NCBI GenBank assembly: GCA_035559815.1
Contig: DATMAT010000057.1
Span: 6,359-70,358 of the forward strand
Length of the DNA stretch: 64,000 nucleotides
Origin: Thermodesulfobacteriota bacterium
GTDB lineage: Bacteria; Desulfobacterota_D; UBA1144; Nemesobacterales; CSP1-2
Direction of reading: 5' to 3'
Both the position numbers and the translations under genes were made by a program. Below, piece by piece: positions 1 through 64,000 of this stretch. The notes below the pieces were generated by a model. The model saw only the letters and a program-made list of their open reading frames with translations. It was not told where the DNA came from and did not search any database. Each line of letters begins with the position of its first letter. Within the stretch, counting starts at the first letter, position 1.

Positions 1-59
1 AGCTACTGAGTATCATTAAGTTAAAACCCCATTTCTGTAGATATAATTTAGAATAAGCT

Positions 60-782
60 ATGAGGACAAGGAATTTCATATTACCGGTCGTTTGTCTTCT
101 TTTTCTGATACCCATTACCTCACTCGCCGGCAAGCTGTATAAGTGGGTCGACGAGAAGGGCGTAACCCATGTTACCGATGACCCGGAAAAAGTCCCTGAA
201 GAGCATAAAGGTTCGATGAAAAAATTCGCCCCTGAAGACAAACTAGACTCATTAACAATCAAAGTTGAAGACATATGGAAGGACATTAAGAGCGAAAAAG
301 TGAAAATCGCCGCCGGGATCGCCGGGTTAATAATCATTACTGCGTTATACAAGCTGCTGAGACGAACAAAACTAAGAACAAACGAAAAGAAAAGGGAGAA
401 ACATCTCCAGGCACTAGAGCAGTCCGGGATAGACGTCCTAGACCTTGCCCAATATCAAAAATACATCGGAGCATTATTGACCAGACAAGGCTTTAATTTG
501 AGGACACCGGAAGGCTCTTTTAACCTCGGTGTTGACCTGATCGCCGAAAAGGATAAGAGCAGGTACGCCGTCCAGATCAAGCGGCAAGCATCTCCCATAT
601 CCGGTGCTATAGTCAACGACCTGGAGAGGGAAAAACACCGGTATGGTTGCGACCGGTCCATGATTATCAGCAACAATTACTTCACCGATGACGCCGTGGA
701 GAGAGCGGGGCCGAGCGGGTGCACACTTATCGACAGGGAAAAGCTCGGGGAGTGGATCCGGCAATTTGGGGAAAAAGCGTAA
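60..782 (+). CDS. Membrane-anchored protein with a DUF4124-like N-terminus and a C-terminal Mrr-type restriction-endonuclease-like domain
   Basis: 240-aa ORF. Hydrophobic N-terminus, then KLYKWVDEKGVTHVTDDP (DUF4124-like), a second TM segment, and a C-terminal GVDLIAEKD...YAVQIKR core resembling Mrr_cat nucleases. Confidence 0.55.
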   Translation: MRTRNFILPVVCLLFLIPITSLAGKLYKWVDEKGVTHVTDDPEKVPEEHKGSMKKFAPEDKLDSLTIKVEDIWKDIKSEKVKIAAGIAGLIIITALYKLLRRTKLRTNEKKREKHLQALEQSGIDVLDLAQYQKYIGALLTRQGFNLRTPEGSFNLGVDLIAEKDKSRYAVQIKRQASPISGAIVNDLEREKHRYGCDRSMIISNNYFTDDAVERAGPSGCTLIDREKLGEWIRQFGEKA

Positions 783-963
783 ATGCTTAAAGTTCTATAG
801 CCACAGAGAGCACGGAGACAAAAAGGTATTTCTGGAAATTATATTTGTTTACTAGTTGTAATCTCTTCCCAACCTAATCTAAAAGAAACTAAAGATAACC
901 TTAAGGAATTGGTATAATATTCGTCTGTTAATCGGAGCTAGTTAATTTTAAGAAATTTCATAT

Positions 964-2655
964 ATGAAAAAGCTGAATAAACCTATAAGAAAAATTCCGG
1001 TAATAAAACCAGGGCTGGGTATCAGAACCATCCCGGAGATGCTGGAGAGTAGTGCTGAGAAATATAAAGACAAAACAGCATTCATGATGCCCAGAAAGAA
1101 CAGGATGTATGAAATCAGCTTCGGTCAGACCCTGGAGTACGTTAAGCGCATTTCCAGGCATCTGAGGGAACTGGGCTTAGGGAAGGGTGACCACATAGCC
1201 ATTCTCGGAGAAAACAGGCCGGAGTGGGGGATAGCCTACTTCTCCGTAGCCTGGGTGGGCGCCACCGCCATCCCTCTTGATGCCAGGGCCTCACCCGACT
1301 CTTACAAGCCGATCCTAAAATTCTCCGGGGCTAAGGCCATAATCTTATCCCGCTCGTTTCTTCCCTACGTTGAATCCATTTCCGACGAATTGGAGCAACT
1401 GAGACATATCATTTTGATGGATGATTTTGAAGATATATACAACCGCTATTCGACCGGGGTGGATAGGGACACGGTTTCGCCTGACGACCTAATGGAAATT
1501 CTATTCACCTCCGGAACAACCGGCGACCCCAAGGGAGTGATGCTGACCCACGGTAACATCATGTCAAACGTGGACGATATCTACAGCGCCATAGAATTCA
1601 ACCCGGAAGATAGCATGTTTTCCATCCTACCTATCCATCACTCCTACGAATGCACTGGTGGGCTTCTCACCCCTTTCTATAACGGTATGAGCGTATTTTA
1701 CGCCAGAAGCCTGAAACCGAACGAAATGATAGAGGACCTGAGGAGTGCTAAGCCGACCCTCTGGCTTAATTCCCCACTGATTCTGGAGAAGCTCTACCAG
1801 CGGATGAATAAAGAGCTATCCAACCAGAAAGGCTTAAGAGCCTTCGTAACCAACATCCTGCCAAAGAGATTGATCGGCAAAAAGATTAAGGAGAGGTTAG
1901 GACTTCAAAGAATAAGGCTTATAGTATGCGGCGGTGCCGCCCTGCCCGGCTGGGTTTCCAGAGGGCTCGAGGAGTTGGGCTTTCCAATCATACAAGGCTA
2001 CGGTCTTTCCGAAGCAGCACCGCTTATAAGCGTTAATCCCCCCTCGAACCCCAATAACGATAGTGTGGGCATGGTCATACCCAGCGATGAGGTCGAGATA
2101 AGGAATATGGACGGCGAGGGAAACGGCGAGATAATCGCCCGCGGGCCGAACATAATGAAGGGGTATTACAAAAACGAAAGGGCTACGGAAGAAGTACTGA
2201 CCCCGGACGGATGGCTACTAACCGGGGATGTGGGCTATTTTGACGAGGAGGGTTACCTATACATAACCGGCAGAAAAAAGTTCGTGATAGTTACCAAGGG
2301 AGGAAAGAACGTATTCCCGGAGGAAATAGAGGAGAAGCTGACAAAATCGCCATACATCGAAGAGGCCCTGGTGTTCAGCCCGGACGATGAGAATATTCAG
2401 GCTATAATCCATCCCAACATGGAGGAGGTCCGAACAAAACTGGGCAGCTTGGGAGAGGAGTTAAGCGATGAAAACGTGTGGAAACTCCTGAAAGAGGAGA
2501 CCAGAAAAGCCAACCGGGACCTGGAGACGTACAAGAGGATTAGGCACTTTGCGGTGAGGTACGAAGAGTTCCCCAAGACCACAACCCGCAAGATCAAAAG
2601 GCATCTCTTCAGGAATGTGAGTTTAGGGCTCGAAACGAAAGTCTTTAGGGATTAG
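964..2655 (+). CDS. Long-chain acyl-CoA synthetase (AMP-binding family)
   Basis: 563 aa. AMP-binding motifs TSGTTGDPKGVMLTH, GYGLSEAAP and GWLLTGDVGYFDEEGYLYITGRKK. Confidence 0.85.
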   Translation: MKKLNKPIRKIPVIKPGLGIRTIPEMLESSAEKYKDKTAFMMPRKNRMYEISFGQTLEYVKRISRHLRELGLGKGDHIAILGENRPEWGIAYFSVAWVGATAIPLDARASPDSYKPILKFSGAKAIILSRSFLPYVESISDELEQLRHIILMDDFEDIYNRYSTGVDRDTVSPDDLMEILFTSGTTGDPKGVMLTHGNIMSNVDDIYSAIEFNPEDSMFSILPIHHSYECTGGLLTPFYNGMSVFYARSLKPNEMIEDLRSAKPTLWLNSPLILEKLYQRMNKELSNQKGLRAFVTNILPKRLIGKKIKERLGLQRIRLIVCGGAALPGWVSRGLEELGFPIIQGYGLSEAAPLISVNPPSNPNNDSVGMVIPSDEVEIRNMDGEGNGEIIARGPNIMKGYYKNERATEEVLTPDGWLLTGDVGYFDEEGYLYITGRKKFVIVTKGGKNVFPEEIEEKLTKSPYIEEALVFSPDDENIQAIIHPNMEEVRTKLGSLGEELSDENVWKLLKEETRKANRDLETYKRIRHFAVRYEEFPKTTTRKIKRHLFRNVSLGLETKVFRD

Positions 2656-2662
2656 CCCTAAA

Positions 2663-4660
2663 TTAATCCTGATTCCGAAACACACCTGTGACCCCGGCGA
2701 TTTTTTCCGGCTCGCCCAGTAGAATTAATATGTCGTTGGCAGCCAGTTGGGTATCTCCACCAGGATTAGGCAAGATGTTCGAGTCCCGGCGAATCGCCAA
2801 AAGGGTGACCCCGTATTTATTTCTAAGCTCGATCTGGGCCAGGGACTTTCCGATTATAGGGGACTTGTCGCTCACCTGAAGCGTGCAAACCTCGACATTG
2901 GGAAAGTGAAAGGTTAAGTCAAACAAGGACGGGGATGACCTGGAAGGACTCCTGAACATTTCGTACCCGTCGGACCTCACCTCGGCGATGAACTTTTCGA
3001 TATCGTCTCTGGGAACAAGGTATTTGGTCAGCACACGGGTAAAGATCTCCACCGAGGTCTCAAATTCCTCCGGAATAACCTCATCCGCGCCTAATTCGTA
3101 CAGGGGATTGACCTCCTGAATAAAGCGCGTCCTGGCAATAATATACACCTTCGGGTTTAGCCTTCGGGCGATGGAGGTCACTTGTCTGGTCGCTGCCGGG
3201 TCGGAGATCGCTATCACCACCACCCGGGCGTCCTTTATACCGGCATGCTCGAGCACTGCCTCTTGAACTGCGTCTCCGTAATAGATGAGTTCTCCCTTCT
3301 CCTGTTCATCCCTGACCGTTTCCGGGTTCATCTCCAGAATTAAATAGGGTATACCCGCAGCTTTGGCCGCACGGGCCACATTCCTGCCATTAACCCCGAA
3401 ACCTATTATGATGAGATGATCTCTGAGGCGCTCCTGGCGGTCGGCAATATCTATCCCCCGGTAAGGGTATAAACCTGATTTTAATCTTTCCGGCAGTGGC
3501 AACCGTGACACAGAATCGGCGATGCGAGGGGCCAGAGCTATGATAAAAGGAGCAGCAGCCATGCTTAACACCGAAACGGAGAGAAAGGTTTGATAGACGC
3601 TACCATCAAGCAAATCGTTTTGAAGACCGGTTCTAGACAATATGAAGGAAAATTCTCCAACCTGGCTTAGGGTCAAACCCACCAGGATGGTGGTACGAAG
3701 CGGAAACCCGATCAAAGCGCTGGCAAACCCGGCGGTGATGGTTTTCAACATCAGCACGCCCAAGGCAATCATTGCTATCAAAAATGGGTGGCTGAAAAGA
3801 AAATCAAGGTCGAGGAGCATCCCGATGGAGATGAAAAAGAAGCTGAGGAATACGTCACGGAAAGGCAGGATGTTGCTTAGCGCCTGGTGGCTGTATTCAG
3901 ACTCGGAAATGATAAGCCCGGCCAGGAATGCCCCGAGGGCTAGAGAGAGGCCGATGCTGGATGTAAGCCAGGCCACCGCAAAGCACATGACCACTATACT
4001 CAACAAGAAAAGCTCCCGGCTCCTAGTTCGGGCAATCTGAAAGAGCAGGCGAGGTACCAGGTAATGGGCGCTTGCCACCACCAATGCGATTACCAGTACA
4101 CCTTTGACCAGAAGATAGAGGAGGGATTGTCCCACATTCTCTACCCCTCTGGAGAGAAGGGGAGTCAACAACATCATAGGAACAACTATCACATCCTGGA
4201 AGATCAAAATAGCCAGGGAAGTACGTCCTTGTGGACTATCAACCTCGGCTCTTTCCTGGAGTAGTTTTAGCACAATGGCCGTACTGCTGAGGGATATAAG
4301 AAATCCCAGAAAAACCGATTCCCCAAACGGTCGACCGAAGAGCTCAGCCACGACGAATACGACCAGTATGGTTATGAACACCTGAAGAGAACCACCTAAC
4401 AATACTGTTTTTCTGATGTGAAGAAGACTTTTCAGAGAAAACTCAATACCGATCGTGAATAGCAGTAGAACAACCCCTATCTCGGCCAGGGTTTCCACTT
4501 CGTGTGACTGCTTTATCAAGGCTAGGCCGTATGGCCCGGCTATCGTTCCGGTCAAGAGAAACCCGACTATGGTGGGCACACGCAGTCGGTGGCATATGAA
4601 GAGAACAAAAATGGAAAGTCCAAATATTATGACTATTTCGCTGAGTAAAGGTATCTGCAT
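2663..4660 (-). CDS. CPA2 cation:proton antiporter with TrkA-N/TrkA-C regulatory domains (Kef-like)
   Basis: 665 aa. About 12 TM helices, then a Rossmann segment IIIGFGVNGRNVA and a C-terminal TrkA-C-like domain. Confidence 0.85.
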   Translation of the reverse strand: MQIPLLSEIVIIFGLSIFVLFICHRLRVPTIVGFLLTGTIAGPYGLALIKQSHEVETLAEIGVVLLLFTIGIEFSLKSLLHIRKTVLLGGSLQVFITILVVFVVAELFGRPFGESVFLGFLISLSSTAIVLKLLQERAEVDSPQGRTSLAILIFQDVIVVPMMLLTPLLSRGVENVGQSLLYLLVKGVLVIALVVASAHYLVPRLLFQIARTRSRELFLLSIVVMCFAVAWLTSSIGLSLALGAFLAGLIISESEYSHQALSNILPFRDVFLSFFFISIGMLLDLDFLFSHPFLIAMIALGVLMLKTITAGFASALIGFPLRTTILVGLTLSQVGEFSFILSRTGLQNDLLDGSVYQTFLSVSVLSMAAAPFIIALAPRIADSVSRLPLPERLKSGLYPYRGIDIADRQERLRDHLIIIGFGVNGRNVARAAKAAGIPYLILEMNPETVRDEQEKGELIYYGDAVQEAVLEHAGIKDARVVVIAISDPAATRQVTSIARRLNPKVYIIARTRFIQEVNPLYELGADEVIPEEFETSVEIFTRVLTKYLVPRDDIEKFIAEVRSDGYEMFRSPSRSSPSLFDLTFHFPNVEVCTLQVSDKSPIIGKSLAQIELRNKYGVTLLAIRRDSNILPNPGGDTQLAANDILILLGEPEKIAGVTGVFRNQD

Positions 4661-4770
4661 GTAAACAAAAGCTCCTTGAAATCAGGAACAGCTAACCATC
4701 GTGAAATATACGGAGTACGAATAGGTCGGATAAAACAGTAAACAATATAACATTTAAAGCTATCTTCATC

Positions 4771-5310
4771 CTAACTTTTATTCTTCCTTAGAATCTTAAA
4801 AACTTCCATCACCACCAGTATGCTCGATGCCAGGAGGAACAGGAAAAACCATTCCTCGATTGAAACCGGCGAGACTTGCAGAACCTTCTGCATGAACGGG
4901 ACATACATAGCCATGATGTGGATACCCTGGGCCGCAAGAACACCCACCACGAGAAAAACATTCTGCTTTAACGAGATCTTGAACACAGATTGGTATTCCG
5001 AGCGGCAGTTGAATACATGATAATTTTCCAACAAGACCATGAGCAATAAAACTATATTGCGAGCCGCAAATTCCTCCCAACCCGATTCCAACAACCAATA
5101 CCAGACTCCAAAAGATAAAGAGCCCATGACCGCACCGGAGACAAGCGTTTGCTGAACCATCAACCGGTTAAAAATACCCTCGGTCGGTTTACGGGGCGGT
5201 CGCAACATTGCCCCTGGCTCCCCGGGCTCAAAGGCCAGGGCGACGTCCTGAATGCCGTTGGTCACCAGATTAAGCCAGAGAAGTTGCTCTAAAAAGAGTG
5301 CAAGCGGTAA
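4771..5310 (-). pseudogene. 3' remnant of a P-type cation-transporting ATPase (C-terminal TM bundle only)
   Basis: The frame reads LPLALFLEQLLWLNLVTNGIQDVALAFEPGEPGAMLRPPRKP, which matches the TM5/6 to C-terminus region of P-type ATPases. The ~700 upstream residues are absent. The similarity stops where an opposite-strand CBS ORF begins at 5311. Confidence 0.55.
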
Positions 5311-5511
5311 ATGGCGACGAGTGTCAAGAAAATGACAAGCAGTCCGGTGATAACGTTAACAGAGGAGGATACCGTCGAAGAAGTAGTGAAGAAGATGCTC
5401 CACTATGATATAAACCGTATCCCCATTGTTGATAAAGAGGGAAGACCAGTCGGAATAGTTGCTCGATACGACCTGCTTCGGCTGATTTCACCGGTTAACA
5501 AAACAAGATGA
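5311..5511 (+). CDS. Single CBS-domain protein (possibly a fragment)
   Basis: 66 aa. VITLTEEDTVEEVVKKMLHYDINRIPIVDKEGRPVGIVARYDLLRL is one CBS motif, whereas CBS motifs usually occur in pairs. Confidence 0.45.
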   Translation: MATSVKKMTSSPVITLTEEDTVEEVVKKMLHYDINRIPIVDKEGRPVGIVARYDLLRLISPVNKTR

Positions 5512-5572
5512 AAAACAATAAGCCTAGCCCAAGTAAAACTCTTTTCTTGGCGTGTTAAAAGTAGTTAAGTGG

Positions 5573-5609
5573 GTAGGTAAAAGTACTCTACCGAAGTACT
5601 TTTACCTAC
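5573..5609. terminator. Perfect 15-bp-stem hairpin between convergent genes (candidate bidirectional terminator)
   Basis: GTAGGTAAAAGTACT-ctaccga-AGTACTTTTACCTAC, lying between the CBS gene end and the lipoprotein gene end. Confidence 0.55.
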
Positions 5610-5674
5610 GGTAAACCTTTTATATTGTCGTCGGCAATCTTTAATGAATTTAAAAGCTTAAATCGGAAAAGTTT

Positions 5675-6115
5675 TCAATGGGCAGGGGCTTCTTCCGTTT
5701 CATGTTCCATCATCTCTTTCCCGTGCTCCATCATTTCCTCGCCTTCCTTCTTCATTTCTTCCGCTGCCTCCTCCATCTTTTCACCGGCTTCTTCCATCGC
5801 TTTACCGGTTTCCTCGGCTGCATCCTTTCCCATCTCGGCGGCATCTTCCATCGCTTCGCCGGCTTTCTCTGCAGCTTCCTCTGCCATTTCCGCCGCATCT
5901 TCAGCCGCACCTACTGCCGCCTTTCCAGCATCTTCCACCATCTCACCGGCTTTTTCTCCAGCTTCTTCCATTGCTTCGCCGGCTTTTTCCGCGCCTTCCT
6001 TCACCGCCTCACCCGCTTCTTCAGTCGGTTTCTCCGCCCTCTCCGGACAGGCGCTCAAACCCACTACAAAAACACCTACCGACAGCACGATAAAAAGCTT
6101 CTTGAAGATTGACAT
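5675..6115 (-). CDS. Acidic Ala/Glu/Met-rich repeat lipoprotein
   Basis: AGGAGGAGG Shine-Dalgarno 7 nt upstream of the ATG. Signal peptide with lipobox VVGLSAC. The mature part consists of repeats such as AGEAMEEAGEKAGEMVEDAGK and ends EEMMEHGKEMMEHETEEAPAH. Confidence 0.6.
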   Translation of the reverse strand: MSIFKKLFIVLSVGVFVVGLSACPERAEKPTEEAGEAVKEGAEKAGEAMEEAGEKAGEMVEDAGKAAVGAAEDAAEMAEEAAEKAGEAMEDAAEMGKDAAEETGKAMEEAGEKMEEAAEEMKKEGEEMMEHGKEMMEHETEEAPAH

Positions 6116-6389
6116 GTCCTACCTCCTCCTTTAAGTATTTTCGCTATTCAATATTGAAAAAAAGCACAAAGTCAGAGCATTATGCAATTTGTGCACTAAT
6201 ATACACCATACCATTCCATTTTGTAAAGGCTTTAACCAACGACATGACCGTCGTCTATTTGCTTCAGAAAATTCGATGTTTAATCAGTCCGGAAAGCCAG
6301 ATAAAATTACAAACTAAGAGTCTTCGTTTAAGTGAATAGGATATCCCGCAGTGCTACTTTAGAGCGAACAACTTTAGGAGGGTCAAGCA

Positions 6390-7169
6390 ATGAAATTAGA
6401 CGGAAAGGTAGCCGTTGTAACCGGGGCGGCAAGCGGCATCGGACTGGCCATAGCCGAGGGACTAGCTAAAGAGGGTGTAAATATAACCATAGCCGATTTG
6501 GACGGTGAAGGAGGGAAGAAGGCTGTAGAGAAAATTCAAAAACTGGGTAGAGACGGTCTTTTCGTCAAAACCGATGTCACCAAGCGCGAGGACTGTAAGA
6601 ATCTAATCGCCGAGACCATGAAGAAGTTTGGTCGAATCGATATTCTGGTCAACAATGCCGGGCTACAGCACGTATCCCCGATCATTGATTTTCCGGAAGA
6701 GAAATGGGACCTGCTCATTGGGGTTATGATTACCGGCCCTTTCCTCTGCACCAAATATGCACTTCCACACATGATAAAACAAAAATGGGGAAGGATAATA
6801 AACATATCTTCCATACACGGGATTATTGCCGCTAAATTCAAATCCGCTTACGTTTCGGCAAAGCACGGCGTGATCGGTCTTACCAAGGTAACCGCGTTAG
6901 AGATGCTAGAACATGGAATAACCGCAAACGCTATATGCCCCACATTCGTGCGTACTCCACTCGTAGATAAACAGATAGACGACCAAGCCAAGGCCCACGG
7001 CATACCCAGGGAAGAAGTGCTCGAAAAGGTAATCCTGGCCGAGGCCCCTATGAAAAGGATGCTCGAACCGGAAGAGGTGGCAGACCTGGTTGTTTATTTG
7101 TCCGGCGAGTCGGCCCGTAACATCACCGGGTCGGCAATAACCATAGATGAGGGATGGACGGCGCAGTAA
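6390..7169 (+). CDS. bdhA: 3-hydroxybutyrate dehydrogenase-like short-chain dehydrogenase
   Basis: 259 aa. TGAASGIGLAIA cofactor motif, NNAGLQHVSPIIDFP, catalytic YVSAKHG, and a C-terminal IDEGWTAQ typical of BdhA-type SDRs. Confidence 0.75.
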   Translation: MKLDGKVAVVTGAASGIGLAIAEGLAKEGVNITIADLDGEGGKKAVEKIQKLGRDGLFVKTDVTKREDCKNLIAETMKKFGRIDILVNNAGLQHVSPIIDFPEEKWDLLIGVMITGPFLCTKYALPHMIKQKWGRIINISSIHGIIAAKFKSAYVSAKHGVIGLTKVTALEMLEHGITANAICPTFVRTPLVDKQIDDQAKAHGIPREEVLEKVILAEAPMKRMLEPEEVADLVVYLSGESARNITGSAITIDEGWTAQ

Positions 7170-7206
7170 AAAGAGATGTCTAAACTCACTTTAGTTGAGG
7201 TTTATA

Positions 7207-8127
7207 TCACCCGGCTCGTCGTTTTATAATGTTCTTACCAGAGACTCGGCGTGTAAATTCTTTGGCGACTTTGAGAAATGCTTGCAAAACAGGAGACTTA
7301 TTATCACGCTTCCAAGCTACATTTAATTCCATCTTTTTCATTGGCTGCCACAGCTCGCGATAAACCACTCCCTCTCTTTTCAAGTCTTTCATCGATTCGG
7401 GAACTAATGATATACCCAATCCCGTTGCAATAAGTCCAAGTATAGTTTGCATCTGGTTTGCTTCCTGTATTACGTTGGGAGTGAAATCGGCATTCTGGCA
7501 AAGTCCAATGATTTGATTGTAAAGACCACAACCTAGATGGCGAGGAAATAAGACAAAAGGCTCGCTTTTTAATGCTCGAAGAGGTATCTTCTGTTTTGCT
7601 GAAAGAGGGTGATTCTCCGGCAGTGCTACGATAATAAACTCCTCCAGTATGGGTTCAAAAGAAAGCTCTTCATCCCGTATGGGTGAAAGAAGAAAACCAA
7701 CTTGAATGTCCTTGTTATGGAGAGCCTCTATGAGTTGAGCGGTAGTCATTTCTTTTAATTGCAGATGAATATCAGGGAATCGCTCTCTGAAAATCTTTAG
7801 AATGTTAGGAATTACATCATATGTAGCAAAACCCTCAAAACCTACCGTAAGCTCACCAATTTCTCCACGGCTTGCACGCTGAGCGGTACGTATAGACTGT
7901 TCGACCCGCTCAAGTATCCTCCGCGCTTCATCGAGAAATGCTCGTCCCGCCTCAGTCAACTCAATTCTGCGTTTAGTCCTGCGGAGAAGTTCAACCCCTA
8001 ATTGTTTTTCCAGTTGGCGTATTTGCTGACTGAGTGGAGGTTGGGCAATATGGAGTCTTTTAGCAGCCTCACCAAAATGCAGTTCTTCAGCGACCGCGAC
8101 AAAGTATCGCAAATGTCTCAATTCCAT
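7207..8127 (-). CDS. LysR-family transcriptional regulator
   Basis: 306 aa. N-terminal MELRHLRYFVAVAEELHFGEAAKRLHIAQPPLSQQIRQLE helix-turn-helix plus a LysR substrate-binding domain. Confidence 0.9.
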   Translation of the reverse strand: MELRHLRYFVAVAEELHFGEAAKRLHIAQPPLSQQIRQLEKQLGVELLRRTKRRIELTEAGRAFLDEARRILERVEQSIRTAQRASRGEIGELTVGFEGFATYDVIPNILKIFRERFPDIHLQLKEMTTAQLIEALHNKDIQVGFLLSPIRDEELSFEPILEEFIIVALPENHPLSAKQKIPLRALKSEPFVLFPRHLGCGLYNQIIGLCQNADFTPNVIQEANQMQTILGLIATGLGISLVPESMKDLKREGVVYRELWQPMKKMELNVAWKRDNKSPVLQAFLKVAKEFTRRVSGKNIIKRRAG

Positions 8128-8301
8128 AGCCTCATTATATCATACTTTTAAAGTCTTAATTTATAACGAAAAATATATTGGACTAATATAAACCGCTTAT
8201 ATAAAATCTAAGCAGACTAAGGCTCTTAACAAATAATCCGAATAAGTATAGAAGTTTTCATTTGAGATTAAATAAAAACAATAGCAAGGGAGAGTAAAGA
8301 G

Positions 8302-8673
8302 ATGACTGATGAAGAAAGAAAATCCATAGCTTCGGAGTATCTAAAGAGGCTTGATAGAGGTGAAGATTTCTTCGAGCTTTTTGACGAAAATGCCGAGGTA
8401 TTCTTTCCCAGGTCGGGCGTCGCGGTAGGGGCTGATGCATACAAGAAGCTCTTCTCCGATTTAGCGGCGAAGGTGAAAAGGTTCAGGCATCATCATGCCT
8501 ATTTAAACTGGATAATTCAGGGCGACATGGTCGTGGCTGAAGGATCGAGCGAGGGAGAATTAAAGACCGGAGAAAAATGGACTGACAGCAAATGGTGCGA
8601 TGTATTTGAGATTAGGAACGGCAAGATTCAACGTCTCTACATATACCTGGACCCGGAGTACTCCAGATATTAA
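8302..8673 (+). CDS. SnoaL/NTF2-like small protein
   Basis: 123 aa. Size and pattern (KWCDVFEIRNGKIQRLYIYLD) are typical of the NTF2-like fold. Divergent from the LysR gene. Confidence 0.45.
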   Translation: MTDEERKSIASEYLKRLDRGEDFFELFDENAEVFFPRSGVAVGADAYKKLFSDLAAKVKRFRHHHAYLNWIIQGDMVVAEGSSEGELKTGEKWTDSKWCDVFEIRNGKIQRLYIYLDPEYSRY

Positions 8674-8817
8674 TGAAGTGCATATTGCAAAAACAGAGCA
8701 CAAAGCTGTGCCTGTATACAAAAGCTGATTCCCCATAGAAGTATCCAAGCAAGATCAAAGACGACGAAGGATAAAATAAGTTGCTAAAAAAATATCTAGC
8801 ATAAGGAGGAAAGTATT

Positions 8818-9537
8818 ATGATATACCCTGAGATTAAGACGAAACTTTTTCTAGTTGTTTTGCTTTTCCTGGTTTCTACAAGCGCCTGGGCGCAAAAGCC
8901 ATCTCCCAGAATGCTGACACCAACCAACCATATATTAATTCTAATCGACCATCAGCCCCAGATGGCTTTTGCCACCAAGTCAATCGATATCGTGGAGTTG
9001 AGGAATAACGTAACCGGACTGGCCAAAGCAGCCAAGGTTTTTAACGTTCCGGCTATATTAACGACAGTAGCAGAAAAAACCTTTAGCGGCCCTATGTTTC
9101 CGGAAATCATGGCTGTCTTCCCCGACCAGCAACCCATAGACAGGACCACAATGAACACCTGGGAGGATGATAGGGTAGTTAAAAAGGTAAAAGAGTTTGG
9201 TAAGAAGAAATTGGTGATCGCAGCTTTGTGGACTGAGGTATGCGGAGTTGGCCCGGTACTTTCTGCAATTGATGAAGGTTATGAAGTTTATTTCGTTACC
9301 GACGCATCCGGTGGTGTAAGTGACGATGCGCATAACATGGCCATAGAAAGAATGGTACTGGCAGGCGCCATCCCGATTACCTGGCTTCAGTACATGCTGG
9401 AATTACAACGGGATTGGGCAAGACAAGAAACTTATGCGGCTGTTACTGGTATTGCAAAAGAACACGGCGGCGGTTATGGGCTTGGAATAATTTATGCCAA
9501 GGAAATGTTCGGTGCAGAGGAAGGTAAAAACCAGTAA
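8818..9537 (+). CDS. Secreted isochorismatase-family hydrolase
   Basis: 239 aa. Signal peptide ending STSAWAQ. Isochorismatase-like core with LVIAALWTEVCGVGPVLSAIDEGYEVYFVTDASGG. Confidence 0.7.
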   Translation: MIYPEIKTKLFLVVLLFLVSTSAWAQKPSPRMLTPTNHILILIDHQPQMAFATKSIDIVELRNNVTGLAKAAKVFNVPAILTTVAEKTFSGPMFPEIMAVFPDQQPIDRTTMNTWEDDRVVKKVKEFGKKKLVIAALWTEVCGVGPVLSAIDEGYEVYFVTDASGGVSDDAHNMAIERMVLAGAIPITWLQYMLELQRDWARQETYAAVTGIAKEHGGGYGLGIIYAKEMFGAEEGKNQ

Positions 9538-9667
9538 GGCTAACCAATATGAAAGGGTCATGTGCAAAATGGGGGCACATGCCTCGTTGTTTTAGTATTT
9601 TTCTCAGCCATGGCGAAGCTTAGGGGTTCAAAATTTTGAGCCCCTATTAAAAAACAAGGAGACAGAT

Positions 9668-11491
9668 GTGATGAGAGCATTCAAAAGAATTAACAGATTA
9701 ATTCAAGGCGGCTCTTCTTTTCTAGTTATGATTTTTTTCTCTGTGTTGCTCTTCTTTTATCAATTCCAATCTGAACCCCCAGCCTCCAGGGCGGACACGA
9801 TAATAAAAAACGGTAAAATTGCTACGCTTAACCAAGATAATCAATTCGTTTCTGCCGTTGCCATCAAAGGGGACGAATTCATTGCAATCGGAAGTGACCA
9901 GGAAATCCTGAACTATAAAGGTCCCGATACCAAGGTGATTGATGTAAAAGGGAAGACCGTTATTCCGGGGTTAAACGACTCCCACTCCCATTTAATAAGA
10001 GGGGGTCTAAATTACAACCTGGAACTGAGATGGGATGGAGTAAGGTCTTTGAATAAAGCGCTTGAGATGCTTAGAGAGCAAGCCAAACGGACTCCAGAAG
10101 GACAATGGGTTCGTGTTGTAGGCGGGTGGTCTGAGTATCAATTTAAGGAAAAGAGATTGCCAACACTTGAAGAGATAAACGAAGCTGCGCCCGACACACC
10201 GGTATTTGTGATGTATTTATATTCTTTAGGGTTTTTGAATAAAGCAGCTATTGAGGCGCTGGGTTATACAAAAGACACAAAATACCCCGGAGGAGAGATT
10301 CAACTGGATAAAAATGGAAACCCTACAGGGCTTCTCATAGCCAAGCCAAGCGCGCTGATTCTTTATTCAACGCTTCTCAAGGGGCCAAACCTCTCTACGG
10401 AAGACCAGCTTAATTCAACCCTTCATTTCTTTCGTGAGCTCAACCGGTTTGGTTTAACCAGTTCTATAGACGCAGGCGGCGGCGGTCAGAATTTCCCCAA
10501 TGACTACCAGGTTGCCAAAAGGCTAGCTCAGGAAGGTAAGTTGACAATTCGTATTTCCTACTATCTCTTTGCCCAAGAGAAAGGAAGGGAGCTTGAGAAC
10601 TACGAAGAATGGATAAAGATAGTTAAACCCGGTCATAATGGCGATATGTTTCGCCCAAACGGATATGTAATGGAAGGAGCCGGAGAAAACCTGACCTGGT
10701 CAGCGGCCGATTTTGAGAATTTCCTGGAACCTAGACCAACGCTCTCGGAAAACATGGAAGGGGAGCTTAAAGCAATAGTTCAGCTACTGGTAAAAAACCG
10801 CTGGCCCTTCAGAATCCATGCCACTTACGACGAATCCATCGAACGTTTTTTAAACGTATTTGAGGAGGTAAATAAGGAGACACCGTTTAACGGTTTAAGA
10901 TGGACTATCGACCATGCCGAAACCATTTCTGAAAGGAATCTAAATAGGGTCAAGGCCCTCGGCGGAGGTATAGCAGTTCAGAATCGTATGATGTTTCAAG
11001 GGGAACATTTTGTGGAAAGGTACGGTGCTAAGGCCGGAGAGAATGCTCCACCAATTAAGAAGATGTTAGACATGGGAATTCCGGTAGGACTGGGTACGGA
11101 CTGTACCAGAGTTTCAAGCTATAATCCCTGGCTGGCATTATACTGGATTACATCTGGCAAGACCTGGGGGGGAACGGTTATTTACCCGGAGGAAAACCGC
11201 CTCAGCCGGGTCGAAGCATTAAGACTAATGACTGAGGGCAGCGCGTGGTTTTCCGGCGAAGAAGGTGTAAAGGGAACGATTGAAGTTGGGAAATATGCCG
11301 ATTTGGCGGTTCTCTCGGCGGATTATTTCTCCGTTCCCGAGGAGGAAATAAAAAATATTGAATCGGTATTGACTATCGTAGGGGGAAAGCTAGTCTATGC
11401 GAAAGACGAGTTCAAAGACCTGGCTCCGTGGAATCTGCCTGTGAGTCCGGCTTGGTCCCCGGTTGCCGAATTTGGCAGTTATGTAAATTAG
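9668..11491 (+). CDS. Amidohydrolase (Amidohydro_3 / YtcJ-like metal-dependent hydrolase)
   Basis: 607 aa. N-terminal TM segment, PGLNDSHSHL metal-binding motif, and C-terminal GKYADLAVLS typical of the family. Confidence 0.8.
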   Translation: MMRAFKRINRLIQGGSSFLVMIFFSVLLFFYQFQSEPPASRADTIIKNGKIATLNQDNQFVSAVAIKGDEFIAIGSDQEILNYKGPDTKVIDVKGKTVIPGLNDSHSHLIRGGLNYNLELRWDGVRSLNKALEMLREQAKRTPEGQWVRVVGGWSEYQFKEKRLPTLEEINEAAPDTPVFVMYLYSLGFLNKAAIEALGYTKDTKYPGGEIQLDKNGNPTGLLIAKPSALILYSTLLKGPNLSTEDQLNSTLHFFRELNRFGLTSSIDAGGGGQNFPNDYQVAKRLAQEGKLTIRISYYLFAQEKGRELENYEEWIKIVKPGHNGDMFRPNGYVMEGAGENLTWSAADFENFLEPRPTLSENMEGELKAIVQLLVKNRWPFRIHATYDESIERFLNVFEEVNKETPFNGLRWTIDHAETISERNLNRVKALGGGIAVQNRMMFQGEHFVERYGAKAGENAPPIKKMLDMGIPVGLGTDCTRVSSYNPWLALYWITSGKTWGGTVIYPEENRLSRVEALRLMTEGSAWFSGEEGVKGTIEVGKYADLAVLSADYFSVPEEEIKNIESVLTIVGGKLVYAKDEFKDLAPWNLPVSPAWSPVAEFGSYVN

Positions 11492-11669
11492 AAAATACGT
11501 CACGTCCAGCCGTTCTTTCGATAAAAAAGGTGCAAGTTTTAGACATAAATATTGCAGAATCGTTGCGACCACCAGGGCACGTAGAAGTAGAAAATGTCAT
11601 TTGGAATATCTTGGAGTGAATTGATTTTGTATAATACAGGAACAACTTTTATAGGAACCAGCTAGTTAT

Positions 11670-12929
11670 ATGCTCGATCACGACAAAAAGTTATCAGCTA
11701 ACTCCGATTTATTATCACTTTTCATCAGAGCGCCTAACTTGACAATTATAGTCTCGATTCTTTGCTTAATTTTAAGCCTCACCAGTTGCATTTCCCCGGT
11801 GATTTTAGACCAAGCGGTCTTACAATACGACGAGGCAGTTAACCAGACGCAATCTAAAATGCTTCTTCTAAATATTGCACGAGCGAGGCATTATCTCCCC
11901 ACCCATTTTACCTCTGTCTCAAACATCGCCGCCACTTACAACTTCGAGGTAAATGCCGGTATAACCGGAGGAGTAATCGAAGAGGGAGACACTCTCTTTG
12001 GCGTTTTAGGAGGAAGTGCGGCGGAAAATCCGACGATTAGCATAATTCCGTTCCAGGGGGAAGAATTCACCAAACGTCTTCTTACCCCGACAGACGAGAC
12101 AAAGTTTGAGTTTCTTTTCCATCGGGAAGCTGATATGGGGATCCTTTTAAGACTTATGGCAACTGCAATCTTTTTTGAAGAAGACGGTAAACGAGTTATT
12201 TACCGAAACGACCCAAGATACCCGGGAGAATACACAGAGTTTCGTCGCCGTGTCTTACACCTCTCATACCTCGACGAATCTCAAAAACTGGACGTCGGAG
12301 CCATTCAATATGAAGAAGAATGGCCGATACCAAAGGGTCAGCCGCCGAGTTCACAAGATTTAATAAATGCCCTGGAAAGTGGGTTTAGTTGGGAAATAGA
12401 TGAGGAAGGAAAGGCGTATATTTTGAGCAAAAAGTTAACGGGCCGAATGCTCATTGCCAATTATGACCCGGATCAACTGTCTAACAAAGAGCGACGCAAA
12501 CTACAAGATAGGGCTCAGCAGTTTCCCAGATATTTTATCCTGGTTGACATACGCCCCGGTTATCCCGGAGGGGATTACCCCTTTCAAGGATGGATCAAGC
12601 TTCGAAATTTCAACGGCATAATAGAATTTATCGCTCGGGGTATAGCAGATAGTCCAGAATTTGATGTAGTAAAGGACGCACGCACAGGCCCCGTGCTGAG
12701 AAACCCTGCTAAGACACTGGATATCAAGGAGACGAATAGAGAGCCCTTGGATGCAGCCTTGACGGTCGGGTTCAGAGGGAAAGTGTATTCGATAGCAAAT
12801 AAGCCGGATGAAGAGGGAATCTTCGGTAAATGGGACCGAGAGGCATTTGAGGTACTTTACCAACTATTTCAGATGACGGTGACAGATTTAACCCGAGTTC
12901 CCGTTCCGCCAATAACCATATCGAAGTAA
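11670..12929 (+). CDS. Hypothetical lipoprotein
   Basis: 419 aa. Hydrophobic N-terminus with LSLTSC lipobox. I recognise no domain. Confidence 0.4.
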   Translation: MLDHDKKLSANSDLLSLFIRAPNLTIIVSILCLILSLTSCISPVILDQAVLQYDEAVNQTQSKMLLLNIARARHYLPTHFTSVSNIAATYNFEVNAGITGGVIEEGDTLFGVLGGSAAENPTISIIPFQGEEFTKRLLTPTDETKFEFLFHREADMGILLRLMATAIFFEEDGKRVIYRNDPRYPGEYTEFRRRVLHLSYLDESQKLDVGAIQYEEEWPIPKGQPPSSQDLINALESGFSWEIDEEGKAYILSKKLTGRMLIANYDPDQLSNKERRKLQDRAQQFPRYFILVDIRPGYPGGDYPFQGWIKLRNFNGIIEFIARGIADSPEFDVVKDARTGPVLRNPAKTLDIKETNREPLDAALTVGFRGKVYSIANKPDEEGIFGKWDREAFEVLYQLFQMTVTDLTRVPVPPITISK

Positions 12930-12996
12930 TTTAAACCATTCTTTATGGTATCCTCATTTGACTGCTGACGGCAGCTACCTTACGAAATCACAAAGC

Positions 12997-14619
12997 ATGA
13001 ACGAGCAGCGTAAAGAGAATTCAGCCTGGACCCCTCTCAAAGAACCTATTTTTCGAGCACTGTGGATCGCCACGGTTGCATCAAACATCGGTACTTGGAT
13101 GCAGGATGTGGGGGCAGCATGGCTTATGACTTCGCTAGCGCCGTCACCCCTAATGGTCGCATTGGTCGAGGTAGCCACAACCCTGCCCATGTTTATGCTC
13201 GCCCTTCCTGCTGGAGCTCTGGCGGACATAGTCGACCGACGCCGTCTTCTACTCATTACCCAGGGATGGATGTTAGTAGTAGCCGCCGGACTCGGCATAT
13301 TGACTCTATTCGGCATTACTACCCCGTGGCTTCTATTAGCCTTCACTTTCTTACTGGGTTTGGGCGCAGCCATGAATGCACCCGCCTGGCAGGCCATAGT
13401 ACCGGAGCTGGTAACGATTAAAGAAATACCGGCCGCGGTTGCTCTTAACAGCGTCGGGTTCAATATTTCTCGCGCTGTCGGGCCCGCTCTGGGAGGGCTC
13501 ATTGTCGCCGCTGCCGGAGCCTACGCAGCGTTTATCTTGAACGCTGTCACGTTTCTGGGAGTTATAGTTGTTCTTTATCGCTGGCGCCGTAAGCCTAGTG
13601 ATAGCGCATTGCCCTCCGAACGTTTATTCGGGGCAATGCGGGCCGGGCTTCGTTATGTACGCCAATCAGAGGCCCTTCGCTCGGTCCTGGTTAGGAGTGG
13701 AGTTTTTATAATCTTCGCCAGTGCCATGTGGGCGCTCATGCCCCTTGTTGCCAGAATAGAACTGGGACGCGGCCCAGCCGGATATGGAATGCTTCTTACC
13801 TCCTTTGGAGTGGGTGCGGTGCTTGGGGCAACCGTCTTGCCCGCTTTTAGAAGAAGAATTTCGATAGATACGGTTGTTGCTGGTGCGACGATCCTGTTCG
13901 CCCTGGTGCTCCTTTCGTTTGCCTACCTCCGTATTTTTAGTCTCTTGTGCGCTGTTACATTAGTCGGGGGAGCCATGTGGCTGACGCTTCTATCCAGCTT
14001 CAACACTGCGGTGCAGGCGTCCGTTCCCTCTTGGGTTAGGGCCAGGGCCTTGTCCGTATACCTCCTTGTTTTCTTTGGGGGTTTTGCCGGGGCGAGTACA
14101 GTCTGGGGCATTACGGCAACGCATCTGGGGATTTCGAACACATTCGTAATTTCCTCTATAGGGCTCGCCCTTGGACTTGCCCTCACTCGCCGCTACCGTC
14201 TGATAAAATTCGAGGGGCTAGACCTTTCTCCTACAAAGCGCTGGCCTGCGCCGACAATGGTTCATAAAGTGGAACCAGACCATGGACCGGTGCTTGTAAC
14301 GATTGATTATCGAATCGACCCGGCAAGGTCTCGTGATTTTGCAAGAGTAATGAAGGCGGTGAGCGCAATACGTCTGAGAGACGGCGCTATTCGCTGGAAT
14401 CTATTCAAGGACACGGAAGACCCGGGGCGGTACTTGGAAACCTTCATCGTCGAATCTTGGATTGAACACCTGAGACAGCACGAGCGCGTAACCATTTCGG
14501 ACCACGAAATTTTAGACCAAGCGCTTGCCTATCACACCGGTAATAAACCCCCGGTTGTCTCACATTTCATCGCAGAGCCGTTAACCAAATATTTAGAGGA
14601 GGAATCATCTGATGAGTAA
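12997..14619 (+). CDS. MFS transporter with a ~130-aa soluble C-terminal extension
   Basis: About 12 TM helices of MFS_3/EntS-like character, then a soluble tail (VLVTIDYRIDPARSRDFARVMKAV...ESWIEHLRQHER). The ORF track starts at TTG 12958, and ATG 12997 is the alternative used here. Confidence 0.75.
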   Translation: MNEQRKENSAWTPLKEPIFRALWIATVASNIGTWMQDVGAAWLMTSLAPSPLMVALVEVATTLPMFMLALPAGALADIVDRRRLLLITQGWMLVVAAGLGILTLFGITTPWLLLAFTFLLGLGAAMNAPAWQAIVPELVTIKEIPAAVALNSVGFNISRAVGPALGGLIVAAAGAYAAFILNAVTFLGVIVVLYRWRRKPSDSALPSERLFGAMRAGLRYVRQSEALRSVLVRSGVFIIFASAMWALMPLVARIELGRGPAGYGMLLTSFGVGAVLGATVLPAFRRRISIDTVVAGATILFALVLLSFAYLRIFSLLCAVTLVGGAMWLTLLSSFNTAVQASVPSWVRARALSVYLLVFFGGFAGASTVWGITATHLGISNTFVISSIGLALGLALTRRYRLIKFEGLDLSPTKRWPAPTMVHKVEPDHGPVLVTIDYRIDPARSRDFARVMKAVSAIRLRDGAIRWNLFKDTEDPGRYLETFIVESWIEHLRQHERVTISDHEILDQALAYHTGNKPPVVSHFIAEPLTKYLEEESSDE

Positions 14620-15559
14620 AGAAATTCTGGGAATACATCATGTCACCGCAATAGCCGGCGAGCCGCAGGAGAACGTGGATTTCTATGCCGGAATACTGGG
14701 CTTACGCCTGGTCAAACAGACCGTTAATTACGACGACCCCGGCACATACCACCTTTATTACGGAGACGAGCTTGGCCATCCCGGCACGATTATGACTTTT
14801 TTCCCTTGGCCGGGAGCACGCAGGGGACAACGAGGCACCGGGCAGGTAACGGTTACGTCATTCTCAGTACCGGAGGGGTCTTTCAGCTACTGGACAGAAA
14901 GATTCAAACAAAACGACATAGCTTTTGAAGACCCGGTCCGCCGTTTCGATGAGGAAGTGCTCACCTTCCTTGACCCGGATGGGTTAGTTCTTGAGCTGGT
15001 ATCTCATGCCCGTGCGGATGAGCGTAGCCCATGGAAAGATGGCCCTATTCCCCAAGAACACGCTATAAGGGGATTCTACGGCGTGACTATCACGGTTGAA
15101 GGGTACGAGCGCACTGCATCATTATTAACTCAAGTACTTGGCTTCCGTTATCTCAATGATACCAGCAACAGGTTTAGATATGAAGCGGGGCCGGGGGGTT
15201 CCGGCACTCTCATCGACGTCCTCTGTCTTCCCTACGGAACTATGGGTAGAATAGCCGTTGGCACCGTTCACCACGTTGCCTGGCGAGTGGCCAAACATGA
15301 AGAGCAAAAAGCCCTGAGGGAAGAGATTGCCGGGCTAGGGTTTAACGTTACTCCGGTTATTAACCGCAATTATTTTCACTCGATTTACTTTCGAGAGCCC
15401 GGGGGCGTTCTATTTGAGATTGCCACCGACCCACCCGGATTCACTGTAGATGAATCACCGGAGCAACTGGGAACAAAACTACAGCTTCCGCCCTGGCTTG
15501 AACCAAATCGGGCGAAGATTGAGCAGATTCTTCCTCCATTGCGTTTGCCGAAGCTATGA
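14612..15559 (+). CDS. VOC-family ring-cleaving dioxygenase (MhqO/MhqA-like)
   Basis: 315 aa. GIHHVTAIAGEPQENVDFYAGILGLRLVKQTVNYDDPGTYHLYYGD is the hallmark N-terminus of this glyoxalase/dioxygenase family. Overlaps the MFS stop by 8 nt. Confidence 0.8.
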   Translation: MSKEILGIHHVTAIAGEPQENVDFYAGILGLRLVKQTVNYDDPGTYHLYYGDELGHPGTIMTFFPWPGARRGQRGTGQVTVTSFSVPEGSFSYWTERFKQNDIAFEDPVRRFDEEVLTFLDPDGLVLELVSHARADERSPWKDGPIPQEHAIRGFYGVTITVEGYERTASLLTQVLGFRYLNDTSNRFRYEAGPGGSGTLIDVLCLPYGTMGRIAVGTVHHVAWRVAKHEEQKALREEIAGLGFNVTPVINRNYFHSIYFREPGGVLFEIATDPPGFTVDESPEQLGTKLQLPPWLEPNRAKIEQILPPLRLPKL

Positions 15560-15604
15560 GGAAGAGTGATATTATAACTTCAACCTCTGATGAGGAAATA
15601 TGGC

Positions 15605-15900
15605 TGTCATCATTCCGAACCCTTCGATTCCTCAGGGTAAACTATGTGAGGAATCTTATTCGGTTTAGGGAATTTTCCCTTTCTTGTCATTCCCACGAAT
15701 CTTGTCCTCGCGGAAGCGGGGAGTGGGAATCCAGTCTTTAATTATGGATCCCGGATAAAGCTTGTCCCCGCATGTATTTAGCGGGGAACATTCGGGGATG
15801 ACAGAAAGGGTGGACACCCGATTGACCCCCGGTTTAACCGGGAAGACGGGAATGACAACACAAGGTGCCCGATTGATCCTTCAGTCTACTGGAATGGAGA
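15605..15900. repeat. Cluster of MITE-like repeats bounded by GTCATTCCC.../...GGRATGAC inverted ends
   Basis: 15686-15802 is GTCATTCCCACG...GGGAATCCAG...ATGGATCCC...ACATTCGGGGATGAC. 15817-15856 is CCCGATTGACCCCCGGTTTAACCGGGAAGACGGGAATGAC. Related copies lie at 41497, 43812 and 45647. Confidence 0.65.
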
Positions 15901-15926
15901 CAAGGTGCAGAATTGGCACGACGTGA

Positions 15927-16565
15927 GTGAGTAAAATGACTATTAAAGACCTCGGATTTATTCATTCCTTTGTCCCGGCGGAAAACCCGGAATCGTCTAC
16001 AACCTTACTCCTACTTCACGGAACGGGAGGAAACGAGGAGAGCTTGCTTTCACTCGGAAATACGCTGTCTCCGGGATCAGCATTACTCAGTCCGAGAGGC
16101 AAGGTGCTCGAAAATGGAATGCCTCGGTTCTTCAGGCGTTTTGCCGAAGGGGTTTTTGACCTCGAAGACCTGGTCTTCCGTACTCACGAACTGGCCGAGT
16201 TTATCGAGGCTTCATCCGTCGTTTACGATTTCGACCTGAGTAGGCTCGTAGCGGTTGGATATTCGAATGGAGCCAATATTGCCGTCAGCATTTTATTGCT
16301 GCATCCGAAACTCCTAGCCGGGGCAGTCTTGTTTCGCCCCATGGTGCCCTTCATGCCCCGGATAATGCCCGACCTCGCTAGAATCCCTGTCCTCATATCC
16401 GCCGGAATACATGATCCCATTGTTAGCGAAGAAGAGTCGGAAAGATTGTCCGAGCTACTTCAGAACGCCGGGGCGAATGTCACATTTCTTTGGCAAAAAA
16501 GGGGACACGATCTGGGATCCGACGAAATTAAATATGCTAAAGAATGGCTGTCCAAGCTGTGGTGA
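15927..16565 (+). CDS. Phospholipase/carboxylesterase-family alpha/beta hydrolase (MhqD-like)
   Basis: 212 aa. LLLLHGTGGNEESL and nucleophile elbow GYSNG. Confidence 0.8.
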   Translation: MSKMTIKDLGFIHSFVPAENPESSTTLLLLHGTGGNEESLLSLGNTLSPGSALLSPRGKVLENGMPRFFRRFAEGVFDLEDLVFRTHELAEFIEASSVVYDFDLSRLVAVGYSNGANIAVSILLLHPKLLAGAVLFRPMVPFMPRIMPDLARIPVLISAGIHDPIVSEEESERLSELLQNAGANVTFLWQKRGHDLGSDEIKYAKEWLSKLW

Positions 16566-16597
16566 ATTCATATCCCTGCCCTAGATTGTTCCTTATG

Positions 16598-16623
16598 TAG
16601 AGACGCAACATTTTGCGTCTCTA
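16598..16623. repeat. 11-bp-stem palindromic hairpin (TAGAGACGCAA-catt-TTGCGTCTCTA)
   Basis: Read directly. Lies 33 nt after the esterase stop with no U-tract. Same GTAG...CTAC style as the palindromes at 22129, 41451 and 53393. Confidence 0.5.
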
Positions 16624-16733
16624 TAGTACTAGAAGGTCTGAATTCGATTGTTTGCCTAAGTTAAATTTTCTAAGATATTATTTATCGATATAGAAAAGCA
16701 AAATTGTTCATAATAAGAGATTGATTGTCAGAG

Positions 16734-16866
16734 TTGGCCTGATGGTAATCAAAGGACTTCAATGACGTATAAATAAGAAGCAACCCCTCTTTAATTTTCC
16801 CCTTACCGAGGGGGGAAACACAAGGGGGGATAGAAAAACTATTTGAACTAACAGGGTTAGGACAGC
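16734..16866. repeat. ~130-bp hairpin-containing repeat element, compact copy
   Basis: TTGGCCTGATGGTAATCAAAGGACTTCAATGACG...CAACCCCTCTTTAATTTTCCCC-ttaccgag-GGGGGAAACACAAGGGGGG...TATTTGAACTAACAGGGTTAGGAC. The two halves recur at 30952-31017 and 31285-31335. Confidence 0.55.
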
Positions 16867-16979
16867 GTTTGCATAGCAAACAAAAAAGAGGGTAACCTGA
16901 TTTTAAAAAGATGCTGTTATTATCTAAAGGCCTTGTTTTACGAGTATGAATCGTTAGTTTCTAATTATTTTGGAAAGCA

Positions 16980-17711
16980 GTGATGGAAGAGGAAATTCAA
17001 AAGGCAAAAGAAATACTTAGAAACGCACGTGGGATTACCGTCCTCACCGGTGCGGGTATTTCCGCGGAAAGCGGTATTCCCACCTTTCGCGGAGAAGACG
17101 GCCTCTGGAAGAAATATAACCCTGTAGATGTGGATACCGCCGACGGCTTTAGACGGAATCCCCAGTATGTGTGGGAATGGTATAACGGCTTAAGGGAACT
17201 CATATCCACGAAAAAGCCAAATCCAGCCCATCATGCCCTTTTCAAACTGGAAAAGATAAAACCCTATTTTAGCATCATAACCCAGAACGTGGACGACCTT
17301 CATCGGGTCTCCGGAAACAAGAATATAATCGAATTACACGGCAACATCTTTCGGACCAGATGTGTTGAATGTTTACATGAAGAAGAAAACCGGGAGGTTC
17401 CGTTAGCCGAGATACCTCCACGCTGTAAAAAGTGCGGAGGACTACTAAGGCCTGCCGTTGTGTGGTTCGAGGATTACATTCCACTACCAATAATAGACTC
17501 ATGTCTTTTATCGATCGAGAATTCCGACGTAATGCTTATTATTGGGACTTCCGGATTGGTAGAACCTGCTGCTTCGATGGGCCTCGTAGCTAAGCATATC
17601 GGAAAGACGGTAATCGAGGTAAACCTGGAGGAGTCCACCCATTCTCAGAAGTACGACCTGGTTCTTTTGGGAAAAGCGGGAGAGATCTTACCAAGAATTA
17701 TCCCTGACTGA
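16980..17711 (+). CDS. cobB: NAD-dependent protein deacylase (Sir2 family)
   Basis: 243 aa. GAGISAESGIPTFRG, QNVDDLH, and a zinc ribbon CVEC...CKKCGG. Confidence 0.85.
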   Translation: MMEEEIQKAKEILRNARGITVLTGAGISAESGIPTFRGEDGLWKKYNPVDVDTADGFRRNPQYVWEWYNGLRELISTKKPNPAHHALFKLEKIKPYFSIITQNVDDLHRVSGNKNIIELHGNIFRTRCVECLHEEENREVPLAEIPPRCKKCGGLLRPAVVWFEDYIPLPIIDSCLLSIENSDVMLIIGTSGLVEPAASMGLVAKHIGKTVIEVNLEESTHSQKYDLVLLGKAGEILPRIIPD

Positions 17712-17739
17712 ATAGGTTTATTATCTCTTTTTACCAACG

Positions 17740-18340
17740 GATATAAATCCGCTCATACTGAGCTTGTCGAAGTATGAATTTAACACATAAGGTGTTCGTC
17801 CTTCGATAGTTCGACAAGCCCACTACTCAGGACGAACGGATTGGTTGCTTTTGTCCTCTATCCTATTCTTTCTTCATGGTGAGCCCTTGGACTTCGCTTA
17901 GAGCTTGTCCTGAGTAAAACAAAGGAATAAACTCATGCGAAGGAGCTTACTAGGAATCTGACAGAAGTGTCATTTCGGATGAACATGAGGAATCTTAAAC
18001 AATTTCATTACTAAGATTCCTCCCTTCGGCTGGAATGACAACCGGGTCTGATTACCTCTTAAAAGAATTTATCCCTGCCTGCCTTCCTTCCATGTCATTG
18101 CGAACGTTCCAGTTCCCTGACTTCCTCCCTCTTGATCGCTACCCCCAGATCCCAGCGAAGCAATCTCGCTTTTTTCAAGGGATTGCTTCGTCGTGGAATT
18201 TATCCTGAGCCTGCCGAAGGACTCCCTCGCAATGACACCCAAAAGCATTCCAAGTCTCCACTCTCACCACTTGCGATTACCTACCGTCCCTGTCATTGCG
18301 AGCCGCCGTCTTTTGGCGGCGTGGCAATCTCTTATTTTGA
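17740..18340. repeat. 600-bp non-coding tract packed with MITE-like inverted-repeat elements
   Basis: Example at 17969-18039: GTCATTTCGGATGAACATGAGGAATCTTAA...TTACTAAGATTCCTC...GGAATGAC. GTCATTGCGA/TCGCAATGAC pairs lie at about 18093, 18226 and 18291. Relatives occur at 30.4-31.3 kb. Confidence 0.55.
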
Positions 18341-18439
18341 ACAAGTTTGATTTGCTAGAAAATTTAACCCCCGTCCTTGCCCACCGAACCTAAGCGTAAG
18401 ACATCAGTAATATCCTCTCAATTTAATCATCCTTATTGC

Positions 18440-18465
18440 GGAAATTTTTTGAAACTTTTCGTCTA
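18440..18465 (+). promoter_or_regulatory. ECF-sigma-type promoter motif, copy a
   Basis: GGAAATTTTTTGAAACTTTTCGTCTAAG. GGAA, a 16-nt spacer, then CGTCTA. Ends 37 nt upstream of the GGDEF gene ATG. Confidence 0.5.
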
Positions 18466-18502
18466 AGACTGGCTAAAGGATCAAAAAGGAGGGTGATGGG
18501 AG

Positions 18503-19555
18503 ATGAAGACTAAGGTGGTTTCTTCCGTTGTTAAGTCAGTCTCTGGCCCGGATACACAGCCATCTGTGCAGAGTAAAGAGCTGTCGACATACAATAACCC
18601 GGAGATTGAAGAGCTAAAGATAGTCAGAAATAAAGGGTCAGCGGCATACAAATTCCATACTTTAATATCATACATACCCCTGCCCAAGAGCTACCTCGGT
18701 AAAATCACCCTGCTTATATTTCTAGCCGGATATCTCCCCATCCTGGCTTTCGTACTTTATCTTTTAACTTCTCACCCGAACGACCCGGCTTCAAAGCTTC
18801 AGATTTTCGGCATCAGCCTCGCTTTTGCCCTTCTGGGGCTAGCCGTCACCGCTTACCCGCTGAAATTGCTGCTTTCATCGTTATTGGTAGTCTCTCGCGC
18901 CCTCGACCAGTACATAAACGATAAAAAGATTCCGACGTTGTCCACCAGCCAGATCGATGAACTGGAGAGATTAATGCTGGATATTGAATTTAAGATACTC
19001 GACCTCCAGGGGCACATCCGGTCACTCGAAAAAAGGTCTATGACGGACTATCTAACCGGAATCCAAAACCGGTACTCTGCAGAGAGGCAGCTTAAGGAAG
19101 ATATCGCCCGTGCTCAGAGAAGCGGAAAAGAAATCTCATTAATAATCCTGGATATCGACGAATTCAAGCTTATCAACGACCGTTACGGCCACGATGTGGG
19201 GGATATTTGTTTAAAGCATGTAGTCGAGATAATCCAGGGCGGCATACGCAAGGGAGACTGGCTGGGGAGATGGGGAGGAGATGAATTCGTATTATTACTC
19301 TTCGATTCTGATGAAAAATCCTCGAGAAAAATAGTGGAGCGCATTGGTGACGCGGTGAAGGAGCAACCGGCCTTGACACCCAAGGGCGAGATAAGCATGA
19401 GCCTGAGCGTGGGCATATGCCAGCACAATGGAAAAGACCAAGCGGAGGAGCTTTTCAAGAAGGCCGATTGTGCCCTTTTATTGGCGAAGCGATTAGGAAA
19501 GTCGCAAATAGTCTATTACTCCAATACCCTCCCTATCTCAGCTACACATACTTAG
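18503..19555 (+). CDS. Membrane diguanylate cyclase (GGDEF)
   Basis: 350 aa. Two TM helices, a coiled linker, the RWGGDEF active site, and an intact RKGD (RxxD) I-site 5 residues upstream of it. Confidence 0.85.
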   Translation: MKTKVVSSVVKSVSGPDTQPSVQSKELSTYNNPEIEELKIVRNKGSAAYKFHTLISYIPLPKSYLGKITLLIFLAGYLPILAFVLYLLTSHPNDPASKLQIFGISLAFALLGLAVTAYPLKLLLSSLLVVSRALDQYINDKKIPTLSTSQIDELERLMLDIEFKILDLQGHIRSLEKRSMTDYLTGIQNRYSAERQLKEDIARAQRSGKEISLIILDIDEFKLINDRYGHDVGDICLKHVVEIIQGGIRKGDWLGRWGGDEFVLLLFDSDEKSSRKIVERIGDAVKEQPALTPKGEISMSLSVGICQHNGKDQAEELFKKADCALLLAKRLGKSQIVYYSNTLPISATHT

Positions 19556-19804
19556 CTCCTAACGGTTATTATTAGCGACGCAAATGTTTACGAGAGGACT
19601 TTTCTTGAACCCTTCTTAATAATGTAATAAAATGAGCTATCGAAAAAGGATGGAGGTCGTGATATTCAGCCTAAATTATCGTCAGCCCTCCGCGGCTACG
19701 GACACCTGCCCGAACGTAATTTTCTTTACCGAAGGTTTTACCAGTTTAACCAATATCGAAGAACACCGTATTTCTGCTTTCCTCTAAAAACCTAGGAGAC
19801 AGAA

Positions 19805-22123
19805 GTGGCAAATAAAATTGCTGGAATCAGAGAGAGACCTTTAAAATTAATCTTTATCTCACTTCTTTTAACCTCCTGCACCAGCGCTTTTTTAGTATTT
19901 CTCCTATCCGGCGGGCCTGGCGGACTGCCCATTGTTCCGGCGTTCATAGTTCCCGGAGCAAGGCAACTGGTGGCAACATCCAGCCACCCGCTTGTCCGAT
20001 TCTTCTCCGAGCCCCAGGTCGCTGCAGTGACGCCCGATAACTCCAAGGTTTACGTCACCAACCTAAGAAGCGACTCGGTATCGGTGATAGATACAGCAAA
20101 GGATAGAATAACGGCAACGATACCGGTTGGTAGAAATCCTTTCTCATTGGCCATAACACCAGACGGGACCAAGGTCTATGTGGCCAATTTCGGAAACCTT
20201 TTCCAGCCGGGAAACACCGTCTCGGTGATAGATGCTGAAACGGACGCCGTCGTCGCCACGGTTAGAGTGGGGATTAACCCGGGAGCAATAGCCATAACCC
20301 CGGACGGCTCTAAAGCCTATGTGGCAAACTCCGGATTCTCCGCCTCCGATAACACCGTCTCGGTGATAGATGTGGCCACAGACCAGGTTATCGCCACGGT
20401 AATTGTGGGAATTAATCCCGGGGCGTTAGCAATAACCCCGAATGGCTCAAGAGTCTACGTAAGCAACACCATCAGCAGCACCGTCTCGGTGATCGATACT
20501 TCAACCGACGAGGTAATGGATACGATAAACGTCGGGTTTAACCCAGCGGGGATAGCTATTACTCCCGACGGTTCCAAGGTCTATGTGGCCAACAATCTAA
20601 GCGATTCCGTGTCGGTGATAGACACGTCCAGCAACCGGGTTATCACCACCATTCCAGCAGGGACAGAGCCCTTGATTGTAGCAATAACACCCGACGGCTC
20701 GAAGGCTTACATCACCAGCTTAAGTAGCGACTCGGTCTCGGTGATAGATGTATCAAACGACGCCGTTGTCAACACAATTCCGGTCGGCAATATTCCGGTG
20801 TCCATAGGGATAACGGCGGATAGCTCTAAAGCCTATGTAGGAAACTGTAATTGCGGCATAGCCGACCCGGACAGTCCGGACACCGTATCGGTAATAAACG
20901 TATCGATGGATGAGGTTATTGCCACGATTCCGGTCGGATTTGGGCCGCTCGGCCTGGCCATAACATCAGACGGCTCCAAGGTGTACGTGCCCAGCTCCAA
21001 CGGCAGCACCGTATTTGTGGTCGACACAACTACAGACGAGGTTATTTCGGTAATACCGTCGGGGACAGGACCGGCGGCCATAGCGATAACGCCCGACGGC
21101 ACCAAGGTCTACGTGAGCAACTTTAATAACCCGGACAGTCCAGGCAATACCATATCAGTAATAAATACCGAAACAAACACAGTCGTTGATGAAGTCGAAG
21201 TAGGCATTGGGCCTGCTGCGCTGGCCATAACCCCGGATGGTTCAAAACTGCTGGTTGCTAATTACGGGAGTATATCCGAGCCTGGAAATACCATATCGGT
21301 GATAGAGATTGAGACGAACACGCTGATTGCCGACTTAACTGTCGGAACCGGCCCGATGGCTATTGCCATAAGCCCCGACGGCTCTAAAGCCTATGTGGCT
21401 AATTTTGGCAGTAGCAATTCAGTCGGCAATACCGTGTCGGTGATCGACCTTACTAGCAATACCGTTACACAAAGCATCGGTGTCGGTAATGGGCCTGCCG
21501 GAATAGCCATAACGCCCGACGGCTCACAGGTTTATGTCACCAACCTGGGCGGCGTCGAGGATCCTCCCGATTCCAGCGCTAGAAGCACGGTATCGGTAAT
21601 AGATACCGCAACTAATTCAGTAATCGCTGAGATACCGGTAGGAATTGGTCCCCTGGGCATAGCCATAACCCCGGACGGAACCAGGGCTTATGTGGCCAAC
21701 TTCGGCGGCATTACTTCTTTTAGCGACTTCGCCGCTGGAAATAAGGTGTCGGTCATAGATGTAATAAATAACATATTGATCGGTGAAGTGAACCTCGGAG
21801 ATGGTTTTCTAGGTCTTGGGCCGGCCGGCGTAGCCATAACCCCGGACGGATCTACCATATACGTAACCAACTTCGACATTGTTAATGAGGAGCTATTGGG
21901 CTCGGTCAAGGTTTCTACCCCCGGGGATACTATATCGGTGATAGATTCGACAAGTAACACGGTTACCGAAACTATCAACGTCGGAGAGAGGCCGCTGGGG
22001 ATAGCGATTACCCATGATGGAACTAAGGCTTATGTGGCTAACTACTTCGGCAATAGCGTTTCGGTGATAGATGTTTCGACCAATAGTGTGGCCGAGGAGA
22101 TACCAATTAAAAATGAAAAATGA
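19805..22123 (+). CDS. YVTN-family beta-propeller repeat protein (~17 repeats)
   Basis: 772 aa with a GTG start and N-terminal TM/signal. About 40-aa units of ITPDGSKVYVAN...NTVSVID..T. The repeats are also conserved at nucleotide level (ACCGTCTCGGTGATAGAT recurs). Confidence 0.8.
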   Translation: MANKIAGIRERPLKLIFISLLLTSCTSAFLVFLLSGGPGGLPIVPAFIVPGARQLVATSSHPLVRFFSEPQVAAVTPDNSKVYVTNLRSDSVSVIDTAKDRITATIPVGRNPFSLAITPDGTKVYVANFGNLFQPGNTVSVIDAETDAVVATVRVGINPGAIAITPDGSKAYVANSGFSASDNTVSVIDVATDQVIATVIVGINPGALAITPNGSRVYVSNTISSTVSVIDTSTDEVMDTINVGFNPAGIAITPDGSKVYVANNLSDSVSVIDTSSNRVITTIPAGTEPLIVAITPDGSKAYITSLSSDSVSVIDVSNDAVVNTIPVGNIPVSIGITADSSKAYVGNCNCGIADPDSPDTVSVINVSMDEVIATIPVGFGPLGLAITSDGSKVYVPSSNGSTVFVVDTTTDEVISVIPSGTGPAAIAITPDGTKVYVSNFNNPDSPGNTISVINTETNTVVDEVEVGIGPAALAITPDGSKLLVANYGSISEPGNTISVIEIETNTLIADLTVGTGPMAIAISPDGSKAYVANFGSSNSVGNTVSVIDLTSNTVTQSIGVGNGPAGIAITPDGSQVYVTNLGGVEDPPDSSARSTVSVIDTATNSVIAEIPVGIGPLGIAITPDGTRAYVANFGGITSFSDFAAGNKVSVIDVINNILIGEVNLGDGFLGLGPAGVAITPDGSTIYVTNFDIVNEELLGSVKVSTPGDTISVIDSTSNTVTETINVGERPLGIAITHDGTKAYVANYFGNSVSVIDVSTNSVAEEIPIKNEK

Positions 22124-22128
22124 ATTTT

Positions 22129-22156
22129 GTAGGGGCACATTGCAATGTGCCCCTAC
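22129..22156. repeat. Perfect 28-bp palindrome GTAGGGGCACATTGCAATGTGCCCCTAC
   Basis: Read directly. Starts 6 nt after the YVTN gene stop. Related copies at 41451 and 53393. Confidence 0.7.
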
Positions 22157-22198
22157 TTATCCTAACGTCAACATCGAGGTCGTTAAAAAGGGAAAGCG

Positions 22199-24127
22199 AT
22201 GAAATCAGTTTTGCCAAATGTAATAGATAGAAAGTCACCTCATCTAATTCTTCTCATTGCCGCTCTATTACCGCTAATTTTTAATTTAGCCTGTGATGGT
22301 GGAGAGGACGGAGAAGGAAAGCCTAGCGTCAGTCGTAAAATATTCGTCGCCAGTTCGGGCGGGGACAAAATAACCGTCTTCAATGCCGACGATGATGGTG
22401 ACGCCACACCGATAAGAACAATCGGGTCAAATACCGGGCTCATTAGACCTCAAGCAGTCTACGTTGACACAGTCAATGATGAAATATTCGTGGCCAACAC
22501 CGGGAATAACACAATTACCGTATACAGGAAAGGAGAGGATGGAGATGTAGCTCCTTTAAGAAGCATAGGTGGAGATAACACATTCCTTTTTCGCCCGGTA
22601 GCGATATTCGTCGATACCCAAAATAATGAAATTTTCGTGGCTAACCTATTTTCAATCACAGTGTATGGAAGGACAGACCAAGGGAACGTCTTCCCCACAA
22701 GGACTATAGAAGGAGAAAATACGGGGCTTTCTTTTCCCAGCGGAATATTCGTGGATGCAGAGAACGATGAGATTTTCGTATCCAACACCGAGAACGACAC
22801 CGTCACCGTGTACGGACGGTCGGCAGGGGGAGATGCCTCGCCCTTGAGGACACTATTTGTATTAGATGGAAGCGATAACGGTATCCATGAGACATTGGGT
22901 TTATTCGTCGACGCAAAAAATGGAGAGCTCTATGTGATTGATGCCGTTTTACCGGACTTTCCATCACCAGTCCCGATTACCCGGCCTATCAAGAGCACGA
23001 TAAAGGTGTATGGAAGAGATGCCGAGGGAAATGAACCTCCTTCAAGAACCATCGAGGGAGAAAGCACCGGACTTTTCAATCCTTCCGGCATCTATGTCAA
23101 TAATAATGAGATATTTGTGATTAACTCCTTTAATAACACCCTGACCGTCTATGAAAGAGAAGCCGAGGGGGACGCACCACCTTTGAGAACGCTTACCATA
23201 TTTGACTCTAACGACGCCGGCTTTCGGGCGTTCCGGGGGATGTCTTTGAGCATATCCGTGGATACCGAGGACGGCGAGATATTCGTTTCTAATCTTAACG
23301 ACACAATCACGGTTTATGGTAGAATGGCGGAGGGAAACACGCTTCCAATTAGAATCATAGGATCCCGCACCGGTCTTCTAGACCCAAACTGGATATACGT
23401 GGATACGGAGAACAAGGAAATATTTACCAGTAACTTTTTCAGCCAGCAGGTCACCGTGCACGGAATAATTGACGAAGGGAATGTTGCACCACTAAAAACC
23501 ATACCTCAAGGGCTTTTATCCCCGCAGGGAATTTTTGTGGATACTAAGAATGAGGAGATATTCGTTTTAACCAACGCCGCCGACACTGTCACTGTGTATG
23601 GAATGAGAGATAACAAACCTTTAAGGACGATATTCGGTGGAAACACCGGATTATCCTCTCCCCGGGGTATATACGTCGATATAGAAAGTAACGAGATATT
23701 CGTCACAAACCTGGGCAACGACACCATCACTGTCTACGACAGGACGGCTGAAGGAGACGTAAGCCCTTTGCGGATTATAGGCGGGGATAATACCGGCCTC
23801 CTCGGACCACAGGGAATATTTGTAGATAGAGAAAATGATGAGATTTTCGTTTCTAACTTTTTTACGATCACCGTATATAATAGGACTGCTGAAGGAGACG
23901 CCACCCCTTCCAGGACCATAGATGGGTTTAACACCGGGCTGGACGGGCCAACCGGGATATTCGTGGATGGGGAGAGCAATGAGATATTCGTCACGAACTT
24001 CAACAACAACAGCATCACTGTTTACGACAGGGCGGCGGAAGGGGATGTTGCTCCCTTAAGAAGCTTAGCCGGTCCTCACACCGGGCTTTCATTGCCGTTC
24101 GGAATATTCGTTGCCGATTCGCCATAG
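22199..24127 (+). CDS. NHL-like beta-propeller repeat lipoprotein (~14 repeats)
   Basis: 642 aa. Lipobox IFNLAC. About 46-aa units of P.GIFVD..N.EIFVSN..N.TITVY.R.AEGD..PLRTI.G.NTGL. Confidence 0.7.
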   Translation: MKSVLPNVIDRKSPHLILLIAALLPLIFNLACDGGEDGEGKPSVSRKIFVASSGGDKITVFNADDDGDATPIRTIGSNTGLIRPQAVYVDTVNDEIFVANTGNNTITVYRKGEDGDVAPLRSIGGDNTFLFRPVAIFVDTQNNEIFVANLFSITVYGRTDQGNVFPTRTIEGENTGLSFPSGIFVDAENDEIFVSNTENDTVTVYGRSAGGDASPLRTLFVLDGSDNGIHETLGLFVDAKNGELYVIDAVLPDFPSPVPITRPIKSTIKVYGRDAEGNEPPSRTIEGESTGLFNPSGIYVNNNEIFVINSFNNTLTVYEREAEGDAPPLRTLTIFDSNDAGFRAFRGMSLSISVDTEDGEIFVSNLNDTITVYGRMAEGNTLPIRIIGSRTGLLDPNWIYVDTENKEIFTSNFFSQQVTVHGIIDEGNVAPLKTIPQGLLSPQGIFVDTKNEEIFVLTNAADTVTVYGMRDNKPLRTIFGGNTGLSSPRGIYVDIESNEIFVTNLGNDTITVYDRTAEGDVSPLRIIGGDNTGLLGPQGIFVDRENDEIFVSNFFTITVYNRTAEGDATPSRTIDGFNTGLDGPTGIFVDGESNEIFVTNFNNNSITVYDRAAEGDVAPLRSLAGPHTGLSLPFGIFVADSP

Positions 24128-24186
24128 AGGTTTTAACCATCTTTTGCAATGCTAACGCCCTACAAAAGTTACAGAGGAGACTGGTC

Positions 24187-24381
24187 ATGGTTACCAAAAC
24201 CTGCATGATGAATTGGCTGGCATATAAGGGGGTTCCCACGGTGTATAGAAACACCATTGCAGACGAGGCAGTAAAGGCTACCTCGGCATCAGCGCTCAAG
24301 GCAGCACTGAAAGCAAAGGGCATCCCTCAAACCTGGATTGACATAGGGGTATGGTGTTACTATAAATGCGGCGGGAAGTAG
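24187..24381 (+). CDS. Small hypothetical protein (64 aa), uncertain
   Basis: GAGGAG Shine-Dalgarno about 8 nt upstream of the ATG. C-terminus WCYYKCGGK. No recognisable domain. Confidence 0.25.
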   Translation: MVTKTCMMNWLAYKGVPTVYRNTIADEAVKATSASALKAALKAKGIPQTWIDIGVWCYYKCGGK

Positions 24382-24401
24382 TTAAGACAATGCCAAACTT
24401 A

Positions 24402-24427
24402 GGAAACTTGTCTCAACTTTTCGTCTA
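24402..24427 (+). promoter_or_regulatory. ECF-sigma-type promoter motif, copy b
   Basis: GGAAACTTGTCTCAACTTTTCGTCTAAG. Ends 139 nt upstream of the TPR-CHAT gene. Confidence 0.5.
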
Positions 24428-24566
24428 AGAAGGAGAAAAACAAGCAGGTTTTGATGGTGAAACTGGGTCAGGATGATATCTTTTCGATTAAATTGCATTA
24501 AACTAAATTCTGGCAATCGCAATACTATTTCATACTTTAGCCATCCTTTTAAACCATCAGAAAAAA

Positions 24567-27392
24567 ATGATTGATTTTTCTTTCCTTCATCAAAAGAGCA
24601 TTAATTCCTATCTAGTCATAATGCTGATTACTTTATCTCTACCCTCGTGCGTAACGATAAAAAAAGCGGATATTAAAGTTCAGGACGAAGGAGCAGTACG
24701 GTTAATCACCGAAGGCGGGAAATTGTACGACCGGGGAAGATATGATGAAGCCCTGGGAAAATTCTCTGCGGCGGAGGCAGAGACCAGCTTGCCCCAGGAT
24801 AAAATTAGGATTGCGGACATATTATCCAAAGGCGGCTTCGACCTCTTCGAGAAAAAGCTCTTTGATGCTGCACTTTCCTACTACAACCAATCACTGAAGA
24901 TAAACAGGGTTTTAGATAACAAGCCGGGACTGGTTAATGACTACAGTTACATGGGAAGTATTTACACGGATATAGGAAAATACGACGAGGCGATCCTTCA
25001 CTTCAATCAGGCCATCGAACTGCAAAAGGACATGAATGATAAAGCCGGAGTAGTTCACAACCTGAATAACCTCGCCAATCTCCACGGCTACCTGGGCGAC
25101 TACCAGGAATCTATAAATCTTCTAAACCGGGCCCTTCAGATTAGCCGGAGCACCGACGTCCCGACCCAAACGGCAAGAACACTGATAAATCTTGCCGCTA
25201 TCGATTTTCGCCTGAGAAACTACGAAAAATCTATTGATTACCTAAACCAAGCACTTCAGATTGCGGATAGGGTAAAAAATGAAAACCTGAAAGCGGAAGC
25301 CCTAAACCTAACCGGCGTCGTCTACAGAGAGCAGGGTGAATTCGATAAGGCTTTAGCCAATTACCTTGCCGCGCTGAAAATCAACAAGAAAGAGGGCGTT
25401 GAAGCTGCAATCATAACCAGCCTTAGCACTATTGGCGAATTGTATAAGGAGACTGGAAGATACGGCCAAGCTCTTCAATACATTCAGGAATCTCTCCACC
25501 TGAGCAGGGAATCGAAAAACCAACTGATGACCGCCGTCAACCTGAATTACATGGGGGAGGTGAGATACAAGCAGGGAAAATACGACCAGGCTCTCAATCT
25601 TTACCAATCATCCTTGGGAATCTTTGAAGAGCTTGGGTTCAGGGACCGGATAGCCAGAAGCTACAACAACATCGGTTACCTGAGAGGGGAAACCGGGCAG
25701 TGGGATTCTGCGATCGAGAACCTGGATAAGGCCATCTCCATCTATAAAGACCTGGGAGACAGGGAGTGGGTCCGCATCTCTCTCTTTGGCCGGGGACTTT
25801 ATTCAGAAGAAAAAGGGGACCTTCTTTCCGCAGAAAAAAACTACAAGGAGGCCGTGGATATATTTGAATCGGTTAGAGAGGACGTCGCCGGGGGCCTGGA
25901 AGCAGAGCAAACCTTCAGCGACGTGAACGTGGAGATTTACGAGAGGCTGGTGTCATTGCTCCTGCGGCTTGGGAAAGACGAGGAAGCGCTCGAGTATATA
26001 GAAAGGAGCAGGTCAAAGAACCTCCGGGACACGTTTCTAAGGAGCGGTATCAGCTCTTTTGACGAGAGAACCAGGGGACTCCTTGAAAGATTTGATGAGC
26101 TTTTCAGAAAAGAGGCTTCCATAAACTACCAGTTGGTGAGGGAAAGAGCAAAGGCATTGCCTAACCCGGAGAAGATAGACAATTTAGTAAAAACATTGGC
26201 CAGGACTAGGGAAGAATTTATGAGAATAAATTCTGCTTTAGAGTCCGAAAATCCCAAGCTGTACGGCCTGCTCAGTATAAAACCGGAAGACGTTGCCGAA
26301 CTGGTAAAAAAGAATAGGCTCCCCGGAGACGTTATCTTTGTAGAGTACTTTATCACCGATAAAGAGACCTACATATTTCTCATGAGCGACAGGGACCTGA
26401 AGGTCAAGACCGTTTCTGCGAAGAAAGAGGAACTTGCAGAATTGGTCAAACTGTTTAGAGACCTGATAGAGCTTAATAAATCCATACCCAGCAACCGCTG
26501 GCGGGATGACCAGAGTGAGGAATACGAACAGGCTATAAAACCGCTCAAGAAGACATCATCGACCCTCTACGCCTACCTCATAGAGCCAATCGAGGCTGAG
26601 ATTGCCCCGGCCGAAACCATAGCCGTGATTCCCTTCGGCTCGCTCCATTACCTCCCATTCAACGCCTTGGCAAAAGAAAGGGATGACGGCACGTTGGAAT
26701 TTCTCATAGAAAGGAAGAAGCTCGTCTATATTGTTTCCGCCTCCGCCAATTACCTGGACGTAGTCCTGGGAAACGGCCGTAAAAGAGGAATCGAGAGTCT
26801 GGTTGCCTTTGGCAACCCGGACCTTGGGGAACCGGACCTCGCCCTTCCCTATTCCCAGGAGGAAGTTAAAGCCATAAAAACACTCTTTCCAAACGCCACC
26901 GTGTTCCTGGGAAAGGATGCTACCAAATATAATTTCGAGAGCAACTGGGGGGTGAATGACATAATCCATATGGCCACGCATGCAGTCGTCAAAGGAACGC
27001 CGTCAATACTCTTGGCCCCTTTAGGCACGGGCAGTCTTACCCTGAAAGACATTACCGGGCTGCCCCCTGCCGAGAACACCCATCTTGTGGTGCTCTCCGC
27101 GTGCCAGGCGGCGGTTGTAAGTGACGAAGACGGCCATGCTGCCGAGGAGCTAAACAGTATAGCTCTCGCTTTCAGCATGGTAGGCACCCCATCGGTTATT
27201 GCCACCCTCTGGAGGATAGAGGACAAAGCTACATTTGAGCTGATGGAGGATTTTTATGAGAATTTAAAGAAAGAGGGCAGATTCGATTACGAGGCGTTGA
27301 GAAGGGCACAGTTAGAGATGCTTAAGAGGCCGGATAAATACGGCCAGCCATTCTACTGGGCGCCCTTTATTCTTATGGGGGTATGGGAGTAG
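24567..27392 (+). CDS. TPR-repeat / CHAT-domain (caspase-like) lipoprotein
   Basis: 941 aa. Lipobox LSLPSC, about 8 TPR units (NLANLHGYLGDYQESINLLNRALQI and similar), and a C-terminal CHAT domain with His (IIHMATHAV) and Cys (VVLSACQAA) dyad contexts. Confidence 0.85.
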   Translation: MIDFSFLHQKSINSYLVIMLITLSLPSCVTIKKADIKVQDEGAVRLITEGGKLYDRGRYDEALGKFSAAEAETSLPQDKIRIADILSKGGFDLFEKKLFDAALSYYNQSLKINRVLDNKPGLVNDYSYMGSIYTDIGKYDEAILHFNQAIELQKDMNDKAGVVHNLNNLANLHGYLGDYQESINLLNRALQISRSTDVPTQTARTLINLAAIDFRLRNYEKSIDYLNQALQIADRVKNENLKAEALNLTGVVYREQGEFDKALANYLAALKINKKEGVEAAIITSLSTIGELYKETGRYGQALQYIQESLHLSRESKNQLMTAVNLNYMGEVRYKQGKYDQALNLYQSSLGIFEELGFRDRIARSYNNIGYLRGETGQWDSAIENLDKAISIYKDLGDREWVRISLFGRGLYSEEKGDLLSAEKNYKEAVDIFESVREDVAGGLEAEQTFSDVNVEIYERLVSLLLRLGKDEEALEYIERSRSKNLRDTFLRSGISSFDERTRGLLERFDELFRKEASINYQLVRERAKALPNPEKIDNLVKTLARTREEFMRINSALESENPKLYGLLSIKPEDVAELVKKNRLPGDVIFVEYFITDKETYIFLMSDRDLKVKTVSAKKEELAELVKLFRDLIELNKSIPSNRWRDDQSEEYEQAIKPLKKTSSTLYAYLIEPIEAEIAPAETIAVIPFGSLHYLPFNALAKERDDGTLEFLIERKKLVYIVSASANYLDVVLGNGRKRGIESLVAFGNPDLGEPDLALPYSQEEVKAIKTLFPNATVFLGKDATKYNFESNWGVNDIIHMATHAVVKGTPSILLAPLGTGSLTLKDITGLPPAENTHLVVLSACQAAVVSDEDGHAAEELNSIALAFSMVGTPSVIATLWRIEDKATFELMEDFYENLKKEGRFDYEALRRAQLEMLKRPDKYGQPFYWAPFILMGVWE

Positions 27393-27398
27393 GTTGAC

Positions 27399-27468
27399 AA
27401 TTTCGGATTTCGGAATGCGGATTTAAGTATTTCTTCCGTCCGCAATCTGCAATCCGAAATCCGAAATT
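27399..27468. repeat. Inverted arrays of 7-bp repeats forming a long imperfect hairpin
   Basis: Left side: AATTTCGG ATTTCGG AATGCGG ATTT. Right side: CCGCAAT CTGCAAT CCGAAAT CCGAAAT T. The outer 16 bp (27399-27414 and 27453-27468) are perfectly complementary. Sits between the CHAT stop and promoter motif c. Confidence 0.55.
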
Positions 27469-27474
27469 AAACGG

Positions 27475-27499
27475 GGAAGTTCCCCAGGCTTTTCGTCTA
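27475..27499 (+). promoter_or_regulatory. ECF-sigma-type promoter motif, copy c
   Basis: GGAAGTTCCCCAGGCTTTTCGTCTATA with a 15-nt spacer. Ends 47 nt upstream of the anti-sigma ATG. Confidence 0.5.
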
Positions 27500-27546
27500 T
27501 ACTAATATGTGTTAGTTTAAGTATCGAATTTTTCGGAGATTACTTT

Positions 27547-28152
27547 ATGAAATTAGAAAAAGAAGATGAAATATTGGGTGCGGTGGCGATATCCCTGATT
27601 GAAAGAAAAGGGGGAGAATGCCCTTCTGACGAGGAATTCGCCTTATACCTGGACAGAAAGTTAAACCGAGAGAGGAAAAAGACCCTCATCTCCCACTTTA
27701 TTTCCTGCCCTGCCTGCCGGGACAGACTGGCCGTCTCGAACTTGGCTCTCGAAACCGCCAGAGAGGAAAACATCCTAGAGAAATTACTGACTTTTTTCGG
27801 CCGTCCGCTGGTCATAGCGCCCGTAGCCATCGTAATACTCTTCCTGGCGGCTATAACCCTGAACGTTTATCTAAAATCGTCCAATTTTCCTGACACCGAA
27901 GAAAGATACAGGGGTGGAGATTTAGTCAGCGTAAACCAGGTTGATTTAACCCCTGGCCTCTTGAGAATTATCCAAGAGGGCGACCAGGGGGAATTAAAAA
28001 ATAACCTTGCCAAAGAGCTGCCTCCTCACTCTGAGGTATCGGATATAGTGGTGGAAGAGAGGCTTAAGTCTCTAAAGGACTTAAAGGAGAATGAGAAGAT
28101 AACCTTAATACTTTACAGCGATGGTTTATTGAAGGTGAAGCTAACCCAATAA
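27547..28152 (+). CDS. zf-HC2 anti-sigma factor, single-pass membrane protein
   Basis: 201 aa. HFISCPAC fits the H-x3-C-x2-C motif. TM helix LVIAPVAIVILFLAAITLNVYL, then an extracytoplasmic tail. Confidence 0.65.
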   Translation: MKLEKEDEILGAVAISLIERKGGECPSDEEFALYLDRKLNRERKKTLISHFISCPACRDRLAVSNLALETAREENILEKLLTFFGRPLVIAPVAIVILFLAAITLNVYLKSSNFPDTEERYRGGDLVSVNQVDLTPGLLRIIQEGDQGELKNNLAKELPPHSEVSDIVVEERLKSLKDLKENEKITLILYSDGLLKVKLTQ

Positions 28153-28154
28153 AC

Positions 28155-28946
28155 TCATAGCGTTTGTTCAAATATCTCCTTGATATCGTCGTTGGTTATC
28201 CCCTTTTCTCTCATGTATTTCCCCAGGCTCTTCAGTATCTTTTCTATTCTTTTGTACACCTTTTTCTGGTCAAGCCCGGGAATAGCCCCGGATATCTCCC
28301 TTGCGCTCAAATCTTGCTCGAAATAGAGCTGTAGTATCAGAATATCCTCCTCTTCGAGCCTGTGAACCTCCTCCCTGAGCACTTTCAACACCATCTCCTT
28401 TTTCTCTTTGGCCTCGGTGGTTATCAGACTCTCCTCCGGATTTGCCCCCCTACCCTCGGAGGCAATACCATCTACCTGTTCCCCGAGAAAAACGGTTCGC
28501 TTTTCATCGATCTCATCCATATTCACCCTACTCTCCCTTATCCTTTTTTCCACTTCATCAACCCTTATTTGAGCCTCCTCCGGGGGGATTTTAAACTCCG
28601 CTTGAATGGAATTCTCTACCCAGCCGGGAGACAAATTGTGATAAAAGAAGAGTTTAAAAACATGACGGTTTATCTCGTCGAACGCCCAGTAATACTTGGG
28701 TAAGACCTTATATCCGAATTGACTTCTCCTAAAATCAATGATGAGCTTCCCGGTAACGCTCTGGAGAAATGTCTTAAAGCTCGCCTCCCCGCGGAAGGAG
28801 CCTATCCTCCGGCTATTATCCTCATGTAGCTTCTCCCACACGTACAGGAAACAATCATTGGCCAGGTCGGGGTTGTTAGAAAAGCTCCTTCTACACATAG
28901 ACCGAACTACCAGTATGTCCTCATCAGTTAAGGTCCTATTATCCAT
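28155..28946 (-). CDS. Sigma-70-family ECF-like sigma factor, unusually long (263 aa)
   Basis: Region-2-like FLYVWEKL...FRGEASFKTFLQSVTGKLIIDFRR and region-4-like ILILQLYFEQDLSAREISGAIPGLDQKKVYKRIEKILKSL, separated by ~120 aa that include an acidic linker. Confidence 0.65.
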   Translation of the reverse strand: MDNRTLTDEDILVVRSMCRRSFSNNPDLANDCFLYVWEKLHEDNSRRIGSFRGEASFKTFLQSVTGKLIIDFRRSQFGYKVLPKYYWAFDEINRHVFKLFFYHNLSPGWVENSIQAEFKIPPEEAQIRVDEVEKRIRESRVNMDEIDEKRTVFLGEQVDGIASEGRGANPEESLITTEAKEKKEMVLKVLREEVHRLEEEDILILQLYFEQDLSAREISGAIPGLDQKKVYKRIEKILKSLGKYMREKGITNDDIKEIFEQTL

Positions 28947-29121
28947 TTTATGGTCGGGAAAAAGTAGCTATCTACGGGGTTAATCTGCTAATTCGCTGAT
29001 TAAAAGCCGGGGCTGGAAGCTTATCAATCCTCCATCTGATAATCTCGGCCAAATTCGCAGACCACCATCCGTCCTCGATTTTGAAAAAGATTTTAATACC
29101 ATACGGTCGTAATTAAAAGGG

Positions 29122-29146
29122 GGAATTTTCTCAAGCTTTTCGTCTA
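29122..29146 (+). promoter_or_regulatory. ECF-sigma-type promoter motif, copy d
   Basis: GGAATTTTCTCAAGCTTTTCGTCTATA with a 15-nt spacer. Ends 101 nt upstream of the LuxR-type gene GTG. Confidence 0.5.
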
Positions 29147-29247
29147 TATTCGAACAAGAGAACGAGGAATAAAGGTTATTAAAACCGGATGGATTCAGAC
29201 ATGATTAAAAACCCGAATTTCCATTTTAGCATGAAAAAGGAGGTACC

Positions 29248-29886
29248 GTGGTGAGAGAATCGAATAATCCGATACAAATAGCCTTAGCATCGCGCTCCCA
29301 GTTTTTTCTCCAAGGAATAAAAAGGATTCTCCAGGATGAGGGCGACATAAAGATAGTTGCCGAGGTTATCGATTCAAAAGAGGTCAAGAAATGTATTAAA
29401 GAGATAAAACCGGACTTTATATTTATCGACAATAGAACCCCGGAGTTTAGCATCCAGGATCAACTGAATTCCTTGATTAATAAAAATTGCACTACCCGGT
29501 TTATCTTATTCGACACCTATAGGGGGGAAAAACATTTTTCACGAAACATCGTATATATAAGCAGGGAAGCAGGCTCCAAAGAATTAATCGAGAGCGTGAG
29601 AAAAAACAGCCGGAGTAATGAAGGTGCTCAAGACAGGAAAGATTACTCGGGCCATGACAAAAATAGGCTTACAAACAGGGAAGCAGACATAGTTAATTTA
29701 ATCAAAATCGGCATGAGCAACAAAAGAATTGCTCAAAGACTCTCCATAAGGGAAAAAACGGTGAAGGCAAACCTGACCAATATTTTTACGAAACTACAGG
29801 TCCAAAGCAGGTACCAGCTCCTAGTGCGGGCCAGGCAGCAAGGCCCTAATAATTCTTCAGAACATGAATTTTCAAAAACCGGCTAA
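29248..29886 (+). CDS. LuxR/NarL-type regulator with an atypical (pseudo-)receiver domain
   Basis: 212 aa. C-terminal HTH LTNREADIVNLIKIGMSNKRIAQRLSIREKTVKANLTNIFTKL. The receiver-like N-terminus has IALASRS where the acidic DD pair normally sits, and retains FIFIDN. Confidence 0.7.
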   Translation: MVRESNNPIQIALASRSQFFLQGIKRILQDEGDIKIVAEVIDSKEVKKCIKEIKPDFIFIDNRTPEFSIQDQLNSLINKNCTTRFILFDTYRGEKHFSRNIVYISREAGSKELIESVRKNSRSNEGAQDRKDYSGHDKNRLTNREADIVNLIKIGMSNKRIAQRLSIREKTVKANLTNIFTKLQVQSRYQLLVRARQQGPNNSSEHEFSKTG

Positions 29887-29903
29887 GGATAGGAGGCTTT
29901 TCC

Positions 29904-30344
29904 ATGGCTACAGCTCAAAACCTGGAAAGGAACGGCGCAACAGCGGATATAAAAGCAATATGCAGGTGGATACAAAAAAAGCTGGGCGTAAGCCAGCCTG
30001 AAACACTCATAGTACCCATATATAACCACATAAACGAATACAGCCCAAGGTACATCGCCAGACGCCTCGCCGAAAAAGACACCAAGCTGAGGGTATTTTT
30101 CCACTTTAAGGACATGAACGATTACATCACCCTTTCGAGTAATGGGCAATTAAATGTGAGAGACGGGCAAGAAGAGTTGTTCAAGGCCTGGGGAATCTCT
30201 CAATTCAGAGACCTTAACCCTCAAACCATCTTCCAGGAGCTTGAGGGCAGAATAAGAAAAATAAACGTTATATCCTTCTCCGATTATATGAATCATTCCT
30301 TTAACTCCTACTCCGACTTTATAGAGTGGCTGTCTGAAGGGTAG
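29904..30344 (+). CDS. Hypothetical protein, likely co-transcribed with the LuxR-type gene
   Basis: 146 aa. GGAGG Shine-Dalgarno and a 17-nt gap after the upstream stop. No recognisable domain. Confidence 0.4.
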   Translation: MATAQNLERNGATADIKAICRWIQKKLGVSQPETLIVPIYNHINEYSPRYIARRLAEKDTKLRVFFHFKDMNDYITLSSNGQLNVRDGQEELFKAWGISQFRDLNPQTIFQELEGRIRKINVISFSDYMNHSFNSYSDFIEWLSEG

Positions 30345-30399
30345 ATTCAAGTAGCGATTATGTTTCATCCCTCTACTCAATATTTTCATCAGAAGACAG

Positions 30400-30700
30400 G
30401 ATTAGTTCTAAGAATGAAGCACCCCGCGGCAAGCCGCAGTGTATCAATACATACGCATGTACTCTAACGCGACATTGCGAGAGTTGCGATGCAATATGTT
30501 TAGATTCCTCACGTTTGTTCGGAATGACAAAAGCGGTTTTGCAGTCTCGGAAACGCAAATAGGGTTCTGTCATTTCGAAGGGAGAAATCTTAGTTTTTGG
30601 GAAACCTTTTGTCACATTGCTTCGTCGCGGAGTCTATCCTGAGGAAATCGAAGGACTCCTCGCAATCAGCGGAAACTCTGTGGCAAGCCACAGCGAATTC
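30400..30700. repeat. MITE-like repeat tract
   Basis: Contains AGATTCCTCACGTTTGTTCGGAATGAC, GTCATTTCGAAGGG and TTGCTTCGTCGCGG...CGAAGGACTCCTCGCAAT (compare 18170-18235), plus small hairpins GCGGCAAGCCGC and TGTGGCAAGCCACA. Confidence 0.5.
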
Positions 30701-30720
30701 TCAAGTTAAATTCATCAGAG

Positions 30721-30746
30721 GGAAATATCCATGAACTTTTCGTCTA
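30721..30746 (+). promoter_or_regulatory. ECF-sigma-type promoter motif, copy e (orphan)
   Basis: GGAAATATCCATGAACTTTTCGTCTAGT. No credible ORF for ~720 nt downstream. Confidence 0.4.
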
Positions 30747-30951
30747 GTACTTACGTAAGACAGGGATGATAAATCAGAACTAAGGCAACTACATACTCTC
30801 CAAACCTCCTGGCCGGCGCCGTTCCTCGCCCCATCGAACACGGCGCTGGCTGGCTAAGAAAGCTTGAAGTACCGGACAGTCAAATATGCTTTAATCTCGT
30901 CTTAAAGGTGGTTAATTATCCTCGCTCCCGGGTCAAGATGTTTTTATTAGC

Positions 30952-31335
30952 TTGGCCTGAAGGTAATGAAAGTACTTCAATGACGGAATAGGAAAAAGCA
31001 ACCCCTCTTTAATTCTCGTCTCAATAAGCCTGTCCTAAGCCCAGTCGAAAGGGCTATATCAAGCACGGTCGAAGGGTTGAAGTATGTCGATTTTGTCATT
31101 CCGAGTCTTGTCCCGAACTAACGTGAGGGAGCTTGCCAGGAATCTTAAGTAATAGCTTACTTATCTTCCTAACCAATACCTTAAGATTTCTCACGTTCGT
31201 TCGAAATGACATCCTCACTCTTTAATCCCACCTATAGACCCGCCCTGAGCATGCTCGAAGGGGCTGCCCTTAGGAGTCAAATTAGGGGAGAATACAAGGG
31301 GGTAAGAGGTTATTTAACAAATAGGTTCAGGACCG
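30952..31335. repeat. Second copy of the 16734-type element, split by a ~267-bp nested insertion
   Basis: Left half 30952-31017 and right half 31285-31335 align with 16734-16866. The hairpin loop is replaced by 31018-31284, which itself contains a GTCATTCCGAG...CGAAATGAC element at 31095-31210. Confidence 0.55.
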
Positions 31336-31472
31336 GTCAGGGCTGAAAATGGCAGGGTAAGAAATGATCCCTCCGAATAACAAATTACCCAAGCTCAGGA
31401 GCTTCACCAAAGATTGAAATTTCCGATTACCAATGTAATTTTCTAGGGGTAAACTCGCTGGGTAAGCACTTA

Positions 31473-33086
31473 ATGAAATTTGACTACGAAAAACTCTGCC
31501 GCTCTTGGAAATGGCAAATACCCAAATACTACAATATAGGGCGTGACTGTACCGACAAACATGTCAGGACAGAATCGCACCGGAATAAAATCGCACTATA
31601 CTGGGAGGATGAAGAGGGAGAAACCAGGAGATTCACGTTTACCGACCTTTCGGTTATTACCAACAAGATAGGAAATGCCCTACTTTCTCTCGGGTTCCAA
31701 AAAGGCGACCGTCTCCTTATTCGACTACCGAACCTTCCTGAATTTCCCCTGGTTTTTCTGGGGGCGATAAAAATTGGCGCAGTCCCCATTCCCACAAGCT
31801 CGATGCTTACTGCCGAAGAGATCGGTTTTCTGCTGGACGACAGCGGAGCTAGATGTATTGTTACCACTTCAGGGTTATACGAAGCGGTGGAAGAGAATCG
31901 AGGCCGGCATGAACGTTTCAGAGACGTTCTTATCGTGGGCCGACCCACACCTTCGGGTTGCATAGATTTAAACGAATTAATAAGGAAGAGTCCAGAAGGA
32001 TTGGATGTCCCGGAGACAAAAGCGGATGACGTAGCCTATATTTGTTATACATCCGGGACGACCGGGTTTCCAAAGGGTGTCGTTCATGCGCAACGGGCAC
32101 TGATCGGGCGCGACCCTTCCGCTCTTTACTGGCAGGCCTTGAAACCGCACTATACGGTCATGCATGCCGGAAAATTAAACTGGACTTACACCCTGGGCAC
32201 GGGATGCCTTGACCCATGGCGGCACGGTTGCTCCACGGTGATCTATGGAGGAGAGCACAACCCCAAAAAATTTTTTGAGCTAATAGCCAAGTACAGGGTT
32301 AACGTATTTATGGCCGTGCCTAGTGTTTATAGGCAGATGCTTCGCACCGCAGACGAGGTTAGTCCCGACCTTGCCAGTCTTCATCACGCCCTTAGCGCCG
32401 GAGAGCACCTGAGCGAAGAACTCTTTCACTCATGGGAAAGCAAACTAGGGGTAGAACTCTACGATGGCCTGGGCATGAGCGAGTTCAGTTACTATCTCTC
32501 AAACATGCCGGGTATGCCGATAAAACCGGGGTCTCCAGGAAAGCCGCAGCCGGGGCACCGCTCTACCCTCGTTGACCAGTACGGCCATGAGGTCGGCATT
32601 GGAGAGAGCGGGGTTCTAGCTACTCCGAAGAATGACCCCGGAATAATGCTTCGATACTGGCAGCGTCCGGAGGAAACCGAGAAGATGTTTCTAGGTGAAT
32701 GGTTTGTAAGCGGGGATTACTTTTACAAGGACGAGGACGGCTACTTCTGGCTTGTGGGAAGAGAAGACGACATAATCACCACATTTGGGTATAGGGTTTC
32801 GCCATTCGAGGTAGAGAGGGTTTTAGGTGAACATCCAATAGTCCATGAATGCGCGGTGACCGGTATCGATGTCGGAGAAGATAAAACAATTACAACGGCT
32901 TTTGTAGTGCTTAAAGAAACCATGCCGGAAATGGAAAAGCTAAAAGAAGAGCTTTTAGACTACACTCTTAAACGTCTTGCCAGATACAAATGTCCCCGGG
33001 AAATAATCTTCCTTGAATCACTTCCTAAGACCGCAAATGGGAAGATTAAGCGCCGTGCACTTAGAGAAACATACAATACTTTCTAA
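31473..33086 (+). CDS. AMP-forming acyl-CoA synthetase
   Basis: 537 aa. YTSGTTGFPKGVVH, GDYFYKDEDGYFWLVGREDD and LPKTANGKIKRRAL. Confidence 0.85.
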   Translation: MKFDYEKLCRSWKWQIPKYYNIGRDCTDKHVRTESHRNKIALYWEDEEGETRRFTFTDLSVITNKIGNALLSLGFQKGDRLLIRLPNLPEFPLVFLGAIKIGAVPIPTSSMLTAEEIGFLLDDSGARCIVTTSGLYEAVEENRGRHERFRDVLIVGRPTPSGCIDLNELIRKSPEGLDVPETKADDVAYICYTSGTTGFPKGVVHAQRALIGRDPSALYWQALKPHYTVMHAGKLNWTYTLGTGCLDPWRHGCSTVIYGGEHNPKKFFELIAKYRVNVFMAVPSVYRQMLRTADEVSPDLASLHHALSAGEHLSEELFHSWESKLGVELYDGLGMSEFSYYLSNMPGMPIKPGSPGKPQPGHRSTLVDQYGHEVGIGESGVLATPKNDPGIMLRYWQRPEETEKMFLGEWFVSGDYFYKDEDGYFWLVGREDDIITTFGYRVSPFEVERVLGEHPIVHECAVTGIDVGEDKTITTAFVVLKETMPEMEKLKEELLDYTLKRLARYKCPREIIFLESLPKTANGKIKRRALRETYNTF

Positions 33087-33120
33087 GTGTGTTATCTACA
33101 CTATTAACAGTCAAACCTGT

Positions 33121-33146
33121 AGTTGGGCTATGATCGTAGCCCAACT
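33121..33146. terminator. 10-bp-stem hairpin between convergent genes
   Basis: AGTTGGGCTA-tgatcg-TAGCCCAACT, between the acyl-CoA synthetase stop (33086) and the P9 stop (33180). Confidence 0.4.
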
Positions 33147-33179
33147 TGAGCTGGCTATAAATTTTCCGCGATATTTAAG

Positions 33180-33536
33180 TTATTGGCAAAACTTATCTAC
33201 CGTACAAATATCATAGGTATCACAGAAAGGCCCCCATGAAAACGGCCAGCAATCCGTCACCGGGGAACATTTCTTTGCACACCTACCGCTGCTACACTGA
33301 TTATTACTCTCGCACCGGCTCCCTCTGGGGAGATTACTACCGGAGGGTGGTGGGGGTTGGTCAGCACCTCCGTTCCCCACAGGCCTACTAAAAAGCCACT
33401 GAAGGAGTTGGTCCAAAAATTGCGGACTAACCACATCTCCCGGCAATAGTGAACGTGAGGATCTCTGTTGGTAGTAACCTCTTGTTTTATATAGCGATAC
33501 CTCCGCTGTAAACCCTGGAAGTGTAGATATTCTCAT
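33180..33536 (-). CDS. Leader-bearing Cys-rich protein P9 (118 aa)
   Basis: AAGGAGG Shine-Dalgarno. N-terminus MRISTLPGFTAEVSLYKTRGYY. C-terminal 8-Cys region CESNNQCSSGRCAKKCSPVTDCWPFSWGPFCDTYDICTVDKFC. Confidence 0.7.
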   Translation of the reverse strand: MRISTLPGFTAEVSLYKTRGYYQQRSSRSLLPGDVVSPQFLDQLLQWLFSRPVGNGGADQPPPPSGSNLPRGSRCESNNQCSSGRCAKKCSPVTDCWPFSWGPFCDTYDICTVDKFCQ

Positions 33537-33620
33537 CTTGGTTGCCTCCTTTTAGCCTAGATTTAACTTCGGCCGTCCTAATAATGCCATATTAGCAGCT
33601 AAGATTGCAAATTGATGACC

Positions 33621-34094
33621 CTAAACAAAACAGATGCCCCCATATCCGGGTAGCGTCACAGTGGAACAGGACGCACCGACAAAGGGAATCGGAACACAAA
33701 TTCTATTTCTGCAGAGGCAGGGAGTAGTAGAGAAAAATGTCATAATTGCAGTTCCGGCGATCTGTCCCGATACGCTCGATGTGCGTGCTATAGCGCCCGG
33801 CATATATGCAATCAAGTTACGATCACATTGGCAATCAAGATATCCGCGGCGACCGTAGCAGAGGTCATGTTCCCTACATACTGCATCGACTGCGTCTATG
33901 GGCGGTGTATTTCCGGTTGGATCACCGAATCCGGGCCCGCAGTAATTGCCGTAAACCGGGACGCTGAGTTGTTGCGGCAATACCGGATCTTGTTTGGAGC
34001 GTAGGTTTATCTTTACGCCTTTATTGTCAATGCCGTAACGCTTTATTTGCCTGCCTAAGCTGGCCTCCGCTTTAAATCCTGGCACCTTGTTCAT
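33621..34094 (-). CDS. Leader-bearing protein P8 with a phospholipase-A2-like domain (157 aa)
   Basis: AAAGGAG Shine-Dalgarno. N-terminus MNKVPGFKAEASLGRQ. YCGPGFGD, then about 17 aa, then CREHDLCY, which is the secreted-PLA2 Ca-loop and His-Asp motif arrangement. Confidence 0.7.
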   Translation of the reverse strand: MNKVPGFKAEASLGRQIKRYGIDNKGVKINLRSKQDPVLPQQLSVPVYGNYCGPGFGDPTGNTPPIDAVDAVCREHDLCYGRRGYLDCQCDRNLIAYMPGAIARTSSVSGQIAGTAIMTFFSTTPCLCRNRICVPIPFVGASCSTVTLPGYGGICFV

Positions 34095-34118
34095 TTCATT
34101 CAACTCCTTTTTTTGTAT

Positions 34119-34925
34119 TCACCGGTCGTAGTAAGGTGACATCTTTGTAACCAAGAACGGAAACTCCGACCACAAAAGCGCAATGGCACCTGTTACAAAT
34201 GGGGCTGCAGCACTAGTTTCTCCAAATGTGAGCGACTTGCCATTAGCCCCGAGGCTGGTAATGTTGTCGCCGGGAGCGCTTAGACCTCGCTTTCCGATAG
34301 AACTTCCTAGGTTCGAGTAGTTAATCGGTCTACCTTGAAGGTCGCAGGCAACAACCGGAATAACCCACGTGTGACCGGTAACGGCAGAACTTCCGATAGT
34401 CCCCTGATTCCCAGCCGCCGCAACAACAATAACACCACCCCTTGCAGCATAATCTAGAGCCTTTTCTAATTCGCGCTCACCTTTAGATGATGGTTGTGCA
34501 AGTGCAGCGCTTAGGTTTATTACACGCGCACCTGCATCAATGGTCTCTATGATTGCCCCTGCAAGCTCCTCTGGGGTTGCGCTTGGCAGGGATTTAGCGG
34601 GCTCACCCCAGGTCTGTCTGTTTCCCGATGCCCTCTCTGAAAAAATGGGACGTACAAGCAGTGTGCAATCAGGACAGATTGCCGGAGCTAGAGAACCCCT
34701 CCTACCGCACAAGATGCCTGCCACAAACGTCCCATGCATACAGGCAGCACTGCTTGCTACGGTGTATGTCCCATCCAGTTTTCCAGGAACCTCGCGGATA
34801 TTTTCACCTGTAAGGCTGGGATGGTTAATTATGATGGGGCCATCTATTAACCCAACTGTAATTTCGGGTCTACCGCTTGTGAGTTCCATCAATGCTGTGA
34901 GCTTGACCACATCCAAAGGATTCAT
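34119..34925 (-). CDS. Subtilisin S8 peptidase, second copy, C-terminally truncated and fused to the tail of the PatG-DUF-like gene (possibly decaying)
   Basis: 268 aa, highly similar by eye to the peptidase at 41599-42495 up to LLWSEFP. It then ends FLVTKMSPYYDR, identical to the last 12 aa of the protein at 40062-41006. GLIDGP, HGTFVAG and AAAGNQG are kept, but the Ser motif reads GETSAAAP (Gly to Glu). No obvious Shine-Dalgarno. Confidence 0.65.
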   Translation of the reverse strand: MNPLDVVKLTALMELTSGRPEITVGLIDGPIIINHPSLTGENIREVPGKLDGTYTVASSAACMHGTFVAGILCGRRGSLAPAICPDCTLLVRPIFSERASGNRQTWGEPAKSLPSATPEELAGAIIETIDAGARVINLSAALAQPSSKGERELEKALDYAARGGVIVVAAAGNQGTIGSSAVTGHTWVIPVVACDLQGRPINYSNLGSSIGKRGLSAPGDNITSLGANGKSLTFGETSAAAPFVTGAIALLWSEFPFLVTKMSPYYDR

Positions 34926-35001
34926 AGTTTCATCTATGAATCCTTGTTTAACCGAAAATTCCCATTTTAAATAAACTTGTTTATATCTAAGCCTTTCCTA
35001 G

Positions 35002-35283
35002 TGCCATTGTCTTACAAAGAATAGGTTATTGTCAAGGAAAATTTTTTCTCCCTACTTTACTTCTGAGGAAGATGAAAATTACGTAGATACTGTAAAATTT
35101 TTGAGAATGTAGAAAGAGGTGAGTTAAAAGCTATAACAAGCAAAGTCCCCGACTTCACTCAGATAGCTGTAGGAGTTTTGAGGAAGGTGAGAACTTTTCT
35201 TACAAACGATCTGGATTTCAAGGAAATAGAGAGCATAAGAGTTATACAATTAAGTAACTTTAAAACGGTCAAGCAACCTTAAA
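35002..35283 (+). pseudogene. Degraded PIN-domain (VapC-like) remnant
   Basis: Open frame without a start codon reads ...ERGELKAITSKVPDFTQIAVGVLRKVRTFLTNDLDF. The PIN-like ending KEIESIRVIQL is only reached after a 1-nt shift in an A-run near 35220. The N-terminal catalytic region is absent. Confidence 0.3.
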
Positions 35284-35512
35284 TGTCTTTCCGATAAGAA
35301 CGAGTCCTTCTAACTCTTCTCTCTCAAGCTTTCTTCTAATCTCGTCAAATTTCCTTACAGTATCGGGTGCGTAGAATCTCTTACCACATTTTAGACATAC
35401 CTCAAGCCATAACCCTAAGAACTGCCGTGTTAGTTCCACCTCATAGGAGCTTATCAACTTCCTTTTCGACGATTTCCCCTCCACACACAGGACATTTATC
35501 AAATAGCTTCAT
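35269..35512 (-). pseudogene. YgiT-type zinc-finger (MqsA-like antitoxin) gene with an internal frameshift
   Basis: ATG at 35512 overlaps the upstream stop as ATGA and encodes MKLFDKCPVCGGEIVEKEVDKLL, then stops at 35441-35443. The second zinc knuckle (EVCLKCGKRFYAPDTVRKFDEI) continues in another frame, which is the listed ORF 35269-35502. Confidence 0.5.
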
Positions 35513-35847
35513 CCCTTTGTTAAAACCTCAATAATATTTTTCATATTCTCAAATACTTCTTCTACCGATGGCTCTTCACACGGCACATGCTTTCCTGCCT
35601 CCCCAAAGGGATGATAGTGCCATCCCTTCAGATTATCAATTCCATAAATCCTCTCGTTCTTATGTATCAGTGCAAAATCTTTCCTTTCAGTCTCACAGTT
35701 AGCATAAATGTCTATCAGTAAATCTTGTTGAAAAGTAATTCGAACATATAGGTGAGTATTTCGAACTATATTGTATTGAAGCGTAACTAGAGGGAAGAAT
35801 TTCTTAGAGGCGTTATTTATCTCTTCTAAGAAGCGATTTAAATCCAA
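35509..35847 (-). CDS. DUF6516/TumE-like putative toxin
   Basis: 112 aa. RIYGIDNLKGWHYHPFGEAGKH resembles the DN..H.HP...H core I associate with TumE-family proteins. Translationally coupled to the zinc-finger gene. Confidence 0.4.
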   Translation of the reverse strand: MDLNRFLEEINNASKKFFPLVTLQYNIVRNTHLYVRITFQQDLLIDIYANCETERKDFALIHKNERIYGIDNLKGWHYHPFGEAGKHVPCEEPSVEEVFENMKNIIEVLTKG

Positions 35848-35859
35848 AAAGGCACCTTT

Positions 35860-36189
35860 CTACTCTAGGTTTTTAAGTAGTTCAAGCCATTTTTTCTTCT
35901 CAGCCTCTAATCCTTCCCAGACCATGTAATGCCTCTCTACCCGATGAGAGTACTTGTTCTCTATTTCTCCTCTCTCCCAGGCATCTGCAAATTCATTAAA
36001 GGTGCTCCCATATTTTACCTCAAACTTGTAAATTTCCTCTTCACATTCCCGGAGACGCCTAGCCAGATCAGACTTTATCAATTTGAGTATTTTTTCTCCC
36101 GGTGTATCTCCTTCAACATAATCGAAAAATTCGAGTATCTCTTTAGATAGGTCTAACGTAGGCATCTTATTTTCCTTATTTTGACTCAA
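35860..36189 (-). CDS. Hypothetical small helical protein in the TA islet
   Basis: 109 aa, 12 nt upstream of the TumE-like gene. No recognisable domain. Confidence 0.35.
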   Translation of the reverse strand: MSQNKENKMPTLDLSKEILEFFDYVEGDTPGEKILKLIKSDLARRLRECEEEIYKFEVKYGSTFNEFADAWERGEIENKYSHRVERHYMVWEGLEAEKKKWLELLKNLE

Positions 36190-36245
36190 TTAACTACACA
36201 GATTCTACCTTCCTATAATGACAAATGTCAAAAAACTAACTCCAT

Positions 36246-36539
36246 CTAGTGTTCTTCTCGTTCTGCGACAAAGTCCGCCTGTGGTGAGCAAAGTCGAACC
36301 ACTGTCAGCGAGCCAGGAATCTTCGAGAGAGCTTTCCTCACCGCCTCGAGGCTTATGCTCTCATCCACCTCGGCGGCATAGAGTTGCAAGCATTCGACAA
36401 CTAGCCATTCCTCCTCCGAAGGGATTGCTGGCAACTTAGACACGATTAAGGTGACGCGCTCGTGCTCACGGAGGTCAAGCGGTTCCAGCAGACGTAATAC
36501 ACCATTCTCATAAACCGCTTCAAGCCTTTTACTCATCAC
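36246..36539 (-). CDS. DUF104 (AF2212-like) antitoxin-family protein
   Basis: 97 aa. N-terminal LEAVYENGVLRLLEPLDLREHERVTLIV is the typical DUF104 motif. Confidence 0.5.
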   Translation of the reverse strand: MMSKRLEAVYENGVLRLLEPLDLREHERVTLIVSKLPAIPSEEEWLVVECLQLYAAEVDESISLEAVRKALSKIPGSLTVVRLCSPQADFVAEREEH

Positions 36540-36681
36540 GTACCTCTTTTACCCAAGACTTGTCCTGGCGTCTACTTCTTTTATCCCTCTAAGCCGTGCC
36601 CTAAGGCGACATCTTGGCGACTAGGAATAAGAACTTCTCAGCTAGATCTTAAATAACCACCTCTTCTCTCTGCAGTTGATC

Positions 36682-36930
36682 TCAGAAACAGATCCAACGG
36701 CAGTATCCACCCCAATGAGGCAGGCACACCCGGACGCATGAGGGCTCCACAATAGGCCACCGAAGCAAGTCTGGCCTAAAGAACTGTGTATCTGTGAAGA
36801 GCAATTGCGCTGGATATATGGTTACGTTAGCTTGGTTCAGAAGAGTGATCATCTGGTAATGTTCACTTGTCTTATAGAGTGATACTTCTGCGGTGAATCC
36901 CGGCATCTTCATCTGGTTCATTTTATTCAT
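36682..36930 (-). CDS. Leader-bearing Cys-rich peptide P7 (~82 aa; start uncertain, 36930 or 36921)
   Basis: N-terminus MNKMNQMKMPGFTAEVSLYKTSEHYQ. Putative core after IYPAQ is LLFTDTQFFRPDLLRWPIVEPSCVRVCLPHWGGYCRWICF (4 Cys). Confidence 0.7.
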   Translation of the reverse strand: MNKMNQMKMPGFTAEVSLYKTSEHYQMITLLNQANVTIYPAQLLFTDTQFFRPDLLRWPIVEPSCVRVCLPHWGGYCRWICF

Positions 36931-37029
36931 CCCCACTTCAACAAAATTTTTTGACCTCACTTCCGCTAGGAGATATGTCGTTGCACTTAGTAAATCGTTT
37001 TTCACCCTCCTTAATCAGAGAGCGAAGAG

Positions 37030-37995
37030 TCAGACCGGGATACAACGCCCCGAATCGAAGAGGCAAGTCCAACCAGGTGGACAGCCACTGTTGCCACAAC
37101 ACGACCAACCCGGCGGAGCACACTTTGTGCCATTAGCACAGCAGGAGTGACCAGGCGGGCAGCAACCCCGCCCGCAACACACAGGAGCCCACGACGGACA
37201 GCAATGGTCGCCACAACACCGCTCACCAGATACGCAGCAGCGGTTGCCACAAGTCTGACCCGCCGGGCAACAACCACCGCCGGTGCATACTTCTCCTGGC
37301 CCACAGCAGTGATTGTTACAGACTCGACTAGGTGGACAGCAGCCCTCGATGGTGCACTGCTCTCCCGGAGCACAGCGACGGTTATTGCAGACTCGATCTG
37401 CAGGAGCACAGCCGTCCAGGGTGCACACTTCTTCCGGCGCACAACAACGCTCGTTGCAGACTCGATCTTTAGGGCAGAAGCCGTCCCTAGTGCACTGCTG
37501 CCCATCTGGCACATAACAACCGAAACCGAAGCAGCATCGTTGACCTGGCGGACAGCAGCTTAATGTATATCCGGTTGCCGTTTCATTAAGGATGTGGCAG
37601 CATTCATGGTCTCCCGGGCAACATTCCGGACGCTTTCCGATGCGCCCGCACAACTTCATTTCAGGTGGACAGAGAGGAGGAATGAACTCGCATTGGACCA
37701 AGCACTGTACTCTGCATTCATCACGCAGAATCGCGATTGGAACATCCGGATTATCAATGCGTCCAGCTTTGACGCAGGCACCTACGCAGCGATCAACACA
37801 GGGTTTTTTATGGCAATATTCCATGCACTGATGGTCAGGGTGGCCAGCCCTGAGGCAATCGTCCATACAACGATTCACACCGTTGTATGCCGGGTATATA
37901 GTCTCATTCACTTGGCTAGAAGTCCCAATAGTATAGTAGTGCCCGCTCGTTTTATAGAGTGACCCTTCTGCGGTAAATCCTGGTATCTTGTTCAT
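37030..37995 (-). CDS. Leader-bearing giant Cys-rich repeat protein P6 (321 aa)
   Basis: N-terminus MNKIPGFTAEGSLYKTSGHYY. About 58 Cys by my count, with CCPPG..CC motifs. Three tandem 23-aa units RVCN..CCAPEEVCT.DGCAPAD are also visible as repeated TTGCAGACTCGATCT at nucleotide level. Confidence 0.75.
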   Translation of the reverse strand: MNKIPGFTAEGSLYKTSGHYYTIGTSSQVNETIYPAYNGVNRCMDDCLRAGHPDHQCMEYCHKKPCVDRCVGACVKAGRIDNPDVPIAILRDECRVQCLVQCEFIPPLCPPEMKLCGRIGKRPECCPGDHECCHILNETATGYTLSCCPPGQRCCFGFGCYVPDGQQCTRDGFCPKDRVCNERCCAPEEVCTLDGCAPADRVCNNRRCAPGEQCTIEGCCPPSRVCNNHCCGPGEVCTGGGCCPAGQTCGNRCCVSGERCCGDHCCPSWAPVCCGRGCCPPGHSCCANGTKCAPPGWSCCGNSGCPPGWTCLFDSGRCIPV

Positions 37996-38064
37996 TTAAT
38001 TCGCCCCTAATTTCAATCATAATATGTCGTGCCTAATCACGGCCTTCACCCGGGTGCATAAGGT

Positions 38065-38388
38065 CTAAGTTCGAGTAGGGCTGCATCCTTTGAGGCATTC
38101 TCGATAATTCTCATCGCAGATAATACAGTGGGTAGATCCCTTCGGGTTTTCAGGCGTGCCTTCACAACCCTCCAAACACAGGACCCAGGCTATATAGCAA
38201 AGACCTCTACAAAGCGAACGCCCGATCCCGCCAAAAAGCCCAGAACCGGGCGATACAGGTAATGGATTAATAGTCAGTTGAGAAATAACTCTTTGCCCAC
38301 AGTTGCTATAAGCTTGCATCGCTATAGACTGGTACTGCTCACTCGTCTTATAAACCGATGCCTCTGCTGTGAATCCCGGTGTTTTCAT
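38065..38388 (-). CDS. Leader-bearing Cys-rich protein P5 (107 aa)
   Basis: N-terminus MKTPGFTAEASVYKTSEQYQ. C-terminal region LCRGLCYIAWVLCLEGCEG...HCIICDENYRECLKGC. Confidence 0.7.
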   Translation of the reverse strand: MKTPGFTAEASVYKTSEQYQSIAMQAYSNCGQRVISQLTINPLPVSPGSGLFGGIGRSLCRGLCYIAWVLCLEGCEGTPENPKGSTHCIICDENYRECLKGCSPTRT

Positions 38389-38441
38389 TTCATCAACCCC
38401 CATTTATTTCAGATTATCCCTACAGCAGCCGACCTAAACCC

Positions 38442-38693
38442 TTAGGCCATTCCCCCGCCACCACAGACCCCAAAGCACGCACCGCACGTCAAAAAATCTC
38501 CTGGGTCTGGCACAGGCGACATAACAAGGAAAGCCGCACAGGCTAGGCAAGCGGTCATGCAAAACCTGCTTCTGAACATCGCCGGAACGATCCCACTTTC
38601 TTTCATATCCGAACTATAAGAAACCGTATATCGTCCAGTAGACCTGTATACAGAGGTTTCTGCAGTAAATCCAGGCAAATTCATTTTACTCAT
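38442..38693 (-). CDS. Leader-bearing Cys-rich peptide P4 (83 aa)
   Basis: GGAGGTG Shine-Dalgarno. N-terminus MSKMNLPGFTAETSVYRSTGRY. Hydrophobic Cys/Gly-rich core FCMTACLACAAFLVMSPVPDPGDFLTCGACFGVCGGGGMA. Confidence 0.7.
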   Translation of the reverse strand: MSKMNLPGFTAETSVYRSTGRYTVSYSSDMKESGIVPAMFRSRFCMTACLACAAFLVMSPVPDPGDFLTCGACFGVCGGGGMA

Positions 38694-38748
38694 TTTATTC
38701 ACCTCCTTCACACATTGTTCAAAACCGAGATGAGTGCAGTAATCGGTC

Positions 38749-39126
38749 TTACCAGCCGAACCCGACACCTAGCTCGGTGTCGCAGGTCGTATCTGGCACG
38801 TCCCATTCACCCCAAATATTAAACCAAGTGTTTTTACACCGGTCTGGAGGCCGACCTTCAAGACCCGGAGTCGTTCGACAAGCTTCTTCCCACGATACGC
38901 CCCAAGGGATACCCCACAATATGGCTGAAAACTGTCGCCGTCCGCAGCCTGACCCTTCCGTCCACCAACAGCCGCGCTTAGTACAGTGATCTCTCTTGAA
39001 GCTACCCCAGGTCTGGGCCGGCACAAGGCGTCCCATTTCCGTCGGCATGTACTGAAAACCCGCTCGATACTGATGGCTCCCGCGATATAGCGAAGCCTTT
39101 GCGGTAAATCCAGGTATTTTGTTCAT
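38749..39126 (-). CDS. Leader-bearing Trp/Cys-rich protein P3 (125 aa)
   Basis: GGAGGTG Shine-Dalgarno. N-terminus MNKIPGFTAKASLYRGSHQY. The core has 6 Cys and many Trp (GCWWTEGSGC...ILWGIPWGVSWEEAC...NTWFNIWGEWD). Confidence 0.7.
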   Translation of the reverse strand: MNKIPGFTAKASLYRGSHQYRAGFQYMPTEMGRLVPAQTWGSFKRDHCTKRGCWWTEGSGCGRRQFSAILWGIPWGVSWEEACRTTPGLEGRPPDRCKNTWFNIWGEWDVPDTTCDTELGVGFGW

Positions 39127-39177
39127 TTCATTCACCTCCTTTTTTCACTCCCTCACCAGACCCTAGAGACCGAACAC

Positions 39178-39588
39178 TCAGATCAGGGTGCAGAAAGAAG
39201 GACTACATCCTATGAAGGGTGCACATATTCTCCTGCACTTTGTCCCCGCCGGACAACAGCCCTCGTTATTACAGCAGGACGTACCGGGCGGGCAACAACC
39301 ACGAGCACAGCAAGGATGACCAGGGGGACAAGAGTGGGTGCCGCAGTTGGGTCGAGGTGGAGGAGGTGGGGGTGGAGTACAAGATACTTCTTTACAAATA
39401 GGTCCTCCTGTTTCTGGGTCATATCCAAAGCAACAGGTCTTCTGCCCATTTTCACATGGCGTGCACCCTTTAATCTGTTGTAGTACTAAGCCGCTAACTG
39501 ACTTGCTAGTCCAAGTCGATTCAAGCGCATAAATCCCAGCCGTCCTGTAGAGCGAAGCCTCTGCGGCAAATCCCGGCATTTTGCTCAT
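39178..39588 (-). CDS. Leader-bearing Cys/Pro-rich protein P2 (136 aa)
   Basis: GGAGGTG Shine-Dalgarno. N-terminus MSKMPGFAAEASLYRTAGIY. The core has a poly-Pro tract PPPPPPPRP and CCPPGTSCCNNEGCCPAGTKC repeats similar to P6. Confidence 0.7.
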   Translation of the reverse strand: MSKMPGFAAEASLYRTAGIYALESTWTSKSVSGLVLQQIKGCTPCENGQKTCCFGYDPETGGPICKEVSCTPPPPPPPRPNCGTHSCPPGHPCCARGCCPPGTSCCNNEGCCPAGTKCRRICAPFIGCSPSFCTLI

Positions 39589-39657
39589 TTGACTCACCTC
39601 CTTTCTCTTTTTCCTCCGTCCGTATAGAATTCACCTGATAAACCGCCGCGGTCTCAA

Positions 39658-40026
39658 CTAGTCAATCGCTACCAAGCTGTCAACACAGTCACGCCACGGC
39701 TCACTTGCCGGCACCCAACCCCAATAGCAGCCAGGCGGTTCAGGACAGATCTTTGCATACTTAAACCATTGGCATATCCGGCACTCGGTTTGAAAAGTCA
39801 GACCCCAAAATTTCCATGTGCTGGTCGTTTTATCCCAGCACAATTTTTTCATCGTAAACACTACGCCCGGCATTGATGTTGGCACGTCAACGGTAGATAG
39901 TGTGCCCATCAGTCCCTGGGTAAGAACCAACGCACCTACTCTCACGCCTGCACGATTCGGGGCTACTGCATAGCTCATGGCTGATTTGTAGAGCGAGACC
40001 TCTGCTGTAAACTCAGGCAATTTCAT
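39658..40026 (-). CDS. Leader-bearing Trp/Cys-rich protein P1 (122 aa)
   Basis: GGAGGTGA Shine-Dalgarno. N-terminus MKLPEFTAEVSLYKSAMSY. Core LCWDKTTSTWKFWGLTFQTECRICQWFKYAKICPEPPGCYWGWVP...DC. Confidence 0.7.
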   Translation of the reverse strand: MKLPEFTAEVSLYKSAMSYAVAPNRAGVRVGALVLTQGLMGTLSTVDVPTSMPGVVFTMKKLCWDKTTSTWKFWGLTFQTECRICQWFKYAKICPEPPGCYWGWVPASEPWRDCVDSLVAID

Positions 40027-40061
40027 TTCCTTCACCTCCATTCAATTGAATCCGGTCGACC

Positions 40062-41006
40062 TCACCGATCATAATACGGCGACATCTTTGTAACCAGGAA
40101 CGGAAACTCCTCGGTCACATCCACACGGGTAAAGAACTTCTCGGTAACGTCCGTCTGACGATTGGTGAAGGAGAAAATGACATCTACAACCTTGCGTGTG
40201 CCGCTGAGAGGCGAATGACGAACTTCTACCGCTGTCAAAGAAGAGTTTTGAGCAAAAGCCTCCGCAGCTTTAGCATAGATGGCGTTGTATCGTACTGCCA
40301 GATAGTTTAAAGCACGGTGGTCGTCAGTGGCTCCGGCATTGTCAGCTATCTGCATTATCCTCATGAATAGCTCCTCTGCTGCTGGGGTGAACTCCTTTGC
40401 TGACATCTTTTCCGGCTTAGGAATAGATTTGATTAGAGAATCGATATCGAATGAATACATCTGGTCGAACACAACAATAGGCACCATGAGTCCATTGCAC
40501 ATCTCTGGCGGGGCGATTGGCCCTCTCATGCCAATAACCACATCAACATCAGTGGGGCGTGGAGCGGGACGTAAGGCCTCCACTAACATATCCAGGTCCG
40601 CAGGGTCGCGCGGCACCAGAATGTATGTCTCCAAACCCTCAATGGTTAAAACCCAGCACATCTGTCTCACCAGGTAGCGGTTCTGTCTATGGGTCAGAAC
40701 CTTGTGGAGTGCCTCTCGGTCGGTAAGCCCGGCTGTCTTTTCCCGCCCTGTAACTTGGGCGAATTCCTTCTCCACAGCTAAACGAGGAAAGCGGGCCTCG
40801 ACCCTGCCCAGGGCATAAACGAAGCTGGGTGTAACTCCGCCATTTGACCCGGTGGAGCTTCCGCATGTAGGACACCCTCCCCCTCCAGCTTGGGTGGGAA
40901 GAATAGTTCCAGTACGACTTTCAGAAGAGGATACTACTGTTGGTGAGTCTTTCACGTTAACGGCTTGCTCTCCCATCTGTTCCTTCGATTCAACATTTTC
41001 TTCCAT
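40062..41006 (-). CDS. Protein resembling the C-terminal DUF of cyanobactin proteases PatA/PatG (PatG_C/PatG_D-like)
   Basis: 314 aa from the ATG preceded by AAGGAGGAG. FVYALGRVEARFPRLAVEKEF, CWVLTIEGLETYILVP, LMVPIVVFDQMYSF, DHRALNYLAVRYNAIY and FTRVDVTEEFPFLV follow the motif order I recall for the PatG DUF (VYALG..GYDFG.EARRD.F ... DRALNF ... DVS..PV). Recalled from memory, not verified. Confidence 0.5.
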   Translation of the reverse strand: MEENVESKEQMGEQAVNVKDSPTVVSSSESRTGTILPTQAGGGGCPTCGSSTGSNGGVTPSFVYALGRVEARFPRLAVEKEFAQVTGREKTAGLTDREALHKVLTHRQNRYLVRQMCWVLTIEGLETYILVPRDPADLDMLVEALRPAPRPTDVDVVIGMRGPIAPPEMCNGLMVPIVVFDQMYSFDIDSLIKSIPKPEKMSAKEFTPAAEELFMRIMQIADNAGATDDHRALNYLAVRYNAIYAKAAEAFAQNSSLTAVEVRHSPLSGTRKVVDVIFSFTNRQTDVTEKFFTRVDVTEEFPFLVTKMSPYYDR

Positions 41007-41199
41007 GATATTTCTCCTCCTTTCAGGATAGATTTCAAAGGCTTCATAATTAGCCACAAAGACTCAAAGGAAATTGTTAACGAGTTAGCTTACGCCTTTT
41101 GTCGTGTTAGCGAGTTTGCGTGTTATTTTTCTAGCTCGTAAACCAGCAAACACGTTAACCCGCAAACATTGTTTCTTTGTGCCTTGGTGGTTTATATTT

Positions 41200-41418
41200 T
41201 TATCTCGAACGCCTGCCAGAGAAAACCAGCCAACCGTTGAGTGTGGAGGCGCGACGTTCACATCCGCCACACGGTTTAATCCCAATAGTAGACGTGACTC
41301 GCTTAATCGCATCACCCAGTCCAATTTCCTCATCGCTAATGAAACCAGGAAGACGAACCCGGTAAGGCTGTCCTTTAGTCTTACTTCTTTGACCATTTCT
41401 TGTTTCTTCCTTTTTCAT
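41200..41418 (-). CDS. Small basic protein with an LPGF motif and a C-x-x-C pair (72 aa)
   Basis: AGGTGA Shine-Dalgarno. MKKEETRNGQRSKTKGQPYRVRLPGFISDEEIGLGDAIKRVTSTIGIKPCGGCERRASTLNGW. Lies between the S8 and DUF genes. Confidence 0.4.
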   Translation of the reverse strand: MKKEETRNGQRSKTKGQPYRVRLPGFISDEEIGLGDAIKRVTSTIGIKPCGGCERRASTLNGWLVFSGRRSR

Positions 41419-41450
41419 GACATTCACCTATGTTACGCAAATATACATTA

Positions 41451-41477
41451 TAGGGGGACGCTGCAGCGTGCCCCTAC
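41451..41477. repeat. GTAG...CTAC-type palindrome copy (TAGGGGGACGCTGCAGCGTGCCCCTAC)
   Basis: Read directly. Imperfect relative of the palindromes at 22129 and 53393. Confidence 0.6.
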
Positions 41478-41496
41478 CTAAGTTGAACGCACAACT

Positions 41497-41569
41497 GTCA
41501 TTCCCGCACGCTTATGGATACCCCACAGCTCCCCGATAACTACATTCGGGGACAGGATTCGGGTATGAC
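41497..41569. repeat. MITE-like element (GTCATTCCCGC...ATGGATACCCC...ACATTCGGGGAC...GGGTATGAC)
   Basis: Same family as 15686-15802 and 45647-45716. Inserted between the S8 gene and the small ORF. Confidence 0.6.
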
Positions 41570-41598
41570 AATGTAAAAAAGCGAATAACGTGAGATAT

Positions 41599-42495
41599 TC
41601 ACCTCCTTAAACCAGACCTTATAATCTGATACGCCCCCCATGCATCAAGCAAGGGTGGAACTACCGTATTTCTCCTTCGCCCGTTCGACCGTGTAATCAC
41701 GACTTTCATATCAGCACCGGTAGCTTTTGGGAACTCTGACCAAAGCAGCGCAATAGCCCCCGTCACAAAGGGAGCCGCAGCGCTCGTTCCGCTGAACGTG
41801 AGTGGTTTGCCATCGGCTCCGAGGCTAGTAATGTTGTCGCCGGGGGCGCTCAGACCTCGTCTCCCTATCGAATTTCCCAGATTGGAGTAACTAATCGGTC
41901 TACCCTGAAGGTCACAGGCAACGACCGGGATAACCCAAGGGTGACGGGTGATAACAGTGCTACCAACTGCTCCCTGATTTCCCGCCGCTGCTACAATCAA
42001 AACGCCTCTCTTTGATGCATAATTCAAAGCCCCTACTAACTCTCGTTCACCTGTGGAAGATAGCTGCGCCATAGCTGCACTCAGGTTTATCACGTGCGCT
42101 CCCGCATCAATGGTCTCGATTAATGCCGCTGCTAGTTCATCGGGAGTGGTACTGGGCATGGGCTCTAGATGCTGGCTGCGGCTATTTCCATTTCCTGACA
42201 TCGTCTCAGCAAAAATAGGACGCACCAACAACGTGCAATCAGGACAGATAGCCGGAGCTACAGAACCCCTCTTTCCGCACAAAATTCCTGCCACGAATGT
42301 TCCATGCAAACAGGCGACACTACTTGCCTGTGCACATGCACCCGCAAGTTTTCCAGGGACCTCACGAATGTCTCCACCTGAAAGATCCGGATGGTCTAAT
42401 AACACGGGCCCGTCAATCAGACCAACTACTATCTCTGGCCTCCCGCTGGCAATATCCATCAAAGCGGTGAGCCTGATTAAATCCAGATGATTCAT
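41599..42495 (-). CDS. Subtilisin-family S8 peptidase without a signal peptide (PatA-like)
   Basis: 298 aa from ATG 42495 (GAGGTGAGG Shine-Dalgarno). Catalytic contexts VGLIDGPVLLDHP (Asp), CLHGTFVAG (His), AAAGNQG (Asn) and FSGTSAAAPFVTG (Ser). No hydrophobic N-terminus. Confidence 0.8.
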   Translation of the reverse strand: MNHLDLIRLTALMDIASGRPEIVVGLIDGPVLLDHPDLSGGDIREVPGKLAGACAQASSVACLHGTFVAGILCGKRGSVAPAICPDCTLLVRPIFAETMSGNGNSRSQHLEPMPSTTPDELAAALIETIDAGAHVINLSAAMAQLSSTGERELVGALNYASKRGVLIVAAAGNQGAVGSTVITRHPWVIPVVACDLQGRPISYSNLGNSIGRRGLSAPGDNITSLGADGKPLTFSGTSAAAPFVTGAIALLWSEFPKATGADMKVVITRSNGRRRNTVVPPLLDAWGAYQIIRSGLRR

Positions 42496-42683
42496 GCGTG
42501 GATTCCTCACCTCAACCCAGTGATAGGAGTTAAAAACTAGATAAAGACTAAAGGAGAACGAGTACTTACAGTTAATCTTTCAAGTGAGCAGAAATAAACA
42601 ACCGGCGGTTATCGTTAATAACCTGATGTTGTGGACAGAAGTTGCTTAGGCTCTTTATAGTTATTGCTCTCCCTCTCAGGGTG

Positions 42684-42713
42684 ATTATAGGCCTAGTCAA
42701 AAAGTAAAGTCAA
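42684..42713 (-). promoter_or_regulatory. Candidate sigma-70 promoter for the S8/precursor locus
   Basis: On the minus strand, TTGACT, an 18-nt spacer, then TATAAT. About 175 nt upstream of the S8 start and downstream of the LLM gene stop. Confidence 0.4.
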
Positions 42714-42753
42714 GCAAAATTTTGACCGAGTAAAAAAATGGCCTATGTAAAAA

Positions 42754-43695
42754 TCAACTGCCCGCCAGAGCCTTAATCATGATCTTCATCACCTCGACAT
42801 TGCTCTGCTTTCCCACCGGGTTTGGGACGATGATCGGAAGTTGAACCCCTGCTTCTCTGTAAGCCTCGAGTCTTTCACGGCACCTTTCGGCAGGGCCAAC
42901 CAAAGCCACCGCGTCCAGTAGGTCATCGGAAAACGCCTCGGCTGGGCTTACACCAGATTTAATCTTCTCCACCACATCGCCAAATCCTAAGTTTGTAATC
43001 AAGCGCTGGTAGAAAGGAAAGCGGGCATAGCCGGAAAGACCGCGCTTTCCGGCGTTTCTGGCAGCTTCCAAGTCGTCGGAGATAAAACAAGGGATTCCAT
43101 TGGTGATGTCGATATCCGAAGGAGCACGGCCGGCCTTTTCCGCACCTCTTTTAACCGCGCCTATCAGCTTCTTCAAATGACCGGGAGTAGCCATATAGGG
43201 CATGATGCCGTCTGCTACCTCGCCGGCCAGTTCCGCCGCTTTTTCGGTCAGCACCGCCGTGTATATCGGGAGATAAGGGAGTTGTCTTTTGATTGTCAAG
43301 AGTGGCGAGCTTCCATCAGCGAAGGACCTGACCGCTGTCACATATTTTCGCATTTCCTCGATCGGGTCTTTCATGTCAATTCCGAAGCGGTCATTCACCG
43401 GCTTATGACTGACACCCAACCCAAGCACCATCCTTCCGCCTGAAATTTCCTGAACAGTAAGGGCCTCGGCCGCACATATAACCGGCTGGCGCATGTAGAT
43501 ATTGGTTATCCATGTACCCACTTTAATTTTCGAGGTCGCCTCGGCAAAAACCTGGGCGTTAGCCAGGGCGCTGTAGGGTGGCACCTCCGGGGAAAATATC
43601 GCCTCGAATCCCCCAGCCTCCGCTTCTTTGGCTAAAGCGCGAAGGTCGTCTACGCTGCATCCCCATACCGGTGAAATGGTCGCTATCCGTTTCAT
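42754..43695 (-). CDS. Luciferase-like (LLM class) flavin/F420-dependent oxidoreductase
   Basis: 313 aa. TIM-barrel LLM pattern (FEAIFSPE..., GRMVLGLGVSHKP). Confidence 0.75.
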   Translation of the reverse strand: MKRIATISPVWGCSVDDLRALAKEAEAGGFEAIFSPEVPPYSALANAQVFAEATSKIKVGTWITNIYMRQPVICAAEALTVQEISGGRMVLGLGVSHKPVNDRFGIDMKDPIEEMRKYVTAVRSFADGSSPLLTIKRQLPYLPIYTAVLTEKAAELAGEVADGIMPYMATPGHLKKLIGAVKRGAEKAGRAPSDIDITNGIPCFISDDLEAARNAGKRGLSGYARFPFYQRLITNLGFGDVVEKIKSGVSPAEAFSDDLLDAVALVGPAERCRERLEAYREAGVQLPIIVPNPVGKQSNVEVMKIMIKALAGS

Positions 43696-43811
43696 TCATC
43701 TTCTCCTCCTTTTATTTTGGCCACGAATTCTCACCAATAGTCTCGAATGAAAAATGAAAATGAATAAAAAACTGGTATTAGCATTTATAGATTCTAAATA
43801 AGACGCAAAAC

Positions 43812-43896
43812 GTCATTGCCGCATGCATTTGCGGTAATCCAAAGCACTGATGGATGCCCGATTGATCCGCCGGTTTAAACGGGGGACGGGCATGAC
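43812..43896. repeat. MITE-like element (GTCATTGCCGC...GCGGTAATCC...ATGGATGCCCGATTGATCCGCCGGTTTAAACGGGGGACGGGCATGAC)
   Basis: Combines modules seen separately at 15686-15802 and 15817-15856. Confidence 0.6.
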
Positions 43897-43975
43897 CATC
43901 ATAAGACATACAGAACAGGAGTGAACGAGGTTTTAATTTGTGATAATTCGTGTTCATTCGTGGCTAAATAGTCAT

Positions 43976-44869
43976 CTAATACTGATTAATCACATCCCGG
44001 TAAAAATCGGGGCGGAGCAAAGACTCATCTCCTCTTTCCAAGACCGCTCTTATCTCTTCCAAGACCCTTTCCTTATCCTGGGGGAATCTTGCTTTGATAG
44101 GAAGATAATTAGAGATGTGATTCGAAAAGAAATACCCGTCAGTCAGGTTTGTATTCTCGACGATAATTTCTAGCTCTTTTATCATCTGAAACTTATCCGG
44201 GAGTTTGAACTTTCCGTCAAGCCACTCCTGGTAAATCGGAGCCCCCGGGCGGACCTGAAGGGAAAGTGCCCCTACATACTCAGGGTCAGTATCGGTCAAG
44301 AGCCTTCCGGTCGCATATGCATGCTCAAGGCTTCTATCCACCCCGCCAACCCCGAGAAGAACCATGGCCGAGTTTTTGACCCCGGCCTCTTTAAGGATTT
44401 TTGATGCTCTTACCGTCTCCTCGTAATTTGCCCCTTTTTTAATCCTTTCTAGAACTATATCGTCTCCGCTTTCAAATCCGATGTAAACCATCTCCAACCC
44501 GAGGTCCCTCAGCACTTTTAAATTCTCAGCTCCTTTTCTCAGGATGTCGCTAACGTTTGCATACATGGTAATTCGCTGCAAGTCCGGACGTTTCTCCTTT
44601 AAATACTGCAAAATCTCGACCAGCTTTTTCTGGGGCATGACCAGGGCGTTGCCATCGGCGATGAACACCCGGTTGAAATCATATCTCTCCACAGCTTCAT
44701 CAATAATAGTCTTGATCTCATCTATGGGGCGCATACGAAACCTTTGGGTATCTTTCCGATACATGGCGCAGTAGGTGCACTCGTTATGAGAGCAGCCTAT
44801 CGTAGCCTGAAGGATGAAGCTATTTGCCTCGCTGGGAGGCCGGAAAAGCGGCATGGAATATTCAATCAT
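43976..44869 (-). CDS. Radical SAM protein
   Basis: 297 aa. The cluster motif reads GCSHNECTYC, which is C-x4-C-x2-C rather than the canonical C-x3-C-x2-C, followed by a TIM-barrel-like GFESGDD segment. Confidence 0.7.
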   Translation of the reverse strand: MIEYSMPLFRPPSEANSFILQATIGCSHNECTYCAMYRKDTQRFRMRPIDEIKTIIDEAVERYDFNRVFIADGNALVMPQKKLVEILQYLKEKRPDLQRITMYANVSDILRKGAENLKVLRDLGLEMVYIGFESGDDIVLERIKKGANYEETVRASKILKEAGVKNSAMVLLGVGGVDRSLEHAYATGRLLTDTDPEYVGALSLQVRPGAPIYQEWLDGKFKLPDKFQMIKELEIIVENTNLTDGYFFSNHISNYLPIKARFPQDKERVLEEIRAVLERGDESLLRPDFYRDVINQY

Positions 44870-45068
44870 GACCCTAGAAGTTAACGTAAAAAGGGGGTTA
44901 ATGCAAGCAATCCTCCCTAAACTTTACAAAGGAGAATCATTCGTTATAATCAAAGCACCATGGAACAGCACGAGAAAGAAGGAACAATCTACATACTGGC
45001 AATCATAGGTTTTATTGCGTCAATCTTAATCCTTGTATCTTTGACGCACGTAATCTTTGATTAAAGCA

Positions 45069-45557
45069 CTATTCCGATACAGCCCATCTTATTATGTGTA
45101 GTATCATTTCTTCGGGGTCTAATATGGACCCTGTATTATCTTTCAGTAAGTAACCGTCTTCTGTTTTAACAAAAGAGACTTTAATAAGCTGTCTAGCCCT
45201 GGTGAGTAGGTTCTCGCCCGAACCGGAATTTTGTCTCTTTTTGCCGAATACCACCACCTGACCTGGCTCATCGTCGAGAAAAACTACAAACTTCTCCGGA
45301 GCAACCAGACAAAACCCGACCCGTTTTCCGGAGAGATTAAGGAAAAGGGCCAAGAGTTCCCCCGGCAAACTATAAACAGAGAGCCCTTCATCCCCCACCA
45401 ACTGGTTGTAAAAGCTTACCGCCAACTCCGCAATTTTGAGTAGGCCGTTCATAACCTCTTTTACATCGTCTGGTGCGGATTCGGCTTTCCGGTCCGCCGT
45501 TTTCGTTTTTAGTTTTTCCCTAGCCAAACTCATCACTTCCTCACGAAAGTTATTCAT
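45069..45557 (-). CDS. Hypothetical protein
   Basis: 162 aa from the ATG preceded by GGGAGAG. No recognisable domain. Confidence 0.35.
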   Translation of the reverse strand: MNNFREEVMSLAREKLKTKTADRKAESAPDDVKEVMNGLLKIAELAVSFYNQLVGDEGLSVYSLPGELLALFLNLSGKRVGFCLVAPEKFVVFLDDEPGQVVVFGKKRQNSGSGENLLTRARQLIKVSFVKTEDGYLLKDNTGSILDPEEMILHIIRWAVSE

Positions 45558-45646
45558 ATTGTCTCTCCCATGTGTATTTATAATTTTATTATGTGTCATT
45601 TATCCTATGACAAAGTCCTTCAAATTAATCAGACCCCATACCGTAT

Positions 45647-45780
45647 GTCATTCCCGCGAAAGCGGGAATCCAGTTTTTTAAAAGATGGATTCCCGATTAG
45701 TACATTCGGGAATGACAGATTGGTAGATCCCGCTTAAGCTTGTACCCGAAAGCATTAATCGGGTAACGTGCGGGAATGAC
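45647..45780. repeat. MITE-like elements with GTCATTCCCGCG / CGCGGGAATGAC-type inverted ends
   Basis: GTCATTCCCGCGAAAGCGGGAATCCAG...ATGGATTCCCGATTAGTACATTCGGGAATGAC, followed by GATCCCGCTTAAGCTTGTACCCG...GTGCGGGAATGAC. Both modules occur fused in the copy at 15686-15802. Confidence 0.65.
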
Positions 45781-45842
45781 TTTCTTTTTGAGCATAGTAG
45801 CCATTTGGATGATCAACACTAGCTCACCATTCAGTTACAATA

Positions 45843-46184
45843 ATGATAATGAAGATTCCTATCCCCGACGGGTCGAGCTTTCTAGGCTATCTCACCACGA
45901 AGGGAAGAGTAACAGGGAAAGAGCATACAGTAAAATTACGATTAGTCTTCTACAAGGGAAGATTCTTTGCATCCAGGAGAAGCCTGGCCGGAGACTGGTT
46001 AAAAAATGTAATGACCAATCCATCGGTTTCCGTTGAAGTTAACGGGACGGTGGTCGAGGGTCTGGCCAGACTGGTCGAAGACGACGAACTATCACGAAAG
46101 ATATCGGAGTTGAAATATGACGATATACGAAGAGAAGAAAGCAGGGTGGTAGTAGAGATTACCCCTATCGAATCAACCGAATAG
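45843..46184 (+). CDS. Small DUF385-like (deazaflavin-dependent nitroreductase family) protein
   Basis: 113 aa. LTTKGRVTGKEHTVKLRLVFYKGRFFASRRS...DWLKNVMTNPSVSVEV resembles the DUF385 beta-barrel pattern. Confidence 0.4.
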   Translation: MIMKIPIPDGSSFLGYLTTKGRVTGKEHTVKLRLVFYKGRFFASRRSLAGDWLKNVMTNPSVSVEVNGTVVEGLARLVEDDELSRKISELKYDDIRREESRVVVEITPIESTE

Positions 46185-46209
46185 TACTAAGAAAACCAAG
46201 ACATGAGCC

Positions 46210-47451
46210 TTATTCAAGACCCTTCACTATTTGTTCCAAATCCGTATTAGGGTCCTTCAGCCCGTCCTCGTATTTTCTTATGTCAATGTCTCGAATTTGT
46301 ATTAGTTCCCGCACTGCCCTTACCCCCTTTCCACCCGGCTCGATGAGAAAGGCGCCAACTATTCGGCCATCTCGAACGGCAAAAGAACCGACCGGGGGTT
46401 CCCCAGGCATTCCCCTGACCCAATGTTCTTGCCCGAATTCGAGGGCACCTACAAAAATAAGCGGTAGACCAAAAATGGCCGAGTCATAACCGGTTACCTG
46501 TGAGTAGGGAATTTTTGCCCCGGCCATATTTCTTCCGGCAATTCTCCCCTGAAACTGAGCGTTCTCTATGTGACCGACCAGATGCTTTTCTCCCAGAATT
46601 AAATCATCAAACTCGGCCAGGTCTCCGGCGGCATAAACCCCGTCTATGCTGGTCTCTAGAAATTCATTAACCCGAATGCCCCGTTCAACCGATATGTCCG
46701 TACCCTTGAGGAAATCGATGTTCAGGTCAAGCCCTATACCCACCCCCACCAAATCCCCCTCATAAGTCTTTCCGCTCTCGGTTTTCACCGAACCTACTGT
46801 TCCACCCTTGCCCTCAAACTCGACCACCTTCTCGTTTGGAAAGACCTCGACCCCGCCCTCCACGAGTTTCTCTATCAGATAATTCCCTAGAGGCTCAGGT
46901 ATTAGCGTCTGCCAGACATATTTCTCCATCATAATGAGCTTTACCGGAACTCCCACTTCACGAAGAGCAACCGCCAGCTCGACCCCTATGAAGCTTCCGC
47001 CTATGACCACAGCCTGCCTTGAATTATTAGCCGCTTTTATGATTTGATTAGAGTCATCAAGGGTCCTGAGATAATAAATGCCCTCTAGGTTTCTGCCTGG
47101 AATATCAAATTTCCTCGGCCTGCCTCCGGTGGAAATTAGTAGTTTTTCATAATTGATCTCCGCCCCGTCGTCGAGTGTCACCCTTTTTTCCTGGAAACCA
47201 GACCTAACCGCACGCCTGCCCTTGATGAAAATCGCCTCGTTCTTATCAAAGAAGTCCTCCTTCACCAAATAAAGGGCATCTTCGCCAAACCGTCCTTGAA
47301 TGTATCCCTTGGTCAGAAGGGGAAGCGAATAGGTGCGATACGGCTCGGCCCCGACGATGACTATCTTCCCCTGCTTGTCCTCCTGCCTGATACCCCTCAC
47401 CGCCCAGGCCCCGGCTGGTCCTGCTCCCAGAATTAAATATTTGGTCTGCAC
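46210..47451 (-). CDS. FAD-dependent pyridine nucleotide-disulfide oxidoreductase (ferredoxin/rubredoxin-reductase-like)
   Basis: 413 aa. LILGAGPAGAWA, a second Rossmann segment VVIGGSFIGVELA, and VYAAGDLAEF. Confidence 0.8.
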   Translation of the reverse strand: MQTKYLILGAGPAGAWAVRGIRQEDKQGKIVIVGAEPYRTYSLPLLTKGYIQGRFGEDALYLVKEDFFDKNEAIFIKGRRAVRSGFQEKRVTLDDGAEINYEKLLISTGGRPRKFDIPGRNLEGIYYLRTLDDSNQIIKAANNSRQAVVIGGSFIGVELAVALREVGVPVKLIMMEKYVWQTLIPEPLGNYLIEKLVEGGVEVFPNEKVVEFEGKGGTVGSVKTESGKTYEGDLVGVGIGLDLNIDFLKGTDISVERGIRVNEFLETSIDGVYAAGDLAEFDDLILGEKHLVGHIENAQFQGRIAGRNMAGAKIPYSQVTGYDSAIFGLPLIFVGALEFGQEHWVRGMPGEPPVGSFAVRDGRIVGAFLIEPGGKGVRAVRELIQIRDIDIRKYEDGLKDPNTDLEQIVKGLE

Positions 47452-47643
47452 TGCTTAATTATAAACGCTGGCACTAATCGGTAAAGAATTCGCTATTTTT
47501 AACCGGAATTTTTCTTGAGCTTGAATATAAAGAAAGTTATACTTTTTGATGTTTGATAGCAAAGAAATCCGCATTAAAAGGAGCTAAATATAGAGCATAT
47601 ACACGGCAATACATCCGGCTTAAAACCAAGCGAGCTACGCAGC

Positions 47644-49275
47644 TTGGCCAGGCTTTACAGAAGAAGAATCCCACCTAAAGAAGTAATAACCCTGGAACTG
47701 GGAAGAACGCTTTCCCAGATATCCTCCGATATAGAAAGAGCAATAAGCATTCTCATAGACCGAAGGGGAAAGGTGGAAGCTGTATTTGTAGGCGAGTCCT
47801 ATGAAGTGCCTTTTGACAAGATTCTGGAGAGGCACAGAGAGGCAAAATACAGACTGAGGGGATATCGCCTAGTTCATACCCACCTTAAAAATCCCCCCCT
47901 TACCCATTCAGACCTGGTTACCCTGCTGAACGAAAGGCTTGACCTGATTGGTGCACTAGAGGTAAGAGACGGCGGTCTTCACGGAAAATTCGAGGTGGCG
48001 CATATTCTTCCGCCAAATTCCAGGGAGGAGATGTGGCGGATAATCACGTACAACGACTTGGGAAGAATTGATATAAATTTTGAAGAGTTCATAAGAGATA
48101 TTGAGAGCGAGATAGAAAAAGCGTACTTCCAATTTGGCGGGAGGAGTGAAAAAGAAGGCGTCTTTCTGGTCGGCTTTTCCACCAAACACCGGGCAGAGGC
48201 TCAGGAATCGCTAGATGAGCTCGAATCACTGGCACTCTCTGCAGACAAAGTGGTGTTAGATAAAACGGTACAGGTTAGAAAGCAAATAGACCCCAGATAC
48301 CTCATCGGAAAGGGGAAACTGGAAGAGGTAATCCTGAAAGCGAAGCAGGTCGGCGCTGAGACTCTTATTTTTGACGTCGAGCTTACCCCAGCACAGGTGA
48401 GAGGGATCTCCGATGAGACCAACCTGCAAGTGGTAGACAGGACACAATTGATATTGGAAATCTTTTCAAGACACGCCACCACCAGCGAGGGAAAAATTCA
48501 GGTTCAGCTTGCACAGCTACGCTACACCCTACCCCGGCTTACCGGCAAGGGCGTCGAACTATCCCAACTAGGGGGCGGAATCGGCACCAGAGGGCCCGGA
48601 GAGAAGAAGCTTGAAGAGGAAAGAAGAAGATTGAGAAAACAGATAGAGCGCTACGAAAAACAGATCGAGGAGCTTAGCCGGAGGCGTGAACACACCAGAA
48701 AGCACCGAAGAGAAACCGGCGTTCCCACCGTCACCCTAATCGGTTATACCAATGTGGGGAAATCCACGCTCTTTAACGCTCTCACTAAAAGCGGGGTGGT
48801 AGTGCAGAACAAGCTCTTCTCCACTTTAAACCCCACTACCCGGAGGCTTATGCTTCCCAGCGGAAGAGAGATACTCATAACCGATACGGTCGGATTCATA
48901 AGGAATCTGCCCAAGGAGCTGGTAACCGCATTTCGGGCCACCCTCGAAGAATTGGGAGGGTCCTCTCTTCTAGTTCATGTAGCTGACTGTAGCGACCCGA
49001 TGGTAGAGGAAAGAATAGAATCGGTCGAGAACATACTGAGAGCGGCCGGCTACGACTCGGTCCCCAGAATTATAGTATTCAACAAGATAGATTCCGTCCC
49101 ATCCCAGGTAACCAAAGATGGATTAAAGAGCAGATACAAAGGAACTCTGGTATCAGCACTAAATAAAGAAACACTTGATGACCTACTGGAAAAACTGGAC
49201 GAGGAAATAAAATTCCTCGAAATCGGCAGACAAACTCAAATAACTAAGTCTAATCTATCGGAAGCTAAAGCCTGA
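47644..49275 (+). CDS. hflX: GTPase HflX (N-terminal extent uncertain; TTG start in the ORF track)
   Basis: HflX N-domain followed by G1 GYTNVGKSTLFN, G3 DTVGF and G4 NKID. Confidence 0.85.
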   Translation: MARLYRRRIPPKEVITLELGRTLSQISSDIERAISILIDRRGKVEAVFVGESYEVPFDKILERHREAKYRLRGYRLVHTHLKNPPLTHSDLVTLLNERLDLIGALEVRDGGLHGKFEVAHILPPNSREEMWRIITYNDLGRIDINFEEFIRDIESEIEKAYFQFGGRSEKEGVFLVGFSTKHRAEAQESLDELESLALSADKVVLDKTVQVRKQIDPRYLIGKGKLEEVILKAKQVGAETLIFDVELTPAQVRGISDETNLQVVDRTQLILEIFSRHATTSEGKIQVQLAQLRYTLPRLTGKGVELSQLGGGIGTRGPGEKKLEEERRRLRKQIERYEKQIEELSRRREHTRKHRRETGVPTVTLIGYTNVGKSTLFNALTKSGVVVQNKLFSTLNPTTRRLMLPSGREILITDTVGFIRNLPKELVTAFRATLEELGGSSLLVHVADCSDPMVEERIESVENILRAAGYDSVPRIIVFNKIDSVPSQVTKDGLKSRYKGTLVSALNKETLDDLLEKLDEEIKFLEIGRQTQITKSNLSEAKA

Positions 49276-49336
49276 CCGGATATGACTGAAATTCTCGAAG
49301 CTCTTTAGACCGGCATACAAGAAGTTCGGTACTGGA

Positions 49337-50239
49337 TCAAATAGCCACCTCGGCTATCCCGCCCTTTATAACCTTGATATCATCCTCCTGTCTCGTCACC
49401 TCAAAACCCAGTATGGTCCTTCCATCCTGCCTGCCTATCTCCCACCCGTCAGCAACGAGAACATCACCGGGATAGACCGGGCTGGAGAACCGTACGTTGA
49501 TCCTGGACAACAAGGCCGGGTTGCTATCGGCGTAGCACTCGATTATGGCCCTCATGGCCATAGACATCGTACAAAGACCGTGCACGATTATCCCCTTAAG
49601 CCCGGCTGCTTTGGCCACCTTTTCATCGATATGAATCGGGTTCCGGTCATTGGATGCTTCGGCGTATCTATAGGTGATGTCCTCACTCACCCTTATAATC
49701 CTCCTGAATGCCAGGGGGCTCTCTCCACCTAGCGCAACCGGTTCCTTCTTCCCGTCGTTCTTGGGCTTCTGCCCGCTTCCGATGCCCCTTATGAATATTC
49801 CCCAAACGGAGTCTACAACCTTAACCCCGTTTTGGTCCCTCGAAGCAACATTAAAAACTATGAGCTCGCCGCTGCCCTTATCCTCTATGCTCTTTATCTT
49901 AGCTACGGCGGTGATTTTATCCCCGGGTCGAATCGGCTTGTAGAAATGCATTTCCTGCTCGCCATGGACCAGCATGAGAACATTACGTGCCGCTTGCTCC
50001 CTTCCTCCATGAAGACCTTCGTCAGTCCATATTTCTTCGAGTAAAGGAAGCTCGTAGACAACAGCGAAGCTCGGAGGAGCCATGCCCAGCGGTCCCTCCG
50101 GGCTTAAGGCGCCGTCATAATTGAAGTAGGTTAGGTTACGGGCTCCAATAGCCCAGGCATACTTGTGTATAGCCTCCTCAGTAACCTCGTAAACTATCGG
50201 ACTGAATTCCTTGCCTATGTATTCCCGGTTAAGGCCCAT
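49337..50239 (-). CDS. Double hot-dog MaoC-family (R)-hydratase/dehydratase
   Basis: 300 aa from the ATG preceded by AAGGAGAG. N-terminal MaoC_dehydrat_N-like half, then a C-terminal half with SNDRNPIHID. Confidence 0.75.
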   Translation of the reverse strand: MGLNREYIGKEFSPIVYEVTEEAIHKYAWAIGARNLTYFNYDGALSPEGPLGMAPPSFAVVYELPLLEEIWTDEGLHGGREQAARNVLMLVHGEQEMHFYKPIRPGDKITAVAKIKSIEDKGSGELIVFNVASRDQNGVKVVDSVWGIFIRGIGSGQKPKNDGKKEPVALGGESPLAFRRIIRVSEDITYRYAEASNDRNPIHIDEKVAKAAGLKGIIVHGLCTMSMAMRAIIECYADSNPALLSRINVRFSSPVYPGDVLVADGWEIGRQDGRTILGFEVTRQEDDIKVIKGGIAEVAI

Positions 50240-50778
50240 GTTTATTCTCTCCTTCTTTCTCCTATTTGTGTTTCTTACATCTTTTCCAGAATCTACACCG
50301 ACCACAACCCATTTTAGGTTTGCAACTGCACAGACCTCTACTATAACAAACTGTAAATACGTGAGGAAAATCCTTCCATATTTAGAAATTGGTAAACAGT
50401 TGGGATACCATATTCGCCCCTAAAATCCTCAAAACCCATTGATATATTTGAGTAATTATTGCAGTCAGGGAATTCTTTAGGCCTCATTGCCGTTATTTTT
50501 AATTTAATATGAAAAAGTACTCTTTGTCAACATAATAATTCGCAATTGCAAAATCCTGCTTATTATAATTAGCTCCGTATCACAGACAGAGGCGAACAAT
50601 AATTAACTTTGAAATAGAGGCTAAAGCAATAGGATTTAAGTATGGTTTAAGCACCGGGAATTAAGAATGCCCTTCTCCTGTTTGGTCAATTTTTGAATGT
50701 CCAGGCCTGGATAAGTCCTTGATTTTCCACCAACAGGTAATATCTTATGAGAAAAGCGCCATTTCCGGAGGATTAGAC

Positions 50779-53382
50779 ATGAAGTTTGAAAAATTAACGA
50801 TCAAGGCACAGGAAGCGGTTGGGGAAGCGCAGGCTATCGCCCAAAGGGAAAAGAATCAACTGATCGATATACCGCATTTGCTATTCGCACTACTTAACGA
50901 AGAAGGAATTCCTACTGAGATCATAGGTAAAATAGGTGCCAACCCGCACGCCATTCGTGACCTGGCAAAGAGGGAGATCGGATTATTGCCCAAAATAGAG
51001 GGGGCGGCAGACCAGGTTTATCTAAGCCGGGAAATGAGCCAGGCGCTAAATACTGCCGAGCAAGAAGCCAAATCCCTAGGCGACGAATACATAAGCACGG
51101 AACATCTTCTTCTGGGAATAGCGCAACAAGCTATAGGCAACATTAAAAACGAGTTTAAACGGCTGGGTATAACCAGAGAAAATATACTCAAGGTTCTCAA
51201 AGAGGTAAGAGGCGGGCAAACCATAACCAGCCAAACCCCGGAGGAGACATTCCAGGCCCTCAAGCAGTACGGCAAAGACTTCACCGAGCTTGCCCGTCAG
51301 GGAAAGCTCGACCCGGTAATCGGCCGTGACGACGAGATTAGAAGAGTCATACAGGTGTTATCACGGAGGACTAAGAATAACCCGGTGTTGATAGGAGAGC
51401 CGGGGGTAGGAAAGACGGCAATCGTAGAGGGGTTAGCACAGAGAATAGTAAACGGGGATGTACCCGAGGGCCTCAAAAATAAACGCCTGGTAGCTCTCGA
51501 CGTGGGAGCGCTGGTGGCCGGCGCAAAGTACCGAGGGCAATTCGAAGAGCGGCTCAAAGCGGTGTTGAAAGAAATCACCGAATCTCAGGGTGAGATAATC
51601 CTCTTTATAGATGAGATCCATACCGTCGTTGGAGCCGGCGCAGCCGAGGGAGCGATGGATGCATCAAACATGCTCAAACCAGCCCTGGCCCGCGGCGAGC
51701 TTCACTGTATAGGCGCCACCACACTCGACGAATACCGGAAGCACATTGAAAAGGATGCCGCACTGGAGAGGAGATTCCAGCAGGTATTCGTGGACGAGCC
51801 TACTGTAGAGGAAACGATTTCTATACTCAGGGGTCTCAAAGACAAATACGAGGTTCATCACGGGGTGAAGATAAAAGACGAGGCCCTGATCGCCGCGGCC
51901 GTACTTTCCAACCGATACATAACCGGAAGATTTCTCCCGGATAAGGCCGTTGACTTGATAGACGAAGCCGCAGCAAGGCTGAGGATGGAAATAGACTCCA
52001 TGCCTACTGAGATTGATGAAATCGAGCGGCGGATTATGCAACTGGAGATAGAAAGAGAGGCTCTAAAAAAAGAAAAGGACGAAGCCTCGGTGGAAAAACT
52101 GAATTTGATTGAGAAGCAGATCAGCAACCTCAGGGAAGAAGCGGACAGCTTGAAAGCGCACTGGCAGAGGGAAAAGGAGCATATATCCGAGATCAGAAAG
52201 ATAAAAGAAGAAATCGACAGGGTGAAGATGGAAGCAGAAAAAGCGCAGAGGCTTAGCGACCTCTCCAAGGCATCTGAGCTTCTGTACGGAAAGCTCCCTG
52301 AACTAAACAAGAAACTAGAGGACAAGAGTAAAGAACTGGCCGAGATTCAGAAGGCAAAGAAGATGCTTAAAGAAGAGGTTGACGCCGAGGACATTGCCGA
52401 GATTGTATCCAAGTGGACCGGGATTCCGGTCTCAAGGCTCATGGAGGGCGAAGTGGAAAAGCTCATCCACATGGAAGAGCGTCTTTCAAAAAGAGTGGTG
52501 GGACAAGAAGAGGCAATTAGGGCGGTTTCTGATGCCCTCAGGCGTTCCCGTGCTGGCCTTTCCGACCCGAAGAGGCCGATCGGATCCTTCATTTTCCTTG
52601 GTCCAACCGGCGTGGGAAAAACAGAACTGGCCAGGGCGCTTGCCGAATTCATGTTTGATGACGAGAACGCAATGGTGCGTATTGATATGAGCGAGTACAT
52701 GGAGAAGCACACCGTATCCAGGCTGATAGGCGCTCCTCCGGGCTATGTTGGATATGAAGAGGGTGGACAACTAACCGAGGCGGTAAGAAGACGCCCCTAC
52801 TCCGTGATATTATTCGATGAAATCGAAAAAGCACACAACGATGTTTTCAATATCTTGCTTCAAATCCTGGACGATGGACGTCTTACCGACGGGCATGGAA
52901 GAACTGTAGATTTCAGGAACACCGTTATCATCATGACCTCTAACCTGGGAAGTTCAGAGATACACGGGATGATGAAAGAGGAAGCGGTCAGACAGAAGGT
53001 GATGAATGTGCTGAGAGAGCACTTCAGGCCGGAATTCTTAAACCGAGTGGATGAAATAATCATTTTCCGGTCCCTCTCTATAGAACGGTTAAAGGAGATT
53101 GTCGGTATTCAGATTGAATATCTAAGAAAGAGACTCTCCGAGAAAAAGATCGAACTCGAACTCAAGGAAGAAGCAAAAGAATTACTGGCCGAAAAGGGAT
53201 ACGACCCGGTTTACGGGGCCAGGCCGCTCAAGAGGACCATCCAGCGGCTCATAGAAAACCCATTGGCTACAAAGATTTTGCAAGGAGAATTTAAGGAAGG
53301 AGATACCGTGCTGGTGGATGTGGACAAAAACAAGGAATTTGTCTTCACCAAGAAGCAGAAGAAGAAGGTAGCGGCTAGCTGA
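50779..53382 (+). CDS. clpB: ATP-dependent chaperone ClpB
   Basis: 867 aa from [14 protein letters not shown]. Clp_N repeats, Walker [10 protein letters not shown], a long coiled-coil M-domain, a second Walker [10 protein letters not shown], and GARPLKR. Confidence 0.95.
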
Positions 53383-53392
53383 TGCATACGTC

Positions 53393-53419
53393 AAGGGGCG
53401 CGCTGCAGCGTGCCCCTAC
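53393..53419. repeat. GTAG...CTAC-type palindrome copy (AAGGGGCGCGCTGCAGCGTGCCCCTAC)
   Basis: Read directly. Starts 11 nt after the clpB stop, between convergent genes. Confidence 0.6.
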
Positions 53420-53434
53420 AACAACAATCACAAA

Positions 53435-53875
53435 TCAATCCAATGGATTCATCACGTTTAGAAATTCGAATCTGGCAAAGTGTTTTGTGTTTCTCGTAAT
53501 TATTCCATCGACCCCGTTATCCAGAAGCGTTGCGACAAAAACTAGGTCAAATATATCTTGCCCCGCTATGTCATAGTTAGATAGCAAGTTTATGACATTT
53601 CGCAAATTGCTTTTACGGGGATATATCTTGGGTATGTTTTTAGCTCTTATATAAGTTTCTATTATTTCTCTTGCCTGACCAGTTGGTAAAGGCTTCTCCA
53701 CCCGTCGTGCGTTTGTAATAACAGAATAGAATTCGTATAAGCTTTGATAGGGTAAGCAGGTACTTATGCTTCCGGTTAATACCTCTTCCTTTAAGAAAGC
53801 ATGGGCTTTCGGATTAAGTGGGCTGTCCAGATTGAAGGCGTAAACTAAAATATTGGTGTCAATAGCATATACCAC
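53435..53875 (-). CDS. PIN-domain toxin (VapC-like)
   Basis: 146 aa with a GTG start sharing 1 nt with the upstream TAG. Acidic residues in IDTNIL, YEF and IFDLVFVA, plus C-terminal TRNTKHF. Confidence 0.8.
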   Translation of the reverse strand: MVYAIDTNILVYAFNLDSPLNPKAHAFLKEEVLTGSISTCLPYQSLYEFYSVITNARRVEKPLPTGQAREIIETYIRAKNIPKIYPRKSNLRNVINLLSNYDIAGQDIFDLVFVATLLDNGVDGIITRNTKHFARFEFLNVMNPLD

Positions 53876-54189
53876 TAATTATTACCCATTTTACGGTCAA
53901 GATACTCTTCATAAACGCTTTTTCTCGTTAAGGCTTCCTCTTTGATCTCGCCTAAATGCCCTGTAGGGATTTCCTTTAATTCTATGCCTTCTTCCTTACT
54001 TAAAGCTCTACCCCGTCTTAAGAGAAATTCTCTCAAGTCCTCTTCCGTTACCCTGTAGCTGCGTCCTACCTTGACCGCTTTAAGACGCCCCTGTTCAATA
54101 TAACCTCTCAGAGTTACTTTATTGACCCCCAGAATTTTTGATAACTCGTCTAAGTTATAAATCTTTAGTCCCGCTACCCTTATCGGCAT
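53875..54189 (-). CDS. Excisionase/MerR-type HTH antitoxin partner of the PIN toxin
   Basis: 104 aa. YNLDELSKILGVNKVTLRGYIEQGRLKAVKVGRSYRVTEEDLREFL. Confidence 0.65.
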   Translation of the reverse strand: MPIRVAGLKIYNLDELSKILGVNKVTLRGYIEQGRLKAVKVGRSYRVTEEDLREFLLRRGRALSKEEGIELKEIPTGHLGEIKEEALTRKSVYEEYLDRKMGNN

Positions 54190-54887
54190 CTTATTGCCTT
54201 TTGAACATGTTCTTAGTACTATATTATAACTTTAAATTAGTTTGTCAAGCGTTTTCTATGTTAACGTAACTTTTTATAGATCGGATTCTTCTAACAGGGG
54301 TGGCAGAAACGTCTACGGTAAAGGTTTTGCTGTAATTTAAGGCGAGCTTGGAGAGCAGTTCTGGATAAAAAGACGGCGCTCTGGGATTTTCCTATGTTCC
54401 TAGTTGTTGTCACGCTTCCTTTCTTCATTGTAGCCCTTTACACCTCATATATGATAATGTTCTGGGCTACAATTTTTTTCACCACGAGCATTTTACTGAA
54501 ACTCTGTCTGTCAACTGAATGGTGCTCTTCTATGAACAGAAATAACAATTTTGTCATTAAAAACACCACTAATCTTGACTTGAAATCAGGTTTTTTGTAC
54601 TTTATGGGCTATAATCAGTGAGAGCGTATGTTTGCGGTACAACTCACTTAATAAAATGTTATATTGCGTTTTTCAATCTAAGTAAGTTAACCACTAGCCC
54701 ATGGGTAGACTGTCTATTCCTAATCCGCTCAAAGTTGAGTTCGCTACCGTTGAAGCTCTTTGGAACTCAACAGGAAAAACTCGACGTGTTGATGCCCTGA
54801 TCCTATCATGGGTTAAATATGAGAAGCAGCTTCGGCGTCTATTCTGCTTTCTAGTGTTCCAACACCCGAAGATCAGCTCTGATAAGA

Positions 54888-55292
54888 TTGATGAAATCGT
54901 CACTGTTCAAAAGAAACCTTTATCCAGAAACTTTCATCGCTGGCATCAAAGCTCTTGGCGTTACTACAGTACCAGAACTGCTTGATGAGCGTCATGCAAA
55001 ACTCTGGGCGGAGATATGTCGCATTAAGAAGTATAGAAACAAGCTTATTCATGGTCAGATAACCGGCCAAGGTATCTCATCTGCTCAACTGGAGCAGGAT
55101 ACTCTCTGGATTATCGAATGGATTTCCTGCCTTGCTCAAGCTGCGGAAAATACCTTTGGCTACGATGGACTTAAGCGGAACACATACCGCAATGCCAAGA
55201 GCATTTCAAAGATCAATGTTGAGCGCTATCCATTCTCAACGGCTGAAGAGTTCAAGCAATGGCTGTCTCGGTTAGTAGCTAAGTTTGGCTAA
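54888..55292 (+). CDS. HEPN-motif protein (R-x4-H), possibly the 3' part of a frameshifted longer gene
   Basis: 134 aa. KYRNKLIHGQ fits the HEPN R-x4-6-H motif within a helical context. ORF 54701-54985 overlaps it in another frame. Confidence 0.4.
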   Translation: MMKSSLFKRNLYPETFIAGIKALGVTTVPELLDERHAKLWAEICRIKKYRNKLIHGQITGQGISSAQLEQDTLWIIEWISCLAQAAENTFGYDGLKRNTYRNAKSISKINVERYPFSTAEEFKQWLSRLVAKFG

Positions 55293-55334
55293 CAAAGTTC
55301 ATTTATATTTGAGTATTCATTTTGAGGATAGGAA

Positions 55335-56699
55335 ATGTCAGACCATACAACTGCGTTAGTACCCCTGGAATCCTGGTGTTATAACTCGCCGGAGTTGCGT
55401 GCATCTGGTAAATCGATAGATGTAGGCTTACTAGTTGAGGCACTTATCTATTACGATCGCGTTATCGTTAATGTTGGTAACCAACCACAATTTGCAGAAT
55501 TATTAAATTGGTTTATCGCTCAGAAAAAGTACAATGATTTCCTCGCCCTTGTTAATGATGGCGTCATAAGAATATAGGATTACGCGTTCTCAACCAACGC
55601 CATTTTAAAAGACGGCGTTTATTCGATCTGGAATATCCAAGATTCTATTCAAGCGCAACCAAATACTTTTGATCAGCGTTTTCTATATCACAAAGATATA
55701 CAAACTTGTTTAAATCATGCACGACAAAGGCAGAAACTGTATAAAGCACTGAGGGATAAAGTTATTGAAGTAAAAGCTGATGAATTTGGAAGCGCTATAG
55801 AAAACGCTAGACGGGATTATGACGATGCTAATAGAAATGCGCTAATAATTCAAGCTTTTGTTGATGAATTATATAAAATTAAAAACTTAGGTAGCGTACC
55901 AGAAGTAAGTGCTAGTGTAATAGCTTCACCAGATGGTGGTCGAAAGCATATCACTTGGAATGTTGATTTTGATCATCTTTCTTACATAGCAGGAAAAGAA
56001 CTCAATTTCCATCGTGGTACGCCACTCACTGCGGGGGCTATTTCAAATAGGCTACTGTGGTCAGCAGCTTCATTGGAATGTGACTTGTATTTAGGACAAC
56101 CAATCAGTGTATTGGTAGGTGATAAACTATATGAAAGCGGTAAGCAAATTAGCAAGGTTCATTCTATTATTGAAGAGCTACATCAGAAGGTAGAGTTTCC
56201 AGATTTACGTCAGCTAGTAAATTGCGGGAAGATAGGCCTTAAAGAAATTTTAATCATAAGAAAAAAGGCTCGAAAATTTCGTGAATGGCTACAACAAGAA
56301 TCGGATCGAGACAGGGATGCAATAATTGCATACCATCACGAAGTTGCCAAAGAGGCAGGGTTTACAAAGTTGGGTCGCAAAAGACTAAACCTCATAGGTG
56401 TGATCGGAGGTGGAGCTATTGGTTCTGTTGTAGGAAGCGTTGTTTCAGGCCATTCAGGTGCTGCATTAGGTGGTGCAGCAGGTAGTACTGTAGGATATGT
56501 ATTAGACATTGCCTCTAAGCTAGGGGCAGATTGGAAACCAGTAGTATTTGGTAACTGGTTTAGGGACCGGATTGAAAAAGTATTAGATAACAAAGAGCGA
56601 CTGGCACTAATGGCATTCAAACCGCTCAGCTCATCGGCTGCTTTAAACGCAGTGTTAGAAGATAGAGTTAAGCCCGTCGTAAGGCAAACGCTTCATTAA
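55335..56699 (+). pseudogene. 454-codon reading frame interrupted by one in-frame TAG (55575-55577); function unknown; glycine-zipper membrane segment near the C-terminus
   Basis: I translated 55578-56072 by hand and found no further stops, in the same frame as both listed ORFs (55335-55577 and 56073-56699). GAGGATAGG Shine-Dalgarno before ATG 55335. C-terminal GVIGGGAIGSVVGSVVSGHSGAALGGAAGSTVG. Confidence 0.5.
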
Positions 56700-57418
56700 G
56701 AAACAGACAAAATAATCTCGTCGACCACTGCCTCAGGCTCTTTTGCCTCGGTTATAGCTCTTCCTATCACCAAGTAATCTGCTCCGAGAGAAACGGCTTC
56801 GGAGGGGGTTACAACCCTCTTTTGATCATGGATACCTAGACCCAAGCGAACACCAGGCACAACCAGTATAAATCTATCTCCAAATTCTTTCCTCAAAATC
56901 TCAACCTCTTTTCCGGAGGCAACCAGCCCGTCCACCCCGGCTTTATCGGCAAGTGCGGCAAGTCTAATCACTTCTTCTTGAGAACCATAGTTAATACCAA
57001 TCTCCCTTAAATTTTCTTCGGCCTGACTGGTTAGCACGGTTACCGCCAGGACAAGCGGCCTGGGTTTTGACAGTTTCTGAGACTCATCTCGAACTGTTTC
57101 TACCGTTGCTTTCATCATTTCTAATCCACCGAGAGCGTGAATGGTAAACATCTTAATACCATGTTGGACTACCTGACGAGATGCCTTTTCTACTGTCGAG
57201 GGAATATCGTGGAACTTGAGATCAAGAAAAATATCCACGCCGATATTGATAAATTCTCTTATACCTTCTGGTCCTGAGTTTAAAAAAAGGATTGGCCCGA
57301 CCTTGAATGCTTTAATTTTTTGTTTGAGTCTTTCCACCCAGCTTTTAGCTTCTTTAAACTTGGGAAAATCCAGGGCCAAGATAATTCGCTCTTCGGGTCT
57401 GAGATTAGGTTTAACCAT
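56696..57418 (-). CDS. pyrF: Orotidine 5'-phosphate decarboxylase
   Basis: 240 aa. ILALDF, DLKFHDIPSTV and VVPGVR motifs. Confidence 0.9.
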   Translation of the reverse strand: MVKPNLRPEERIILALDFPKFKEAKSWVERLKQKIKAFKVGPILFLNSGPEGIREFINIGVDIFLDLKFHDIPSTVEKASRQVVQHGIKMFTIHALGGLEMMKATVETVRDESQKLSKPRPLVLAVTVLTSQAEENLREIGINYGSQEEVIRLAALADKAGVDGLVASGKEVEILRKEFGDRFILVVPGVRLGLGIHDQKRVVTPSEAVSLGADYLVIGRAITEAKEPEAVVDEIILSVS

Positions 57419-57531
57419 GTTTTGAAGTTAGAAGCCACAAATTGACACAGATGGACACGAATGAAAAGAAATTTGTGATTTTAGCACTGAAGACAAATCG
57501 TTTTTATTCGTGTAAATTCGTGGCTACTTGA

Positions 57532-59247
57532 TCACTTTGAACCAAGAATCATCTCAACTTCTTTCTCCACTTCTTCGATCTTTACCTTCTTAGAGATCCC
57601 ACCTTTTCTCAACTTTATCTCTGCTGCGCCTTCCTTGATGGTCCTGGGCCCGACGGTAACCTGAATGGGCATACCCATCAAGTCCGCATCCTTAAACTTG
57701 AATCCGGCGCTTTCTTCCCTGTCGTCGATAATCGCCTCCACACCGCGGTCGAGCAGATTTCTATAAATTTCCTCGGCAACGTTTTTTACTCGCTCCTCTT
57801 TCATATTGAGCGGAAGAATAACCACCTGAAAAGGGGCCAGAGAAAGCGGTAGTACTATTCCATTTTCATCATAGTTCTGTTCTATCGCCGCCGCAACCGT
57901 ACGACCGATGCCAATACCGTAGCACCCCATTATGAATAATCTCTCCTTCCCGTTTGCATCGATAAAAGTGGCATTCATGCTCTCGCTATACTTGGTTCCG
58001 AGCTTAAAAACATGGCCTACCTCGATTCCTCTACTGGAGCGGAGAACACCGCCTTTACATCTCGGACACGGGTCACCATCAGATGCCACCCTAACGTCTG
58101 CAAATTCACTTACACGAAAATCCCTGTCCAGGTTTACATTAATCACATGGTAATCCCTTTTGTTCGCCCCGGTAACTGCATTCCTTATGCCCTTAATAGA
58201 CCGGTCGGCAATAATTCTAATCTTGAGTCCAACCGGGCCGCTAAATCCGAGCGGCCCCGTCGTTACCTCTTCGATCCTATTCGGTGTGGCAAGCTCGACT
58301 GTATCTGCACCGATCGCTTTTTTGAGCTTGGTCAAGCTGAGCTCATGGTTCCCCCGGACAAGCGCAGCCACCGGTTGGCCATCAGCCTCCACTATCATAG
58401 TTTTTATCAAATCACTCGGTTTAACCTTTAAGAACGTGGCAACCTGCTCCACCGTCTTTAAGCCGGGGGTATGAACCTCCTGAATTGGTCTTTCTTCGAG
58501 GCCTTTTTCCGTCGTTTCTCCACCGCCCTCCCCTATCTCCGCCAGCTCCAGATTAGCCGCATAATCGCACTTGTTGCAGCTCATAATCACATCCTCACCG
58601 GTCGGGGCCAGGACCATGAACTCGTGGGAAAAACTACCTCCGATATTACCCGTATCCGCCAGCACCGCGCGAAACTCAAGCCCGCATCTCTCGAAAATAC
58701 GGTTATAGGCTTCGTACATCAGCCAGTAGGATTTATCAGCCCCTTCGTCGTCGGCATCAAAGCTGTAGGCGTCCTTCATTATGAATTCCCTGGCCCGCAT
58801 AACGCCGAACCGCGGGCGGATTTCGTCCCGGAATTTTGTCTGAATCTGGTACAGGTTGACCGGCAGTTGCTTATAAGACCTTATTTCCCGGCGAACGATG
58901 TCCGTTATAATCTCCTCGTGAGTGGGGCCGAGGCAGAATTCCCTCTCCGCCCTGTCCTTAAACCGGAGGAGTTCCCTTCCGTATTTATCCCACCTTCCGC
59001 TTTCCTTCCAGAGTTCCGCTGGTAAAACCGAGGGCATGAGCAATTCAATAGCCCCGGCTCGGTTCATTTCTTCCCTCACTATATTCTCAACCTTTTTTAT
59101 CGAGCGAAGTCCGAGCGGAAGATAGTTATAAATCCCGGCAGCCAGTTTTCTTATCATCCCGGCACGCACCATCAGCTTATGGCTTATCACCTCGGCATCG
59201 GCAGGGTCTTCTTTTAGAGTAGGAAGGAAATAATTAGAGTATCTCAA
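57532..59247 (-). CDS. proS: Prolyl-tRNA synthetase (bacterial type with editing insertion)
   Basis: 571 aa. MRYSNYFLPTLKEDPADAE N-terminus, class II motifs, an INS domain and a C-terminal anticodon-binding domain. Confidence 0.95.
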   Translation of the reverse strand: MRYSNYFLPTLKEDPADAEVISHKLMVRAGMIRKLAAGIYNYLPLGLRSIKKVENIVREEMNRAGAIELLMPSVLPAELWKESGRWDKYGRELLRFKDRAEREFCLGPTHEEIITDIVRREIRSYKQLPVNLYQIQTKFRDEIRPRFGVMRAREFIMKDAYSFDADDEGADKSYWLMYEAYNRIFERCGLEFRAVLADTGNIGGSFSHEFMVLAPTGEDVIMSCNKCDYAANLELAEIGEGGGETTEKGLEERPIQEVHTPGLKTVEQVATFLKVKPSDLIKTMIVEADGQPVAALVRGNHELSLTKLKKAIGADTVELATPNRIEEVTTGPLGFSGPVGLKIRIIADRSIKGIRNAVTGANKRDYHVINVNLDRDFRVSEFADVRVASDGDPCPRCKGGVLRSSRGIEVGHVFKLGTKYSESMNATFIDANGKERLFIMGCYGIGIGRTVAAAIEQNYDENGIVLPLSLAPFQVVILPLNMKEERVKNVAEEIYRNLLDRGVEAIIDDREESAGFKFKDADLMGMPIQVTVGPRTIKEGAAEIKLRKGGISKKVKIEEVEKEVEMILGSK

Positions 59248-59387
59248 TTTTTCTTTACCTCGGTGAGTAATAAGTTACCGATTTTGCTGTCAAAAGCAAT
59301 AAGAAATAATAAAGCACCTGTCCTATCGTCCTAGCTAAATGAGACCATTTTGAGTAAACTTTCACCCAAGCTTAACCGAGCTGAGGG

Positions 59388-60506
59388 ATGATAGTTTCTC
59401 ATAAAAAGATATTTATTATACATTTGCTCACTGCTTTCTTATTATCGGGTCACGAGATATGGGCAAGTGACCGGATGATCCCATCGGGCGCTTGCACCAA
59501 TAACCTGATAATGACATTTCCCACTTCCGGCCCCGAGCAAACGCGCTGGGATATATGCTTCGAAACTATATCGGCCAATGGATTGGTCATCACCCAGGCT
59601 TTGTTTCGCCGGTCGGCGGGTTCCTCGCAAATACAGGTTTTGTCCGACGCCCGGATTGCCGAAATCTTCGTACCCTACCATCCGGGATCTCCTCGCTTTC
59701 ACGATGTAAGCGACTTCAACTTCCCGTTATTAACACTTAAAGGTACAGACTGCCCTGCCTCGGCGGGCGGTACACTCATCGGGAATTCTCAAGTATGTAA
59801 GGAGGTGCGAGACCGAGGAGTAGCCTGGAAGGATGACAGCCTGGTGCGTAGAGGAGAGGAATTGGTGCTATGGTCCGTGGTCGACGCTTCTAACTACAAC
59901 TACATCATACAATGGGTATTTCGGGATGACGGAACGATTCTAGGAGAGGTGGGGTCCACCGGACCCAAACTGGGTGGCGCTGACGATACCACCGGGCACA
60001 TGCATACCTTTTCCTGGCGGCTCGACATCGACCTCAACGGTTCCGACGGGGACTCAGTTCACTTAACCAGGCATTCCGAGCCTCTTCCCGGCCTGTCCGC
60101 AACCGACCACGAAAGACTTATCACCACCGAATCGGGACTGGTATGGAAACCCAGAAAATATACCACCCTGAAGATCAGCGACACCTCCCTCCAAAATGAC
60201 AACGGGCGCACTACGTCCTACGAGCTAGTCCCGCTGCGGTCCGGAACGGCACGGCATAACGAGGCGTTCACCAAAAAGGATTTGTGGGTCACCAGATTTA
60301 AAGAAGGAGAGCTACTGGCCAGGAATCTGCCTTCATTCCTGACAAACGAGTCGGTAGTGGATACAGACATAGTTATCTGGTATACGGTGGGAGCGCACCA
60401 CGAGAACGGGATGCGGGACGAGGATCGAGACACGGTGCCGGTCAAATGGGTAGGATTCGAGTTATCCCCAAAGAACCTCTTCAACGGCACTCCGCTTTAC
60501 CCGTGA
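59388..60506 (+). CDS. Secreted short copper-amine-oxidase-like protein (catalytic domain only)
   Basis: 372 aa with a signal peptide. ASNYNYIIQWVFRDDGTI sits at the TPQ-site position (consensus N-Y-D/E-Y). HMH in TGHMHTFSWRLDIDLNG matches the H-x-H copper ligands. VIWYTVGAHHENGMRDED matches the third-His region. Confidence 0.55.
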   Translation: MIVSHKKIFIIHLLTAFLLSGHEIWASDRMIPSGACTNNLIMTFPTSGPEQTRWDICFETISANGLVITQALFRRSAGSSQIQVLSDARIAEIFVPYHPGSPRFHDVSDFNFPLLTLKGTDCPASAGGTLIGNSQVCKEVRDRGVAWKDDSLVRRGEELVLWSVVDASNYNYIIQWVFRDDGTILGEVGSTGPKLGGADDTTGHMHTFSWRLDIDLNGSDGDSVHLTRHSEPLPGLSATDHERLITTESGLVWKPRKYTTLKISDTSLQNDNGRTTSYELVPLRSGTARHNEAFTKKDLWVTRFKEGELLARNLPSFLTNESVVDTDIVIWYTVGAHHENGMRDEDRDTVPVKWVGFELSPKNLFNGTPLYP

Positions 60507-60574
60507 GTCGCCTAGACTAGATGATTAAACGGATGAGATTCTGTATAATTAACAGAGTCTTTTTTTAAGGAGAA

Positions 60575-61042
60575 ATGAAGATGAATAGGATTTGGAAAAA
60601 TATTGCTTTAGCCACGGCAGTACTGTTAATCGGTATAGGAGCTTTCTCAGCGTATCCAGAGTCCCAATCCAACACGACCACAGTTACGGTCTATAAGGAC
60701 GCCTCTTGCGGCTGTTGTACCAAGTGGGTTGACCACCTCAAAGAAAATGGCTTCCAGGTAACCGCACATGACACTACCGATTTGATGAAGGTCAAGACTG
60801 AACATGGGATTCCGGGCAAACTTTCTTCTTGTCATACCGCGCTCGTGGACCGTTATGTAGTAGAAGGGCACGTACCCGCAGATGTGGTAAAGCGCTTACT
60901 ATCGGAAAAACCTGACGTGGTTGGAATCGCTGTGCCCGGAATGCCCATGGGGTCGCCGGGCATGGAGGGTAACTACACCGAGCCCTACAACGTTCTTACT
61001 TTCGATCGCGAAGGGAATACGAAGGTTTATACTAGCCATTGA
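60575..61042 (+). CDS. DUF411 (CopG-like) periplasmic metal-binding protein
   Basis: 155 aa. Signal peptide, CGCCTKWVDHL, SCHTALVDRYVVEGHVPADVVKRLL and GMPMGSPGME. Confidence 0.75.
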   Translation: MKMNRIWKNIALATAVLLIGIGAFSAYPESQSNTTTVTVYKDASCGCCTKWVDHLKENGFQVTAHDTTDLMKVKTEHGIPGKLSSCHTALVDRYVVEGHVPADVVKRLLSEKPDVVGIAVPGMPMGSPGMEGNYTEPYNVLTFDREGNTKVYTSH

Positions 61043-61127
61043 CTGGATACACCAGTATAACCACCCTTCATCTGCTTAATGTCGGCTTGATTTGCACGAG
61101 TATCCAGTCTATCTTAACAATCAAAAG

Positions 61128-62024
61128 ATGGATAACCGCTCAAAAACAGATGAAGACGGTATAATTTCCCTGCCTGTCCAAAAGGTAAAAGGCGTTCATA
61201 CATCCGCACATCAAGACCTTCTGGTCGTGGAAGAACCTTTGGAAATTCGGCTTGGTTTCTATTCAGAAGGCAAACGCAAAAACAAAAGCATATCCGTCAC
61301 CATGCGCACGCCGGGGCAGGATTTGGAGTTGGCCGCCGGGTTTCTTTTTAGCGAAGGAATCATAAATGGCTTTGACTGTATCGAGAATATTCGCCATCTT
61401 GATTCCAATGGAGGCAGGGGGCGGCAGAGCAATGTTGTTCATGTGGAATTAGTGCCCAACGTAGGGATTGATTTCAACAGGCTTGAGAGACACTTTTATA
61501 CTACGTCCGGTTGCGGCGTTTGTGGTAAGACCTCGATCCAGGCTCTTCAATTAATCGGACGCCCTGTGTTGCCCGATGACAGCCCGATTCTTAAATCCGA
61601 AACCATTCATATGCTCCCCGAAGCCCTCTTGAATGCACAAACCGTATTTGGTCGAACCGGAGGCTTACACGCCGCTGCCCTTTTCGATCGCAGTGGAAAG
61701 CTGATGGCGTTAAGGGAGGATGTCGGACGCCATAACGCCGTGGACAAGGTAATCGGGGCAAAGCTGTTTGAAAAACGAATTCCGTTAGTTGACCAACTCC
61801 TTCTGGTCAGCGGAAGGGCCGGTTTTGAGATTGTGCAAAAAGCCCTCATGGCTGGAATTCCAGTCCTTGCTGCCGTCGGAGCCCCCTCGAGCTTAGCAGT
61901 AGAATTAGCTTCTAATCTCAACATGACTCTGTTGGGGTTCGTTCGGGACAACCGATTCAATATTTATTCCGGAGCATGGAGAATCAAGATAGACGGTGCC
62001 GGATACAGGATGCAAGATAAATAA
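61128..62024 (+). CDS. fdhD: Formate dehydrogenase accessory sulfurtransferase FdhD (start uncertain; TTG 61092 in the track)
   Basis: SGCGVCGK motif, GGLHAAALF and EDVGRHNAVDKVIG. Confidence 0.85.
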   Translation: MDNRSKTDEDGIISLPVQKVKGVHTSAHQDLLVVEEPLEIRLGFYSEGKRKNKSISVTMRTPGQDLELAAGFLFSEGIINGFDCIENIRHLDSNGGRGRQSNVVHVELVPNVGIDFNRLERHFYTTSGCGVCGKTSIQALQLIGRPVLPDDSPILKSETIHMLPEALLNAQTVFGRTGGLHAAALFDRSGKLMALREDVGRHNAVDKVIGAKLFEKRIPLVDQLLLVSGRAGFEIVQKALMAGIPVLAAVGAPSSLAVELASNLNMTLLGFVRDNRFNIYSGAWRIKIDGAGYRMQDK

Positions 62025-62102
62025 TGACTAATCCTGCATCGTGAATCATTCATCATGTATCGTTTTCTGGATAATAAATAGTTACACCGTGGCATATTAG
62101 TA

Positions 62103-64000
62103 ATGAAGGAAAAAATAGAACACGGAAAATCACGCGAAGAGCCCCCTGAGGAGTTTGCCGGGATCGAAGTTAAACCACCCAAGAAAACGGCTGCAGGGAT
62201 CCCCGCTATTTTATCCACCTTACAACACTCGTACAACGACATGGGCGTTATTAACGCCGTGAAAACACTGCTTAAGGTAAATCAGAAAGACGGCTTTGAT
62301 TGCCAAAGCTGTGCCTGGCCGAACCCGGATGACCACCGTCATACGGTTGAATTTTGTGAAAACGGCGCCAAAGCCGTCGCCGATGAAGCCACCAGAAAGC
62401 GGGTCACGCCGGAGTTTTTCAAGAGATGGTCGGTTACAGAACTCAGCAACAAATCGGATTACTGGCTCAACAAACAGGGACGGCTAACACACCCTATGGT
62501 GCTTGGCGAGGGCAGCGACCATTATGCACCGATAAGTTGGGAAGAAGCATTCAAACTCATTTCCGAGGAATTAAATTCACTTTCCTCCCCCGACGAAGCC
62601 GTCTTCTACACATCGGGAAGGACAAGCAACGAGGCAGCATTTCTATATCAGCTCTTTGTAAGACAATTCGGCACAAATAACCTGCCGGACTGCTCTAACA
62701 TGTGCCACGAATCGAGTGGGAGGGCGTTAACCGAGACCATAGGCGTTGGCAAAGGGACGGTAAGCCTGAATGACTTCGAGCTTGCGGATGCCATATTCAT
62801 AATCGGCCAGAATCCCGGCTCTAACCACCCGCGGATGCTGTCTTCCCTCCAGAAGGCGGCTAGAAAGGGCTGTAAGATAGTGAGCATAAACCCTCTGCCT
62901 GAAACCGGATTCTTCCACTTCAAGAATCCCCAGGAAGTCTTGGAGACGCTATTCACAAGGGGCACACAGCTTTCTAACCTTTTTCTTCAGGTACGCATCA
63001 ACGGAGACGTCGCCCTGTTAAAAGGCATCATGAAAGAGATGCTCGAAGAGGAAGAGCGCCGACCGGGAAATGTATTAGACCACGAGTTCATCCGGGAGCA
63101 CACGGTAGGCTTTGAGAGCTTTGTCGACGACTTACGAAAGACGGAGTGGGACGAGATTCTAGAAGAAAGCGGAATCACCAGAGAGCAAATAAGAGAAGCA
63201 GCTAGGATCGCCATAGACTCGAAACGCATGATCTGCTGCTGGGCAATGGGGTTGACCCAGCACAAGAATGCGGTGGCAACTATACAAGAGATCGTTAACC
63301 TAATGCTTCTTCGCGGCCAGATTGGAAGGCCCGGAGCCGGCCTTTGCCCTGTTCGAGGCCACAGCAATGTTCAGGGCGACCGAACCATGGGGATCTGGGA
63401 GCGGCCGACAGAGGCTTTTTTCGAAAGCCTTTCCAAAGAGTTCGATTTTGAGCCACCTCCCCAGCACGGATACGATACCGTCCAGTCAATAAAAGCCATG
63501 TATGAAGGTAAAGCAAAAGTCTTCATAGCTATGGGCGGCAACTTCCTCTCGGCAACGCCGGATACCCATTACACGGCAGAGGCGCTCAGGCGCTGTCGAT
63601 TAACCGTCCACGTGTCAACGAAACTGAATCGCTCCCATCTAATCACCGGAAAACGGGCATTGATACTTCCGTGCCTCGGCCGTTCGGAAAAGGACGTGCA
63701 GGCAGAGGGACCTCAGTTTGTCACTGTAGAGGACTCGATGAGCGTCGTGAGTTCCTCACGTGGGTCGCTCAAACCAGCGTCCGAACATTTACTTAGCGAG
63801 CCGGCAATCGTGGCCAGGCTCGCCCGGGCAACATTAGGGGAACGAAGCACCGTAGATTGGGAAGGTCTTGTAGCAAATTACGACCGCATACGAGATCACA
63901 TAGCAAAAGTAATTCCGGGATTTCATGACTATAATCGTCGTATTCGGGAGGGGAGTTTTTACCTTCCTAATAGCGCACGGGAGCGTGAGTTTAACACCCC
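62103..64000 (+). CDS. FdhF/YdeP-family molybdopterin oxidoreductase (3' end beyond the window)
   Basis: My translation from ATG 62103 reads MKEKIEHGKS...GFDCQSCAWPNPDDHRHTVEFCENGAKAV...SGRTSNEAAFLYQLFVRQFGTNNLPDCSNMCHESSG. The frame stays open to the window edge. It is absent from the ORF track because no stop is reached. Confidence 0.85.
   Translation, partial: MKEKIEHGKSREEPPEEFAGIEVKPPKKTAAGIPAILSTLQHSYNDMGVINAVKTLLKVNQKDGFDCQSCAWPNPDDHRHTVEFCENGAKAVADEATRKRVTPEFFKRWSVTELSNKSDYWLNKQGRLTHPMVLGEGSDHYAPISWEEAFKLISEELNSLSSPDEAVFYTSGRTSNEAAFLYQLFVRQFGTNNLPDCSNMCHESSGRALTETIGVGKGTVSLNDFELADAIFIIGQNPGSNHPRMLSSLQKAARKGCKIVSINPLPETGFFHFKNPQEVLETLFTRGTQLSNLFLQVRINGDVALLKGIMKEMLEEEERRPGNVLDHEFIREHTVGFESFVDDLRKTEWDEILEESGITREQIREAARIAIDSKRMICCWAMGLTQHKNAVATIQEIVNLMLLRGQIGRPGAGLCPVRGHSNVQGDRTMGIWERPTEAFFESLSKEFDFEPPPQHGYDTVQSIKAMYEGKAKVFIAMGGNFLSATPDTHYTAEALRRCRLTVHVSTKLNRSHLITGKRALILPCLGRSEKDVQAEGPQFVTVEDSMSVVSSSRGSLKPASEHLLSEPAIVARLARATLGERSTVDWEGLVANYDRIRDHIAKVIPGFHDYNRRIREGSFYLPNSAREREFNT

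Follow-up and report, generated by a model that had tools for sequence, protein, structure and literature searches.

Proteases of the S8 type that strip an N-terminal leader are represented by the LanP enzymes of class I lanthipeptides (NisP, ElxP), and at several LanP cleavage sites, those of NisA and ElxA among them, position -2 is Pro and position -1 is Gln or Arg, which resembles the V-V-P-Q form of the boundary motif described below. One conserved leader or pro-region combined with many hypervariable cores is seen in the prochlorosin arrays and in animal conotoxin and defensin precursors, where the prochlorosins require ProcM and the conotoxins use ER signal peptides. ElxP is cytoplasmic, and the PatA-type enzymes of the cyanobactin pathways cut after G(L/V)E(A/P)S (PMC10885120).

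The locus described here is part of a window of 64,000 nucleotides from a Thermodesulfobacteriota bacterium (contig DATMAT010000057.1), and it resembles the cyanobactin pathways in several respects. Among solved structures its S8 catalytic domain is nearest to PagA and PatA, the PatG_D/PatG_C DUF fold is present, the enzymes look cytoplasmic with no dedicated transporter, each locus encodes multiple precursors in which a conserved leader precedes a hypervariable core, and the leader contains an E-[A/P]-S-like element. However, the protease and the DUF are here separate polypeptides, usually with a CxxC protein of ~70 aa between them, the leader shows no sequence relationship with the E-peptides, the products are Cys-rich peptides or proteins of 35 to >400 aa instead of (cyclic) peptides of 6–20 aa, and the system is present in >15 phyla instead of in cyanobacteria alone. 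Of the cyanobactin components that were sought, a PatA-type N-terminal S8 protease was found, as indicated by the PDB matches, TIGR03895 and the conserved triad, but a PatG-type macrocyclase with the capping-helix insert was not, there being one S8 type per cassette. E-peptide precursors with RSI (LAELSEEAL), RSII and RSIII (AYDG) were also not detected, as no NCBIfam or Pfam precursor family was matched, and the precursor alignments contained just the E-[AV]-S part of RSII and neither RSI nor RSIII. Additionally, no heterocyclase (PatD) or prenyltransferase (PatF) is conserved within ±10 kb across the 80 related loci. An assignment to the cyanobactin pathway was rejected because a macrocyclase-type protease, a heterocyclase, RSI and RSIII are lacking. 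In comparison to the LanP systems, LanB, LanC, LanM or any other modifying enzyme is not conserved here, the protease is nearer to PatA than to other subtilisins, and the leader is bipartite and differently built. The prochlorosins, conotoxins and defensins, which share with this locus paired frameworks of 4–10 Cys and several paralogs per locus, provide an analogy only, as there is no sequence or enzymatic kinship with them and the protease is the sole conserved enzyme here.

The conserved cassette and its remnant

The conserved genes of the cassette and a second, incomplete copy are located in the window as follows.

41599..42510, minus strand: S8A, PatA-type subtilisin-like serine protease, 303 aa from GTG; Pfam Peptidase_S8 2.5e-27
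41200..41427, minus strand: small conserved CxxC protein, ~70 aa; 60 of 80 related loci have it between S8 and DUF
40062..41006, minus strand: stand-alone PatG_D + PatG_C ("cyanobactin DUF") protein, 314 aa
34119..34925, minus strand: S8B, second-cassette remnant; Pfam S8 9.6e-26

The protease S8A, whose start is more likely Met6 (42495) than the GTG, has all of its catalytic residues (D33, H69, N177, and S243) in place, and the D, H, N, and S are kept throughout an alignment of 64 S8 sequences (63 related loci and the window). Neither a signal peptide nor a TM segment is present in it. Its closest PDB relatives are PagA (4H6W) and PatA (3ZXX/4H6V/3ZXY), with E values of 9e-31 to 8e-29, and the match to the PatG macrocyclase (E 4e-14) begins only at the His. 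The match to TIGR03895 (PatA/PatG family; 1.2e-32) covers the protease part only and is under the full-length cut-off. As Asp33 and His69 are separated by 36 residues, there is no room for a macrocyclase insert. The best NCBIfam match to the S8 protein is TIGR03921, the mycosins of Type VII secretion, which belong to a similar S8 subfamily; this candidate was rejected, as the score of 128 bits falls under the cut-off of 278.75 and a signal peptide, a C-terminal membrane anchor and nearby ESX genes are all absent. Of the 80 related loci, 72 carry an S8 gene of 50–70% identity upstream of DUF.

The small CxxC protein, which matched no Pfam or PADLOC family, exhibits 47–73% identity among the related loci. 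Its consensus consists of a variable basic N-terminus followed by R-L-P-G-F-x3-E-[IV]-G-L-G-D-x-[IV]-K-R-x-T-x3-G-I-x-P-C-G-G-C-x-R-R-x3-L-N-R-W, where the invariant RLPGF echoes the [MIL]-P-G-F of the leader, a short and imperfect likeness that was noticed post hoc. In cyanobacterial and a few other loci this gene is missing and the S8 gene abuts the DUF gene. The DUF protein shows unusually strong conservation across phyla, and its C-terminal tail (F-P-F-L-V-T-K-M-S-P-Y-Y-D-R) is near-invariant. Its N-terminal tail is disordered and carries I-L-P-T-Q...C-P-T-C-G; the element [IL]-x-P-Q-x-G in this tail (ILPTQ in the window), with PQ in 62% of 110 homologues, is likewise an imperfect echo, in this case of motif 2 of the leader, that was noticed post hoc. 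All three of these conserved proteins look cytoplasmic from their sequences.

The protein and DNA comparisons revealed 73% identity between S8B and S8A across 256 aa. The S8B reading frame runs on, without a shift, into what are the final 12 codons of a DUF gene (…LLWSEFP|FLVTKMSPYYDR), and the junction falls at a common GAGTTTCC microhomology. Judged by these comparisons, S8B is a deletion remnant, from which the small gene and nearly the entire DUF gene have been lost. The small CxxC protein, the nature of S8B, and the size and spread of the family had not been part of the original prediction for this locus.

A two-part leader followed by variable cores

Nine precursor genes were identified in the window; seven of these (P1–P7) lie within positions 36682-40026, where they had been predicted, and the other two, P8 and P9, are located at 33621-34094 and 33180-33536.

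39658..40026, minus strand: P1 precursor, MKLPEFTAEVSLYKS...ALVLTQ then core; leader HMM E 7e-17; supported by the alignments; own RBS
39178..39588, minus strand: P2 precursor, MSKMPGFAAEASLYRT...GLVLQQ then Cys/Pro-rich core; leader HMM E 3e-18
38749..39123, minus strand: P3 precursor, MNKIPGFTAKASLYRG...RLVPAQ then core; leader HMM E 2e-19
38442..38693, minus strand: P4 precursor, MSKMNLPGFTAETSVYRS...GIVPAM then core; leader HMM E 9e-18; identical to NCBI protein VNN20_14335 (P0121)
38065..38388, minus strand: P5 precursor, MKTPGFTAEASVYKT...QRVISQ then core; leader HMM E 2e-19
37030..37995, minus strand: P6 precursor, 321 aa, MNKIPGFTAEGSLYKT...ETIYPA then very Cys-rich repetitive core; leader HMM E 7e-19; no Pfam family matched
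36682..36912, minus strand: P7 precursor, MKMPGFTAEVSLYKT...VTIYPAQ then core; leader HMM E 1e-19; near homologues P0122 and P0125 from metagenomes
33621..34094, minus strand: P8 precursor, MNKVPGFKAEASLGRQ...PVLPQQ then secreted-PLA2-like core with 10 Cys; leader HMM E 8e-16
33180..33536, minus strand: P9 precursor, MRISTLPGFTAEVSLYKT...DVVSPQ then core; leader HMM E 5e-17

All nine minus-strand paralogs start with the same element (motif 1; M-x-[MIL]-P-G-F-T-A-E-x-S-L-Y-K-T-x3-Y), which begins 2–6 residues after Met1 and is conserved across ~20 residues, and a six-frame scan with [GE]F.A[EK].S returned nine minus-strand matches, every one N-terminal in its ORF, and a single spurious match on the plus strand. 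Each of the paralogs has an ATG 2–5 codons upstream of P-G-F and its own GGAGG-type ribosome-binding site. In the leader alignments P, F, A, S, and Y are invariant. For the ten codons P-G-F-T-A-E-x-S-L-Y, pS was 0.72 (saturated) and pN 0.15, indicating that selection acts on the peptide and that the similarity does not reflect recent duplication of the DNA, whereas pN reached 0.71 in the 17 codons of the spacer that follows. The leader, which is common to the nine neighboring genes, has two parts and a total length of ~38 residues. Its second motif, [VI]-[VIL]-P-[Q/A], gave the logo [V69/I25]-[V31/I20/L10]-P82-[Q57/A35] among 190 family members, and it was detected in 83% of them in comparison to 2% of shuffled controls, a clear motif 2 being missing in the other 17%. 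This motif had been described as a looser one 15–25 residues further on; its position is instead regular, with the Pro 27–33 (mostly 28–30) residues after the Phe of motif 1 in the 190 members. Beyond motif 2 nothing in the nine paralogs could be aligned, Cys content rises from 0.6% in the first 40 residues to 12.5% in the remainder, and wherever core families recur, their conserved part starts straight after motif 2 (e.g., VVPA|IPFCGNCD and VVPQ|YGLCDKA).

No hydrophobic h-region, twin-arginine motif or lipobox was present in the nine paralogs, where the maximum Kyte-Doolittle mean over 10 residues was 0.4–1.85. For the first 40 aa of the family members the median of this maximum was 0.83, with values >2.0 in 1% of members, and an RR-type motif and a lipobox pattern were found in one and two of 195 members, respectively. 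The precursors also do not conform to the double-glycine type (GG/GA/GS cleavage motif and C39-ABC transporter), as their boundary is motif 2 and no ABC transporter is conserved. The original prediction of a bipartite leader under selection at the level of the PGFTAE peptide, devoid of Sec, Tat, lipoprotein and GG signals and with similarity ending at the second motif, is thus borne out by these results.

The cores are typically 35–90 aa long with 4–10 Cys, and sometimes they consist of a whole toxin domain (such as a PLA2-like or a Fic domain, the latter with 2.6e-20). In the P8 core the Ca-loop YGNYCGPG and the His-Asp motif CREHDLCY are legible, and it matches PF08398 with 24.4 bits (cut-off 23.9) and PF00068 with 28.1 bits, below the cut-off of 32.1. 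About 90% of the cores have an even number of Cys; the share was 94% for the locus set, and in an independent metagenome set even counts outnumbered odd ones by 193 to 25 (p = 2e-33), which suggests that these residues form disulfides.

Distribution and gene neighborhood

The related loci (n = 80) were retrieved using the DUF protein alone as query. Matches to the leader HMM (E ≤ 1e-3) were present at ~73 of them, mostly directly downstream on the same strand and in arrays of 1–8. The cassette and leader-bearing ORFs occur in >15 bacterial phyla, in two archaeal MAGs and on some plasmids. At the same threshold the leader profile detected 4,228 protein clusters, nearly all of them matched at residues 1–40; none of these clusters is named, and none has a domain where the Pfam column was returned. 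No publication or curated family was found for the leader or the cassette system. Within the ±10 kb flanks of the 80 loci, no further conserved gene family was detected, and neither a transporter nor a thiol-disulfide oxidoreductase nor an immunity gene accompanies the cassette as a conserved neighbor. The luciferase-like monooxygenase and radical SAM genes that neighbor it in the window recur in just 2–3 loci. Besides plasmids, the settings of the cassette include sites beside Tn3 transposase and recombinase genes, and toxin-antitoxin-like genes adjoin it in the window. Among the PADLOC defence models, a generic "subtilase" weakly matches the S8 protein, and the DUF and small proteins, like the precursors, have no match.

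Proposed processing of the precursors

We consider it reasonably probable, from the sequence features described above, that these genes encode a split PatA-like leader peptidase system releasing hypervariable disulfide-rich peptides, in which motif 1 serves for docking and the cut is made at or beside motif 2. Motif 1 (M-x-[MIL]-PGFTAExSLYKTxxxY) would dock onto a maturation complex, where the DUF protein and/or the small protein are candidate receptors, and this would place motif 2, ~30 residues downstream, into the active site of the protease. Following removal of the leader by a cut at or beside motif 2, the freed core would fold with 2–5 disulfides and may exert an antimicrobial or toxin-like action outside the producer; the assignment of proteins to motifs, the precise bond that is cut, and the formation of disulfides as well as the export and bioactivity of the cores are inferences on our part. 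The conservation of motif 1 across ~20 residues including the P' side, its closeness to Met1 and the fixed spacing are more in keeping with docking and a cut at motif 2 than with a plain site of cleavage. Because the three proteins look cytoplasmic and no transporter or oxidoreductase is conserved, export and oxidation are left unexplained by the proposed mechanism.

Other explanations of the leader merit consideration. The S8 enzyme, being PatA/PagA-like, may cut as PatA does right after T-A-E-[AV]-S, so that ~11 residues are removed and the spacer and motif 2 are either retained or trimmed in a later step, by this protease or one of the host. We regard this as unlikely, although E-[AV]-S agrees with the preference of PatA at subsites P3-P1 (PMC10885120) and the family logo, at the corresponding positions, has E at 80%, A/V at 64% and S at 90% (with Ala at 10%). 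The would-be subsite P4 is Ala (96%) and not Leu/Val, P5 is Thr and not Gly, conservation on the P' side covers at least eight residues and reaches as far as a Tyr at +13 (87%), more than a plain cleavage site normally shows, and a mature N-terminus of L-Y-K-T leaves the fixed spacing and the lack of Cys up to motif 2 unexplained. The originally suggested link to PatA is supported by the homology of the protease and, in the leader, by the E-[AV]-S match, but the residue at subsite P4 does not fit. Even less likely, in our view, is a leader that acts chiefly as a signal for export or sorting through an unrecognized secretion route, which the cassette forms or feeds, with the protease removing the signal. 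The cores do look extracellular (even Cys counts, a secreted-PLA2-like core), Sec, Tat, and lipoprotein signals are absent from the precursors, the leader is N-terminal, and the conservation of the DUF protein across phyla is as expected of a machine component. However, the three conserved proteins are not obviously membrane-spanning, as judged by reading their sequences (the hydropathy values cover the precursors only), neither a membrane protein nor an ATPase is conserved nearby, and the hosts, being diderm, monoderm and possibly archaeal, differ in their envelopes.

Toxin-type cargo domains, the mobility of the cassette (plasmids, Tn3 transposase/recombinase genes and, in the window, toxin-antitoxin-like neighbors) and the weak "subtilase" match could also point to an intracellular conflict or defence module, where the leader would block the action of toxins (PLA2, Fic, or membrane-active Cys-rich peptides) until a trigger, e.g., phage infection, switches the protease on. 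This seems very improbable to us, as no PADLOC family is matched by the precursors or by the DUF and small proteins, a sensor domain is absent, and up to 8–9 hypervariable paired-Cys peptides per array are typical of secreted bacteriocin-like products and not of abortive-infection effectors. Lastly, that the spacer is itself the core of a true cyanobactin-like pathway, excised and possibly macrocyclized, with the Cys-rich part as a follower, is scarcely credible. While motif 1 is similar to RSII, a Pro precedes the putative cut in motif 2 as it does in PatG substrates, and the spacer is hypervariable, the single protease type has no macrocyclase insert, an AYDG-like RSIII, RSI, heterocyclase and prenyltransferase are all absent, and C-terminal regions with paired Cys and whole enzyme domains are implausible as a discarded follower.

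The cassette is a compact and horizontally mobile one, and it represents a very large, widespread and unannotated family. Highly variable disulfide-rich peptides and small toxins are its probable products.

Organization of the precursor gene block

The nine precursor paralogs (P1–P9) are part of a single gene block on the minus strand, which extends from position 42510 to 33180 of the window.

Genes of the block in the 5′ to 3′ direction
41599-42510, minus strand: S8A, S8 serine protease, first gene of the block
41200-41427, minus strand: small-protein ORF of 75 codons, between the S8A and DUF genes
40062-41006, minus strand: DUF protein, 314 aa (Pfam PatG_D, E 1.4e-32; PatG_C, E 5.5e-35)
40026 down to 36682, minus strand: P1–P7, seven short genes, 3′ of the DUF gene
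36539-35269, minus strand: insertion of four small toxin-antitoxin-like genes, one of them AF2212-like
34119-34925, minus strand: S8B, second S8 gene, truncated, 3′ of the insertion
33621-34094, minus strand: P8, short gene, 3′ of S8B
33180-33536, minus strand: P9, short gene, end of the block

The closest solved relatives of S8A are PagA (4H6W, 9e-31) and PatA (3ZXX, 4H6V and 3ZXY, ~1e-29), whereas the PatG macrocyclase domain is matched at just 4e-14, which is on par with generic subtilisins. The residues Asp33, His69, Asn177 and Ser243 are conserved in an alignment of 64 S8 sequences (63 related loci and the window), and the Asp-His spacing of 36 residues is too short to accommodate the macrocyclase capping insert. 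Judged from its sequence, S8A is likely to be a catalytically intact and apparently cytoplasmic PatA-type protease. The small protein, of roughly 70 aa, contains an invariant R-L-P-G-F, followed by G-L-G-D...G-I-K-P-C-G-G-C-x-R-R...L-N-R-W, and no family for it was found in Pfam, NCBIfam or PADLOC. The DUF protein, which is 100% identical to a protein (P0001) annotated as 'hypothetical protein' from a Thermodesulfobacteriota MAG, has a predicted disordered N-tail (residues 1–59, [IL]-x-P-(T)-Q-x-G...C-x(1-2)-C-G) and a near-invariant C-terminal segment, FPFLVTKMSPYYDR (residues 300–314), also predicted to be disordered; these two segments are likely partner-binding or processing sites. Within the N-tail [IL]-x-P-Q-x-G is conserved: 62% of 110 homologues have the PQ, and the window copy is ILPTQ. 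Its likeness to the motif at the leader/core boundary (motif 2, see below), and that of the small-protein RLPGF to the [MIL]PGF of the leader, are both short and were noticed post hoc, but these elements could be pseudo-substrates or self-processing sites. Overall, the trio looks like a PatA whose protease and DUF are separate subunits and to which a small subunit has been added.

S8B shows 73% identity to S8A (41599-42510) across 256 aa, and its 3′ part consists of the last 12 codons of a DUF gene (compared with 40062-40100), fused in frame at a common GAGTTTCC microhomology, so that the junction reads ...LLWSEFP/FLVTKMSPYYDR. S8B is a deletion remnant of a second, diverged cassette, which, as this fusion structure indicates, is without the small-protein and DUF genes but has retained P8 and P9. 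Between the two cassettes, one gene of the insertion at 35269-36539 is AF2212-like (DUF104-type antitoxin) and no Pfam family was found for the other three; the four genes look like toxin-antitoxin or mobile-element cargo splitting the array. Upstream of the cassette (42754-47451, minus strand) there are genes for a luciferase-like monooxygenase, a radical-SAM protein and a pyridine-nucleotide-disulfide oxidoreductase, which resemble RiPP tailoring genes. As these genes recur in just 2–3 of 80 related loci, they are probably unrelated neighbours, and the radical-SAM and luciferase-like genes were rejected as cassette members.

The conserved leader and the variable cores

A six-frame scan of the window with [GE]F.A[EK].S gave nine minus-strand matches, all of them at ORF starts and each ORF with its own GGAGG-type ribosome-binding site, and one spurious match on the plus strand. 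Alignments of the paralogs showed that the N-termini quoted in the original prediction were correct. For the ten codons of P-G-F-T-A-E-x-S-L-Y (motif 1, near the N-terminus), pS among the nine paralogs is 0.72 (saturated) and pN is 0.15, while for the 17 codons that follow pN is 0.71. These values indicate that the leader is held by peptide-level selection, as had been proposed, and that the paralogs are old. The cores are unalignable between paralogs and their dN/dS is not computable, hence this comparison is with the spacer between the two motifs, taken in fixed register. A hydrophobic h-region, a twin-arginine motif and a lipobox are absent from all nine paralogs, in agreement with the earlier reading.

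The family logo reads M-[NKS]-[MIL]-P97-G81-F95-T75-A96-E80-A57-S90(A10)-L76-Y68-[KR]-[TS]-x3-Y87. A position-weight search of 190 family members, restricted only to positions +16 to +58 after the motif-1 Phe, converged on [V69/I25]-[V31/I20/L10]-P82-[Q57/A35] as motif 2, which is present in 83% of the members vs. 2% of shuffled controls. Its Pro lies 27–33 residues (mostly 28–30) after the motif-1 Phe. The second motif that had been noticed from the sequence thus exists, and it is more regular than its earlier description as 'looser' suggested. Cysteine makes up 0.6% of the first 40 residues vs. 12.5% of the rest, and the first Cys is found a median of 10 residues past the motif-2 Pro. The family-wide similarity and the Cys-free zone both stop at motif 2, which bears out the claim that similarity ends after this motif.

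The cores are hypervariable, have a median length of 38–50 aa and contain much Cys, Gly and Pro. In the locus set 94% of them have an even number of Cys, and in an independent metagenome set 193 cores had an even number vs. 25 with an odd one (binomial p = 2e-33). The most frequent counts are 4, 6 and 8, and the abundance of cores with 6 or 10 Cys is easier to reconcile with disulfide pairs than with Zn(Cys)4 sites. A membrane-like hydrophobic stretch is present in 12 of 194 cores. A few cores are whole domains: that of P8 carries the Ca-loop (YGNYCGPG) and the His-Asp motif (CREHDLCY) of secreted PLA2, with PF08398 just over the cut-off, and the cargo at locus L063 is a Fic domain (Pfam 2.6e-20), the sole domain recognised by Pfam in ten long cargo proteins. 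At L063 (5998-6663, plus strand) motif 1 is fused directly to the Fic/DOC domain without a clear motif 2, and no S8 gene was detected in the fetched stretch of a contig that extends further upstream; this fusion may have arisen by recombination, or the domain may be a genuine toxin cargo.

No Pfam or NCBIfam family exists for the nine precursors. A word-indexed search retrieved 909 precursor proteins; among the matches listed (120 of 909) there was no Pfam domain, and those named by their source were all 'hypothetical protein'. An exhaustive search of 1.84 billion cluster representatives with the leader profile gave 4,228 matches at E<=1e-3, of which 219 reached E<=1e-10; nearly all matches lie at residues 1–40 of proteins of 40–160 aa.

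Occurrence of the cassette in other bacteria

With the DUF protein as the sole probe, 80 related loci were retrieved from one-genome-per-species contigs. The protein is 54–79% identical across the retrieved phyla, which include Acidobacteriota, Pseudomonadota (Nitrosospira, Methylococcaceae and many Alphaproteobacteria), Planctomycetota (Brocadia), Chloroflexota, Cyanobacteriota, Verrucomicrobiota, Bacteroidota, Actinomycetota and Nitrospirota, as well as Spirochaetia, Ignavibacteria, Entotheonellaceae and Eremiobacterota. It is also found in two archaeal MAGs, Methanoperedens (L036) and Nitrososphaerales (L048), for which mis-binning is possible. The former (Ca. Methanoperedens) has a complete cassette and the latter the DUF gene with weak leader matches; these contigs reflect either inter-domain transfer or a binning error. 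An S8 gene lies upstream of the DUF gene in 72 of the 80 loci (50–70% identity) and the small ORF between them in 60 (47–73% identity); cyanobacterial loci and a few others lack the small gene and have the S8 gene directly adjoining the DUF gene. An HMM of the nine window leaders matches ORFs in 80 of 81 sources, and at E<=1e-3 in ~73 of the 80 loci (201 ORFs). Nearly all of the leader-bearing ORFs form arrays of 1–8 that directly follow the DUF gene and share its strand.

All-against-all clustering of ORFs >=120 aa from the 81 loci revealed no other conserved family in the ±10 kb flanks, and no transporter, thiol-disulfide oxidoreductase (Dsb), immunity gene or modifying enzyme was conserved among them. 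As for carriage by phages, no relative was found in IMG/VR. The carriers are soil, freshwater and wastewater bacteria from >15 phyla, and plasmids. Cultured carriers include Sinorhizobium mexicanum ITTG R7, Mesorhizobium sp. B2-1-1, Streptomyces sp. NBC_01568, several Nitrosospira and Nitrosovibrio strains and Pseudanabaena sp. lw0831. In S. mexicanum the cassette is on plasmid pEmeITTGR7b (L082, 5734-7473) and in the Streptomyces strain also on a plasmid (L083, 3189-5541), where it is flanked by a recombinase and a Tn3 transposase. On both plasmids the RefSeq labels are 'S8 family serine peptidase' and 'hypothetical protein', and 4–5 leader-bearing ORFs fall in the downstream gap of the gene table, the PLSDB table being known to be incomplete.

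Relation to known systems and proposed mechanism

Although the protease falls within the PatA branch of the S8 family and is accompanied by the cyanobactin DUF, the cassette is not a cyanobactin pathway, as it is without macrocyclase, heterocyclase and prenyltransferase, and its leaders have neither RSI nor RSIII and no similarity to E-peptides. Sec, Tat and lipoprotein systems were rejected since the precursors carry no such signals, and a double-glycine system since the boundary motif is [VI]-[VIL]-P-[Q/A] and no transporter is conserved. The NCBIfam mycosin match is far under its cut-off, which speaks against S8A as a mycosin and the cassette as a mycosin/ESX system, and PADLOC gave nothing specific for the cassette, which was likewise rejected as a catalogued defence system. 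In cyanobactin leaders, as in the leader peptide NILPQQGQPVIR (PMC5108345), the conserved N-terminal portion includes I-L-P-Q-Q, which is like motif 2 (e.g., V-L-P-Q-Q in P8). This likeness may hint that the DUF domains of PatA and PatG bind an h-h-P-Q element. No published description of the cassette or leader was found; subscription journals were thinly covered and a prior description is possible. The cassette is best filed as leader-guided maturation by a cyanobactin-type protease.

The simplest mechanism would be leader-guided proteolytic maturation of the precursors, since a PatA-type protease and two accessory proteins occur with substrates that have in common only a fixed-length, two-motif leader; the cassette would work like the leader-peptidase step of RiPPs. 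Motif 1 would be a docking element, as its conservation covers ~20 residues, including what would be P1′-P9′ of a cut after AE[AV]S, and its start is just 2–6 residues from Met1. Motif 2 would be the cleavage site, because the Cys-free zone and all family-wide similarity stop there and because the conserved part of cores that belong to recurrent families follows it without a gap (e.g., VVPA/IPFCGNCD and VVPQ/YGLCDKA). Several sites cut by other S8 leader peptidases (LanP) have Pro at -2 and Gln or Arg at -1, which h-h-P-Q resembles. The motif echoes in the small and DUF proteins point weakly in the same direction, being short and noticed post hoc. The tight spacing of 28–30 residues suggests that the two motifs are bound simultaneously, the spacing serving like a ruler from an exosite to the active site. 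According to the original prediction, a PatA-like cut would instead occur directly after AE[AV]S. This is possible, because E-[A/P]-S, to which the E-[AV]-S of motif 1 corresponds, is exactly P3-P1 of the published PatA site, G(L/V)E(A/P)S (PMC10885120), although P4 and P5 are Ala and Thr in motif 1 vs. Leu/Val and Gly in the PatA site. Overall, the initial observation is confirmed and greatly extended, and its interpretation is partly supported.

After cleavage at motif 2, the steps would be disulfide formation, export and an antimicrobial or toxin function, and the main gap of this model is that no gene for export or oxidation is conserved. We consider it conceivable, though rather unlikely, that the cassette is an autonomous and horizontally spreading toxin factory for bacterial disulfide-rich peptides and mini-proteins, in which the free-standing, extremely conserved DUF protein is a leader-binding subunit that presents substrates to the PatA-type protease. 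Its logic would be 'conotoxin-like', with a conserved pro-region and a hypervariable Cys framework.

If our interpretation is correct, these precursors would constitute a very large ribosomal family (at least 4,228 clusters at 50% identity) that is unnamed and not covered by any curated model. The leader of the family would be simple and easily recognised, and its processing cassette minimal; a search for the processing partner gave at least 8,000 matches. The precursors would provide a new mining pool of disulfide-rich bacterial peptides, for which the leader profile alone is sufficient, and the leader/protease pair would be usable as a tag-removal tool. The DUF being a separate protein, the cassette would also be a genetically simple test system for the function of the cyanobactin PatA/PatG DUF. 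Lastly, if the cassette were indeed a toxin factory, a function would be assigned to this long-unexplained DUF, and a route of peptide release and oxidation without a dedicated transporter would be implied.

Follow-up and report, generated by a model that had tools for sequence, protein, structure and literature searches.

P6, a minus-strand gene in a 64,000-nucleotide stretch of DNA from a Thermodesulfobacteriota bacterium (the whole stretch is called the window here), raises the question of what a protein so dense in cysteine is doing behind a leader that is not a Sec signal. The initial annotation described a leader-bearing, non-Sec, very cysteine-rich protein built partly by tandem duplication, and this description is supported. 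Translation yields 321 amino acids with 58 Cys (18.07%), in agreement with the size and the approximate figures of 58 Cys and 18% given there. There are 15 CC doublets, and 17 residues are aromatic (8 Tyr, 6 Phe and 3 Trp).

P6 is a real, cysteine-packed protein-coding gene. Its 13 homologs are all metagenomic and conserve the leader and the Cys columns, with full-length homologs 35-58% identical. The family is rare, 13 matches among 5.8 billion clusters. Searched against 1.84 billion representatives, a profile built from the homologs gives 523 proteins at E<=1e-3, of which 15 reach E<=1e-30. The gene neighbourhood is conserved in locus L001, and a Shine-Dalgarno-like AGGGG precedes the ATG by about 9 nt. 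Given these homologs, profile matches, context and upstream element, and repeat units that differ by synonymous changes, it is scarcely credible that P6 is a chance untranslated frame in repetitive GC-rich DNA, overlapping ORFs in other frames notwithstanding.

A leader family next to S8 and PatG-type genes

The chief interest of the locus is an apparently undescribed system of leader, split PatA and cargo that contains P6. In the window, 10 minus-strand ORFs, P6 included, carry a leader of the form M..PGFTAEASLYKTS..Y, with a second box some 33 residues later, [VI][VIL]P[QA]; they start M..(M/I/L)PGFTAE(A/V)SLYKTS..Y. For P6 the gene and leader features are as follows.

37030-37995, minus strand: P6 gene, 321-aa pro-protein (ORF and translation; stop codon 37030-37032)
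37888-37995, minus strand: predicted P6 leader, residues 1-36, MNKIPGFTAEGSLYKTSGHYYTIGTSSQVNETIYPA (consensus of 168 ORFs, fixed-distance box 2, AlphaFold2 disorder)
37936-37983, minus strand: leader box 1, residues 5-20, PGFTAEGSLYKTSGHY (consensus match)
37888-37899, minus strand: leader box 2, residues 33-36 (IYPA), putative protease site (box spacing)

The box 1 consensus of 168 ORFs is P-G-F-T-A-E-A-S-L-Y-K-T-S-G-H-Y-R, in which P, F and A are fixed by the search pattern itself; Y16 is present in 149 of the 168. In 94 of 163 ORFs the end of the second box falls 32-36 residues beyond the P of PGF (shuffled sequences: mean 19, maximum 30), and the other 69 leaders lack the strict motif. 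In the AlphaFold2 model, which lacks Met1 so that 1 must be added to reach P6 numbering, residues 1-37 are disordered (pLDDT <50) and the fold begins at 38. P6 is predicted to consist of a 36-residue leader and a 285-residue core, with the presumed cut between them. No NCBIfam leader model matches the window leader, none of the 10 cargo ORFs matches a PatE-type precursor in the Pfam/NCBIfam scan, and a GG site is absent from the leader consensus.

Genes for an S8 subtilase (S8a), a 75-aa protein and a standalone PatG-type DUF protein lie upstream of the array of leader ORFs. These genes and the siblings of P6 are listed below.

41599-42510, minus strand: S8 subtilase S8a, putative leader peptidase (Pfam Peptidase_S8, 2.5e-27)
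41200-41427, minus strand: conserved 75-aa ORF between the S8 and PatG_D/C genes (homologs in 60 loci)
40062-41057, minus strand: standalone PatG_D + PatG_C (cyanobactin DUF) protein, 331 aa (PatG_D 1.4e-32, PatG_C 5.5e-35)
39658-40041, minus strand: sibling leader-bearing cargo ORF, 6 Cys (leader pattern, Cys count)
39178-39597, minus strand: sibling cargo P2, 20 Cys, CCPPG ladder (leader pattern, Cys count, P6 similarity)
38749-39135, minus strand: sibling cargo ORF, 6 Cys (leader pattern, Cys count)
38442-38768, minus strand: sibling cargo ORF, 6 Cys after the leader (leader pattern, Cys count)
38065-38403, minus strand: sibling cargo ORF, 9 Cys (leader pattern, Cys count)
36682-37005, minus strand: sibling cargo ORF, 4 Cys, probably starting at the internal MNKMNQMKMPGF (leader pattern, Cys count)
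34119-34925, minus strand: S8b, a second, truncated S8 paralog joined to the final 12 codons from a PatG_C gene (junction DNA alignment)
33621-34103, minus strand: sibling cargo, 10 Cys, its core of the secreted-phospholipase-A2 type (Pfam matches, motifs)
33180-33536, minus strand: sibling cargo ORF, 8 Cys (leader pattern, Cys count)

The PatG_D and PatG_C matches are above their gathering scores, and these domains sit on a separate protein here. S8a aligns with positions 1-179 of the NCBIfam PatA/PatG model (TIGR03895) at 113.5 bits and the PatG-DUF protein with positions 276-597 at 38 bits, both against a cut-off of 421. Since the S8 and then the DUF protein align in order on this one model, the arrangement looks like a split PatA. 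The 75-aa protein matches nothing in Pfam, NCBIfam or PADLOC, and RLPGF is invariant in 59 of 59 of its homologs. By inspection, signal peptides are absent from the S8, 75-aa and PatG-DUF proteins. S8b and S8a share 73% identity over 256 aa; beside the catalytic Ser, S8b has ETS in place of GTS.

The siblings are diverse. P2 shares the CCPPG context with P6, as had been noticed (62% identity over 37 aa). The phospholipase sibling carries the motifs YGNYCGPG and CREHDLCY and matches Phospholip_A2_4 at 24.4 bits (cut-off 23.9) and Phospholip_A2_1 at E 3e-6 in Pfam. It had been suggested that neither a disulfide-knotted nor a metal-binding protein is to be expected behind such a leader; on the contrary, Cys-rich cores are the rule, with a median of 9.4% Cys in 167 leader ORFs from about 80 loci.

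Two other readings were considered and rejected. S8a scores 128 bits with the T7SS mycosin model, slightly above its PatA/PatG score; this is below the mycosin cut-off, and the system is found in archaea and diderm bacteria. For anti-phage defence, PADLOC returns only a generic subtilase for S8a and no match for the 75-aa ORF, the PatG-DUF protein or P6.

How widely are these genes linked? A scan of one genome per species with the PatG-DUF protein as query gave 128 relatives, of which the best 80 are 54-79% identical. Taken over these best 80 of 128, the core system spans more than 15 phyla, archaea among them, and at least about 80 genomes. Carriers in the same set include Acidobacteriota, isolates of Nitrosospira and Nitrosovibrio, Brocadia, cyanobacteria, Chloroflexota, Actinomycetota, Bacteroidota, Verrucomicrobiota, Spirochaetia, and the archaea Methanoperedens and Nitrososphaerales. 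In 69 of 79 loci, leader ORFs follow the PatG_D/C gene on its own strand at a distance of at most 4 kb, with a median gap of 49 nt and 1-6 ORFs per locus; an S8 gene lies upstream on the same strand in 70 of the 79, and the 75-aa ORF directly upstream of the PatG_D/C gene in 55 (all for the best 80 of 128 relatives). The 10-gene leader array of the window is the largest seen among the examined loci. Beyond these genes, no family is conserved in the roughly 80 loci (best 80 of 128 relatives), whether an exporter, an immunity gene, a modifying enzyme or a disulfide-forming enzyme. Cargo sets vary even between the closest loci; the nearest, L006 in a Spirochaetia MAG, has no P6 homolog.

In RefSeq the orthologs are named 'S8 family peptidase', 'hypothetical protein' and 'cyanobactin maturation protease PatG family protein', and the cargo 'hypothetical protein'. 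A full-text search of mainly open-access literature turned up no account of the leader, of a split PatA arrangement or of the cargo family. The system is apparently undescribed, and it is widespread in bacteria and archaea.

Repeat units, cysteine pairing and predicted fold

The core of P6 can be divided into four segments.

37690-37881, minus strand: N-terminal helical CX3C domain, residues 39-102, 10 Cys (Cys positions, AlphaFold2)
37492-37671, minus strand: 12-Cys module with the granulin-type Cys order C-C-CC-CC-CC-CC-C-C, residues 109-168
37258-37464, minus strand: three tandem 23-aa (69-nt) units, residues 178-246 (Tandem Repeats Finder, unit identities against a null, positional orthology in homologs, junction Cys covariation)
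37033-37257, minus strand: C-terminal CC-doublet ladder, residues 247-321 (sequence, similarity to the P2 C-terminus)

The three consecutive 23-aa units recognized earlier are found exactly at residues 178-200 (unit 1, 37396-37464), 201-223 (unit 2, 37327-37395) and 224-246 (unit 3, 37258-37326). At 37340-37468, Tandem Repeats Finder detects 1.9 copies of a 69-nt period, with 78% matches. A sliding self-comparison of the P6 DNA gives best 69-nt identities of 0.74 at offset 69 and 0.70 at offset 138; 200 codon shuffles gave a mean of 0.50 and a maximum of 0.565. The repeat exceeds chance. A nucleotide motif had been reported as repeated in step with the units. The 15-mer TTGCAGACTCGATCT does recur 69 nt apart (37385 and 37454), in two copies and not three.

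The initial annotation took the repeat as a sign of recent, ongoing expansion, a view that does not hold. Pairs of units are 65-70% identical in DNA and differ by 5-9 synonymous and 8-9 non-synonymous codons. In homologs that are 47-58% identical overall, the units, their order and the Cys losses specific to each unit are those of P6, and each homolog unit best matches its positional counterpart there. For example, unit 1 of P0001 shares 16, 13 and 14 identities with P6 units 1, 2 and 3, and its unit 2 shares 11, 17 and 11. Elsewhere in the family only P0002 has an extra whole unit, a fourth, and P0003 and P0006 have a half-unit insertion. Neither near-identical DNA copies nor copy numbers that differ among close relatives, the marks of recent expansion, were found in P6 and its homologs. 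Because the units have low DNA identity and diverged homologs share the unit order, the triplication is judged to be old and to predate the divergence of the P6 family.

Two signatures of disulfide pairing are present in the cargo. Among cargo regions with at least one Cys, the count is even in 152 of 166 (binomial p=2e-30, with the sequences taken as independent), the commonest counts being 6, 4, 8 and 10. With 58 Cys, P6 is second in the cargo set only to a 122-Cys archaeal protein in locus L053. The other signature lies at the borders of repeat units, where the second Cys of '...GCC' was compared with the extra Cys of the next unit's '...xCC' over 88 distinct junctions. Both were present in 58, both absent in 24, and 6 were discordant (Fisher p=2.5e-16, with the junctions taken as independent). 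Units 1 and 2 of P6, with 5 Cys each, are a 'both absent' case. With 5 Cys in each, bonds must cross the unit borders, which argues against units that are excised as separate peptides.

AlphaFold2 places three CX3C-bearing helices (model residues 38-48, 53-80 and 86-100) ahead of a long ladder of short beta-hairpins. The motifs of the helical domain are CX3C, CX3C, CX3CX3C and CX3CX3C. The model, made from 14 sequences, has a mean pLDDT of 75.6 and a pTM of 0.47; pLDDT exceeds 90 at model residues 121-230, which form the hairpin ladder, and is low after about 270. Because of the even Cys counts, the paired junction cysteines and this ladder, the cysteines of the P6 family are read here as probable disulfides and not as metal ligands. 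The P6-type repeat is also carried by P0035 and P0046, which by eye have Sec or lipoprotein signals, and in P0087 it is attached to a GH5 cellulase; these settings point to extracellular use.

The cysteine spacing does not reproduce that of a well-known domain family. The P6 core has no match in Pfam, NCBIfam or PDB sequences; the helical domain has a very weak similarity to Pfam Vanabin-2 (E 3.3). The closest comparison is with granulins, in which, according to PMC4527844, four stacked beta-hairpins form a twisted ladder with six disulfides, and which that paper describes only from eukaryotes. If the model is right, P6 too would have a stacked hairpin ladder pinned by disulfides from CC doublets, as granulins do (PMC4527844). 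Residues 109-168 of P6 share the granulin Cys order, and tandem module duplication enlarges both proteins. The loops of P6, 6, 8, 5, 13, 5, 4 and 7 residues long, differ in four of seven cases. Those of granulin measure 5-6, 5, 8, 6, 5, 4 and 5-6. The Pfam Granulin model (PF00396) has no P6 match even at E<=10, and a profile-to-PDB search places granulin-5 at E 0.45, which is not significant. Granulins are discrete 6-kDa modules, whereas the P6 ladder would be continuous over about 200 residues; P6 is also prokaryotic and has no Sec signal. As modelled, the P6 core resembles an extended granulin ladder, yet it falls outside the granulin family.

Proposed role of P6 and its rivals

On balance, P6 appears to be a cargo pro-protein of the split PatA-like maturation system (S8, 75-aa and PatG-DUF proteins) and, once mature, an extracellular disulfide-ladder effector. 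The first 36 or so residues would serve as a recognition leader and not as a Sec signal, through the boxes PGFTAE.SLYKTS..Y and IYPA. Accessory proteins would bind this leader, and the S8 protease would cut at or near A36/Y37. The 285-residue core would then fold in an oxidising compartment into an elongated rod, its 58 Cys read as 29 disulfides: a short CX3C-stapled helical domain, then a continuous granulin-like stack of beta-hairpins in which CC doublets would staple each hairpin to its neighbours. The ancient tandem triplication of the 23-residue unit would have lengthened the ladder. P6 would act outside its producer, within a fast-diversifying set of disulfide-rich effectors, an interpretation suggested by its siblings (a secreted-type PLA2 and many mini-proteins with 4-10 Cys) and by the repeat in proteins with Sec signals. 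The sequences show the gene, its leader family and linkage, the repeat anatomy and the disulfide signatures; we infer where the leader is cut, what the PatG-DUF and 75-aa proteins do, how the core is exported and what it acts on.

Disulfides do not normally form in the cytoplasm. As the S8, 75-aa and PatG-DUF proteins lack signal peptides, maturation would be cytoplasmic; as the core has no Sec signal and no exporter is conserved, no way out of the cell is evident for a 285-aa core. Cytoplasmic maturation counts against the effector model. So do the presumed nature of the cut at box 2, whose strict motif 69 of 163 leaders lack, the report that the patellamide PatG DUF does not bind its most plausible substrates (PMC4259220), Cys statistics that treat related sequences as independent, and a structural model that draws on 14 sequences and is weak after residue 270.

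Would the mature protein rather be a structural or adhesive scaffold in an envelope, matrix or spore-like coat, with no antagonistic function? A long rigid rod is predicted, similar repeats are appended to a cellulase and to large surface-type proteins, and an immunity gene is not evident, all of which suit such a role. It is nonetheless an unlikely one. P6 sits within an array of hypervariable small cargo genes together with a PLA2, cargo differs between the closest loci to the point that L006 has no P6 homolog, a turnover that conflict would explain better, and the rarity of the P6 family also speaks against a scaffold.

Less likely again is that P6 is a multi-core RiPP precursor, with units cut out as small peptides or with cysteines converted to thioethers by a radical SAM enzyme. 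The units are tandem and similar. Cyanobactin precursors can hold several cores, which gives a precedent. Genes for a radical SAM protein and a luciferase-like oxidoreductase lie just upstream of the window S8 gene, and in L002 such genes adjoin a P6-family gene. The units themselves argue otherwise: with 5 Cys each and a pair co-lost across their border, units 1 and 2 are not self-contained, no box-2-like or other recognition sequence lies beside the units, and AlphaFold2 predicts one continuous ladder at pLDDT >90. The radical SAM and luciferase-like genes were rejected as parts of the system, since they occur only in the two closest relatives, L006 and L002, of 82 loci; for the radical SAM protein, none of the RiPP maturase models reaches its cut-off.

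A metallothionein-like protein that binds or stores metal through thiolates, reduced in the cytoplasm and with the leader put to some other use, is slightly more improbable still. The resemblance is one of high Cys content (18%) and of motifs: many CC doublets, C-x-C-type motifs and C-x-x-x-C. All proteins of the core system appear cytoplasmic, no exporter is conserved, and the helical domain has its very weak Vanabin-2 similarity. These points are set against the prevalence of even Cys counts, of which the common 6 and 10 misfit Cys4 sites, the pairwise loss of junction cysteines, the confident and regular hairpin ladder predicted with no metal, the repeat behind Sec signals and on a cellulase, and the secreted-type PLA2 among the sibling cargo. 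Many aromatic residues are untypical of metallothioneins, and P6 has 17. The initial annotation had offered a choice between a disulfide-knotted extracellular scaffold and a thiolate metal-binding protein; the former fits the evidence, and the latter is at odds with the even counts, the paired losses and the aromatic residues.

Related systems and wider meaning

The closest known parallel to the effector system proposed for P6 is cyanobactin PatA/PatG, where an S8 subtilase and a PatG_D/PatG_C module also accompany leader-bearing precursors with hypervariable cores. Here, in contrast, protease and DUF are encoded apart, on either side of a conserved 75-aa ORF, neither protein comes near the family cut-off (113 and 38 bits against 421), and the leader PGFTAEASLY...[VI][VIL]P[QA] is unrelated to PatE. 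The window system has no heterocyclase, prenyltransferase or C-terminal macrocyclisation signal: neither the YcaO heterocyclase PatD nor the prenyltransferase PatF appears in the Pfam scan of ORFs from 22 to 53 kb, and the C-termini of the cargo are not conserved. Cores here are 30-500 residues long and Cys-rich, one of them is an enzyme, and more than 15 phyla including archaea (best 80 of 128 relatives) are represented, against mainly cyanobacteria. The PatA/PatG DUF has a solved structure and no assigned role, and the DUF of PatG from the patellamide pathway is reported not to bind its most plausible substrates (PMC4259220).

One leader for many arrayed, unrelated cores and a dedicated protease are also characteristic of Nif11/NHLP leaders, prochlorosins and double-glycine bacteriocins. 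The window system differs from these in having no Gly-Gly site, no C39/ABC exporter conserved in its loci, no NCBIfam leader match and no conserved modifying enzyme.

Venom peptide precursors such as those of conotoxins are matured by subtilisin-like proprotein convertases. The likeness is presumably one of logic only: a conserved N-terminal pro-region, a hypervariable disulfide-rich core, removal of the pro-region by an S8-family enzyme, and many adjoining paralogs with a PLA2 among them. We take the differences to be the prokaryotic setting of the window system and its lack of a signal peptide, an ER pathway, a dibasic site and any sequence homology to venom precursors.

From these comparisons a broader reading is offered tentatively, as quite possible if short of probable. 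An undescribed proprotein-convertase-like system may extend across prokaryotic phyla, in which S8, the RLPGF-containing 75-aa protein and the DUF would mature a horizontally mobile, hypervariable, disulfide-rich arsenal by way of one leader. The PatG DUF could be the leader-recognition module, and P6 a prokaryotic granulin-like ladder with about 29 bonds. With a standalone DUF that is 54-79% identical across phyla (best 80 of 128) and tightly linked to one leader, the hypothesis that the DUF reads the leader is testable. If true, the disulfide-rich peptides and proteins of this system would form a large unannotated resource among bacteria and archaea of soil and water, with carriers that include cultured Nitrosospira strains, the anammox organism Brocadia and ammonia-oxidising archaea. 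P6 and the 122-Cys archaeal protein would be extreme examples of CC-stapled hairpin ladders, and such ladders could serve as hyperstable scaffolds.

Cargo classes that share the leader

Cargo genes, the leader-bearing ORFs downstream of the S8 subtilase, 75-aa and PatG-DUF (standalone PatG_D + PatG_C) genes, are varied in their cores. P6 is the 321-aa member with 58 Cys in the window; three other types are listed here, the first two from other genome loci and the third from the window.

L053 5636-7219: leader-bearing ORF of ~530 aa with 122 Cys (~23%), Nitrososphaerales archaeon TH526
L017, L019, L026, L043, L056: second hyper-Cys cargo family, ORFs of ~230 aa with 32-38 Cys
33621-34103 (-): leader-bearing ORF with a secreted phospholipase A2 signature in its core (Pfam and motifs)

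The archaeal protein, built from CCPxG-type repeats and encoded immediately 3' of a PatG-DUF gene, exceeds P6 in Cys extremity. Members of the second family, carried by Flavobacteriaceae, cyanobacteria, Acidobacteriota and Brocadia, have a core with a hydrophobic N-terminal segment and the conserved tail NNCIFGG.PCG.KCCPPGLQCC...KTSCL. In the phospholipase-type cargo the core motifs are YGNYCGPG and CREHDLCY, and Phospholip_A2_4 scores over the Pfam cut-off. Judged from this signature, the shared leader delivers an enzyme in addition to small peptides.

The 75-aa ORF

41200-41427 (-): conserved 75-aa ORF between the S8 and PatG-DUF genes

This ORF is kept in the same position at ~55-60 of 80 loci (the best 80 of 128 PatG-DUF relatives). 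Its R-L-P-G-F is invariant (59/59) and is followed by IGLGD and then GIKPCGGC..R..LN. The protein has no match in Pfam, NCBIfam or PADLOC. Since its PGF is similar to box 1 of the cargo leader, it may act as a pseudo-leader, a regulator or an adaptor.

A second S8 gene

34119-34925 (-): S8b, second S8 paralog, 73% identical to S8a (41599-42510, -)

S8b looks like an orphan cassette remaining after deletion or recombination. It has ETS for the GTS of S8a beside the catalytic Ser. The S8 sequence is truncated after 'EFP', where it runs in frame into the final 12 codons of a PatG_C gene; two further cargo genes lie downstream. A similar PatG_C tail fragment is present within the cargo array of L006 (11443-11595).

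Other neighbouring genes

42754-44869 (-): radical SAM gene and F420-type luciferase-like oxidoreductase gene
L002 1097-3062 and L006 5801-7638: counterparts of this pair
35269-36539 (-): four small ORFs between the cargo array and S8b
24567-27392 (+): large TPR + CHAT-domain protein, 941 aa, upstream of the region
22199-24127: NHL-repeat protein, adjoining the TPR + CHAT gene

The radical SAM and oxidoreductase genes are ~80% identical in L002 and L006, and the radical SAM motif, CX4CX2C, is unusual as judged by eye. In L002 the P6-family gene P0007 directly follows the pair, with no intervening S8 or PatG-DUF genes. The two enzymes are possible modifiers of cargo in this lineage. One of the four small ORFs has an AF2212-like (PF01954) antitoxin-type domain; the group may be a toxin-antitoxin insertion.

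Follow-up and report, generated by a model that had tools for sequence, protein, structure and literature searches.

A probable recent nonsense pseudogene from an uncharacterised glycine-zipper protein family in a low-GC islet of a Thermodesulfobacteriota genome

The frame at positions 55335-56699 (forward strand) of the window, by which we mean the whole 64,000-nt stretch of DNA analysed here, is open from end to end apart from one internal TAG codon. The question raised by this locus is whether the codon separates two genes, interrupts a single gene by mutation or by an error of sequencing, or is read through in translation. The original prediction treated ORFs 55335-55577 and 56073-56699 as parts of one frame, with no second stop in 55578-56072 and the TAG as the sole interruption. 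Full translation and the ORF list agree with this: 80 codons are followed by TAG at 55575-55577, by 373 sense codons and by TAA at 56697-56699, which makes 453 sense codons with one internal stop and a terminal one. The good Shine-Dalgarno sequence it had described can also be read upstream of the start, as GAGGATAGGA at 55324-55333 (+), with GAGGA/AGGA 2-11 nt 5' of the ATG at 55335. At the stop frequency of DNA with 40% GC (~0.063 per codon), the chance probability of a 373-codon stop-free run is ~3e-11. The length of this run, together with the end-to-end homology of the frame to a protein family (E = 6e-211), therefore argues that the frame is not a product of chance.

With the joined frame as query, 387 matches at E <= 1e-3 were obtained among 5.8 billion proteins. 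The best 120 of the 387 homologs are all 397-466 aa long and 53-74% identical to the query, of which they cover 87-94%; the top homolog, P0001 (E = 6e-211), is 74% identical over 93% of the query. Homologs are single uninterrupted proteins, typically of ~412-435 aa, and the proposed check on whether they are full-length at ~450 aa thus returned full-length single genes of ~420 aa. When 1.84 billion cluster representatives were searched with a family profile, 672 were recovered at E <= 1e-3, of which 162 reached E <= 1e-30. One architecture of ~415-430 aa accounts for nearly all of them, and those that fall short of it may be partial predictions where a contig ends. With essentially one architecture across these representatives, domain shuffling gives no clue to function. 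Gene callers do list separate products of 80 aa and 204 aa, as would two naturally separate genes at 55335-55577 and 56073-56699. This reading, whose probability we put close to nil, is refuted by the continuous full-length homologs, which run through the junction and span the 165 codons that separate the called ORFs; the profile search gives almost solely the single architecture, and the ORF list contains no in-frame ATG, GTG or TTG from 55578 to 56072 with which a second gene could start.

The family was also found at 33 loci in species-representative genomes (one genome per species), most of them with an uninterrupted ORF. Three homolog loci (L034, L036 and L038) look frameshifted and four (L037, L040, L041 and L044) are fragments of ~100-175 aa; sequencing errors or contig ends may account for some of these.

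The interrupted position itself is nearly invariant in the family. In the alignment of 114 sequences the column of the premature amber TAG (55575-55577, +), family position 81, holds tyrosine in 110 cases, histidine in two, phenylalanine in one and cysteine in one, and in an alignment of 18 sequences it holds tyrosine in 15 homologs, phenylalanine in one and histidine in one. The tyrosine codon is TAT at 17 and TAC at 10 of 27 distinct homolog loci, and the closest homolog reads ATA TAT GAT against ATA TAG GAT in the window. One change at the third base is thus sufficient to create the stop, and a substitution of TAT or TAC to TAG would have turned Tyr81 into an amber codon. The 80 codons before it (55335-55574, +) align to residues 1-80 of the ~420-aa homologs and are the sole part of the gene translatable from the native start, which would now give only an 80-aa N-terminal stub. 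The remaining family-homologous frame (55578-56594, +; residues 82-420) is stop-free with its conserved residues intact.

Judged by its sequence, the window copy differs from the single uninterrupted ORF of its relatives by the TAG at codon 81, which would make it a pseudogene or, at most, a family member with conditional expression. It has otherwise kept the signature of the family: all 29 columns invariant in 114 homologs are retained, as read by eye from the alignments, and a scripted check found departures at two of the 101 columns conserved at 90% or more, the TAG aside. Downstream of the TAG, only one of 82 conserved columns departs from the 90% consensus, against a mean of 2.5 +/- 1.9 among homologs in the 114-sequence alignment, and 88% of the homologs deviate at least as much as the window copy. 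No relaxed evolution after the stop is detectable in this comparison, and the intact downstream consensus suggests that the lesion is recent. For annotation, the two ORF calls should become one merged pseudogene.

The length of 454 codons originally assigned to this frame exceeds the true family length of ~420 aa, the last ~35 codons (56595-56699, +) being an extension that is absent from the closest homologs and whose TAA overlaps the pyrF stop by 4 nt. After the VFGxW motif the window protein continues for 34 aa, against a median of 14 and a maximum of 34 among homologs, a length matched by one or more of them. Where the window reads GAT AAC AAA GAG, the closest homolog terminates with GAT AAA AAA TAG. 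GC3 is 0.43 in the tail, as in the host, and 0.29 in the core of the gene, which fits a loss of the native stop and a run-on through host DNA to the stop of pyrF, 35 codons being few for such a comparison. The tail may represent a second T-to-G event (stop loss) or an insertion junction.

No domain had been recognised in the encoded protein, which is confirmed by searches of Pfam, NCBIfam, PHROGs, PADLOC and PDB sequences and by comparison of folds. Pfam, NCBIfam and PADLOC contain no model that matches the ~420-aa family above threshold, and in PADLOC-DB 2.0.0 zero families were found at E <= 1 for this protein and for the neighbouring HEPN-like ORF alike. PHROGs returned weak matches only (E >= 0.001), nearly every one of which lies in the glycine-rich C-terminal part, and a profile search of PDB sequences returned noise (E >= 0.46). 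Fold searches gave no convincing relative of the family, the Rossmann-like (HUP) fold of class I aminoacyl-tRNA synthetases and cyclodipeptide synthases among the comparisons listed, and neither CARF, SAVED nor another known sensor is recognisable in the N-terminal domain.

The predicted C-terminal glycine-zipper membrane segment is borne out by the hydropathy maximum of the protein. The segment, supported by sub-threshold Pfam matches and hydropathy, covers residues ~351-395 (56385-56519, +; LNLIGVIGGGAIGSVVGSVVSG...GAALGGAAGSTVGYVLDIA), and its residues ~351-372 have the top 19-residue Kyte-Doolittle score, 1.86. GxxxG (small-xxx-small) repeats lie within the hydrophobic segment, GVIGGGAIGSVVGSVVSG...GAALGGAAGSTVG. 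The Pfam matches of the window protein to Gly-zipper_YMGG, Gly-zipper_Omp and Rick_17kDa are all sub-threshold (PF13441, PF13488 and PF05433 score 19.2, 16.4 and 10.9 bits against cut-offs of 28.9, 25 and 24.2). Sub-threshold matches recur among the 114 members, to YMGG in 26, to C19orf12-like in 15, and to DUF6861, Gly-zipper_Omp and Rick_17kDa in 13 each. The Pfam zipper families PF13441, PF13488, PF05433 and PF20721 share with the window family the GxxxG-type spacing in a hydrophobic hairpin. They are, however, short stand-alone lipoproteins or membrane proteins, whereas the zipper of the window family makes up only ~45 of ~420 residues and is joined to a large conserved cytoplasmic domain without known relatives. 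An AlphaFold2 model of the closest homolog, based on the 114-sequence alignment and confident as a whole (pLDDT 80.9, pTM 0.84), contains a well-defined alpha/beta plus helical domain in residues 1-270, with the zipper (345-383) at low confidence. These data are best explained by a layout in which a ~340-aa cytoplasmic alpha/beta plus helical domain precedes a membrane hairpin formed by the glycine zipper, and a conserved DWKPVVFGNW tail closes the protein.

The genomic setting of the gene is compositionally distinct. Windowed GC is 0.35-0.44 over 53.4-56.4 kb against 0.47-0.55 in the flanks, and the AT-rich islet that had been described is therefore real; its left edge lies at ~53.4 kb, directly after clpB, and not at 54.2 kb. 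The broken gene has the lowest GC (0.399) of the 35 long ORFs in the window, and the codon-composition check suggested for it places the GC3 of its core at 0.286, against 0.518 +/- 0.057 in the 34 background ORFs (z = -4.1). The vapBC genes have a GC of 0.39-0.41 and the HEPN-like gene 0.44. Elsewhere in the window, ORF 29230-29886 (+) has the second-lowest GC among long ORFs, 0.408 against a mean of 0.485, and was possibly also acquired.

From left to right, the islet follows clpB (which ends at 53382) with a PIN/HTH_17 pair, a 510-nt spacer, the HEPN-like pseudogene and the glycine-zipper pseudogene, up to pyrF. Of the neighbours originally named, the VapBC-like pair, the HEPN-motif ORF and pyrF are all in place, with the amendment that the HEPN-motif gene is itself frameshifted. 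The VapBC-like pair (53435-54189, minus strand) forms the left end of the islet. It consists of a PIN toxin at 53435-53875 (PF01850, E = 4.4e-7, 31 bits against a cut-off of 23.6) and a HTH_17/MerR-type antitoxin at 53875-54189 (PF12728, E = 6.5e-14, 52.4 bits); as read from the sequence, the putative toxin gene lies directly downstream of the small DNA-binding antitoxin gene, with base 53875 common to both. On the right the islet is bounded by the convergent housekeeping gene pyrF (OMP decarboxylase; 56696-57418, minus strand), identified by the OMPdecase Pfam label on an identical Logan contig; its stop and that of the broken gene overlap by 4 nt. The spacer between the divergent vapB and HEPN-like genes (54190-54700, 510 nt, 36% GC) contains short ORFs only. 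The best sigma-70-like match in the region, TTGACA-16-TAATAT, is on the minus strand at 54248-54221, upstream of vapB. At the islet borders neither terminator-like sites nor convincing flanking repeats, whether direct or inverted, were found, and the window contains no tRNA gene.

The neighbouring HEPN-like gene (54701-55292, +), which carries the motif RNKLIH, appears inactivated by a deletion of 8 nt between 54908 and 54909 that shifts the frame. Joining ORF 54701-54985 with ORF 54888-55292 restores a 197-aa protein whose homologs measure ~196-201 aa, are ~70% identical and align with 97-100% coverage. The gap was placed by protein and DNA alignments, and all 11 of the 11 aligned homologs are of equal length there. 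This deletion and the TAG are independent inactivating lesions ~670 nt apart. The HEPN motif Rx4-6H is present in the window as YRNKLIHGQ; both R and H are conserved in 90% or more of the homologs. The HEPN-like family numbers over 300 homologs with a conserved RNKLxH motif and has no above-threshold Pfam, NCBIfam or PADLOC model. With the RiboL-PSP HEPN nucleases (PF18735) the window neighbour shares the Rx4H motif (RNKLIH/RNKLMH) and a weak profile match in the C-terminal half, confined to profile positions 100-191 and scoring 17.7 against 28.4 bits; unlike them, the window copy is below the cut-off and frameshifted.

A conserved two-gene cassette of HEPN-like and glycine-zipper proteins was considered and rejected: tblastn found the HEPN-like family at none of 44 glycine-zipper homolog loci, and the protein of 197 aa encoded beside the closest homolog is a membrane protein unrelated to the HEPN-like one. 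At L046/L047 (1-5615), the closest homolog of the HEPN-like gene stands at the end of a run of defence-type genes with MZB, PLDc_2, HATPase_c_3, Vsr and NOV_C domains. This is consistent with the HEPN-like gene being a defence-island gene, in company that differs from that in the window.

The second broken gene bears directly on the nature of the TAG, as does a second assembly. A Logan contig from run SRR7882662 is 100% identical to window positions 49346-58789 (9,444 nt without a mismatch or gap) and carries both lesions, the TAG and the gap in the HEPN-like gene. The Logan assembly was made by a different assembler, probably from the same reads as the metagenome-assembled genome; the identity of the two thus speaks against an artefact of assembly but says nothing against systematic errors in the reads. 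The gene might be intact in the organism, with the TAG being a sequencing or assembly artefact or a variant picked from a mixed population that also contains TAT or TAC. In keeping with this, the source is a metagenome-assembled genome, both identical assemblies probably stem from one run, and the perfect preservation of the rest of the frame is what an error would also leave. Yet two assemblers report the same base inside long unbranched contigs, errors at the consensus level are rare, and the independent 8-nt deletion in the adjacent gene is unexplained by short-read substitution errors. We consider such an artefact or variant rather unlikely. A pattern of the exact flanking sequence, with N in place of the mutated base, matched nothing in JGI metagenome contigs and thus revealed no intact near-identical allele there.

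The best support for genuine decay is that the adjacent HEPN-like gene is independently broken. Of the three options originally offered, a recent nonsense mutation is favoured over sequencing error and leaky read-through because of the full-length tyrosine-bearing homologs, the undecayed frame, the 8-nt deletion in the neighbour and the identical second assembly. We thus regard 55335-56699 as probably a real and recent nonsense pseudogene. The locus would represent a single gene gained by horizontal transfer and inactivated not long ago, and the ~3.3-kb low-GC islet between clpB and pyrF would be decaying accessory cargo in a Thermodesulfobacteriota metagenome-assembled genome.

The fully conserved downstream frame would also be expected if the UAG were functionally read through, decoded by pyrrolysine, by a suppressor tRNA or by a near-cognate tRNA-Tyr or tRNA-Gln, so that a toxic full-length product is made in amounts low enough to be safe. 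Such a translational safety catch could plausibly help a toxic membrane effector, and some relatives within Desulfobacterota encode Pyl systems. The features of programmed UAG recoding (a non-terminator UAG, a dedicated tRNA and a stimulatory structure) are absent within the window, however. TAG is an ordinary stop that ends six of the 35 long ORFs, and the 64 kb contain no tRNA or pylT. The RNA fold of the 120 nt from the TAG is not significant (z = -1.76; 12 of 200 shuffles were as good), and Rfam has no match in 53.3-57.5 kb. Across the 114 aligned homologs, no sequence is broken at the position of the TAG, where 110 encode tyrosine, and the broken state of the adjacent gene fits decay. UAG recoding of the broken gene is unlikely, and a functional read-through of the kind described is highly improbable. 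The gene looks like one broken by ordinary decay, not one subject to special decoding.

The distribution of the family bears on the origin of the gene. The 33 loci are spread over Syntrophaceae, Ignavibacteria, Microbulbifer, Cellvibrio, Marinobacterium, Anaerolineales and other Chloroflexota, Planctomycetota (Pirellulales, Isosphaeraceae and an anammox lineage), Acidobacteriota, Gemmatimonadota, and alpha- and betaproteobacteria. Copies 55-60% identical to the window protein occur in a Methanoregulaceae archaeon (60%), gammaproteobacteria, Chloroflexota and others, and an identity of ~60% across domains of life implies horizontal transfer. That the islet is acquired cargo, as first suggested, is well supported by its composition and by this patchy distribution across phyla.

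Among 128 flanking ORFs at 38 homolog loci we found no recurrent partner of the family gene; the commonest Pfam assignments were phage integrase (four), TniQ (two) and IS200 transposase (two). Its neighbours include integrases (L001, L006 and L009), HigBA (L010 and the P0002 contig), TniQ (L029), a Hhe/PDC-S37 helicase (L007) and a type III restriction-modification system (L033), and at L003 it sits amid plain housekeeping genes, between fabH and prfB. The family gene is solitary and mobile. In Ca. Reddybacter (L001, 3870-13200) and Microbulbifer variabilis (L009, 3870-8546) it lies in an integrase-bearing island adjoining gltX, the former also with a reverse-transcriptase (RVT_1) gene; the gltX-adjacent islands of these two gammaproteobacteria may mark a common integration hotspot.

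The proximity of homologs to integrases, TniQ, IS200, HigBA, a type III restriction-modification system and a Hhe/PDC-S37 helicase leads us to infer a role in genetic conflict. The intact protein may be a costly conflict-type (defence- or abortive-infection-like) membrane effector, a reading that we hold possible and short of probable. The N-terminal domain would sense or process something and thereby control perturbation of the membrane by the glycine zipper. Its invariant charged residues are E35, K147, D161, R167, D250, D263, K264, E267, R316, D326, H334 and E336. Loss of the putative effector would be neutral or advantageous to the host, and the loss of the HEPN-like gene would likewise reflect the dispensability or cost of the cargo. 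The full proposal, that the ~420-aa family is an undescribed single-gene conflict or defence effector in which a cytoplasmic sensor or enzyme domain of new fold gates a glycine-zipper pore, and that its recurrent inactivation, in this genome and perhaps in several more, reflects the cost of a suicide gene, is tentative.

Single-protein defence effectors can combine a soluble sensing domain with a transmembrane killing module, as do the 2TM effectors of CBASS and Pycsar and the CARF-TM protein Cam1. The window family resembles these in its soluble N-terminal domain and C-terminal membrane hairpin, and resembles single-protein defence effectors in its sporadic distribution driven by horizontal transfer, in its low-GC islet and in its integrase, toxin-antitoxin, restriction-modification and defence-helicase neighbours. 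Unlike the CBASS/Pycsar 2TM effectors and Cam1, it has no PADLOC match, no conserved cyclase or CRISPR partner and no known sensor. A full-text search of the literature for links between glycine zippers and phage defence returned tangential mentions only. The defence or abortive-infection role first ascribed to the cargo accordingly stays an inference, as the family matches no known defence model and lacks a conserved partner, the HEPN gene included.

As a genome feature the pseudogene is ordinary, the result of a recent nonsense mutation, with a frameshift pseudogene beside it in a small islet of acquired DNA; its ~420-aa family is uncharacterised. The by-product of the analysis is modestly useful in that it delimits a compact and highly conserved family present in many bacterial phyla and in at least one archaeon. 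Its architecture and neighbourhoods make the family a reasonable candidate for a membrane-acting defence or toxin protein.
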